NCBI RefSeq assembly: GCF_008000775.2
Contig: NZ_CP042905.2
Span: forward strand, 1,590,001-1,622,000
Direction: 5' to 3'
Length of the DNA stretch: 32,000 bases
Source: Promethearchaeum syntrophicum
GTDB lineage: Archaea > Asgardarchaeota > Lokiarchaeia > Sigyniarchaeales > Promethearchaeaceae
Shown here: positions 1 through 32,000 of the stretch, piece after piece
Layout: the number at the start of each line of letters is the position of its first letter
Position numbering within the stretch: position 1 is the stretch's first letter
Position numbers and translations under genes: made by a program
The notes under the pieces: generated by a model
Told to the model about the DNA's origin: nothing
The model's database searches: none
What the model saw: the letters and a program-made list of their open reading frames with translations, nothing else

Positions 1-1
1 T

Positions 2-1171
2 TTCTTTCCACAAGCTGCAGGTACTGGTTTTTCATTTAATCCTTATGTTTGGGATAAAAAAATTGATCCTAAGGCTGGTTTTTTACGGTTAGTTTTTGGA
101 TTAGGAACTCGAGCAGTTGGGCGAACTGATGATGATTTTACTAGATTAGTTACATTAAAATCGGTAAATTTACGAGCGGAACATGGCATTGACGAAATTC
201 GTCAATTTTCTCAAAAATATGTAGATGTTTTAGATTTAAAAGAAAACAAATACGTTACACACCAATTTAAAAATGTGATAGATGATATTGACGGATTCAA
301 ATTAGATTTATATGCGAGTCGAGATGATGAAATTGAACAACGAATGAAGGATCATAATCGAGAGGTCATCCCAACTTGGATTTTAACTTTTGATAAACTC
401 CTAAACAATACAACTTTTGCTGAAGATATGAGTAAAATTCTAGATACATTGCAAGATGCATATCAAATTCCAGTTGATATAGAATATACAGTAAATTTCT
501 TTGAAGATGATTATACTATCAATCTGCTTCAATGTAGACCATGGCAAATAAAATATGAAATTCAAGAGGTTGAAGATCCTGGAAAAATTAAGAAGGAATT
601 AACAGTTTTTAAGAGTAAAGGGCCGATAATAGGGACTTCTGTAGCTACTTCAATAACACGTTTAATTTATGTTGTTCCTGGCGTATATGGAAGTTTAACT
701 ATGCGAGATCGCCATGCTGTAGCGCGATTAGTCGGGCAAATAAATCATCATGACTCATCAACCAAAAAAAATATTTTACTTATTGGTCCCGGAAGATGGG
801 GAACAAGTTCACCCAGCTTAGGAATACCGACAACATTCGCAGAGATAAATAATGTAAATATAATTGGAGAAATTGCTGAAATGCATGAAGGACTTGTTCC
901 TGACATTAGTTTAGGGTCTCATTTTTTTAATAATCTCGTGGAATTAGATATGGTCTACTTTGCGCTGAATCCGGATAAAGAAGAGGATTATTTAGATCGA
1001 GAATTCTTCCAAAAATCTCCAAACCAATTAAAACATCTAGTGCCAAATTCCGACCAGATGGAGGAGGTCATTAAAGTGATAGATTTTCAACATGAGGATG
1101 AATTACTAATAAACCTGAATTCTCTTTCACAACAAGCAATATGTTATTTAAAAAATAAAACAAATGATTAA
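2..1171 (+). CDS. PEP/pyruvate-binding (PPDK_N / ATP-grasp family) protein, C-terminal part; 5' end lies outside the window
   Basis: Frame 2 is open from nt 2, so the ORF-track start at 275 is an internal GTG. The translation (FGLGTRAVGRTDDDF, LLQCRPWQ, GPGRWGTSSPSLGIP, LGSHFFNNLVE) is collinear with the C-terminal half of the next gene (ALGLGRTIVNGG, LLQIRPS, FGRLGSFDKHVGIP, LGSHFFQNMVS). The two genes are therefore tandem paralogues. Confidence 0.7.
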   Translation, partial: FFPQAAGTGFSFNPYVWDKKIDPKAGFLRLVFGLGTRAVGRTDDDFTRLVTLKSVNLRAEHGIDEIRQFSQKYVDVLDLKENKYVTHQFKNVIDDIDGFKLDLYASRDDEIEQRMKDHNREVIPTWILTFDKLLNNTTFAEDMSKILDTLQDAYQIPVDIEYTVNFFEDDYTINLLQCRPWQIKYEIQEVEDPGKIKKELTVFKSKGPIIGTSVATSITRLIYVVPGVYGSLTMRDRHAVARLVGQINHHDSSTKKNILLIGPGRWGTSSPSLGIPTTFAEINNVNIIGEIAEMHEGLVPDISLGSHFFNNLVELDMVYFALNPDKEEDYLDREFFQKSPNQLKHLVPNSDQMEEVIKVIDFQHEDELLINLNSLSQQAICYLKNKTND

Positions 1172-1180
1172 TAAGAAAAA

Positions 1181-1199
1181 AGTGGATTTTTTTCCACTA
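1181..1199 (+). terminator. Hairpin AGTGGA-TTTTTTT-TCCACT between the tandem paralogues; possible terminator or attenuator
   Basis: Perfect 6-bp inverted repeat around a 7-T loop, starting 10 nt after the upstream stop codon (1169..1171) and ending 18 nt before the next ATG. Archaeal termination typically uses T-runs. Confidence 0.3.
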
Positions 1200-1216
1200 C
1201 ATGGGAATTTTAAAAG

Positions 1217-4198
1217 ATGGATGAATTTTCTGTAGATGAATCACAATTTGATTACAAACCCAAATATCGGATCTTTCATAGTTTAATGAAGAATCGAATA
1301 AAGGAGATATTACTGGTTTCAAGTGCATATGATAATTTCATTCTGGAAGAGGATGGGCGATTATCAGATCAGATTTACGCAGAATTTCATGATTTAAATT
1401 TGAGAACAATCCCTCATATCACGCGAGTTTCTTCAGCAAAAGGAGCTTTGGCGCGCCTCAAAGAGAATGAATTTGATTTAGTTGTTACAATGAGGAAGCT
1501 TTTTGATTCAGATCCCTTCGAATTTGGAAAGCAAATCAAAGAAATCCAAGATATTCCAGTTGTATTATTACTAACTAGTCTTTCGGATATTAATTTTATC
1601 CCAGATTTCACCAAATCTAAAGAAGGAATTGATTTAACTTTTTTATGGAATGGTGACAGTGCAATTTTCATTTCCTTAACAAAATTACTCGAAGATCGGA
1701 TGAATATTAAAGAAGATACTGAAAATGGTATGGTACGGGTAATCATCATCATTGAAGATAATATTCGATTTTATTCTGTGTATTTACCCCTTATTTATTC
1801 CGAAATAATGAGACAAATTCAATTGCTAATTCAAGAAGGTGTAAATGATTATTATCGTTTACTCCAAATGAAAGCGCGCCCTAAGATTATACTAACTCAT
1901 ACATACGAAGAAGCTATGAAATTCTATGAAGAATATAAAGAAAACGTTATTGGAATTATTTCTGATATTGAATTCCCCCGGAATAATAAAATAAATAGGA
2001 ATGCAGGGATAGATTTTATAAAAAGTATAAGAAAAGAAGCCCCAACAATCCCCGCAATATTACAATCTGCCAACCTTAAATGTGAAGGAAAAGCTTATGA
2101 GATACAAGCTCATTTTATTTATAAAAAGTCCAAAACGCTTCTAGAAGATATAAGAAAATTCATGGTCCGGTCTATGGGATTTGGAGATTTTATATTTCGA
2201 TTAAATAATGGAGAAGAAGTGGGTAAAGCTTCGAATTTACGTGAATTTAAAGAACAGATAGAAACTGTTCCTGTTGAATCATTATATTATCATGCAACAT
2301 ATGATAATTTTTCTGGTTGGTTGATGGCTCGGGGTGAATTTAGAGTAGCCTCAATTATAAAAGCAAAACATGTTGATGATTATGAAGATGATATAGCAAT
2401 TAGGAAATATTTAGCAGAATCTGTTCAATATTTATTAGTTGAACAAAAGAATATTATCACGGAATTCCGAAGGGTGAACTATAATCCCGACTCCAATTTT
2501 ATCAGATTGCGGCCTGGATCTCTTGGAGGTAAAGGACGTGGGCTTGCTTTTCTAATGTTTCTTCTCAATCCTTATAATATTGCAAGTAATAATTCCGTTG
2601 AGATAAATATCCCTCAAACCATTGCCATCGGAACTGAAGAATTTGATTATTTTATGACAAGTAACAATTTATATGAAATATCTTCCAGTCAAATAGAAGA
2701 AGAAGAATTAATTCAAATTTTTAAGAGAGCAAAATTATCTAAAACTCTGCGAGCAGATTTGAAATTTATTTTGAAGGACTGGAAAAACCATCCTATTGCT
2801 ATCCGGAGCTCTTCCATTGTTGAAGACTCCCAATTTCAGCCCTTTGCAGGTGTTTTCGGAACTTATATGATTTCCAACCAAGATAAAGATATAAATTCCC
2901 GATTAAATCGAGTTTTTGAAGCCATTAAGATGGTTTATGCATCTACATTTTCGAAAGCAGCAAAAGCTAATAGTGAAGCCCTTAATTTACGAATTGATGA
3001 AATTAAAATGGGAGTTATTATTCAAAAAGTTGTTGGGTTAAAATATGAAGCGAGTAATCATTTCTATCCCAATTATTCTGGAACGGCAAGCAGTTTTAAC
3101 TATTATACTGTCGGTAAAATGGAATCTCGGGATGGAAATGCATTTATTGCATTAGGCTTAGGGAGAACTATAGTTAATGGGGGACTTGCGAGAATGTTCT
3201 GCCCTACTTATCCCAAATTAAATATTTATTCCGATGTCCATGAGAGAATACAGCATAGCCAGAAAAATTTTTATGCAATTGATTTATCTAAAAAAGGAAA
3301 ACATATAATAAATGAAGAATCCTACCTTTCAAGGTTAAGTATTGCAGATGCAAAGAAAGATGGAACTTTATACAAAATTGCAGATTCCTATAATAGAAAT
3401 GATAATGTTATACAATCAGGATATTGGGATGAAGCTCATACACACCCAATAATCACTTTCGATCAACAAATTTTATATGATAAATCATTTCCATTACCTA
3501 AAATTATTAAAGATATTTTAGAATTAGGAGAGAAAACCATGGGATGCCCAGTTGAAATTGAATTTGCAGGTAATTTCAGGCAAAACGAAGACGAAAAACA
3601 CTCTTTAAATCTATTGCAAATTAGACCTTCCACTGAGATTCCCATGAAAGAACTCGGAAAATTTGATGATATTGTAAAGGAAGATATTTTAGCTCGTTCC
3701 ATCAATTTTTCAGGAAATGGGATCTATAAAAATATCCAAGATATAGTTTACATCAAGAGTTCTGCCTTTAGCACTCTAAAAACTGTAGAAATGGTTTCTG
3801 AGATTGATGAATTTAATAAAAAGTTAATTACGTGCCAAAAACCCTATCTTTTAATTGTTTTCGGACGTTTAGGCTCTTTTGATAAACATGTTGGGATTCC
3901 AGTAAAAGAATACAATATATCGAACGCTAAGGTAATTATTGAAACTGGAAAAGAAGGTTTTCAAATTGAACAAAGTCTGGGAAGTCACTTCTTTCAAAAT
4001 ATGGTATCAACCAAGACAGGCTTTCTTCATATAAAACATGATTCTGAAAACCAATTTCTTGATTGGAATTGGCTTAAAAAGCAAAAAATCACTGAAGAAA
4101 AACAATTTTTCACTCATGTAGAACTTTCGGATCCCTTAACCATTATTTTAGACGGTAGAAAGAAGATTGCAATTGTTAAAAAACCTGAAATGATTTGA
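1217..4198 (+). CDS. Tandem receiver-like domains fused to a PEP/pyruvate-binding (PPDK_N ATP-grasp) domain; no phosphohistidine swivel motif seen
   Basis: 993 aa. The N-terminal segment IKEILLVSSAYDNFILEEDG...FDLVVTM looks like a receiver domain, but Thr replaces the expected phospho-acceptor Asp. A second receiver (VRVIIIIEDN...VIGIISDIEFP...IPAILQSA) retains the Asp. RLRPGSLGGKGRGLAFL is the GGK(A/G) nucleotide-binding signature of PEP synthase/PPDK N-domains, and VEIEFAG...LNLLQIRP marks the end of the ATP-grasp. I did not see a TGGxTSHAA-type swivel His. Confidence 0.75.
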   Translation: MDEFSVDESQFDYKPKYRIFHSLMKNRIKEILLVSSAYDNFILEEDGRLSDQIYAEFHDLNLRTIPHITRVSSAKGALARLKENEFDLVVTMRKLFDSDPFEFGKQIKEIQDIPVVLLLTSLSDINFIPDFTKSKEGIDLTFLWNGDSAIFISLTKLLEDRMNIKEDTENGMVRVIIIIEDNIRFYSVYLPLIYSEIMRQIQLLIQEGVNDYYRLLQMKARPKIILTHTYEEAMKFYEEYKENVIGIISDIEFPRNNKINRNAGIDFIKSIRKEAPTIPAILQSANLKCEGKAYEIQAHFIYKKSKTLLEDIRKFMVRSMGFGDFIFRLNNGEEVGKASNLREFKEQIETVPVESLYYHATYDNFSGWLMARGEFRVASIIKAKHVDDYEDDIAIRKYLAESVQYLLVEQKNIITEFRRVNYNPDSNFIRLRPGSLGGKGRGLAFLMFLLNPYNIASNNSVEINIPQTIAIGTEEFDYFMTSNNLYEISSSQIEEEELIQIFKRAKLSKTLRADLKFILKDWKNHPIAIRSSSIVEDSQFQPFAGVFGTYMISNQDKDINSRLNRVFEAIKMVYASTFSKAAKANSEALNLRIDEIKMGVIIQKVVGLKYEASNHFYPNYSGTASSFNYYTVGKMESRDGNAFIALGLGRTIVNGGLARMFCPTYPKLNIYSDVHERIQHSQKNFYAIDLSKKGKHIINEESYLSRLSIADAKKDGTLYKIADSYNRNDNVIQSGYWDEAHTHPIITFDQQILYDKSFPLPKIIKDILELGEKTMGCPVEIEFAGNFRQNEDEKHSLNLLQIRPSTEIPMKELGKFDDIVKEDILARSINFSGNGIYKNIQDIVYIKSSAFSTLKTVEMVSEIDEFNKKLITCQKPYLLIVFGRLGSFDKHVGIPVKEYNISNAKVIIETGKEGFQIEQSLGSHFFQNMVSTKTGFLHIKHDSENQFLDWNWLKKQKITEEKQFFTHVELSDPLTIILDGRKKIAIVKKPEMI

Positions 4199-4224
4199 AG
4201 AAGAATAAAAAATACTTTTATCCT

Positions 4225-5847
4225 TTATATCATCTGGACAATAATGTTGAATTGCTTTATTTCAGATTCTCCTTGTTCTTTTCCAAAAGTGGTTAGAACT
4301 ACTTCATCAAGATTTTTAAGGTTAAAATCAGTTAATTTTCTATGTTGCGTGCGACCTCGTTCAAACAATGGATTGAAAATGAATTGCTTTGTTAGTGGAT
4401 TTGTTATAATCCAGTTTACATCATTTATTTTCTTATTAATTTCTCTGATAGCTTTGAAAAGCTCCCCCACAGTGGCATCAATAGGCACAACAACCGTGAT
4501 ATTTTCCTGTCCTTGTCGTGAACCACACCCTACACAGTCTTCACTTCGAGATATTGGAATTTGATCAAACAACCCATAGATGCCGCTGTAATTTAAATAT
4601 GGTGGGTTCATAATGGGTCCGACGGATGTTCCTGCTAGCAAAAATAATAATTTTGTTGCTTCTTGGGATTGGATAGATGCAATAATTGAGCTCACACTTT
4701 GAATTGCGGGGATTTTATTTCCTAAAATATTTTCCATATCTTCCAATGCGAATTCTCCTCCAAAAGTTTCAAAAATATTCTTTTTTAGAATTATTAGTTC
4801 ATTTTCTTCAATTTTTCCTTTCATTTCTGGGGGAATATTTTCGTCTAACACTCGAGCTCTTAGCTGGTCTAATTCTTTCTTGGCATATTCAAGCGTTTCT
4901 TTCATTTCTTCAATATTATCGTAATCAGGTTGGCGATCATATTTTTTGATAAACATTACTTCTCCCCGAATAGCGCAATGCTCCCTTGTTCTGGGAACAC
5001 CTTTCAAGGTACAAGCAGCAACTTGATTTTGGAGTGGAGGTGGAATTGGAACGACACATCTATAACAGGGAGTGCTTTGAAGATATTTTTCATATTTTAT
5101 GTAATTAGTTTCTACTTCCTTTTTAGCGCGCAGTTTCAGTTTTTCAAGAACTGGATTAATATTATTCATCTTGATATTTTCAATTTGTTGTTCGAGTGCC
5201 TCTATTGCTTTCTGAGCTCCAAAAAATTCTCCAAATTCTTCATTATCTTCATCTAGATTCCATAAATATTCATTAGCGAGGTCTTCAATAATTTTATCTT
5301 GATTTCCAAAAGAGAGAGGTTTTCCTGATACATCCTTCGCATTTTCTGGAATTATTACCTGTACGTGCCCATCAAAGCCAACAGTCCCCGCTTCGATCAA
5401 TGGGATCCCTAGCTTGAGGCAGAATTTATTCAAATCCATACGAGCTTGCACATTATCCAACGCAGCAATTACTATTTGACATTCTTTATATTTATCCATA
5501 GGAATTTGCTGCAAGGGGATGGTGAAAATCTCAATTTCCATAAACGGATTCATAAGTTTCAATCGTTCTGCACCTACATCCGCTTTAAACCGCCCTTCAT
5601 CTCCCTTATAGAACAGCATTTGTCGGGAGAGATTACTTGTTTCGATTCTATCCATATCACAGAGAATTAATTTTCCTATACCCGATAATGCCAAATCCTT
5701 CCCAACTTCGCACCCTAATGCTCCAACACCTGCAATAAATACTGTGCTATTTTTAATAACTTCTTGATCCCAGCCCTGAATTAATTTTTGGCGTTTAGTT
5801 CGTTCCTTTTCTTCTTGGGATAAAATTCGTTCATGTTTAATTTCCAT
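4225..5847 (-). CDS. Eukaryote-type ubiquitin-like-modifier activating enzyme (E1), UBA2/UBA3-like single chain
   Basis: 540 aa. Adenylation domain: IAGVGALGCEVGKDLALSGIGKLILCDMDRIETSNLSRQMLF (GxGxxG plus the NLxRQ motif of ThiF/MoeB/E1). CYRC...AACTLKGVPRTREHCAIRG parallels CYEC...GCTIRNTPSEPIHCIVWAK of UBA2 and PMCTIASMPRLPEHCIEY of UBA3. The catalytic Cys codon is at 5011..5013. A second zinc pair is CVGCGS. The C-terminal ~90 aa resemble a ubiquitin-fold (E2-recruiting) domain. Confidence 0.85.
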   Translation of the reverse strand: MEIKHERILSQEEKERTKRQKLIQGWDQEVIKNSTVFIAGVGALGCEVGKDLALSGIGKLILCDMDRIETSNLSRQMLFYKGDEGRFKADVGAERLKLMNPFMEIEIFTIPLQQIPMDKYKECQIVIAALDNVQARMDLNKFCLKLGIPLIEAGTVGFDGHVQVIIPENAKDVSGKPLSFGNQDKIIEDLANEYLWNLDEDNEEFGEFFGAQKAIEALEQQIENIKMNNINPVLEKLKLRAKKEVETNYIKYEKYLQSTPCYRCVVPIPPPLQNQVAACTLKGVPRTREHCAIRGEVMFIKKYDRQPDYDNIEEMKETLEYAKKELDQLRARVLDENIPPEMKGKIEENELIILKKNIFETFGGEFALEDMENILGNKIPAIQSVSSIIASIQSQEATKLLFLLAGTSVGPIMNPPYLNYSGIYGLFDQIPISRSEDCVGCGSRQGQENITVVVPIDATVGELFKAIREINKKINDVNWIITNPLTKQFIFNPLFERGRTQHRKLTDFNLKNLDEVVLTTFGKEQGESEIKQFNIIVQMI

Positions 5848-5950
5848 CGCCTTGCCTAAAATATTGGTTTTAGAACTTAAAAAAATTTAAAGGAAAAATT
5901 TTGTTCTCAAAAAAAAACATTTTTATTGATGTAGAAATCAAATATGTACT

Positions 5951-6388
5951 ATGAAAGACGAAATTAAACAAAAAATGATATTAATCTATTATATAAATGG
6001 AATAATATTTGCAACCATTTTCTTCTTTGTGTTTAAAAATATTTTCTTACCAGCCGCTATAGTGGTTTCTGTGTTTATTGCAGTAATTTTTACATCAATG
6101 GGATGGGGTATTTTTTATTTAAACACCTATTTTAAAATTAATCACCACCATCAAAAACCGAATTTATTAATGGTGCTTCTGTCATCGTTTATTTATTTAA
6201 TTCCTGCTGGAATTATATGCTATAACATTTTTACAAAGAAATATTCAAATATTATTGCAAATTTTCAGAAAGGAAATACTAAATATAAGAAGCAGATTAC
6301 CACTAATGGAATAAAATGTCAAAAATGCAATAATTTCAATATAGGGAATGGTAATTTCTGCATTCAATGTGGATATAAATTAAAATAA
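5951..6388 (+). CDS. Small polytopic membrane protein with C-terminal CX2CX10CX2C zinc finger (zinc_ribbon_2 / RanBP2-NZF-like spacing)
   Basis: 145 aa with three hydrophobic segments, then CQKCNNFNIGNGNFCIQC at 6317..6370. The gene is divergent from the E1 gene across a 103-bp spacer. Confidence 0.6.
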   Translation: MKDEIKQKMILIYYINGIIFATIFFFVFKNIFLPAAIVVSVFIAVIFTSMGWGIFYLNTYFKINHHHQKPNLLMVLLSSFIYLIPAGIICYNIFTKKYSNIIANFQKGNTKYKKQITTNGIKCQKCNNFNIGNGNFCIQCGYKLK

Positions 6389-6436
6389 GAAGTTTTTTAG
6401 AAAGATATTTTTTTTGTTTTAAATTCTATATATTCT

Positions 6437-7039
6437 TTAAAATCCTTGTTCTTTCAGATAATTAAAATTGAATTTATATGCTGAAATAAGTAAATCATTT
6501 GTTAAAACATGAACATTCTTTCCATCTAAAGAACTGATGATGTAAAAATTGGGAATATCTAATCGTTCTGCAAGTTCAATCATTGTTTCCATCGCTCTCT
6601 CTTCACGTTCTGGGGCAATTAAATCAGATTTCGTTGCCACTAACAATAATGGTGAACCCTTTGGGGCATTATCCTTCCAAATTGAAAACCATTCATCTAT
6701 ATAATTTGTAGTAGAGTAGCGAGTAATGTCATATAATAAAAGTCCGCAGACAGATCCTTTGCAGTAGCGAGGTAACATGAACCTGAATCGTTCTTCTCCG
6801 GCAAAATCCCAGATTTGGGCTTGAATTGGAATCTGTGGGACATCATCAGCATATTGGGAAGCAAATGGGTCGAAAATGGATGTCTTTAAAAGATGAAAAT
6901 CGACGCCGATTGTCATCTTCGTCGTCGAATCGAAAGCGCCGGTGATTATCCTTTTAGTAAGAGTGGTTTTTCCAACCCCTCCTTCACCTAAAATACAAAC
7001 TTTTAATACATTCTTTGAATTTCTTGCTCTAGCAACCAA
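6437..7039 (-). CDS. Rab-like small GTPase (Ras superfamily)
   Basis: 200 aa. G1 is GEGGVGKT. The G2/RabF-like segment is TIGVDF. G3 is WDFAGEERF (compare Rab WDTAGQERF). G4 is TKSD (compare NKxD). G5 is SSLDG. The start is TTG, preceded by a GAGGGAG Shine-Dalgarno-like element. There is no C-terminal Cys prenylation motif. Confidence 0.85.
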   Translation of the reverse strand: MVARARNSKNVLKVCILGEGGVGKTTLTKRIITGAFDSTTKMTIGVDFHLLKTSIFDPFASQYADDVPQIPIQAQIWDFAGEERFRFMLPRYCKGSVCGLLLYDITRYSTTNYIDEWFSIWKDNAPKGSPLLLVATKSDLIAPEREERAMETMIELAERLDIPNFYIISSLDGKNVHVLTNDLLISAYKFNFNYLKEQGF

Positions 7040-7045
7040 AAATTT

Positions 7046-7052
7046 CTCCCTC
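7046..7052 (-). promoter_or_regulatory. Shine-Dalgarno-like GAGGGAG, 6 nt upstream of the TTG start of the GTPase gene
   Basis: The reverse complement of ctccctc at 7046..7052 is GAGGGAG. This spacing supports the non-ATG start at 7039, which is the only start codon upstream of the P-loop. Confidence 0.4.
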
Positions 7053-7181
7053 TTGCTCTAATACAGATTTTTTTGCTATTTTATTCTCTATTTGATCTGA
7101 TAGATCATTTAATACTACAAATTACTAAAAGTTAGTTAATTGAAAAAGATTTTTAAAGAAAATATAAACAAAATATAATCA

Positions 7182-9485
7182 GTGGAGAATTATAAGAAAC
7201 AAAATAGAAATAAAAATCCTTCAACGTCATCATTATCCCGTAATTATTCTGGATCAGTTGCGTATTTTACGCCCACAGAATTAGTAGATTGTATTCTTAG
7301 CGGGATTGATTTTTTCCTTCTACATATATATAAGAATTCTTCAGGTATTTGTGGAGATAATTTAGAATTCATTGAACCTGCAGCGGGGTTAATGATTTTT
7401 CCCCTCAAATTGATCGAATATGTAAAAAAAAGGACTAAATCTGAAGAATTTAATGCTTGGATTTCAAAAATTTTATTGAAAAATCTTCATGCATTTGAAA
7501 TCAATCCAGAAATCTATAAATCGGCTAATTTTTTATGGAATCAGAAAATTAAAAACTATCTCCATCTAAAATCTGCAAAAGACTTAAAATCCAATCTCTA
7601 TTGCAAATCTTCTATCAAAATAAACGAAAAAGATGATTCACTGATAAGTAAAATACCCTTTAACTCGAATGATATTTTAATTGTCTTTGGAAATCCCCCT
7701 TATGCTGTAAGTAGCCAAGTTAAATCACCTTGGATCCAAGAATTAATCAATGATTACAAAAAAGACCTTAACAGAGAAGGAAAAAAAAAAATATTGGGTC
7801 TTAAGGGGATTCAAGATGATTATGTGAAATTTATTCGAATGGCGCAATGGAAAATTGTAGACCAAAAAAATGCAGGAATTCTTGCATATGTCGTAAATAA
7901 TTATTTTTTGGATGGAGATATCTTTCGTGGTATGCGGGTATCTCTGAAAAATGCATTCGATGAAATTTGGATTATTAATCTTCACGGTGATCCAAAGAAA
8001 AAACAATCTAATAAAGTGGATGAAAATGTTTTTGACATACAAACAGGAATTTGTCTTTTTTTCGCTCTTAAATATACAAATGAAAAAACATCTTCACGTA
8101 ATGAAAAAAACTGTAAAATTTTCTACAGCGAATGTTTTGGCTCAAAAGCAAAAAAATTAAAATTTCTTAAAAAAAATTTTAGAGAAATTTCATTTCAAAG
8201 CGTCCCTGAGCGTGTAGATCATGAATTTATTCCTATATCTCAAGAAAAAATTGAACTTGAACACAAGTACAATGACTTCCCATATATACCCAAAATATTT
8301 AAAAAAAATATAATAGGGGTTCAAAGTTTACATGATAGTCTTATTACTCACCCAGATTATTCGCGTTTGAAGGAAATTATCAACAACTTCTATGATGGGA
8401 CCTATTCTAAATTGGAGTTCAAAGATAAAAAAGGTCAAAAATGGGTTAAACATCTAGGGGTTTCTTACCACGACGCCAGAGATTGGAAAATTGAGTTCGG
8501 GCTGAAAGGTTCGGTAAAAAAAGCCATAGATAATATTATTAAATGGCAATGGCGTGGATTTGATAGATGGTGGGTTTCCTATGATGAACATTTGATCACT
8601 AAAGGATCCAGTAGTTATAGTTTAATGCAATTCTTGCTTCCACATCAAAACAATTTGGCAATTGGGGTATCCCGAGTTTCGCGAAAAGCATCCGGAGAAA
8701 ATAGCGTATTTATTACAAATACCATTGCTGAATCCCATTTCATTGAGGGTGGATCTGGAATTGGAGATTATCTCTTTCCCTTAAAAATAAAAAGTAATCT
8801 TAAGCGAATAAGTGATTGGGAGCGTCCCTTGAATGCTGAGGAATATAATTTTGATCGCGATTTTCTTGAAAATTGGAAAAAACAATTCGCGCTCGATGAG
8901 GAAGATTTGTTTTATTATATTTATGGTATTTTATGGACTCCTGGATACCGAAATCAGTATGGAATGTTCCTAAAAAAAGATTTCCCGCATATACCCTTTA
9001 TTTTTCAACCGAACCAAACAAAAAAAATTGCTGATATCGGACGAGAATTATGTAAATACCATACTCTTTCTTTTTCTTCTTCAAAAGAGATTCGAGATTG
9101 GCCCATAAATTCGAATTTTTTAGAAAAAACCTACAATATTTACAATATATATTATGATCCAGACCAAGAAAGGATATATTTTGAAAATCCCATTAACAAA
9201 ACAAAAAGGAATGAGAAAACCAGAAATAATCACACTTTTTATTCAAGTGAAACTTTCTGGATAGGGAATATTACTCTTGAAATGTGGTCTTTCTCAATTG
9301 GTGGAATTCCCCAACTTCGTTTATGGCTGAAAAATAGACAATTTACTACAGAAATTAAGAAATATTCCTTCAATAGGGGGATTGACAAGGAAGAACTTCA
9401 TCTTTTCCTTAAAATTTGTATATCGATTAAAAAATCCTTAAATCTAGTTAAAAATCTAGATAAATATTATCAAAATCGGTTGTAA
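7182..9485 (+). CDS. N6-adenine DNA methyltransferase of the type ISP / Eco57I-like lineage with a type-ISP-like C-terminal domain; no nuclease or helicase part
   Basis: 767 aa with a GTG start. YFTPTELVD; motif I-like IEPAAGLMIF (7371..7400); LHAFEINPEIY; motif IV NPPY (7692..7703); DDYVKFIRMA; GILAYVVNNYFLDG...RGMR...FDEIWIINLHGD. The C-terminal WSFSIGGIPQLRLWLKNRQF (9285..9344) matches the 'W.f.iGGy.v..kWLK.R' signature of type ISP/PglX-like C-terminal domains. Confidence 0.75.
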   Translation: MENYKKQNRNKNPSTSSLSRNYSGSVAYFTPTELVDCILSGIDFFLLHIYKNSSGICGDNLEFIEPAAGLMIFPLKLIEYVKKRTKSEEFNAWISKILLKNLHAFEINPEIYKSANFLWNQKIKNYLHLKSAKDLKSNLYCKSSIKINEKDDSLISKIPFNSNDILIVFGNPPYAVSSQVKSPWIQELINDYKKDLNREGKKKILGLKGIQDDYVKFIRMAQWKIVDQKNAGILAYVVNNYFLDGDIFRGMRVSLKNAFDEIWIINLHGDPKKKQSNKVDENVFDIQTGICLFFALKYTNEKTSSRNEKNCKIFYSECFGSKAKKLKFLKKNFREISFQSVPERVDHEFIPISQEKIELEHKYNDFPYIPKIFKKNIIGVQSLHDSLITHPDYSRLKEIINNFYDGTYSKLEFKDKKGQKWVKHLGVSYHDARDWKIEFGLKGSVKKAIDNIIKWQWRGFDRWWVSYDEHLITKGSSSYSLMQFLLPHQNNLAIGVSRVSRKASGENSVFITNTIAESHFIEGGSGIGDYLFPLKIKSNLKRISDWERPLNAEEYNFDRDFLENWKKQFALDEEDLFYYIYGILWTPGYRNQYGMFLKKDFPHIPFIFQPNQTKKIADIGRELCKYHTLSFSSSKEIRDWPINSNFLEKTYNIYNIYYDPDQERIYFENPINKTKRNEKTRNNHTFYSSETFWIGNITLEMWSFSIGGIPQLRLWLKNRQFTTEIKKYSFNRGIDKEELHLFLKICISIKKSLNLVKNLDKYYQNRL

Positions 9486-9543
9486 ACTATTATAAATTCA
9501 TAGAGTATTAAACTATGAGGGATATGATAGCGACCTATAGTTC

Positions 9544-9756
9544 TTAGTGTTGTTGTTGTCTTCGGTTATGCTTTTGGGCATTTATAGAGTTTGCTTGACC
9601 AGCATAACGATGACGAACTACACGTTTTTGATATAATACTTGATTTCTAATTCTTGGAATTCTTTTTGATCGTGAATTTACTCCAGTTCTAGGAACTTTT
9701 GGAGTCAATTGTCTAACTTTTCCTGCTTTGGTTAAACTACCGTGTGAACCTGGCAT
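9544..9756 (-). CDS. rps30e: Ribosomal protein eS30 (S30e)
   Basis: 70 aa, very basic. The HGSLTKAGKVRQLTPKV core matches the eS30 signature HGSLARAGKVR.QTPKV. An AGGAG element sits 13 nt upstream of the ATG. Confidence 0.85.
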   Translation of the reverse strand: MPGSHGSLTKAGKVRQLTPKVPRTGVNSRSKRIPRIRNQVLYQKRVVRHRYAGQANSINAQKHNRRQQQH

Positions 9757-9817
9757 TTTTAATTTATTTCTCCTGTTGATATTTAGTATGAATTAAAAAT
9801 CAAAAAGTTAGGAATCA

Positions 9818-9890
9818 TAGCCTCTCAAGGATTCGAACCTTGGTCAGCGGGGTCAAGGCCCGCGATGCTTGGCCACTACACTAAGAGGCT
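9818..9890 (-). tRNA. tRNA-Gln (anticodon UUG), no intron, CCA not encoded
   Basis: Hand-folded cloverleaf from the reverse complement: AGCCTCT TA GTGT AGTGGCCAA GCAT C GCGGG CCTTGAC CCCGC TGAC CAAGG TTCGAAT CCTTG AGAGGCT A. It has a 7-bp acceptor stem with an A1:U72 pair (typical of archaeal tRNA-Gln), a GTTCGAATC T-arm, and TTG in the middle three positions of the anticodon loop. Confidence 0.8.
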
Positions 9891-9904
9891 TTTCATAGTA
9901 ACTT

Positions 9905-9931
9905 TTTAATATAATTCTTGAAGTATAAAAA
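9905..9931 (-). promoter_or_regulatory. TATA-like elements upstream of the tRNA-Gln / eS30 transcription unit
   Basis: On the minus strand, TTATATTAAAAA lies 13-24 nt and TTTTTATAC lies 33-41 nt upstream of the mature tRNA 5' end. The tRNA and eS30 are co-oriented and 61 nt apart. Confidence 0.3.
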
Positions 9932-10090
9932 GTATCAATTTTAAAAAAGTTTACGTAAATAATATCAGTTGTGAATTAAGATGTCGGTTCTAGACTTCCA
10001 AGGTTATTGGGACTATAATATGAAATTGAATCATTGTAAAAATGAATAGTTTAAAATGTACTGCCAAAAAATGAGAGAAAAAGATAGAAA

Positions 10091-10732
10091 TTAGAAGTTG
10101 AATTTTGATTTCCATTTTTCCTTAAATTTCTGATCACTTTCCGAATTTCTGACTTCATCAGGTAACATTTGAGGAATTGTCTCAAATACGGGGAACCAAC
10201 GATTGCATTTGGGACATTTAATTACTGCTTCATCAATTTCTATATTATATTTGAATAAGTTTAAAAATTCTAAATCTGGGATAATTGATTCATAAATTTT
10301 CAAAATTTCGTCTGAATCTGCTTTAGTGTTATTGGCTTTACTCAATTTGTTTATTTTTCTCAAAGCCTGTTCTAAATTTTCTTTAATGGTTTCTTTACAA
10401 ATTTTTATCGCGATTTCACCTTTCCATTGTGATAAATCATGGACCAAATCAAGTTCTACTAACTTAATATTCAATTCTTGTAGATATACATTAATGGGGG
10501 TGGGTTTTAAAACAAGAAAATCATTAATATAGAGAATATTATCGTCTCGAATTTCTAAATGTAACGGTGTTTCTGATTTTGGTGGTAATACTTGTTTATT
10601 TTTATACATTTCGATGAGTTGATTAATTCTATCATCGATATTTTCCTCATCTTTCCATTTGAATATTGTTAATTCTAAAGGATATGATTTATCAATAGGA
10701 CATGCAAGGATTTCGAGAAGCCAAAGTTTCAT
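10091..10732 (-). CDS. Trm112-like methyltransferase-activator protein with a large internal insertion
   Basis: The two halves of the Trm112 zinc-knuckle fold are separated by about 150 aa. The N-terminal half is MKLWLLEILACPIDKSYPLEL. The C-terminal half is EAVIKCPKCNRWFPVFETIPQMLPDE (compare 'l.C..C.r.YPI.dGIP.ML..E'). The start is set at the internal ATG (10732). The ORF-track start at 10786 adds 18 unlikely residues. Confidence 0.6.
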   Translation of the reverse strand: MKLWLLEILACPIDKSYPLELTIFKWKDEENIDDRINQLIEMYKNKQVLPPKSETPLHLEIRDDNILYINDFLVLKPTPINVYLQELNIKLVELDLVHDLSQWKGEIAIKICKETIKENLEQALRKINKLSKANNTKADSDEILKIYESIIPDLEFLNLFKYNIEIDEAVIKCPKCNRWFPVFETIPQMLPDEVRNSESDQKFKEKWKSKFNF

Positions 10733-10864
10733 TAATAAAGAAAAAAGGGAATTCCTCAAAAATTTTGTGTTATAGGAAAAAATCAAATCAAATTTTGGTT
10801 TAATTTTAAAGAAATTATTAGGAAGAAAAGGAAAAAAAGAAATAGAAATTGACTTATAGTTTTA

Positions 10865-12688
10865 TTAAATGATATAAGCTCGTAGTTCATTAATGTATCG
10901 GTCAATTTTATTCTGAGAAGAAGCCAATTGTTTAATCATATCACTTGATAACCTTTCATAAGCCGCTTTAGAAGGTAGTTTCCCTCTTTTGTAGCGATCT
11001 TTTAGAAGCTTTACGCTATCTTTAACAGATATTTTTTCAGCTTCCAAAAAATCTAGTTTTTGAATAATAGATTGAATTTGACCTCCAGTTTCAATCAAAA
11101 TTCTCTTGAATGGTATAGATTCCTCATTGAGTTCTTTCAATTTATTTTGATAGTTTTTCACAGTTTTTGTGTATACTTTCTTTTGAATACGTTTTCGTCG
11201 CAAATCGCTATCAGCTTTTTCAATATCAAGCAAAATGGCGTTCTTTTCTTCGATTAGAGTGACAAATCGTGTTAATTCCCTGATTGGAACTGACTGTTCA
11301 ATAAAACTTTCTTCGCCCTCTTCGTAATCTTTTCGTTGTTTACGTAAAACAACATAAAGTCCAAATACCATTATAAAAAGCAATGTAAAAATGGTAGCCC
11401 TGCTGATTAACGATGTAAATTTGGTTGAATATGTTATATCAAATAAAACACTGTGATAAGATGTGATTTGGGTATTCAAACGTTCTAATATAATCCCAGA
11501 AGAAGATTGAATTAATTGTGATTCTGGAAAATTCACTCGATCGATTGAAGAAGCACCTAATATTTCAATTTTAATTTTCTGACTTTCAATTATATAATTC
11601 ATGTGGGTTGGGTATAGATCTATTCGTAAATTCTTTGTTCCAAGATTGTTTGTTATATATTCATCATAGGGTAGAGAATATTGTATTTGATAGACCATTG
11701 TGGCATCATATGCTAAAGGCACTCGATTTATTCCTAAATTAATTGTAATAACCTTTCTTCCATATTCATTGAGGTTTGGATTTTCTCCAATCCCGGTTAT
11801 TTCTCCAATAGAATCAGACATTGAAAAATTCAAAGCATCGTGTGGGACTTCAAATTCCAGAGTTGGCGCTATTGCACTTGCATAATTTTTAATCACATGG
11901 TTTTCTGTTACTAGGATATATCCCCAAGGATTGATTCTAATTGTTCGATCTAATTGCAACATACGCAAATATGAAATATAAAAATTCTTATATAAAAAAT
12001 TTCGAGTTTTAGTTTCAAAAGGGGAAATATCTATTCCTTCGAAAACATTATCAGTACCCTCAGTATAACTAACATATTCATCCGGAAAAAATGGATCAAT
12101 CGAAACATCTGTTGAGTCGCTAGGGACATAGGTTGAAATTGTATATGCTTTTATTTCATATGGAGTAATAGGGAATATTTCTAAATCTAAACCCCACCAT
12201 ATGCCTCCTGGTAGATGATAAGTAAAATTTGTATTAAATACGGATTTTAAATTGACCGTAACAAATGAAAATGGTAAGAGAGGTTGATTTAACGTAATTT
12301 CAAGAATATATGACCCGTTTATTTTTCCATCTAATAGTTTACTAGATAAGGGGCTTAAATTTTCATCATTTGTTTCATAATAGAGGAGGTAATTCATATC
12401 CATATCGCTAAACCCGATATATACACTTGCTAACGAACTAGAACGGTTATTTAAAAATTCAAATTTATTCTCAATAATAACATACGCATTATCATTAATT
12501 TCAATAGAACGATTTAATTTTGTGATGTAAACATTTTCAAAAGAGCTTCCTTCCATCGGAGTACTGGAAATAGGAGTTTGTGGAGATTCACTTAGCGATA
12601 CACTCCCATTGAAAAATATTGGAAGTAATAAAAGAGAAAATAGAACACTATAACCAATGTATTTCTGTATTATTTTTATTCGTGACAT
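10865..12688 (-). CDS. Ribophorin I (OST1)-like oligosaccharyltransferase subunit
   Basis: 607 aa. There is an N-terminal signal/anchor (YSVLFSLLLLPIFF), a ~400-aa exoplasmic domain, one TM segment (residues ~429-448) and a ~159-aa charged coiled-coil tail. This is the same topology as RPN1. Collinear matches to human RPN1 recalled from memory: RTIRINPWGYILVTENHVIKN vs [21 protein letters not shown], and YQIQYSLPYDEYI vs YIVGYNLPSYEYL. Confidence 0.7.
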   Translation of the reverse strand: MSRIKIIQKYIGYSVLFSLLLLPIFFNGSVSLSESPQTPISSTPMEGSSFENVYITKLNRSIEINDNAYVIIENKFEFLNNRSSSLASVYIGFSDMDMNYLLYYETNDENLSPLSSKLLDGKINGSYILEITLNQPLLPFSFVTVNLKSVFNTNFTYHLPGGIWWGLDLEIFPITPYEIKAYTISTYVPSDSTDVSIDPFFPDEYVSYTEGTDNVFEGIDISPFETKTRNFLYKNFYISYLRMLQLDRTIRINPWGYILVTENHVIKNYASAIAPTLEFEVPHDALNFSMSDSIGEITGIGENPNLNEYGRKVITINLGINRVPLAYDATMVYQIQYSLPYDEYITNNLGTKNLRIDLYPTHMNYIIESQKIKIEILGASSIDRVNFPESQLIQSSSGIILERLNTQITSYHSVLFDITYSTKFTSLISRATIFTLLFIMVFGLYVVLRKQRKDYEEGEESFIEQSVPIRELTRFVTLIEEKNAILLDIEKADSDLRRKRIQKKVYTKTVKNYQNKLKELNEESIPFKRILIETGGQIQSIIQKLDFLEAEKISVKDSVKLLKDRYKRGKLPSKAAYERLSSDMIKQLASSQNKIDRYINELRAYII

Positions 12689-12824
12689 ACTTAATGACCT
12701 TTTCTTCTGCAGAATTCTTAACTGAAAAATATAGTCCTTGATATATTTAGTATATGGTGCAATTTTTTTTTTGTAAGAAAAAACAAACTTTTTTTTTCTT
12801 CATTAACTAAAAAAACCAATTAAA

Positions 12825-13034
12825 ATGTCTCAAAGAAAAAAAAGTGCTAGACAAAAAAAAAGATCCTCAGATACCCCTATGCCATCAGGAGGAGCTGGAC
12901 TCATCAGATTTTATCAAGATCAGAGTAACGGGATAAAAGTTTCTGCGATAACCGCTATTGTATTTTCCATCCTCTTAATAGTTGTTGTAATTATCGCTCA
13001 AGTTGGTTGGTTAGAATGGTTGCTGGGTAGCTGA
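12825..13034 (+). CDS. secG: Preprotein translocase subunit Sec61beta (archaeal SecG/Sbh)
   Basis: 69 aa. A basic N-terminus is followed by SGGAGLIRFYQDQSNGIKVS (compare Sec61beta S.AGLmRFY.ed.pGlKV) and a single C-terminal TM segment. Confidence 0.85.
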   Translation: MSQRKKSARQKKRSSDTPMPSGGAGLIRFYQDQSNGIKVSAITAIVFSILLIVVVIIAQVGWLEWLLGS

Positions 13035-13204
13035 AGCTAACCTTTAAATAGATCATTTTGAAATGTGATTATAACATAAATTATATTTCTCAAATCCACT
13101 AAAGAACGTAGTTTGGCCGACAGCTTGCTTGATGGGCCAGCTACAGAGTAAAAAAAAATCAAAATCTTCTTTTTTTATATCCATCGAATAGCTTCTTTTT
13201 AATA

Positions 13205-15049
13205 TCACCTTACATCTTCATCTAAAATATCTTGGTCATATTTCTTTCTTTTCTGCTCAAGATATGTTGGAATCGGAACATCCCACCACCCCCAAGCTGG
13301 ACTCCCAGAATGATTTGGACTTCTATTTGTAATAATTTCAATAACTGCTGGACCTGATTGGTTAAATGCTTCTTTTAAGGTTTCTTGGATTTCATCATTC
13401 TTTGAGATACGCTTACTCCAACATCCAAACCCTTTTGCAATATCTGTAAAATTTGGAGTATAAACCTTTCCTTCGGAGTCGCGAAATTCTGTTGCATATC
13501 CTCGTTCTTTTCCATAGACTGCACGTTGAAGGTCCGTTATTGCAAACCATCCCGAGTTATTTAGAATAACTATAACAATATTTAAACCCAATTGTTTTGC
13601 TGTATGCAATTCTTGCATTGTCATCATGAAATCGCCGTCTCCAACCAACCCAACTACTTGTTTATTTGGTTTACCTAGTTTGGCTCCAATTGCTGCAGGA
13701 AGTGTATATCCCATTGTAGAAAATCCACCTGCGGTAATACACGTGTGAGGTTCATAAAATTCAATTTCTTGAATCATTTGTGCTTGTACGTTCCCCGAGC
13801 TAGTTACGATTATTGCATCTCGATCTAGGAATGATCGAACTTCTTTAAGAACACATGAGATCATAACTGGTTCTTGCTTTGGATCTGCCCATTTCTCCAA
13901 AAAAATTTTCCAATTAGATCGAAGAGTTTGTATCTCTTTAAAATATTCTGCATTTTGGTAATCCATCTTTTCATAATTTTGATTTAGTTCAGATAATAAA
14001 TCAATAAGAACTGATTTGGCATCACCAATAATACCAATATCCACGGGATAATTTTTTCCAATTTCATGTGCATCTATATCAACATGTATCAATCGCGTGT
14101 CTTTCTCATCAGTTCCAAAATTCCATGCAACTCCCTTTTTATATGAGCAAGTAGATTCGTCAGCAAATCGAGTTCCCAATGCAATAACCACATCGGCATT
14201 TTTACTTAATTCGATACCACATTTTGTTCCTTTTGATCCAGTTGCCCATCCATAGAGAGGGTGATTATTAGGAAATGCATCTTTTGCCATCATGGTTGTT
14301 AAAACTGGTGCCCCAATGAATTCAGCAAGTTTGATAATTTCTCTTTCTGCATTTGAGGAAATAACACCTCCACCGATCCATATCAATGGTCTTAAAGCAC
14401 GAGTTAGCATTTTTGCGGCATCTTTAATTAAATTGAAGTCACCTCGTTGTATTGCCATCGTTTTTCTCTTAAGAGGGGAAGGTAACGCAAGATCAGATTG
14501 TACACATTGAATATCCATAGGTAAATCAATATGAACGGGACCTTTTCTACCAGTTAACATAATATTGAATGCTCTCTGCATGATTTTAGGTAATTGATTT
14601 ACATTAGCCACTTCAAATTGTCTTTTAACTATAGGTTTAAGGATATCAGGTAAATTACTATCTTTTTTTCTTTCAATTTCTTGTAAAACTCCTACACCAC
14701 GCATATGAACATGAGTATCCCCAGTGATAACTAAAACAGGCATTGAATCCACATAAGCATCTGCTAATCCAATTGCGGTGTTTATTGCACCAGGACCTAT
14801 GCTTGTAAAAACTACTAAGGGTTTTCCAGTTACTCTATAATATCCCACAGCCATATGTACGCCTGCCATTTCTTGTTTTGGTTGAATGACTTTTATTTTG
14901 TCTTTTCGCGTATAAAATGCATCAGTTAACCCTAAACAACCATGTCCAGGAATTCCAAAAACATATGGTATTTTCTCAGCTATTAAATAATCTACAATTA
15001 TTTGTCCTCCCGTTCTGAGCGTATTTGAATGGATGGTCATATTAATCAT
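13205..15049 (-). CDS. Thiamine-pyrophosphate-dependent enzyme, acetolactate synthase large subunit / IolD-like superfamily
   Basis: 614 aa. N-terminal Pyr domain: GGQIIVDYL...VFGIPGHG...SIGPGAINT...PVLVITGD. TPP-binding motif: GDGDFMMTMQELHTAKQLGLNIVIVILNNSGW. The long C-terminal tail (GWWDVPIPTYLEQKRKKY) is not typical of IlvB. Substrate specificity cannot be assigned from sequence alone. Confidence 0.75.
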   Translation of the reverse strand: MINMTIHSNTLRTGGQIIVDYLIAEKIPYVFGIPGHGCLGLTDAFYTRKDKIKVIQPKQEMAGVHMAVGYYRVTGKPLVVFTSIGPGAINTAIGLADAYVDSMPVLVITGDTHVHMRGVGVLQEIERKKDSNLPDILKPIVKRQFEVANVNQLPKIMQRAFNIMLTGRKGPVHIDLPMDIQCVQSDLALPSPLKRKTMAIQRGDFNLIKDAAKMLTRALRPLIWIGGGVISSNAEREIIKLAEFIGAPVLTTMMAKDAFPNNHPLYGWATGSKGTKCGIELSKNADVVIALGTRFADESTCSYKKGVAWNFGTDEKDTRLIHVDIDAHEIGKNYPVDIGIIGDAKSVLIDLLSELNQNYEKMDYQNAEYFKEIQTLRSNWKIFLEKWADPKQEPVMISCVLKEVRSFLDRDAIIVTSSGNVQAQMIQEIEFYEPHTCITAGGFSTMGYTLPAAIGAKLGKPNKQVVGLVGDGDFMMTMQELHTAKQLGLNIVIVILNNSGWFAITDLQRAVYGKERGYATEFRDSEGKVYTPNFTDIAKGFGCWSKRISKNDEIQETLKEAFNQSGPAVIEIITNRSPNHSGSPAWGWWDVPIPTYLEQKRKKYDQDILDEDVR

Positions 15050-15119
15050 TTGAAATTTGGTATGAAAATTTTTAATTCTTTTGTTTCAATTTGAATAATA
15101 TTAGATATTTTGGGGTAAA

Positions 15120-15764
15120 ATGAAAGAAATGGAAATACTAATTTGGATAATATCAATTGTCTTTATTACTCATCTTTTAAATTTACGCTATAACTTCTTA
15201 AAAACAGTGATTACAAAAAGTTTTATAATGATTTTAATCATTGGATTATCTCTATGCGCAAATATTGACAAAATGTTCCCTTTATACGGTATTTTTATTA
15301 GTATTGCACTTATCTTCAGTTTAGCAGGAGATATTTTTTTGGTTGTTGATGGAAATAAATTTTTCCTTCATGGACTTCTTTCATTTGTTCTCGCACATTT
15401 ATTTTATATTATTTCTTTTTTGGTTTTTAACACACCAATTGGAATTATTTCGGTTCAATTTATTGTTGCTTTAATTGTGATCTGCTTGTCAGCAGGAATT
15501 TTTTATAGTTTTTTTTATAAAAAACTTGGAAAAATGAAAATTCCCGTTCTAATCTATTTAATTATCATTGGGATAATGGCTTCTCTATCAATTAGAATAT
15601 CTTGGTTGGTTTTTGCTGGGGCTATTTCTTTTCTTGTATCAGATATGGAGTTAGCTCTAAATAAATTCTATAAACCAATTCCACACAAATCTATTTTTAA
15701 TAGTATTTTTTATTTTCCTGCTCAATTTATCTTTGCTTTAAGTATTTTCCTTCTGTTTAATTAG
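15120..15764 (+). CDS. YhhN/TMEM86-family (lysoplasmalogenase-like) polytopic membrane protein
   Basis: 214 aa with about 7-8 hydrophobic segments. Family-like motifs are AGDIFL, LHGLLSFVLAHLFYI and FLVSDMELALNKF. Confidence 0.55.
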   Translation: MKEMEILIWIISIVFITHLLNLRYNFLKTVITKSFIMILIIGLSLCANIDKMFPLYGIFISIALIFSLAGDIFLVVDGNKFFLHGLLSFVLAHLFYIISFLVFNTPIGIISVQFIVALIVICLSAGIFYSFFYKKLGKMKIPVLIYLIIIGIMASLSIRISWLVFAGAISFLVSDMELALNKFYKPIPHKSIFNSIFYFPAQFIFALSIFLLFN

Positions 15765-15777
15765 GTGAAAAATCAAA

Positions 15778-17457
15778 ATGTCAACAAATGACCCACTTAT
15801 GACTTATAAAAGGGCTTTGTATCACGGATGCGGATTTTCTAATGAAGATTTAAAACGTCCAAATATTGCCATAGCAAATTCTTTCAATGATGTTAATCCT
15901 GGACATATTCATCTTCGAGATTTAGCAAAATCGGTAAAATCTGGAATATTAAAAGCGGGTGGTCTACCTATGGAATTTAATACTATTGCTATCTGTGATG
16001 GTATTGCCAATAGTGGAAAGAATAGTAAATATGTACTTCCTTCAAGAGAAATTATAGCAATGAGTTTAGAAAGTATGGTTCAATCGCATGGATTTGATGG
16101 ATTAGTGTGTATTTGTTCATGTGATAAAATTATTCCTGGTATGATTATGGGTGCCATCAGATGTAATCTTCCTACAATCTTTTTAACAGGAGGTGTAATG
16201 GATCCTGCAGAAATAGATGGAATTGGAGTAAAAGTTACATCTGATATTAAGGAAGCAATTGGTGAATGGAAAGCGGGAAAAATTGATGATTTAACATTGG
16301 AAAGAATTGAAAATGAAACTTGTTGTTCTCCTGGAGCTTGTAATATGATGGGAACTGCTTGTACAATGGCTAGCATTGTAGAAGCTATGGGGCTTTCTCT
16401 TCCTAATTGTGCCATGACTCCTGCTATATCAGATGATCGAAAAGAAATCGCAAAACAAACTGGCTCTCGTGTATTGGAATTAGTTCGAAAAAAAATAACA
16501 ATTAAACAGATAATAAGTCATGAAGCATTAGAAAATGGGATTAGATTAGGTTTAGCGGTAGGAGGTTCGAGTAATATGGTGCTTCACATGGTAGCTATTG
16601 CTTATGAATTAGGAATCCCTTATTCCCATGATAATTTTGATCCACTTTCAAATTCTACTCCCTTATTGGCAAAATTCAAACCTGCTTCAAATCTAAATTT
16701 GAAGGATTATCACCTCGCCGGAGGGATTCCGGCTACTTTAAAGGAATTACTTCCATTATTACACAAGAAAGCTATAACTACTTCTGGTAAAACAATTGAA
16801 CAAATTGCAGAAAGCGCTCAAAATCATAACTTAGATGTAATACATCCCCTTTCCAACCCAATCAAGAATCATGGGGGATTGGCTGTTTTAAAAGGAAATC
16901 TTGCACCTGAGGGGTGTATCGTTAAAGAATCTGCAGTTTATAATAAAATGTTAAAACATTCGGGACCCGCGAAAGTATTTGAGAGTGAAGAAGCTGTTAA
17001 AGATGCTTTAATGAATAATAAAGTAAAACCTGGTGATATTTTAGTGATCCGTTATGAAGGGCCTAAGGGATCTCCTGGGATGCGCGAAATGTCTATTCCT
17101 GCAGCAATTCTAGTTGGGATGGGTTTAGGGGATTCAGTGGCAATGATTACCGATGGGAGATATAGCGGAGCAAGTAGAGGCCCTTGCATCGGGCATGTCT
17201 GTCCAGAAGCTTATGAATGTGGTCCAATAGCACTTGTAGAAAATGAGGACATTATTGAAATTGACATTCCAAATAGAAAATTAAGTTTATTAGTGGATGA
17301 AAAAATTCTTGATGAAAGAAAACTTAAGTGGAAACGCCCAAAATTAAAATTTGACCATGGAATTTTAGGGTTGTATCCGAAATTAGTTTCGAGTGCAAAA
17401 TATGGTGCAGTTTTAAATCTAAAGGATAAAAATCATAAAAAAGATGAAGAGTTTTAA
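15778..17457 (+). CDS. ilvD: Dihydroxy-acid dehydratase / IlvD-Edd family dehydratase
   Basis: 559 aa. Motifs seen: [88 protein letters not shown]. These include the Fe-S cysteines and the C-terminal signature. Confidence 0.9.
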
Positions 17458-18578
17458 GGTTTATCTTCAATATCCTTAACCTTGATCTCTCTATAATTAT
17501 TTCTTAAAGATCGAACTATCGCCAAAGAAATTTGTAAAATATAGCGTGCTTCTATTGGATTCACTTCCGGTTGTCTATCTTCTCGGATAGCTTCAATAAA
17601 TTCTCGAGAACAATTTACAAATGAATTGGCCCAATCAGTATTAACATTTAGATCTGAATGCCATTTACCTTCTTTATCAATCCAATGAATCCCTGCTTTT
17701 CCTGGAGCAGAATTATCACAATTTTCATATAAACTTCCAGTACATCCCGGCATGTATATTGCACCATAGTCCCCATATATAGTTAAATATTCATCACAAC
17801 CATAATATTTGGATTGCATAGGAAAGAATTTATGCATGCTTATACTCCAAGTAGCCATATGGGATTTATCTTTAAAAGTATAAATTATGTTAGCGGGGAT
17901 GTCCCAATCAAGAACGTTGAATACCTTTGTCTTTCCTTGCCAAGCAATTACTGATTTTACCGGTTCGTCAAAAAAATGAGCAATTATACTATGTTTGTGA
18001 TATCCATCATCAAAAATTGTCGGTAGTTTATAATTTCCTTTTTCCGTAAGTCTCCATTGCCATGATTTTAGAGGGACATCCCATGCTGAAAGTGATTTTT
18101 CGGCACTAAGCATTTGATAGTCTATTTTTACTGGCTTTCCTATAACATTTTGTTTAATTAATCCTTTGGCTTTCATGTAGGGTTCATAAAATCGGAAATT
18201 TTCAAAAATTCTGAATTTCAATTCGGTGTTTTTTGAAACCTCAATCATTTTATCCATATCTGAAAGTGTTAAAGCTGGAATCTTCTGGAGCGAAACATGT
18301 TTTCCCGCTCTGAATGCTTTTATTGTATGTTCTGTGTGTAAATGATGTGGTGTTAAGATTTCAACAGCATCAATTTTATTATTTTTTAAGAATTCATCTA
18401 CGTTCGAGTATGTTTGTTCAACATTGTATTCATCTGCAACTTGTTTGAGTCTTTTTTTATTCTTATCGCAAATTGCCACAATTTCAGCATTCATTTTATT
18501 CTCGGGTTTGTATGCTTGTAAATGTAATGTGCTTATTCTCCCTAAACCTAAGATTCCAACTCGAATTTTATCACCCAT
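17454..18578 (-). CDS. Gfo/Idh/MocA-family NAD(P)-dependent oxidoreductase
   Basis: 374 aa. N-terminal Rossmann [16 protein letters not shown] and EILTPHHLH, followed by a C-terminal alpha/beta oligomerisation domain. Its stop codon overlaps the ilvD-like stop by 4 nt. Confidence 0.8.
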
Positions 18579-18618
18579 ATTAATCCACTTCTACTACTTT
18601 CTTTTTGAATTTTTCTAA

Positions 18619-18631
18619 ATATATATATATA
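18619..18631. promoter_or_regulatory. (AT)6A TATA-like tract in the divergent spacer between the oxidoreductase and transporter genes
   Basis: atatatatatata lies 22-34 nt upstream of the ATG at 18653 and 41 nt from the minus-strand ATG at 18578. The position fits a leaderless or short-leader archaeal promoter. Confidence 0.35.
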
Positions 18632-18652
18632 CAACTTGAGAGCAGTAAAATT

Positions 18653-20053
18653 ATGGAAACTCCAACTGAAAAAAAAAAAAAACGTGAAGTTCCCCTAAAA
18701 ATCTCAATCGGGTTTGCTGTTGGGGAAATATCTGATATGATAGCTTATCAAGGATTTAGTTTTTTGATATTTACATTCTATTTTTCGCTTGTAAAATTGC
18801 CAACCGAGACTATTACATTGGTATTTATTCTTTGGTCAATTTTTAACGCATTCAACGATCCAATACTGGGAGCCATGTCAGATCGAACAAAAACTAAAAA
18901 ATTTGGAGGGGGACGTAGAAGGCCTTGGATTATTGCAATGTTGATACCTCTTCCAGCAGTTATGTTCTTCTTATTTACTCCTCCGCTTGGAAATACTACT
19001 TTAAGTGCAATATACTTCTTCATTATCATCTGTTTATTTGATACGTTTTACACCGCGTATTCTCTTAACCATACAAGCTTATATCCCGAAATGTTCACGA
19101 CAGATTCCCAACGCGAGACCGTTGGCGGAGCTAGAAGGATTTTAATGGTTATTGGTTTGATAATTGCATTTATTTTACCTGGATTTGTAATCAAAGATTT
19201 AACTTTTCAAAATGAAGATCCTGTCACATTCACAGAATATAAAATCATGGGGATAATTTTTGGTTTTCTGATATTGATTACTCTGTTAATCCATCTTAAA
19301 TTTGGAATTAAAGAACCAAGTGTAGATGAACTTGAAAAAAAAAATACTCTCAGTTTCTGGAAATCTTTAACAACTACGCTAAAGAACGCAAAGTTTATCG
19401 TATTAGCCATTGCTTCCACTATGAATTGGTATGTTTTTGGGCTATTACCAATGATCATTCCAATTTACGCAACTTATGTACTTGACATGGATAATTCTCT
19501 TTTAATAAGTTCACTTCTATTAATTGCATTTCTATCTTCAATCCCCGGTGTTCTAATTTGGATAAAAGTAGATAGTAAATTGGGAAGTAAGAATACATTT
19601 ATCATTTCAACAATTGTTTGGATAATTTCCTTTATTCCTTTTATATTTATTACTGAATATTGGATGGCTGCTATTACAATGATAGTCGTGGGTTTTGGAT
19701 TAGGAGGGGCTCCATTCCTATTAGATTTAAATATTTCAAATATTATCGATGAAGATGAGTTACAAACAAACCAAAGACGTGAAGCTTCATATTATGGAAT
19801 ACATGCATTATTAATCAGATTATCAACAATAATGACCATTTTATCTGTGGGGTTTATCTTAAACACGAATGGATGGCGCGTATACGATCCTGATACAGTT
19901 ACTCCAGATTTAATATTTGGATTACAAAGTTTAATGTCATTTTTCCCAGCAGGAGCTTTGTTAATAAGTTTAATATTTCTTGGTCTTTTTCCACTAAATA
20001 AGAAAAGAGTAGAAGAAATCCATAAGAAGAAGTTGGAGTTGCATAATATTTAA
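18653..20053 (+). CDS. GPH-family (glycoside-pentoside-hexuronide:cation symporter) MFS transporter
   Basis: About 12 hydrophobic segments. The GPH signature is NAFNDPILGAMSDRTKTKKFGGGRRRPWI. The start is set at the first ATG (18653). The ORF-track TTG at 18605 would lie upstream of the TATA-like tract. Confidence 0.8.
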   Translation: METPTEKKKKREVPLKISIGFAVGEISDMIAYQGFSFLIFTFYFSLVKLPTETITLVFILWSIFNAFNDPILGAMSDRTKTKKFGGGRRRPWIIAMLIPLPAVMFFLFTPPLGNTTLSAIYFFIIICLFDTFYTAYSLNHTSLYPEMFTTDSQRETVGGARRILMVIGLIIAFILPGFVIKDLTFQNEDPVTFTEYKIMGIIFGFLILITLLIHLKFGIKEPSVDELEKKNTLSFWKSLTTTLKNAKFIVLAIASTMNWYVFGLLPMIIPIYATYVLDMDNSLLISSLLLIAFLSSIPGVLIWIKVDSKLGSKNTFIISTIVWIISFIPFIFITEYWMAAITMIVVGFGLGGAPFLLDLNISNIIDEDELQTNQRREASYYGIHALLIRLSTIMTILSVGFILNTNGWRVYDPDTVTPDLIFGLQSLMSFFPAGALLISLIFLGLFPLNKKRVEEIHKKKLELHNI

Positions 20054-20173
20054 AGTAAAAATGAAAATTCATTGTTTGAATGCTTATATCTCCAATTTTT
20101 TTATTTCTTTAATGTTATTTTCCATAATAATAAAAATACTTATTTATAATTTTAGATGACATAATAAATTATT

Positions 20174-20782
20174 ATGAATAAATTTCAAATTTTAGCTATT
20201 TGTGGAATGCTCGCTCCAATAATCTATACTATAGCATGGATTATCGGTGGATTTATTCTAGATGATTATAACCATATACGGGATGACGTAAGTTCTCTTT
20301 ATGCAGTTGGAGCTCCAAAGCAACAATTGTTTCAAACATTATTTGCTCTTGGGAGTGCATTGCTATTTCTCTTTTCTCTGGGATTACATAAGGGAATTAA
20401 TAATGGAGAAGGTTCTATTGTTGGACCCATATTCTTTATGGTAAGTGCTTTTTTAGGATTAATTGTTGCAATATTCTTCCCTTTAGATGAAGGCGGAGAG
20501 TTAACAACCTGGAAAGGTAAGATGCATTTGATATTGATTGTTATCTCAGGAATATTGGTGATGGCTTCGATGATCCTTTTGGGGCTTAGAACCAAATCAA
20601 TTGAAGGTTGGAGTGCTTTTGCATGGTTTTCATTTATCTCAGTGCCAATAACTATTATACTTATGATTGTTTCGGGAATTTATGCTGGGGGGCCTTATAT
20701 GGGGCTTGTTGAAAGATTTATGGTGGAATATTATCAATTATATTACTTCATTATTGCTTTAGTAGTATTTCTCCGAAACTAA
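20174..20782 (+). CDS. Polytopic membrane protein, DUF998-like
   Basis: 202 aa with six hydrophobic segments. The N-terminal IIGGFILDDYNHIRDDVSSLYAVGAP resembles the DUF998 'gY....isdLga' segment. This is a weak family call. Confidence 0.45.
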   Translation: MNKFQILAICGMLAPIIYTIAWIIGGFILDDYNHIRDDVSSLYAVGAPKQQLFQTLFALGSALLFLFSLGLHKGINNGEGSIVGPIFFMVSAFLGLIVAIFFPLDEGGELTTWKGKMHLILIVISGILVMASMILLGLRTKSIEGWSAFAWFSFISVPITIILMIVSGIYAGGPYMGLVERFMVEYYQLYYFIIALVVFLRN

Positions 20783-20954
20783 ATTTCCTTCAAATTATTT
20801 CTTATTTTTTTTTATTGACATTTAACGATAAATGAAGAGTTTTCATTGAATTATACATATTTTGCATAAAATGCAAAGTATTTTTAAATAAGGAAAAATA
20901 CTTAAAAATTAAGAAAACCAACATGCGGAAAATCCGTGTGATATAGTTTAAAAA

Positions 20955-22151
20955 GTGATTAATATGGAACAAAGCAAAATTTCTGGGTACAAAATAAGAT
21001 TGGGGATTCGTTCTAAGCTCATTTTTCTGTTGTTAGTATTCCAAATATTAGTTTTTATGCCTTTTATATTAAATATAAATAATGCAAATGCAGTTAGTGG
21101 TGGAACTCCTGGAGAACGTACGGGGCAACAAATGATTTATGATCCAATATTGGATGAAATTGTATTATATGGGGGTAATCGCGGTAATGGGGTTCGCTCA
21201 TCCTTAGATACAGTGTGGAAATATTCTATTTCAGATTCACAATGGAGAGAAATTTCTTCGGAAACTACGCCCGTATCACGATTTAGTCACCATATGGTCT
21301 ATCTGCCCATAAATCGAAGTATATTTCTTTTTGGGGGATGTAAAACTTCGGATTATGAAAGGTTGGGTGATACATGGCTCTATAACCTCGATAATAACAC
21401 TTGGGAAGAAGTATCACCATCTGTAAGTCCTTCCGCCCGTAGCGATTTGGCTCTCTGTTATGATTCTCTCAAGAATCGGGTTCTGTTGTTTGGAGGGTAT
21501 AATTATGATGACAGTAAGCTGAATGATTTATGGGTGTATTATCCCAATAATAATTCTTGGACTGAATTGGCTCCGAGTTCATCTCCCCCAAGTGATTACG
21601 GACATTCTCTATTTTATCGGAATAATGGGGGGGATGTATATACATTTGGGAGAAGCTCGACTCAAAACATAAATGATCTTTGGGAATATGACACTTCCGC
21701 TAATTCTTGGGCGAAAATGACTGTAGCATCCCCCATACCCTCATATAGATATTGGCACAACATGAGATACTCAAATATTTCAGATGTTTGTCTCCTCTTC
21801 GGAGGGAGTAGTTTTAATGTTGATAAGGATGACAGTTGGATTTTTAATTTTACAACTGATTCGTGGACCGAAATTCAATCAGATAATAATCCACCTAACC
21901 GGGTTGTGTTTTCAATGTGTCATGATTCACATCGAGACCAAATTTATATGTATGGAGGATTAGGAGAAGATTACAGCATATGCCGGGAAGATTTTTGGAA
22001 ATTCAATTTTACTTCGATGATATGGGAGGAAATCGAGATGCCTTCTAACTCTTCGATTAGTGGTTATAAATTTTTAGATCTGTGCTTCTACAGTTTAATA
22101 AGTTTACCATTTCTAATCTATATTCGAAAAAAAAAGTGGAAATCTCAGTAA
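20955..22151 (+). CDS. Membrane-anchored Kelch-repeat beta-propeller protein
   Basis: 398 aa. The signal peptide ends in ...NNANA|VSG. About six Kelch-like repeats follow, each with GG...(D/N)(L/T)W.Y......W motifs (LYGGN...TVWKY...SQW; LFGGC...DTWLY..NTW; LFGGY..NDLWVY...NSW; NDLWEYD...NSW; LFGGS...DSWIF...DSW; MYGGL..EDFWKF...MIW). A C-terminal TM segment plus an RKKKWK stop-transfer sequence closes the protein. The GTG at 20955 or the ATG at 20964 could be the start. Confidence 0.75.
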   Translation: MINMEQSKISGYKIRLGIRSKLIFLLLVFQILVFMPFILNINNANAVSGGTPGERTGQQMIYDPILDEIVLYGGNRGNGVRSSLDTVWKYSISDSQWREISSETTPVSRFSHHMVYLPINRSIFLFGGCKTSDYERLGDTWLYNLDNNTWEEVSPSVSPSARSDLALCYDSLKNRVLLFGGYNYDDSKLNDLWVYYPNNNSWTELAPSSSPPSDYGHSLFYRNNGGDVYTFGRSSTQNINDLWEYDTSANSWAKMTVASPIPSYRYWHNMRYSNISDVCLLFGGSSFNVDKDDSWIFNFTTDSWTEIQSDNNPPNRVVFSMCHDSHRDQIYMYGGLGEDYSICREDFWKFNFTSMIWEEIEMPSNSSISGYKFLDLCFYSLISLPFLIYIRKKKWKSQ

Positions 22152-22257
22152 AATCTGAATTAATCATTTTATCATCTTTTTTATTTTTAGATTTTGTAAA
22201 TAGATATCAATATTTTATTATTAGAATTTTAATTTAAAAAAAGGATAAATAAAGAAT

Positions 22258-23109
22258 TCATAACGAATTCCAGAAGCTTTCATCAGGATGGACTATTTCA
22301 GATTCTTTACGTTTATCATGGTAGCAGAAATCACATATTCCATGATTTTGTAGGATTGTTTTATTCCGCGTTAGTACAAAATTTTCATTATATTTTGTTG
22401 CTGAGTAAAAATCTCCCATACAAATTAGAAAATACATTAAATTGGGATCTTCAACTTCTTTGAGAGCCTCTCCCCATAAACATTCCTTCGTATGCATTAT
22501 AACACTCCCATTATCGATTTCACCAATAGTAAAATCATGAGTTGTTTTACATAAGTCAGCCATCCAACTCATGAATGGAACAAGTCCATCAAATTTCTTA
22601 CCTTTAGGATTAGGTTTGGAATAAAATTTTGTAGCCACTTTTCTTGCCAAATCATAAGCAATTTCTTTCCCATGTAAATTCATAATTGCATGGAAAAAAT
22701 AGTAAACATGGTAGTATGCAAATCGAACATAATTTCCAAATGGAACTTCGACAATATCCTCTTTATCTAATACTTTCTTGTTGTTTTTTGGCGTATTTAT
22801 TATATCTAAAAAGGAAAGCATTGCATGCTGTAAAACTAATAACTTATCAAGATAATTACCAATAACTTTCCAATTTGTGGGAGAAAATAAATCCATTGAG
22901 AAAATTTCAATTGATTGTTTAGGATTAGTTTTTTCTCTGAGAATACTCGTGTATTCTTTGAAAATTTCATCCATCCAAGTTGGTTGTTCTTTTTGAATTT
23001 CGCTTAGAAACATGTCTAATTCATCAAATTGAGCTTGAAAATATTTGAATAACTCAATTTTTTGTGTTTTATTTACATCTCGCTGATATGATTCACTGAG
23101 AACTTTCAT
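22258..23109 (-). CDS. Hypothetical protein; C-terminal half resembles the L-2-amino-thiazoline-4-carboxylate hydrolase-like (PF14196) Cys-rich domain
   Basis: 283 aa. ECLWGEALKEVEDPNLMYFLICMGDFYSA...FVLTRNKTILQNHGICDFCYH fits the pattern C....a...g.P.L....C..D......f.R..TL..G...CDF recalled from memory. Confidence 0.4.
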   Translation of the reverse strand: MKVLSESYQRDVNKTQKIELFKYFQAQFDELDMFLSEIQKEQPTWMDEIFKEYTSILREKTNPKQSIEIFSMDLFSPTNWKVIGNYLDKLLVLQHAMLSFLDIINTPKNNKKVLDKEDIVEVPFGNYVRFAYYHVYYFFHAIMNLHGKEIAYDLARKVATKFYSKPNPKGKKFDGLVPFMSWMADLCKTTHDFTIGEIDNGSVIMHTKECLWGEALKEVEDPNLMYFLICMGDFYSATKYNENFVLTRNKTILQNHGICDFCYHDKRKESEIVHPDESFWNSL

Positions 23110-23253
23110 TTTCTTATACTGGAGAAATTTCCTTAAATTATTAATTTACTTCTCAAATTAGAAATTCTGAAAAACGAGAATATTTTTTTTTCTAGATATA
23201 TCTTTTTATGAGATTATATCATTATTCTACAAAACACAGAAGAGTTTTGAAAT

Positions 23254-23844
23254 ATGTTTCATACAATAACCCCGGAAATTAAAGCACGAATGCTGTTTTT
23301 GGAAGAAAAAGATCAACGTGATCGAAAAGATGGAACACCTCGAATGCAACGACTAAGACAAATCCCTCCAGAAACAGGTAAATTTCTTTCTATTATGGCT
23401 GCATCTTCACCAAGAGGAACCATGATTGAGATTGGGACAAGCGCTGGATATTCAACATTGTGGTTATCACTTGCCGTTAAACTGCGAAATCAAAAAATAA
23501 TCACCTTTGAACTTTTAGAAGAGAAAATAGAAATGGCTAAGGAAACATTTCGTTTATCTCTAGTAGAAAGGTTTGTTGATTTACGTGAAGGGGACGCTTT
23601 GAAAAACTTAGATTTAATAAATGACATAGGATTTTGTTTTCTGGATTGTGAAAAAGAATTATATTTTGAATGTTATAAAAAAATAATTCCTAAATTGGTG
23701 AAAGGGGGTTTATTAGTATGTGATAATGCTATAAACCACAGAGAGACTCTCGCAACTATGATGAATTATGCTAAAAAAGATCAACGTGTTGATGTGGTGC
23801 TTGTTCCTATCGGAAAAGGAGAATTTGTTTGTAGAAAAGTATAA
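23254..23844 (+). CDS. Class I SAM-dependent O-methyltransferase (family 3, caffeoyl-CoA-OMT-like)
   Basis: 196 aa. [13 protein letters not shown] is SAM motif I. Also present: [25 protein letters not shown] and [13 protein letters not shown]. Confidence 0.7.
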
Positions 23845-23949
23845 TTTATTCTTTTTTTATACAATTTTTTTTAAAAAGATATGTATCAGAATATTTCTTA
23901 AAACCCGTTATTCGCATTTTTTAATAAATTGTCTTCATTTGAGATAGTA

Positions 23950-24606
23950 ATGCGATTTGAAGGATTAATTTTTGATTGTGATGGTGTCTTAGTTGATTCA
24001 GAACCATTTAGCTGTGGAACATGGAATGTAATATTAAAAGATCTCTATAATATAGATATAGGGACAAACTATAATGCTATCCTTGGAAAAAACCTACGAG
24101 ATGCTGCTGAATATTATTCAAAAAAATTTAATCTTCCGTTTGATGATGGAACTCTATCGAAACTTACCCAATTAAAAGAAGATACTTATTATCGAATTGC
24201 CAAAGGTAAATTAAATCCAATTCCAGGAGTAAATCGAATAATTCAAGATGCTAAAAAATTAAATCTAAAAATAGCTGTAGCCTCATCAGGATCAATTAAT
24301 AAAATACATTTTAATCTTTCTCAAGCTAGATTAAATAATGAATTCCAGAATATTCTTTCTGCGGATGATGTCAAACATGCCAAACCTTCCCCAGATATAT
24401 TTTTAAAAGCAATGTCTCTAATGAAAGTTGAACCTAGTAAATGCATCATTATTGAAGATTCTGTTTCTGGAATAAGAGCTGCTAAATCAAGTGGTGCCTT
24501 TACGATTGGTCTTGCCTCTACATTTCCCGTAGAAAATTTGTATGAAGCGGATTTAATAATAGAAAATTATAATGAATTAGATCTTTTCCTTCTACTAAAA
24601 TCTTAA
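23950..24606 (+). CDS. HAD-superfamily hydrolase, beta-phosphoglucomutase/phosphatase-like subfamily IA
   Basis: Motif I is LIFDCDGVLVDSE, motif II is VASSG, and motif III/IV is KPSPDIFLKA...IIIEDSVSGIRAAKSSG. The start is placed at the ATG (23950). The ORF-track TTG at 23929 is also possible. Confidence 0.8.
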   Translation: MRFEGLIFDCDGVLVDSEPFSCGTWNVILKDLYNIDIGTNYNAILGKNLRDAAEYYSKKFNLPFDDGTLSKLTQLKEDTYYRIAKGKLNPIPGVNRIIQDAKKLNLKIAVASSGSINKIHFNLSQARLNNEFQNILSADDVKHAKPSPDIFLKAMSLMKVEPSKCIIIEDSVSGIRAAKSSGAFTIGLASTFPVENLYEADLIIENYNELDLFLLLKS

Positions 24607-24719
24607 ACTATTGGAAAAAAAAAATTCTAAAAGTAATTTGTAAATAAAAAATAACTATTAAATAGTAATAAATTTAATAATAGAATGAAAATAAATTCCA
24701 AAAAAATAAAACGAGAAAA

Positions 24720-25052
24720 ATGAAATCAAAAAATCCTGTATATATGTTATGTATATCGTTTATCTTTTTTTTTATGGTACCACTTCCAATTATTTCTGGA
24801 TATATCTCTTTTATAAATGCCGGACCTGATCCTCCCGAATCTAATTGCCCTTCAATCATTTTTGGTGATGGAGAAGCAATGGACAGATGTTTAGCAGCTT
24901 CAATAATATATAACCAAGAACAATTTGACAAACAACTTGAAATTGAAAAATCAACTTTGAATATAGGATTATTCTTTTTAGGTTTAACTCTTTTTGTATT
25001 TATAGGGAGTTTAATTCGGATCTCTAAATCAGCAAGAGATATTAGTTCATAA
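24720..25052 (+). CDS. Small two-TM membrane protein, hypothetical
   Basis: 110 aa with an ATG start and hydrophobic segments at both ends. It fully overlaps a minus-strand ORF (24674..25057) that has only a TTG start. The plus frame looks more protein-like, but neither frame has a recognisable family. Confidence 0.35.
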   Translation: MKSKNPVYMLCISFIFFFMVPLPIISGYISFINAGPDPPESNCPSIIFGDGEAMDRCLAASIIYNQEQFDKQLEIEKSTLNIGLFFLGLTLFVFIGSLIRISKSARDISS

Positions 25053-25218
25053 ATCAATTAATACTTTCAAAGAATATAATTTGAATCTATGTAGTATATC
25101 TTAAATTTATCTAGTACTTTTCTATTTTGTATTGAAGACTTATATATGCAATAAATTAAATAGAAATTTCATTGAAATAATTCTGCTTTAAATTCATGAG
25201 ATTTTTTTGTGATTTTTA

Positions 25219-25536
25219 ATGAATCTTATTATGGAAATTTCAGAATTTCAACAAAAAATGAGAGATTTATATATTCACAATGATAAAAAACGTGGAATAC
25301 ATCGCACTTCCCTTTGGTTGGGAGAGGAAATGGGAGAACTTATGAGCGAATTAAAATATAGTATTGATAAAATAGATAAACAAGCTGTTGCAGCGGAAAT
25401 GGCAGATATTTATGCTTGGGTAGCTTCTCTCGCAAATTTATTAGAAATTGATTTACAATCAATAATTTTAAATAAATATGATAAATGTCCAAAATGCAAT
25501 TCAGATCCATGTATATGTGAAAAAAATTTACCCTAA
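25219..25536 (+). CDS. MazG-like nucleoside triphosphate pyrophosphohydrolase
   Basis: 105 aa. LWLGEEMGELMSEL ... AAEMADIYAWVASLANLLEIDL matches the EExGE...E..D metal-binding helices of the MazG family. There is an extra C-terminal CPKCNSDPCIC cluster. Confidence 0.6.
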   Translation: MNLIMEISEFQQKMRDLYIHNDKKRGIHRTSLWLGEEMGELMSELKYSIDKIDKQAVAAEMADIYAWVASLANLLEIDLQSIILNKYDKCPKCNSDPCICEKNLP

Positions 25537-25636
25537 ATCTACATAATGATTTTAATTATTAAAATAAATAAGATATCCTTTTTTTTTCTTAATTCCCAAA
25601 CTTTTTAATTTTGATTAAAACCTTTATATAACTTGA

Positions 25637-27091
25637 TTGCAATTGAGCGAAAATAATTATCAAAAATTATTGCAGAAAGCAAACTTACTAGAAAGTCGTG
25701 ATTTATTAAAATGTTTACAAAATCTCCTTGAATGTGTTCAGTTATTAGAAGAAGATCCCGATATAATTAAAAATTCAAAAAGAGAGAAAGAAATTCTAAA
25801 ATTACGAATTTTACGATTAGGAAATAAACTCAATGTTGATTATTCTTTGGATTCAGATTCAAAAGAATCTGACGAAGTAGAAGCCGTTAAAGAATCTAAA
25901 GAAGCAGAAGAAGCTGAAGAAGCAGAAGAAGGCGAAGAATCTAAAGAAGCAGAAGGAGCTGAAAAAGCAGAAAAAGCAGAAGAAGTAGAAATAGCTAAAG
26001 AACCCGAAGAAGTAGAAACAGCTAAAGAACCTGAAGAAGTAGAAGTAGCGAAAGATTCTGAAGAAGTAGATGCAGCTAAAAAAGATGTAGAAACTGTAGA
26101 AAAATCTGAAATTGTTGATTTAATCTATTCCAAATTAAAAAAGAAAATATCTATATCCTATAACGAATATCTTTCATTTTATAAATATGTAAACAAATCT
26201 AATTCTGAAGAACCAGTACCAATTATTCGCGAAGAAGGTGAAATTGCATATTTTGTAGGAGACACACATGGTTCCTATGAAGAATCTCTGATTGTTATTA
26301 ATTATTTTGAAAAAATCCTCGAAAAATCTCCTGATGCGAAAATAATATTTGATGGTGACTACGTAGATCGAAACTTATATGATTTGGAAAACTTGACTTT
26401 AATTACTGCATTCTTTCTTCTCTACAAAAATAATGTAGTAATGCTTAGAGGTAATCATGAAGATCAAAAGATAAATAAATATTACGGATTTTACCGAAAT
26501 TTAAAAGATTTTTTCATCATTCAAGATCGGATTGATGAGATTTATGGATTGATTTTAAATTTCTTTATGAGCTTACCTGTTATTCATATTTTAACTTTGA
26601 AAACTAGCAATAATGAATTGAAAAAAATTTTTACTGTACATGGAGGGATTCCAATTGATGAAAAAAATCCTTCTAATCCGATAGCCTTAGATGATTTAGA
26701 ATCTAAAATACAGATTAAAGTTCCTTCTTATGAAGAGTTCGATGATTATATGAGTTGGCTTCTTTGGTCTGATCCAAAAGATAATGTTGCAGATTATGAA
26801 TTACGTCCAGAATCTGGTAGAAATTTCTTTGGAGAGTCAGCTTTTCAAAGATTTATGGATTTTAATAAATTAGACTTAATGGTTAGAGCTCATGAAATTT
26901 TAGAACAAGGTTATAAATTTTTCTTCAATCAAAGACTAATTAGTATATTTTCCACTTCCTTTTATAAAAATAAAAGAATAGGAAATGCAGCGATTATGCG
27001 AATGAAAGAAATTAATGGTTCTTTTGACACGCCCGAATTTTTACCTGTAAATGAAGCTGCTTTGAATCAAGATATTAAAGATAATTTTTAG
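25637..27091 (+). CDS. PPP-family Ser/Thr protein phosphatase with an acidic repeat N-terminal extension
   Basis: 484 aa. Catalytic motifs: GDTHG, GDYVDRN (GDxVDRG with G to N), LRGNHE, VHGG, LLWSDP, VRAHE and ISIFSTSFY. There is no in-frame ATG upstream of the catalytic core. Candidate TTG starts are at 25637, 25643 and 25670. Confidence 0.8.
   Translation: MQLSENNYQKLLQKANLLESRDLLKCLQNLLECVQLLEEDPDIIKNSKREKEILKLRILRLGNKLNVDYSLDSDSKESDEVEAVKESKEAEEAEEAEEGEESKEAEGAEKAEKAEEVEIAKEPEEVETAKEPEEVEVAKDSEEVDAAKKDVETVEKSEIVDLIYSKLKKKISISYNEYLSFYKYVNKSNSEEPVPIIREEGEIAYFVGDTHGSYEESLIVINYFEKILEKSPDAKIIFDGDYVDRNLYDLENLTLITAFFLLYKNNVVMLRGNHEDQKINKYYGFYRNLKDFFIIQDRIDEIYGLILNFFMSLPVIHILTLKTSNNELKKIFTVHGGIPIDEKNPSNPIALDDLESKIQIKVPSYEEFDDYMSWLLWSDPKDNVADYELRPESGRNFFGESAFQRFMDFNKLDLMVRAHEILEQGYKFFFNQRLISIFSTSFYKNKRIGNAAIMRMKEINGSFDTPEFLPVNEAALNQDIKDNF
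25850..26107 (+). repeat. In-frame acidic low-complexity / tandem repeat block inside the phosphatase gene
   Basis: GAAGCAGAAGAAGCT-type 9/18-nt units encode EAEEAEEAEEGEESKEAEGAEKAEKAEE. About three and a half units of ~30 nt then encode (K/E)EPEEVE.A (EEVEIAKEPEEVETAKEPEEVEVAKDSEEVDAAKKDVE). Confidence 0.8.
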
Positions 27092-27975
27092 AATTGGCGT
27101 TGACAGCCAGTGCAAGCTGCATTTGAAGAATCTATTACATGTCCACATTGATAGCAATATCTATAATTTGCAAAATCATTCCATGATTGACTTGGAAACC
27201 ATTTAAAATACGGATATGTTACTTTTGAAGATACTTCATCAGCTATAGGTTTTATTGAAGGTTGAGGAATTGGTTCTGGTAAGGAAATTACAACAGATTC
27301 TTCTAGTTCTTCTTTAAAGGATTCCATTTCTTCTTCAGGTAATGATAAATTCCCAATCATTATATCCCCTTCATTCATCATATCTTCTTGTGATGGTTCT
27401 GCTGGTGGGGCAGAAGGACTGGTACCCTTCAATGAATTTGATAATCCTTTGCTTAATTGGGATTGTTTTTTCTCTAAATTCTCTTGTCCCGCTTCTACTT
27501 CAAAAGCATCCTTAATTAGATTAATTTTTTTAAAAACACTTAGCTTTGCAATTTTTGAAACTGAAGGATTAAATGCAAATTGATAAATATTAATAAAGAA
27601 AAGCGCGTCTTCATAGATTGAATAGGATTTAATTGGTAATATGCTTAAAAATTGTTGGCCTTCTTCAAAGAATTCATCGAGCTTTGATTTAAAAGTGAGT
27701 AAATTTTCTCCCATAGGTTTTTTTTTAATAGCCTTACTGAATTCTAATAGCTTGGGTTGAACTTTTTGGGAAAATTTTAAAATAAGACCGTTTAATAAAC
27801 TCTTGTCATCCTTAGAAAGTGTTGGATCTTTGACCCCGTCTAAACAAATCCTCCTAACTTTCATCCATTTTAATAAAAATAAGTCTAAATCTGATACGGG
27901 TTTTGACACGGGCTGTAAATTTTCAATTTCTTCTAAGATTGTTAGTAATTGGATTTTTTGTTTTTTCCAAATCAT
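27088..27975 (-). CDS. Hypothetical protein: helical N-domain, acidic Pro/Ser linker with PSAP and 2x SLPE, C-terminal CX2CX10CX2C zinc ribbon
   Basis: 295 aa. PSAP is encoded at 27406..27417. The linker contains EDMMNEGDIMIGNLSLPEEE and VISLPEPIP. CYQCGHVIDSSNAACTGC is at 27103..27156. The stop codon overlaps the phosphatase stop by 4 nt. Confidence 0.6.
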   Translation of the reverse strand: MIWKKQKIQLLTILEEIENLQPVSKPVSDLDLFLLKWMKVRRICLDGVKDPTLSKDDKSLLNGLILKFSQKVQPKLLEFSKAIKKKPMGENLLTFKSKLDEFFEEGQQFLSILPIKSYSIYEDALFFINIYQFAFNPSVSKIAKLSVFKKINLIKDAFEVEAGQENLEKKQSQLSKGLSNSLKGTSPSAPPAEPSQEDMMNEGDIMIGNLSLPEEEMESFKEELEESVVISLPEPIPQPSIKPIADEVSSKVTYPYFKWFPSQSWNDFANYRYCYQCGHVIDSSNAACTGCQRQF

Positions 27976-28105
27976 TTTCTAAATATCAAAAGATAATATG
28001 TACTTAATATATTTATCATTGGTCCGATAGTTGGTCCAGCAAAGACTTAAAAGAAAATAATTTCTTCGCGTTATATAAGGAACTTTTGAAAGTTGGAATA
28101 TTACA

Positions 28106-29071
28106 ATGGCAATGAACATAGTACAATTTAATGAGAAATTCAAACAATATATGAATGATGTTCGTATAATAGAAAAAACTCATCCTCGCGAATCCATCGG
28201 GCTCTGGCTTCGAATTTGCCAATTTATTATTAATTTTGCCAAAAGTCCAAATTGTCCAATAAATTTAAGGAAGAAATTAATATTTCAAGCTGAAAATATT
28301 ATTCAAAAAGTGAGATCTTTTAGTGATGGAGAAATTTCTTCTGTATTTGACTCTAAAACTATACATAAACAATCTACAACTACTGAAAATGAACAGAAAT
28401 CAAATGTTCCCTTTGCAGTTGGCGGACTTCCCTCAGAATCAGAAAAAACTTCTGACGACGATATGCTAAATCAGTTAATGTCTTTACCTGAGACTCCTGA
28501 AGATATTATTGAAGAAATAACGACGACAGAATCTCCAGGCAGTTCTGCAGCAGCTCCACCATCTGAACATCCAAGTGCTCCTTCATCTCAAGACGCAGAC
28601 AGTAGTAATCAAGAAGATTTATCAAAACTTCAAAAACTTGAAGAAACTTTAAAGCAAATGCCTAAAAGCTTTAAAGAAATAAAGCCGCTGCCTTTTTCGA
28701 GTACTAGCATAATCCCCGAATTAAGACCTGATAATTCCCAATTAAATTTAAATGATTATAAAAAAGATACTCAGACGTTAGATATCACATCTTCTGTTCC
28801 TGAAGTTAGTGAAAATCCACCCGACCTAAGCCAACCCTCAAAAATTCCCTTTGAAAAAGGAAAAAATATTAATATAGCAAGGTATGATTCGGATCCCTTC
28901 AAAACCCCTAAACAACAAGAATCTAATGTTAAGGATCCTTTCGGACCAAAAGCTGCCACTGATAGTAGTGATTTAAAGTTATCAAAAAAAATTTGTTTTG
29001 CATGTGGTGCTAGCTTAGAAGAAGGAGTTTTTATCTGTGCTGAATGCGGTGCTGACAATAAGAATTTATAA
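28106..29071 (+). CDS. Hypothetical protein: MIT-like three-helix N-domain, acidic Pro/Ser linker with SLPE, PSAP and 2x DPF, C-terminal CX2CX10CX2C zinc ribbon
   Basis: 321 aa. N-terminal residues 1-72 (…RESIGLWLRICQFIINFAKSPNCPINLRKKLIFQAENIIQKVRSF) follow the heptad pattern of Vps4-type MIT domains. DDDMLNQLMSLPETPED is in the linker. PSAP is at 28571..28582, and DPF at 28892..28900 and 28934..28942. CFACGASLEEGVFICAEC is at 28994..29047. Confidence 0.6.
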   Translation: MAMNIVQFNEKFKQYMNDVRIIEKTHPRESIGLWLRICQFIINFAKSPNCPINLRKKLIFQAENIIQKVRSFSDGEISSVFDSKTIHKQSTTTENEQKSNVPFAVGGLPSESEKTSDDDMLNQLMSLPETPEDIIEEITTTESPGSSAAAPPSEHPSAPSSQDADSSNQEDLSKLQKLEETLKQMPKSFKEIKPLPFSSTSIIPELRPDNSQLNLNDYKKDTQTLDITSSVPEVSENPPDLSQPSKIPFEKGKNINIARYDSDPFKTPKQQESNVKDPFGPKAATDSSDLKLSKKICFACGASLEEGVFICAECGADNKNL

Positions 29072-29114
29072 AAATATCCATAATTTTATTATTTGATGAA
29101 AATTTCCAATAATC

Positions 29115-30074
29115 ATGGGTAATAACCAGAAAGTTCTCGTAACTGGAGGGGCTGGTTTTATTGGGAGTCATTTAGTTGACGCCTTAATTAACAATGGCCA
29201 TTTTGTTATTGTTCTTGATAACCTAATTGAAGGTCATTTGGAAAATATTCAAAATCATATTGATAGTGGAAAATGTCAATTCAAAAAAGAAGATATTCTA
29301 AATCTGGAATTTTTACTTGAGAAATTACCTAAAGTTGATGTTATTTATCATTTCGCAGCTGATCCGGATGTTCGATTAAGCGTTCCCAATCCATTAAATT
29401 CTTTTAAACAAAATGTACAAGGCACTTTGAATGTTTTGGAATATGCAAGGAAATATAAGATTAACAAATTCATTTTTGCATCATCAGGTGGAACTGTATA
29501 TGGTGATGTAAATTCATTTCCTATGACTGAAAAATTGGTTCTAAATCCAATTAGTCCGTATGGAGCATCCAAGGTTGCAGGGGAAATGTATCTTGCGGCC
29601 TATGCATCTTCTTACCATATTAAATCTGCTTCAGTAAGGTTTGCAAATATTTTTGGTGAAAGATCTCTGCATGGAGTTGGTTATGATTTTTTTAATCATT
29701 TGAATGAAAATCCAACAATACTAAAGATATTAGGCGATGGAACACAGAAGAAGTCATATTTACACGTTTCTGATGCGATCAATGGGGTTCTATTGGTTTC
29801 TGAGAACCTGAATAATCAAGAAAGCTGGTACGATTTCTTTAATCTTGGGTCAGAGGATTGGTTTACTGTTAATGAAATTGCAAATATTTATGAAAAAGAG
29901 CTAAATCTTTTCAATGTGAAGCATTCTTATTCTGGTGGCTCGAAAGGATGGGTTGGTGATGTAGCACAAATGATGCTTTCTATCGATAAAGTGAAAAAAA
30001 TAGGATTTTTACCGAAAGTATCATTTGTAGAAGGCGTCCATCGCTATTGCGAATGGTTAAAGAATAATGCATAA
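29115..30074 (+). CDS. NAD-dependent nucleotide-sugar epimerase/dehydratase (extended SDR, UDP-glucose 4-epimerase-like)
   Basis: 319 aa. VLVTGGAGFIGSHL is the Rossmann motif. SSGGTVYG and the catalytic YGASK are present, with a C-terminal substrate domain. Confidence 0.85.
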   Translation: MGNNQKVLVTGGAGFIGSHLVDALINNGHFVIVLDNLIEGHLENIQNHIDSGKCQFKKEDILNLEFLLEKLPKVDVIYHFAADPDVRLSVPNPLNSFKQNVQGTLNVLEYARKYKINKFIFASSGGTVYGDVNSFPMTEKLVLNPISPYGASKVAGEMYLAAYASSYHIKSASVRFANIFGERSLHGVGYDFFNHLNENPTILKILGDGTQKKSYLHVSDAINGVLLVSENLNNQESWYDFFNLGSEDWFTVNEIANIYEKELNLFNVKHSYSGGSKGWVGDVAQMMLSIDKVKKIGFLPKVSFVEGVHRYCEWLKNNA

Positions 30075-30089
30075 AAAAAACTATTTTAT

Positions 30090-30344
30090 TTATTCAGGAA
30101 TTCGATATTTCTTAGTTGCTTCATCATAAATATAGATTCCATTGTGAATACCTCTTTCTATTATTTTTAATGTCTTGCTTTTATATCTTGGAATCCCTTT
30201 GCTATTTAAATCCGAAGAACCGCATAATTCTTCCCCAAATCGCTCAAAAATTGCTGTATATATCTGTTCTATGTTTTTCCCAAACCCTAAAAATTCAAAT
30301 AAAAAACCCTCGATCAAATTTGACCTAAGTTTGCATTCACCCAT
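30090..30344 (-). CDS. Small hypothetical protein, possibly winged-helix (Mrr_N/HARE-HTH-like)
   Basis: 84 aa with an ATG start and protein-like composition. The tail ...YKSKTLKIIERGIHNGIYIYDEATKKYRI resembles the recognition helix plus wing of small wHTH domains. Two overlapping plus-strand ORFs look like low-complexity noise. Confidence 0.4.
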   Translation of the reverse strand: MGECKLRSNLIEGFLFEFLGFGKNIEQIYTAIFERFGEELCGSSDLNSKGIPRYKSKTLKIIERGIHNGIYIYDEATKKYRIPE

Positions 30345-30454
30345 CTCATTTAAAATTTGGATTTGGAAAATTTAAAACTTGAGTTTTTAATAGAAAATTA
30401 AAAAGTTCGTAAAAATAGAGAAAAAAATAATGAATTTATTAATTCTTATCTAAG

Positions 30455-31771
30455 TTAATTGAATATTTCAATTCCATCTTCGGTTACAATAAAGGTTTTT
30501 TCAAATTGACTGACATAAGCACCTTTTTGCTCTCTTAATTCATAATGCTTATGCAATTTGCCCGCAGTAGTTAGTTCTCGTAAAGCCATTTTTCCAGTGC
30601 GAAATTCTTTCAATAATTCACGTGTGGAAAACGGAAGAGTTTTCTTTATGTTTGCGATCCACCCAATTACTTGGCGAGTTATTTTCATACGGATTGGAAC
30701 ACGCTCAGAATTTAAATCATATTCATAGATATTGCAATTTGTTCCATTGTGAATATTTCCTAGCCCAGTAGATGCAAAACATTCTAACGCAAATACATCC
30801 CCTTCTTCGAAAACATCTCCGCTGGAAATTCCTACACTAGGGATGGATTTAAAGCCATGTACTTGCCATTTCTCTAAAGAATGTCCGCGTAAATCTTTGA
30901 TTGGATTATACCCAAAACCTCTGATTATTTTGGCAGTCGTCTTTCCCACTTCAATTGTTTTAACTCCGGGTTTAATTATAGATAATCCTTTCATAACTGC
31001 GGTTTCTACAGCAGTAACTAAATTTGCTGTGGCTGGATCTTGATTAAAGGAAACAGAAAATGCGCCATCTGCAACGTATCCCTCCACTGATACTCCAATA
31101 TCAACTTTTACCACATCTCCTTCTTTTATAACTGATTCATCATTTGGAGGGCTTGAGTAATGAGCTGCAATTTCATTGATACAAACATTCGTTGGGAATC
31201 CGATTTCCCCCCCAAGTTCTATAAGTTTACTTTCAGTTTGTTCACAAATATCAAGTAACTTTGCCCCGATCTTGACTTTTGGTTTAATAAATTTTATTAC
31301 CTGTTTATGGATTTCCCCCGCTTTTTTAAACGAATCATAACGCAATTTTTTTTCTTTTTCTTCTTCTTCTTTTTGGGTTTTTTCTTCTTCAGTTAATTCC
31401 TTTTCTGCCTTTTCTTCCTTCTCTTCTTTCTTTACTTTTTTAGTTTGATTTTTAGGTTTTTGAACCTGTTTTTTAGAAGAGGTTTTACTTACTCCTTTCT
31501 TAACTACAGCTTTTGAAGTTTTCGCTGTTGATGGCTTTTTAACTACGCTTTTTGTAGTTTTTTTAGTTGAAGTTTTTTTTGAAATTTTTTTTGTAGTTTT
31601 TTTGGAAGTTTTCTTCTTGACAGACTCTTTAATTACTTTTTTAGTTGAACTCTTTGCTGGTTTTTTAACATCTTTCTTAGAAAGCTTCTTTGTTGTCTTC
31701 TTAGTAGTCTTTTTTTTTGTAGACTTCTTTACTGCTTTACTCGATTTTTTAGGAGGAGTCATTATTTTCAT
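30455..31771 (-). CDS. map: Type-2 methionine aminopeptidase (MetAP2) with a ~140-aa Lys/Ser/Thr-rich then Glu/Lys-rich N-terminal extension
   Basis: Catalytic core: AGEIHKQV..., FPTNVCINEIAAHYSPPNDESVIKEGDVVKVDIGVSVEGYVADGAFSV, RGHSLEKWQVHGFKSIPS, ALECFASTG and SQFEKTFIVT (the pita-bread metal ligands D, D, H, E, E). The start is placed at the ATG at 31771 (alternative 31762). The ORF-track start at 31900 adds a hydrophobic 43-aa leader and would overlap the divergent gene that starts at 31890. Confidence 0.85.
   Translation of the reverse strand: MKIMTPPKKSSKAVKKSTKKKTTKKTTKKLSKKDVKKPAKSSTKKVIKESVKKKTSKKTTKKISKKTSTKKTTKSVVKKPSTAKTSKAVVKKGVSKTSSKKQVQKPKNQTKKVKKEEKEEKAEKELTEEEKTQKEEEEKEKKLRYDSFKKAGEIHKQVIKFIKPKVKIGAKLLDICEQTESKLIELGGEIGFPTNVCINEIAAHYSSPPNDESVIKEGDVVKVDIGVSVEGYVADGAFSVSFNQDPATANLVTAVETAVMKGLSIIKPGVKTIEVGKTTAKIIRGFGYNPIKDLRGHSLEKWQVHGFKSIPSVGISSGDVFEEGDVFALECFASTGLGNIHNGTNCNIYEYDLNSERVPIRMKITRQVIGWIANIKKTLPFSTRELLKEFRTGKMALRELTTAGKLHKHYELREQKGAYVSQFEKTFIVTEDGIEIFN
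31340..31759 (-). repeat. In-frame low-complexity block: KK(T/S)xKK repeats (31427..31759) followed by an E/K-rich segment (31340..31426)
   Basis: PPKKSSKAVKKSTKKKTTKKTTKKLSKKDVKKPAKSSTKK...KKVKKEEKEEKAEKELTEEEKTQKEEEEKEKK, encoded by A/T-rich imperfect repeats. Confidence 0.8.
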
Positions 31772-31874
31772 TATTTTTAAAGAACGATAAGATTTTAAAT
31801 TTCGCACAAAAGTAATAAACAAAATTAATAAACAGAACAATACAAAATATAAATTAATTATTAATTTTGGATAG

Positions 31875-32000
<126 letters not shown>

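Follow-up and report, generated by a model that had tools for sequence, protein, structure and literature searches.

A predicted canonical-type archaeal E1 with two order-specific helical inserts, encoded far from its candidate ubiquitin and E2 partners in Promethearchaeum syntrophicum

Here we describe a gene of the Asgard archaeon Promethearchaeum syntrophicum that, judged from its sequence and predicted structure, encodes an intact canonical-type archaeal E1 carrying inserts specific to its own order, and that appears to be the sole E1 of this type in the genome. With a probability of about 0.7, we consider that the protein works as a homodimer that charges an 83-aa ubiquitin and passes it to the single UBC-type E2 of the genome. 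The gene lies on the minus strand at 4225..5847 of the window (the whole stretch of 32,000 nucleotides that was analysed), at 1.595 Mb of a genome that consists of one contig of 4.32 Mb. It is a single open reading frame of 540 aa with an ATG start and a TAA stop, and its orthologues match it at E=0. Eukaryote-like E1, E2 and ubiquitin genes have been reported from Asgard archaea before.

The protein is built from one adenylation domain per chain, divided by the elements that make an E1 more than an adenylating enzyme. The N-terminal half of this domain (residues 1-167; 5347..5847, minus strand, as for all features below) is matched by the Pfam ThiF model at 1e-52 and, among PDB entries, by the active adenylation domain of UBA1. 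It holds an R19-Q20 arginine-finger motif, a GVGALGCE ATP loop (residues 40-47), the segment DMDRIETSNLSRQ (64-76), K88 and D131; since GVGALGCE, D64, D66, NLSRQ, K88 and D131 are invariant in the aligned orthologues, the ATP/Mg motifs are intact. Past the first insert, at 4972..5073, come the first zinc CxxC (CYRC, residues 261-264), a proline-rich crossover segment, the predicted catalytic Cys279 and C291, all of them invariant both in the orthologue alignment and in an alignment with relatives of ~410 aa. Cys279 (codon 5011-5013) is located within AACTLKGVPRTREHCAIRG, in an AACTLKG motif 14 residues past Cys264 that aligns, with a weak local score, to the catalytic CTLKNFP segment of UBA1. 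A predicted helical catalytic-Cys domain (residues 293-377, the second insert included; 4717..4971) is followed by the C-terminal half of the adenylation domain (residues 378-445; 4513..4716), which carries the second zinc CxxC (C438 and C441, within CVGCGS, residues 438-443). The chain ends in a ubiquitin-fold domain (residues 446-540; 4228..4512) that is predicted at pLDDT 81-91 to have a beta-grasp-like order of strands and helices, and that is presumed to dock the E2. The full set of E1 hallmarks that the original prediction had read from the letters is thereby borne out, the C-terminal ubiquitin fold as a predicted structure.

Among the profile matches that had been proposed as a check, the one to the adenylation core was found and those to the Cys and E2-binding domains were not. 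ThiF is the only Pfam family to match the E1 at E<=1, in a single match that a large gap interrupts, and UBA_E1_SCCH, E2_bind and E1_UFD gave no match at this threshold; the eukaryotic UBA1-like protein P0145, which served as a control, matches the Pfam SCCH, 4HB and UFD models. In consequence, the Cys and ubiquitin-fold domains rest on the structure model (mean pLDDT 76; Z 5-7 for the Cys domain). Sequence matches to solved structures rank the active adenylation domains of UBA1, UBA7 and UBA6 first, then UBA3 and SAE2 and then MoeB and ThiF, and a profile of 33 orthologues compared with the same structures reaches E values of 5e-51 for UBA1, ~1e-36 for UBA3 and ~1e-31 for MoeB.

A model of the full E1, predicted by AlphaFold2 from the orthologue alignment (mean pLDDT 75.9), places the whole chain with the canonical E1s. 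UBA3, SAE2, UBA6 and UBA1 lead the Foldseek matches, which run over the full length. On re-alignment with VIA, MoeB and ThiF (Z 27-28, 226-233 residues) match the adenylation core no less well than UBA3 does, with fold Z scores of 26-28. Beyond the core canonical E1s alone align: UBA3 and SAE2 are superposed over 352-377 residues, reaching residue 540, and the alignments to UBA3, SAE2, UBA1, UBA6 and UBA7 extend to residue 539-540. This agrees with the layout collinear with UBA2 and UBA3 that had been proposed from the sequence. The middle region (residues 163-382) was modelled separately, at pLDDT 80.5; on its own it gave no Foldseek match at E<=0.001, and a search of the ESM Atlas with it returned eukaryotic UBA3 clusters in the top rows. 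When residues 271-377 were compared with 48,161 chains in a wide VIA search, the best match was the Cys domain of UBA3 (Z 6.8, rmsd 2.3 A, 72 residues), with SAE2 at Z 5.1, and these modest scores point to a predicted Cys domain of the UBA3/SAE2 kind at the expected position.

The fit of the core to MoeB and ThiF, together with NCBIfam searches in which the ThiF and MoeB models come first, raises the question of whether the protein could be a sulfur-carrier activator of the MoeB/ThiF/UbaA type, acting in cofactor or tRNA thiolation and feeding no E2. MoeB and ThiF do share with the window E1 the adenylation fold, the zinc CxxC pairs and the arginine-finger motif, and they are homodimers, the state that we propose below for the window E1. 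However, the NCBIfam scores of 82-118 bits are all far below the cut-offs of 266-450, and MoeB and ThiF are proteins of about 250 aa (about 250-270 across the class) that lack a catalytic-Cys domain, a ubiquitin-fold domain and an E2 partner, whereas the window protein, at 540 aa, has both additional domains and an invariant Cys279. An E2 is, moreover, a conserved neighbour of the gene in relatives, and three compact ThiF genes of the genome could serve sulfur transfer. We therefore regard such a role as very improbable and, as the original prediction had it, set the protein apart from the MoeB/ThiF class. An inactive or scaffold protein that has kept the E1 fold while giving up catalysis is harder still to credit: beyond the unusual inserts beside the crossover segment nothing specific speaks for it, and it is opposed by the invariance of all the ATP-binding, zinc and catalytic residues in orthologues that are 49-87% identical, and by dN/dS values of 0.09-0.12 for the coding sequence in three relatives.

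The inserts are what distinguish this E1 from others of its kind. Insert 1 covers residues 168-258, exactly nt 5074-5346, so that the acidic insertion of ~90 residues described in the original prediction, and missing in UBA3, is found precisely where it had been placed. It has 19 D/E against 12 K/R and three predicted helices, at residues 183-196, 203-247 (~45 residues) and 249-257. The pLDDT of the second of these is 90-96 in the sub-model versus 52-73 in the full model, which fits a confidently predicted helix of uncertain position relative to the rest of the protein. Sequence matches to UBA1 and UBA3 break off near residue 170-173, and in the wide VIA search insert 1 retrieved generic long helices and coiled coils alone, at Z<5, for which reason we assign no fold to it. 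All 33 aligned orthologues, which are 49-87% identical, keep the insert, with W196, Y208, I215, L218, E219, I222, I230 and P232 invariant or near-invariant, and this conservation disposes of the concern that it might be an assembly or frameshift artefact. Insert 2, of ~30 aa, lies within the Cys domain (residues 331-362; 4762-4857). In the alignment with the ~410-aa archaeal E1-like proteins, both residues 168-258 and residues ~331-362 are missing from the latter; because these relatives share the order of elements and lack both stretches, the family can be described as an archaeal E1-like core with two helical inserts. Its about 120 extra residues define an order-specific E1 sub-family.

A search for relatives that was exhaustive over 1.84 billion representatives found the next relatives outside the insert family to be ~410-aa archaeal E1-like proteins (P0122-P0138) of 30-46% identity. 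Phylogenetic trees recover the insert family as a clade (99/97) adjacent to these ~410-aa types, with the eukaryotic UBA1-like proteins on a long separate branch, and by sequence comparison the nearest relatives of the window E1 are the ~410-aa archaeal proteins and no single eukaryotic E1. The sister family is made up of tandem E1s of 730-878 aa, which combine an inactive-like and an active half and are without the insert. In one of these tandem E1s, the 800-aa P0121, the C-terminal half shares 59% identity with residues 25-171 of the window E1, and the P0121 gene is found ~700 bp downstream from a ubiquitin gene that shares 78% identity with that of the window genome. An AU test of loss of the insert from the tandem E1s against its never having been present there gave p 0.19.

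The distribution of the family was surveyed across the phylum in a sample of 150 other genomes. Families were taken from the genome-based (GTDB) grouping in place of the record titles, some of which, among the related loci, name other Asgard groups (Thor-, Hermod-, Hod- and Odinarchaeota). Across these genomes the full-length insert-type E1 is confined to the window's own GTDB order, where it occurs in 2/2 members of one family (f1) and 24/25 of another (f2); the remaining families have merely E1-like proteins of 340-425 aa that match the adenylation domain. The orthologue of the window genome's E2 is present in 2/2 and about 23/25 members of f1 and f2, respectively. That of its ubiquitin (at least 75% identical and ending in ...ATQAGG) is found in 2/2 and 21/25 of them and in 0/123 genomes of other families. 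The insert-type E1, the E2 and the ubiquitin thus have a common distribution, restricted to the window's own GTDB order. As the genomes concerned are close kin, this co-distribution counts as one evolutionary observation.

Within the window the E1 gene is, by gene arrangement, monocistronic, being flanked on its 3' (lower-numbered) side by a convergent PPDK_N-like gene across a 26-bp gap and on its 5' side by a divergent 145-aa gene across a 103-bp spacer. Annotation of the window with Pfam gives its neighbours as two PPDK_N-like genes, the 145-aa membrane protein, a Ras/Roc GTPase, a type-ISP methyltransferase and eS30, and none of the neighbour genes has a Pfam match to Ub, E2/UEV, RING or JAB. 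We weighed the divergent 145-aa protein as a candidate ubiquitin receptor linked to the E1, and rejected it. It belongs to no Pfam family, and tblastn at E<=1e-5 detects its gene in none of the related loci, not even in one where the E1 is 90% identical, and it is accordingly left out of the system. A Ras/Roc GTPase gene recurs as a neighbour in related loci; Asgard genomes are known for their many GTPases of the Ras/Roc type, and given this abundance we do not take the recurrence as a functional linkage. In relatives a gene for a giant TPR/MIT protein also adjoins that of the E1.

The gene had been described as standing alone, and this is correct for its surroundings, where no ubiquitin, E2, RING or JAMM gene is nearby. 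It does not hold for the genome, in which both a ubiquitin and an E2 were located elsewhere, nor for the related loci, in most of which an E2 is linked. Pfam identifies one ubiquitin in the genome, of 83 aa with Gly-Gly at the very end (4.218 Mb), and one UQ_con protein, a 172-aa E2 with an HPN motif and a catalytic Cys (0.500 Mb), so that the genes for E1, E2 and ubiquitin are 1.1 to 2.6 Mb apart. Two RING matches above the cut-off and four JAB matches are present as well. The Ufm1 Pfam family has no match in the genome; neither has the UEV family, in a search that also matched none of the control genomes.

In 54/80 related loci, drawn from species-representative genomes, an E2 orthologue is encoded downstream of the E1, at distances from 36 bp to 8.4 kb and mostly on the opposite strand, past a HAD hydrolase gene. 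These linked proteins are 65-74% identical to the E2 of the window genome in 53 loci (71% in L012) and 48% identical in one. The loci nearest to the window, with E1s 55-90% identical to its own, have no E2 within reach, which dates the separation of E1 and E2 to within this sub-lineage; the scattering of the genes is a lineage-specific rearrangement. A ubiquitin gene, in turn, occurs within 10 kb of the E1 gene in 0/80 related loci when sought by tblastn with the ubiquitin, even at E<1. For this reason the pairing of the E1 with ubiquitin rests on the co-distribution in one clade and on the single locus of the sister family. A predicted complex of the E1 with the 83-aa ubiquitin (score 0.07, mark 0.32) carries no weight either way. 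The three scattered genes most likely constitute the Ub-E1-E2 trio of this genome.

The lack of linkage to ubiquitin in all 80 loci would also be compatible with a thioester-forming E1 that serves a modifier other than, or besides, the 83-aa ubiquitin. There are further beta-grasp candidates in the genome, namely five ThiS/MoaD-type genes and a 105-aa open reading frame ending in ...HSGGS (4,186,652-4,186,969). Against either of these being the substrate is the restriction of the ubiquitin orthologue to the order, which parallels that of the E1 and the E2, as is the position of a sister tandem E1 gene next to a ubiquitin orthologue. The compact ThiFs of the genome, moreover, are the usual activators of carriers of the ThiS/MoaD/SAMP type. 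We thus consider service to another modifier unlikely, if a good deal less so than a role in sulfur transfer, and retain ubiquitin as the preferred substrate.

The other genes of its superfamily bear on whether the E1 requires a second subunit. The genome has five ThiF loci, of which the window E1 alone combines a Cys domain with a ubiquitin-fold domain. Of the other four, one is a Cap2-like E2-E1 fusion that precedes a JAB gene, one lies in a JAB-ThiF operon and two are compact ThiFs, and no NAE1/SAE1-like partner gene was identified among the five. R19-Q20 is invariant in the orthologues and aligns with LYSRQ in the inactive half of UBA1, the active half of which has lost the Arg. In MoeB and UBA1 this arginine acts in trans, reaching the ATP site of the partner. 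Since a single chain retains the arginine finger together with a complete set of catalytic residues, and since no NAE1/SAE1-like gene was identified, we infer a homodimer with two active sites. According to the model that we favour, two copies of the E1 would assemble in the manner of MoeB, each donating its Arg19 finger to the other, and each subunit would adenylate the C-terminal Gly-Gly of the 83-aa ubiquitin. The ubiquitin would then be held as a thioester on Cys279 and passed to the single UBC-type E2, docked at the ubiquitin-fold domain, and RING proteins encoded elsewhere in the genome would finish the transfer. An E1/E2/RING cascade of this kind, from the archaeon Candidatus Caldiarchaeum subterraneum, has been reconstituted in vitro (PMC5654768).

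Residues 168-258 and 331-362 would, on the same model, be additions that arose within this archaeal order. The inserts would more likely act either as an arm by which the dimer is strengthened or regulated, or as a surface on which a partner docks; the ~410-aa relatives presumably dimerise without insert 1, and the fused tandem family is without it too. The literature that was searched yielded no account of either the inserts or the Asgard tandem E1s. We tentatively raise the possibility, which we hold to be rather doubtful, that the long helical arm ahead of the crossover has a working role of its own and marks a distinct E1 sub-class and that, with the tandem sister family, one Asgard order keeps both a homodimeric and a fused pseudo-heterodimeric state. 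Were this so, the arm could hold the homodimer together or control it, or serve as a docking site for the E2, for an E3 or for the giant TPR/MIT protein, and the Asgard homodimer and fused pair would represent an independent replay of the step that gave eukaryotic UBA1.

Comparison with known systems places the window E1 closest in layout to the ~410-aa E1-like proteins, considered together with the E1-like enzyme of C. subterraneum: a single chain in which a ThiF domain, a CxxC, a small domain with the catalytic Cys, a second CxxC and a C-terminal ubiquitin-like domain follow one another. It departs from the ~410-aa proteins in its two inserts, of about 90 aa and about 30 aa, and also in its surroundings, since several ~410-aa E1-like genes directly adjoin an E2 and the window gene does not. 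In C. subterraneum the Ub, E1, E2, RING and Rpn11 genes form one operon (PMC5654768); unlike in archaeal ubiquitin operons, the window E1 is not clustered with ubiquitin, E2, RING or JAMM genes. Separate Ub and ESCRT gene regions have been noted in Lokiarchaeota by Hatano et al., whose marker for E1 was the general ThiF InterPro entry (PMC9192718).

The eukaryotic enzymes resemble the window E1 in different respects. UBA3 and SAE2 have the two-CxxC zinc site, the CT..(G)P...HC motif, the small helical Cys domain and the C-terminal ubiquitin-fold domain in common with it. They need a separate inactive subunit (NAE1 and SAE1, respectively) to supply the arginine finger, whereas the window E1 keeps its own R19-Q20, and they have no insert ahead of the first CxxC. 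The active adenylation domain of UBA1, UBA6 and UBA7 is the best sequence match of the window E1 among solved structures, but these enzymes differ in being chains of ~1000 aa with tandem inactive and active domains, in having an FCCH and a large SCCH, and in lacking the CxxC zinc site.

Asgard ubiquitin systems inform reconstructions of how eukaryotic ubiquitylation originated, and the E1 described here is open to experiment, as Promethearchaeum is one of the few Asgard archaea in culture. The gain is one of detail and not of principle, given that the kind of enzyme is known and that a relative has already been reconstituted. Two leads are more unusual than the window E1 itself. One is the tandem E1 family; the other comes from a single genus, in which the orthologous gene contains a 30-nt element with stop codons.

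Tandem ThiF domains characterise an Asgard protein family of about 21 members, 730-878 aa in length, represented by P0121 (locus L113, 1291-3693) and its relatives P0391-P0410. The Arg-Gln finger is preserved in the N-terminal ThiF copy of this family, but the ATP motif there is degenerate. In the C-terminal copy the ATP motifs are retained along with the catalytic Cys and a ubiquitin-fold domain; the helical insert that the window's E1 carries at residues 168-258 is absent from it. Eukaryotic UBA1 divides the labour between its two copies in the same way. A ubiquitin gene (L113, 351-608) lies about 700 bp upstream of the P0121 gene.

In other families of the phylum an insert-less E1-like gene encoding 416-425 aa directly adjoins an E2 gene. 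Some genomes of f2, a family in the window's GTDB order, have such a pair too, as a second system. Cases from the two settings together are positions 295194-296940 of contig C1 in genome G139, G102 contig C9, G107 contig C150, G119 contig C86, G130 contig C1 and G019 contig C7. The adjoining E2 is 40-45% identical to the E2 of the window's genome, and this pairing of E1-like gene and E2 is the clustering that published work describes.

An element of exactly 30 nt breaks up the orthologous E1 gene in three genomes that belong to a single genus (loci L115-L120); it lies at G019 contig C52, 6522-6551 (+), G030 contig C178, 567-596 (+) and G117 contig C712, 1612-1641 (-). The element occurs once per genome, is inserted in the ATP loop between the GVGAL and GCE codons, and contains two in-frame stops. 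It folds into a 9-bp hairpin in which base changes between the genomes are compensatory, and is flanked on both sides by a UAAG direct repeat. Because the E1 reading frame outside the element is intact, with dN/dS of 0.09-0.12 at dS>1, the element is probably either excised from the mRNA, perhaps as a mini-intron, or bypassed. It does not form a canonical bulge-helix-bulge.

Upstream of E1 in the window lies a gene for a Ras/Roc-type small GTPase (6437-7039, -), and in the Lokiarchaeum-like loci L037, L039, L044 and L046 such a gene is found 92-320 bp upstream of E1 on the same strand. In the other clade a GTPase 32-35% identical is located approximately 9 kb upstream. Since Asgard genomes carry many small GTPase genes of the Ras/Roc type, this proximity could be due to chance. 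Divergent from the window's E1 is a gene for a 145-aa membrane protein (5951-6388, +) that has a C-terminal CxxC-x10-CxxC zinc ribbon; it had no match in Pfam, and tblastn at E<=1e-5 recovered it from none of the related loci, including one with a 90%-identical E1. In the clade of approximately 50% identity the gene immediately upstream of E1, on the E1 strand, encodes a giant protein (about 2119 aa) that contains MIT and TPR repeats, and a HAD hydrolase gene stands between E1 and E2; this was recorded at L009 (1495-7854) and in 61 of the 80 related loci. Matches to the giant protein in the window's genome are weak and at repeat level only.

Elsewhere in that genome, a 105-aa ORF ending in HSGGS (L114, 1152-1469; genome 4,186,652-4,186,969), flanked by ORFs of 156 and 163 aa, was not among the matches when the genome was searched with the Pfam ubiquitin family; it is possibly a second ubiquitin-like modifier, which would require removal of one residue. 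The genome also encodes two other ThiF-based systems. At 0.614 Mb a 601-aa E2-like/E1 fusion is followed by a JAB gene (L006, 574-2858), a pair that resembles Cap2/Cap3. At 0.455 Mb a run of four genes (L020, 7972-11593) comprises JAB and ThiF genes between two genes of unknown function, and is adjoined by an actin gene.

Follow-up and report, generated by a model that had tools for sequence, protein, structure and literature searches.

A conserved pair of undescribed scaffold-like proteins in Lokiarchaeia with a possible link to ESCRT-III and Vps4

Gene organisation and distribution

The window, that is, the whole stretch of 32,000 nucleotides that was analysed, comes from Promethearchaeum syntrophicum MK-D1. 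Two genes, hereafter A and B, diverge within it from a 130 bp spacer (27976..28105). Gene A (27088..27975, minus strand) encodes 295 residues and corresponds to DSAG12_02032 of P. syntrophicum at 100% match. Gene B (28106..29071, plus strand) encodes 321 residues. AT-rich TATA-like boxes are located about 30 nt upstream of each start codon; direct reading of the spacer gives ttatataa near 28069 and, on the minus strand, aaatatattaag near 28003-28014. The reading frames, the spacer and the PSAP, SLPE, DPF and zinc-ribbon elements listed in a preliminary description of this DNA were all found in their places. The layout it had given to both proteins, a helical domain, a disordered acidic linker and a zinc ribbon, was borne out by the ORFs, AlphaFold2 (AF2) models and Pfam.

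Gene A is preceded by the gene of a PPP-type metallophosphatase (25637..27091, plus strand; Pfam Metallophos, E 6.8e-20) with a helical N-extension and an acidic repeat linker. An MIT-like reading of this N-extension was tested and found no support. On the other side lies the gene of an NAD-dependent epimerase/dehydratase (29115..30074, plus strand; Pfam Epimerase, E 2.4e-51). Four named Lokiarchaeial lineages and an unclassified metagenome contig have orthologues of A and keep the order phosphatase–A–B–epimerase. The phosphatase gene is directly upstream of A in 5/5 lineages and the epimerase gene directly downstream of B in every lineage examined. A and B had been described as a head-to-head pair. 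They are indeed neighbours in all lineages examined, but the head-to-head arrangement is confined to the Promethearchaeum clade; everywhere else examined the two genes are co-directional. Outside that clade, the short gaps and common orientation of the phosphatase, A and B genes make an operon possible. Distant members of the B subfamily have another neighbourhood, with a TPR protein and a JAB-like protein and without the phosphatase. No ESCRT genes were found beside family members at the loci examined.

B has 18 close homologues. An exhaustive profile search (E<=1e-3) gave 80 representatives, about 70 of which are true family members. The family is unannotated (about 70 clusters) and its named members all belong to Promethearchaeota or Lokiarchaeia. 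A and B, undescribed scaffold-like proteins, form a conserved pair of neighbours that has so far been found in Lokiarchaeia only.

The helical N-terminal regions

MIT domains are modules that dock onto ESCRT-III. The N-terminal part of B (aa 1-75; 28106..28330, plus strand) forms an MIT-like three-helix bundle according to AF2, Foldseek, a family profile and sub-threshold Pfam matches. The AF2 model places helices at residues 5-25, 27-46 and 52-73 (pLDDT about 80-88); region 79-292 is mostly of low confidence and probably disordered. Search of the PDB with Foldseek returned the MIT domains of VPS4B, VPS4A and Vps4 at the top (target-normalised TM-score, TMt, 0.63-0.70; E>3). When a profile of 58 family sequences was compared with the PDB, the best natural matches were the MIT domains of calpain-7 (E 0.014), VPS4A (E 0.09) and VPS4B. 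The alignment with VPS4A is collinear over all three helices (14-73 versus 12-72). E-values in this search ranged from 0.01 to 0.6, and designed helical repeat proteins scored above the MIT domains. Taken individually, family members match MIT far more often than any other Pfam family; the match is found in 11 of the 58 (best E 6.8e-5, profile positions 7-66 of 66), always at about 15 bits and thus under the 30-bit cut-off. The MK-D1 N-domain itself gave no match in Pfam. As a general caveat on MIT matches, three-helix bundles match readily. Nevertheless, three independent and individually weak lines agree, and the N-domain of the B family is most likely a divergent MIT domain, in line with the MIT-like character first proposed for B.

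The helical N-terminal region of A (aa 1-182; 27430..27975, minus strand) is longer than that of B. It is followed by an acidic linker and a C-terminal zinc ribbon. AF2 predicts an all-helical secondary structure to about residue 182 and disorder beyond, in a poor model of low pLDDT. This region may contain two MIT-like three-helix units, 1-85 and 88-160, an assignment that is unproven: hhalign against the MIT-like profile of the B family gave probabilities of 25% and 14%, and searches of Pfam and of PDB sequences gave zero matches. A VHS or GAT-like trafficking domain had also been envisaged; neither was found in A or B, nor were FYVE or UIM.

Linker motifs and zinc ribbons

The B linker, about 220 residues long, is disordered, acidic and rich in Ser and Pro. 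Its SLPE sequence, at aa 126, is part of an acidic amphipathic stretch with a MIM2-like core, DDDMLNQLMS-LPETP-ED (aa 117-133; 28454..28504, plus strand). Close orthologues all retain M120, L124, L127 and P128. Family-wide, SLPE belongs to a conserved [LFV]Px[VIT]P element. Of 59 representatives, 32 have it at the corresponding alignment position, versus 2.25 expected from shuffles; about half of the family does not have it. The element is essentially single-copy, amid a linker that cannot otherwise be aligned. The published MIM2 consensus is phi-P-x-phi-P-x-x-P-phi-P, as in CHMP6 (IELPEVPSEPLP) and Sulfolobus CdvB (LLPELPHPP). At the sequence level, the B element matches the phi-P-x-phi-P core of this MIT-interacting motif, a correspondence newly noted here. 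MK-D1 B, which reads LPETPEDIIEE, has no counterpart of the second half of the consensus.

In A, SLPE occurs at aa 211 and 231. The acidic motif of A, DIMIGNLSLPEEE (aa 204-216; 27328..27366, minus strand), has the general form hydrophobic-x-[LFM]-P-[DE]-E, with P213 and E215 invariant in 8/8 aligned sequences from five lineages. It pairs with MLNQLMSLPE of B in hhalign; with broader profiles, the zinc ribbons alone align.

Further along the B linker, a conserved central block (aa 170-228; 28613..28789, plus strand) comprises a helix, DLSKLQKLEETLKQ, the sequence MPxxFKEIxPxPF...IIP and then NLxxYKKDTxTLDIT. It has many invariant columns, and E191 is nearly invariant family-wide. An AF2 helix spans 161-184 (pLDDT up to 86). 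Two DPF motifs follow (28892..28948, plus strand), in SDPFK (aa 263-265) and DPFGP (aa 277-281), starting 14 residues apart at aa 263 and 277; the second is invariant. A DPF at most 40 residues from the zinc ribbon was found in 31 of 58 representatives (0.65 expected), with a tight spacing of 18-21 residues before the ribbon. This locking at about 20 residues suggests that DPF is part of the ribbon module.

The zinc ribbon of B, CFACG-x..-C-x2-C (CFACGASLEEGVFICAEC, aa 297-314; 28994..29047, plus strand), matches Pfam Zn_ribbon_3 (E 0.0011). Its four cysteines are invariant across 52 aligned family members, and members of the family clear the Zn_Ribbon_1 gathering score. The C-terminal module of A, WFPS...RYC-x2-C-x10-C-x2-C (aa 259-291; 27103..27201, minus strand), gives weak Pfam Zn_ribbon_3/DZR matches; the ribbon core, CYQCGHVIDSSNAACTGC, spans aa 274-291 (27103..27156). 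W259, P261, R272 and the four cysteines are invariant. The two ribbons align in hhalign with 78% probability (E 1.9e-5). Foldseek revealed resemblance of the B ribbon to NZF/RanBP2 fingers, including those of TRABID and TAB2 (rmsd 0.9 Å over 24 aa, E>3). The NZF identity first suggested for the ribbons is not supported, as the W/N and T-F/hydrophobic signature residues are missing and RanBP-type matches appear only at E>=0.15. Judged by their profile matches, both ribbons are of the common prokaryotic Zn_Ribbon_1/DZR type. A third C-terminal zinc ribbon of similar type is present in the window, at 5951..6388.

The PSAP tetrapeptide of A (aa 187-190; 27406..27417, minus strand) is clade-specific. 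It is invariant in 13 orthologues of the Promethearchaeum clade. In L001 it is replaced by ISAP and in L. ossiferum by SNVP; HM1_B6_4 and Harpocratesius have nothing comparable there. That of B (aa 156-159; 28571..28582, plus strand) is not conserved. Orthologues show PPIEP, PPVEP, HPVDP or PPVTP, the first two already at 72-82% identity, and any P[ST]AP occurs in one true member among about 70 representatives. When the linkers were shuffled with their composition preserved, PSAP arose in about 1% of cases for A and likewise for B, and among the 25 ORFs of the window no other has P[ST]AP. Judged by composition, its presence in both proteins is thus out of the ordinary. Conservation is a more stringent test; it is passed by the zinc ribbons, the SLPE-type motif and the second DPF, and failed by PSAP. 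The PSAP of B is probably a chance occurrence. Both tetrapeptides lie outside the conserved mechanism, and their proposed function as UEV ligands is not supported; Lokiarchaeia have been reported to lack the UEV-Vps23 partner.

Possible roles and relation to known systems

We tentatively propose that A and B are modular ESCRT-III/Vps4-associated adaptors, possibly tied to the adjacent PPP phosphatase, and not ESCRT-0-like PSAP–UEV adaptors (probability of about 0.4). In its broad form, the idea of an ESCRT-linked adaptor is plausible, now based on the MIT-like domain and the MIM2-like motif. MK-D1 encodes candidate partners, namely ESCRT-III subunits (CHMP4-like and CHMP1-like) and VPS4. The MIT-like domain of B would dock on the MIM-bearing C-terminal tails of these ESCRT-III subunits. 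The MIM2-like motif would engage the MIT domain of Vps4 or, in cis, that of B itself as an autoinhibitory switch. The DPF/zinc-ribbon end could tether a further partner or surface, and the phosphatase encoded upstream may control the Ser/Thr-rich linker.

Instead, A and B may be generic proteins with a helical bundle and a zinc ribbon that serve some unrelated purpose, for instance to bind nucleic acids or to act as a different kind of protein-protein scaffold. The MIT and MIM2 likeness would then have converged from short helices and proline-rich linkers. All MIT matches are under curated or significance thresholds, designed repeats outscore MIT domains, such C-terminal ribbons are common (witness the third one in the window) and an ESCRT gene neighbourhood is absent. 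However, three methods point to MIT in particular rather than to arbitrary helical folds, the VPS4A alignment is collinear over three helices, and LPx[VI]P is strongly conserved, also in position. We regard this explanation as somewhat doubtful. A role as regulatory or targeting subunits, or substrates, of the PPP phosphatase, with docking or phospho-regulated linker motifs and no ESCRT function, is favored by the constant upstream position and possible operon, by the similar layout of the phosphatase and by the Ser/Thr-rich linkers of A and B. However, a conserved order of genes is in itself no proof of physical interaction, and distant B-subfamily loci are devoid of the phosphatase. Direct reading revealed no recognised PPP docking motif: LPxVP differs from LxVP, and PxIxIT and RVxF are absent. 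We hold such a role to be unlikely. Since some archaeal ESCRT loci are accompanied by phosphatase and kinase genes, the phosphatase and ESCRT ideas are not exclusive.

The preliminary description had viewed A and B as ESCRT-0-like cargo adaptors in which PSAP binds UEV/ESCRT-I, the ribbon binds ubiquitin as an NZF and DPF binds adaptor appendages. The rarity of PSAP in shuffled linkers, its invariance in the Promethearchaeum-clade A proteins and the superposition of the ribbon on TRABID and TAB2 would agree with it, and domains resembling adaptin appendages have been described in Asgard proteins related to ESCRT-I. Against it stand the absence of VHS, FYVE, UIM and GAT domains, the absence of the B PSAP from every orthologue, even at 82% identity, the loss of the A PSAP in four lineages, the reported lack of UEV-Vps23, the ribbon type and the spacing of DPF. 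The conservation data largely refute this model, which we consider highly improbable; what survives of it is the idea of an ESCRT-linked adaptor, without the PSAP–UEV and NZF parts.

With ESCRT-0 (Vps27/Hrs-STAM) and P(S/T)AP late-domain adaptors, the MK-D1 proteins share a PSAP-containing disordered linker and a multi-motif adaptor character; they differ by the missing VHS, FYVE, UIM and GAT domains, by the unconserved PSAP and by a lineage reported without UEV-Vps23. The ribbons share the CX2CX10CX2C spacing and zinc-ribbon fold of NZF/RanBP2-type fingers (Npl4, TAB2, TRABID) but have no Trp before Cys1, no Asn after Cys2 and no T-F/hydrophobic ubiquitin-binding residues, and Pfam assigns them to Zn_Ribbon_1/DZR/Zn_ribbon_3.

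The ESCRT-III/Vps4-associated adaptor proposed here may further be compared with eukaryotic non-ATPase MIT proteins (MITD1, spartin, USP8, AMSH, calpain-7, ULK3, Vta1/LIP5). None of them has a small prokaryotic-type zinc ribbon, and the similarity of the B family, so far restricted to Lokiarchaeia/Promethearchaeota, is under family thresholds. They nevertheless have the same arrangement, in which a three-helix bundle of MIT type opens the protein and a linker joins it to a C-terminal module of another kind, with a presumed recruitment to ESCRT-III via MIM motifs that B may share; calpain-7 and VPS4A/B provide the best natural PDB matches to the B profile. As for MIM2-bearing Vps4 ligands (CHMP6/Vps20, Sulfolobus CdvB, yeast Vfa1, HCMV pUL71), the B motif differs in its setting: it lies within a long linker inside a protein that is not an ESCRT-III subunit and has an MIT-like domain of its own. 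MK-D1 B and most members lack the second proline pair, and A has just hydrophobic-P-[DE]-E. The common feature is an acidic segment followed by phi-P-x-phi-P, with LPEIPS, LPDVPD and LPSVPE in the B family corresponding to LPEVPSE of CHMP6 and LPELP of CdvB.

The A and B genes and their surroundings

Two genes, A (27088..27975, minus strand, 295 aa) and B (28106..29071, plus strand, 321 aa), are transcribed divergently from a 130-bp spacer. The window derives from P. syntrophicum MK-D1, in which protein A corresponds to DSAG12_02032 (100% identity), encoded on a 4.32-Mb contig. A preliminary description of the sequence proposed that A and B are ubiquitin-ESCRT adaptors of the same architecture. 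The common architecture holds, and re-derivation from the sequence located every motif listed there: PSAP at residues 187-190 of A and 156-159 of B, both in regions of low pLDDT that are probably disordered; SLPE at residues 211 and 231 of A and 126 of B; two DPF tripeptides at residues 263 and 277 of B; and a C-x2-C-x10-C-x2-C zinc ribbon at the C-terminus of both proteins. Region 26900..29200 contains no noteworthy Rfam family or DNA repeat. No mention of the two loci was found in the literature, either by locus tag or in the supplements of ESCRT surveys, and close homologues of A and B carry no precomputed Pfam domain annotation.

The gene order phosphatase, A, B, NAD-dependent epimerase (29115..30074, plus strand) is the same in all lineages examined, including contigs L001 (from JGI), L007 (L. 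ossiferum), L008 (HM1_B6_4) and L010 (Harpocratesius repetitus). Distant A orthologues were recovered as neighbours of B orthologues (L001 622-1614, L007 3999-4931, L008 3878-4792, L010 4007-4936). Word-indexed searches for remoter A homologues, including one with a profile containing the divergent L001 orthologue, gave nothing new. The preliminary description asked whether the head-to-head pairing is syntenic. A and B stay adjacent, but their divergent orientation is confined to the Promethearchaeum clade; outside it, the two genes run in the same direction, with about 30-210 bp between them. The head-to-head state is derived and arose by inversion of A. No ESCRT genes adjoin the A/B-type loci at any locus examined.

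The gene upstream of A encodes a PPP-type metallophosphatase (25637-27091, plus strand; L007 2647-3909, L008 2384-3871, L010 2214-3698). In MK-D1, its stop codon overlaps that of A by 4 nt (27088-27091). The phosphatase has a conserved helical N-terminal extension of ~70 residues (Y8, ANL-ES, RI..L), followed by a long linker of acidic repeats (EEAEEAEE / EEPVIEE). By eye, this extension seemed to resemble MIT, an antiparallel three-helix bundle of about 70-80 residues that docks on ESCRT-III, whose MIT-interacting motifs (MIMs) occupy its helix 1/3 or helix 2/3 groove. This assignment was not supported: the hhalign probability is 5% and no MIT match was obtained in the PDB or Pfam. Downstream of the epimerase, an 84-aa ORF (30090-30344, minus strand) has no Pfam match; an 84-aa gene is called at the same position, also downstream of the epimerase, in the related Promethearchaeum-like contig L002 (7981-8235), this match being positional only. 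It is followed by a methionine-aminopeptidase-like M24 metallopeptidase (30455-31900, minus strand; L008 7490-8737, L010 8498-9625). Its long N-terminal extension, rich in Lys, Thr and Ser (KKTTKKTTKK...) and then acidic, varies among lineages and is reminiscent of eukaryotic MetAP2, whose N-terminal extension is likewise polybasic and acidic.

Two distant B-family members, P0067 and P0085, are divergent beside a TPR protein of ~630 aa (L011 5449-8948; L012 4961-8666). A Ribosomal_S30, MoCF_biosynth and AIRS neighbourhood is common to both contigs. In L011 only, a JAB/MPN-like protein and a further DZR zinc-ribbon protein are encoded close by. Eukaryotic AMSH combines MIT with JAMM.

Elsewhere in the window, a ThiF/E1-like protein of 540 aa (4225-5847, minus strand), with a large insertion within the ThiF match, is clustered with a ribbon protein (5951-6388, plus strand) and a Ras/Roc-family small GTPase (6437-7039, minus strand). 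These three genes (4225-7039) may belong to a cluster for ubiquitin-like or eukaryotic-signature proteins. The ribbon protein is small, hydrophobic and unrelated to A and B; its CX2CX10CX2C ribbon, also C-terminal, is the third with this spacing in the window. A Kelch-repeat beta-propeller of 398 aa (20955-22151, plus strand) strongly matches KLHDC2 and KLHL20, which are eukaryotic-type families (E 1.9e-61). A short PPDK_N-like ORF (275-1171, plus strand) precedes a 993-aa protein (1217-4198, plus strand) composed of a response-regulator receiver (weak match) and a PPDK_N ATP-binding domain. Finally, a 767-aa protein (7182-9485, plus strand) with a Type ISP restriction-enzyme C-terminal specificity domain (E 2.5e-45) is followed by tRNA-Gln (TTG; 9818-9890, minus strand), the sole RNA gene found in the window.

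The N-terminal domains of the B family and of protein A

When 1.84 billion representatives were searched exhaustively with a profile, 80 proteins were retrieved at E<=1e-3. About 70 have in common the N-terminal domain (profile positions 3-74) and, at the C-terminus, a CFACG-type ribbon; the remainder are multi-zinc-ribbon proteins that match through the ribbon alone. Source-named members are all "Promethearchaeota" or "Lokiarchaeia", bar one labelled just "archaeon", and annotations are hypothetical or "zinc ribbon domain-containing". With A and B themselves, Pfam gave weak zinc-ribbon matches and nothing else, the N-domain of B being unmatched.

In the AF2 model of B, helices 5-25, 27-46 and 52-73 (pLDDT ~80-88) form a three-helix bundle. 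The rest of the model is mostly of low confidence, except helix 161-184 and the ribbon. Comparison of the bundle with the PDB using Foldseek returned the MIT domains of VPS4B, VPS4A and yeast Vps4 as best matches (TMt 0.63-0.70, rmsd 2.1-3.5 Å); the match is not significant (E>3), as expected with a 70-residue bundle. When a profile of 58 N-domains was searched against the PDB, the best natural matches were calpain-7 MIT (E 0.014), VPS4A (E 0.09 and 0.12) and VPS4B (E 0.58), with some designed helical repeat proteins scoring higher. The VPS4A and VPS4B scores were reproduced locally, and the VPS4A alignment is collinear over the three helices (profile 14-73 versus 12-72). Taken individually, 11 of the 58 N-domains match Pfam MIT (PF04212; best E 6.8e-5), and the next-commonest family is found for four. 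Full-length members of the family align with positions 7-66 of the 66 of Pfam MIT, at ~15 bits for a cut-off of 30 bits. Fold, profile against the PDB and Pfam per member are three independent methods, and all point to MIT. The proposal that the first ~72 residues of B are an MIT bundle agrees with the three-helix fold and with the best matches, but no match reaches the curated threshold. We conclude that the N-domain of B is a probable divergent MIT domain, sub-threshold by the Pfam cut-off.

PDB and Pfam searches with the helical region of A (~180 residues) gave no match, and the AF2 model of A (mean pLDDT 46) is too poor for a fold search. A tandem MIT arrangement is unproven: compared with the MIT-like profile by hhalign, residues 1-59 reach a probability of only 25% and residues 91-154 only 14%. 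An early profile comparison matched region 1-143 of B with region 88-228 of A (probability 73%, E 3e-5). With broader profiles, the zinc ribbons alone align (probability 78%), so that paralogy of the A and B N-domains is unproven.

Linker motifs and zinc ribbons

PSAP appears in ~1% of composition-preserving shuffles of each linker, and among the 25 ORFs of the window P[ST]AP is absent from all others. Its occurrence in A and B is therefore correctly observed and not trivially compositional. Its reading as a conserved UEV ligand does not survive comparison with homologues. The alignment of B covers 17 further homologues, of which 16 share 65-82% identity with it and the last 37%. PSAP is found in none of them, the position being occupied by PPIEP, PPVEP, HPVDP or PPVTP in orthologues, and one member only among ~70 true B-family representatives has P[ST]AP. 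In 12 close homologues of A, SPSAP and NEGDIMIGNLSLPEEE are invariant and the second element, VISLPEP, is variable. The distant A orthologues of L001, L. ossiferum, HM1_B6_4 and Harpocratesius repetitus show ISAP, SNVP or nothing similar. Thus, the PSAP of B is private to MK-D1 and that of A to the Promethearchaeum clade. Among Asgard lineages, UEV-Vps23 is reported to be lacking in Lokiarchaeia and Thorarchaeia. Ubiquitin, ESCRT-II, ESCRT-III (CHMP4-like and CHMP1-like) and VPS4 of MK-D1 are described in a 2025 preprint, and the word UEV is absent from it (bioRxiv 10.1101/2025.11.01.685982). Since ESCRT-III and VPS4 are encoded, partners for MIT domains and for MIMs are present, whereas the proposed PSAP receptor is undocumented.

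The SLPE-type motif is a conserved column. DDMLNQLMSLPETP is conserved in the alignment of the 17 B homologues. At the family level, the aligned motif consists of acidic residues, a hydrophobic one, two variable ones and a hydrophobic one, then [LF]-P-x-[VIT]-P (LPETP, LPDIP, FPDVP, LPSVP, LPEVP, LPKVP). [LFV]Px[VIT]P is found at this position in 32 of 59 representatives, whereas shuffled linkers predict 2.25; almost every carrier has one copy, 20-60 residues past the N-domain. All distant A orthologues keep hydrophobic-x-[LFM]-P-[DE]-E. MIM2, the type-2 MIM, is a ligand of the Vps4 MIT domain, and its published consensus is phi-P-x-phi-P-x-x-P-phi-P. In CHMP6, MIM2 is IELPEVPSEPLP, with P171, V173 and P174 essential, and that of Sulfolobus CdvB reads LLPELPHPP. 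The B motif (LMS-LPETP-ED in MK-D1) matches the core phi1-P1-x-phi2-P2, preceded by acidic/hydrophobic residues. In contrast, the C-terminal half, x-x-P3-phi3-P4, is generally missing: MK-D1 B reads LPETPEDIIEE, and a further x-x-hydrophobic-P is only seen in some subfamilies (LPDIPTHLPE, LPNVPKDIPT). A has hydrophobic-P-[DE]-E only, and no second proline. Motif resemblance and strong positional conservation provide a lead that the SLPE motif of B may be a MIM2-like element. Direct reading ruled out the calcineurin-type docking motifs LxVP and PxIxIT.

A conserved central block of B, DLSKLQKLEETLKQMPKSFKEIKPLPFSS...KKDTQTLDIT, does not figure in the preliminary description. This block (28613-28789, plus strand) comprises helix 161-184 (pLDDT up to 86), followed by FKEIxPxPF...IIP and KKDTxTLDIT. 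Its conservation equals that of the MIT-like domain, and it resembles nothing nameable. In the model, the helix is confident despite a shallow alignment, and might pack on the MIT-like bundle. The MIM1 consensus is (D/E)xxLxxRLxxL(K/R). Helix 171-184 (DLSKLQKLEETLK) was discarded as MIM1 by direct reading, its leucine spacing being 3-3-4 versus 4-3.

Conservation also extends to the second DPF of B (DPFGP), kept in the homologue alignment. In 31 of 58 representatives, DPF is located at most 40 residues from the ribbon (0.65 expected), with a tight spacing of 18-21 residues. DP[FW] ligands of adaptin appendages occur in disordered regions, usually in variable number and position. The fixed spacing fits a zinc-ribbon-associated element better than a free appendage ligand, which suggests that DPF is tied to the ribbon module.

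CFACG...C..C is conserved among B homologues, and distant A orthologues keep a WFP...RYC-x2-C...C-x2-C end. The ribbon of B superposes on the TRABID, TAB2 and RanBP2 fingers with an rmsd of 0.9 Å over 24 residues (Foldseek, E>3). NZF fingers have a W-x-C...C-x3-N signature and contact ubiquitin through T-F...hydrophobic. A and B share the C-x2-C-x10-C-x2-C spacing and the zinc-ribbon fold of NZF/RanBP2 fingers but not these signature and contact residues: B reads KKI-CFAC-GASL...C and A reads YRY-CYQC-GHVI...C, neither with W, N or TF. The best Pfam matches are Zn_ribbon_3, DZR and Zn_Ribbon_1, with two B-family members passing the Zn_Ribbon_1 gathering score; Zn_ribbon_RanBP only appears for two family members, at E 0.15-0.54. 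The missing signature and the Pfam assignments argue against ubiquitin-binding NZF fingers.

Possible functions of A and B

The reading we favour, with a probability of about 0.4, is that A and B represent a Lokiarchaeial family of modular adaptors associated with ESCRT-III/Vps4, which would pair an MIT-like domain with a MIM2-like motif. Architecture, motif conservation, synteny and fold resemblance are observed; all binding steps are inferred. From the initial ESCRT adaptor proposal, this reading retains the adaptor-like character, the MIT-like domain, the linker motifs and the ribbon, but neither PSAP-UEV and NZF-ubiquitin binding nor the ESCRT-0 parallel and conserved head-to-head pairing. 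A role like that of ESCRT-0 (Vps27/Hrs, STAM) would draw on the PSAP motifs; PSAP is not conserved, and VHS, FYVE, UIM and GAT domains gave no Pfam match in A and B even at E<=10, making this model highly improbable. Multidomain proteins bearing adaptin-appendage domains have been proposed elsewhere as functional analogues. This outcome clears away a tempting, unsupported claim of a PSAP-UEV, ESCRT-0-like pathway in this organism.

A and B may instead be helical plus zinc-ribbon proteins of unrelated function. The sub-threshold MIT scores would be compatible with this; the convergence of three methods on MIT and the aligned SLPE column speak against it, and we regard it as somewhat less probable than the adaptor reading. 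The constant gene order would also suit partners of the adjacent phosphatase with no ESCRT role, an unlikely solution. In the adaptor reading, the PPP phosphatase may regulate, or act with, A and B. The two proteins are concrete candidates for experiment: MK-D1 and L. ossiferum are both in culture, and MK-D1 ESCRT proteins have already been expressed heterologously in a HeLa system (bioRxiv 10.1101/2025.11.01.685982).

A more specific proposal, which we make only tentatively, is that the B family, and perhaps A, are the first archaeal non-ATPase MIT proteins: Asgard-specific adaptors with MIT and an internal MIM2-like motif. They could act as a bridge between ESCRT-III and Vps4 or as a gate on them, and the PPP phosphatase might control this. 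A family combining MIT-like, MIM2-like and ribbon elements would suggest that accessory recruitment to ESCRT-III began diversifying in Asgard archaea, so that, if true, an MIT-MIM accessory network was already diversifying before eukaryogenesis. In eukaryotes, about twenty MIT-domain proteins bring enzymes or adaptors to ESCRT-III polymers through MIT-MIM contacts. To our knowledge, and from literature searches, the sole characterised archaeal MIT domain is that of Vps4/CdvC.
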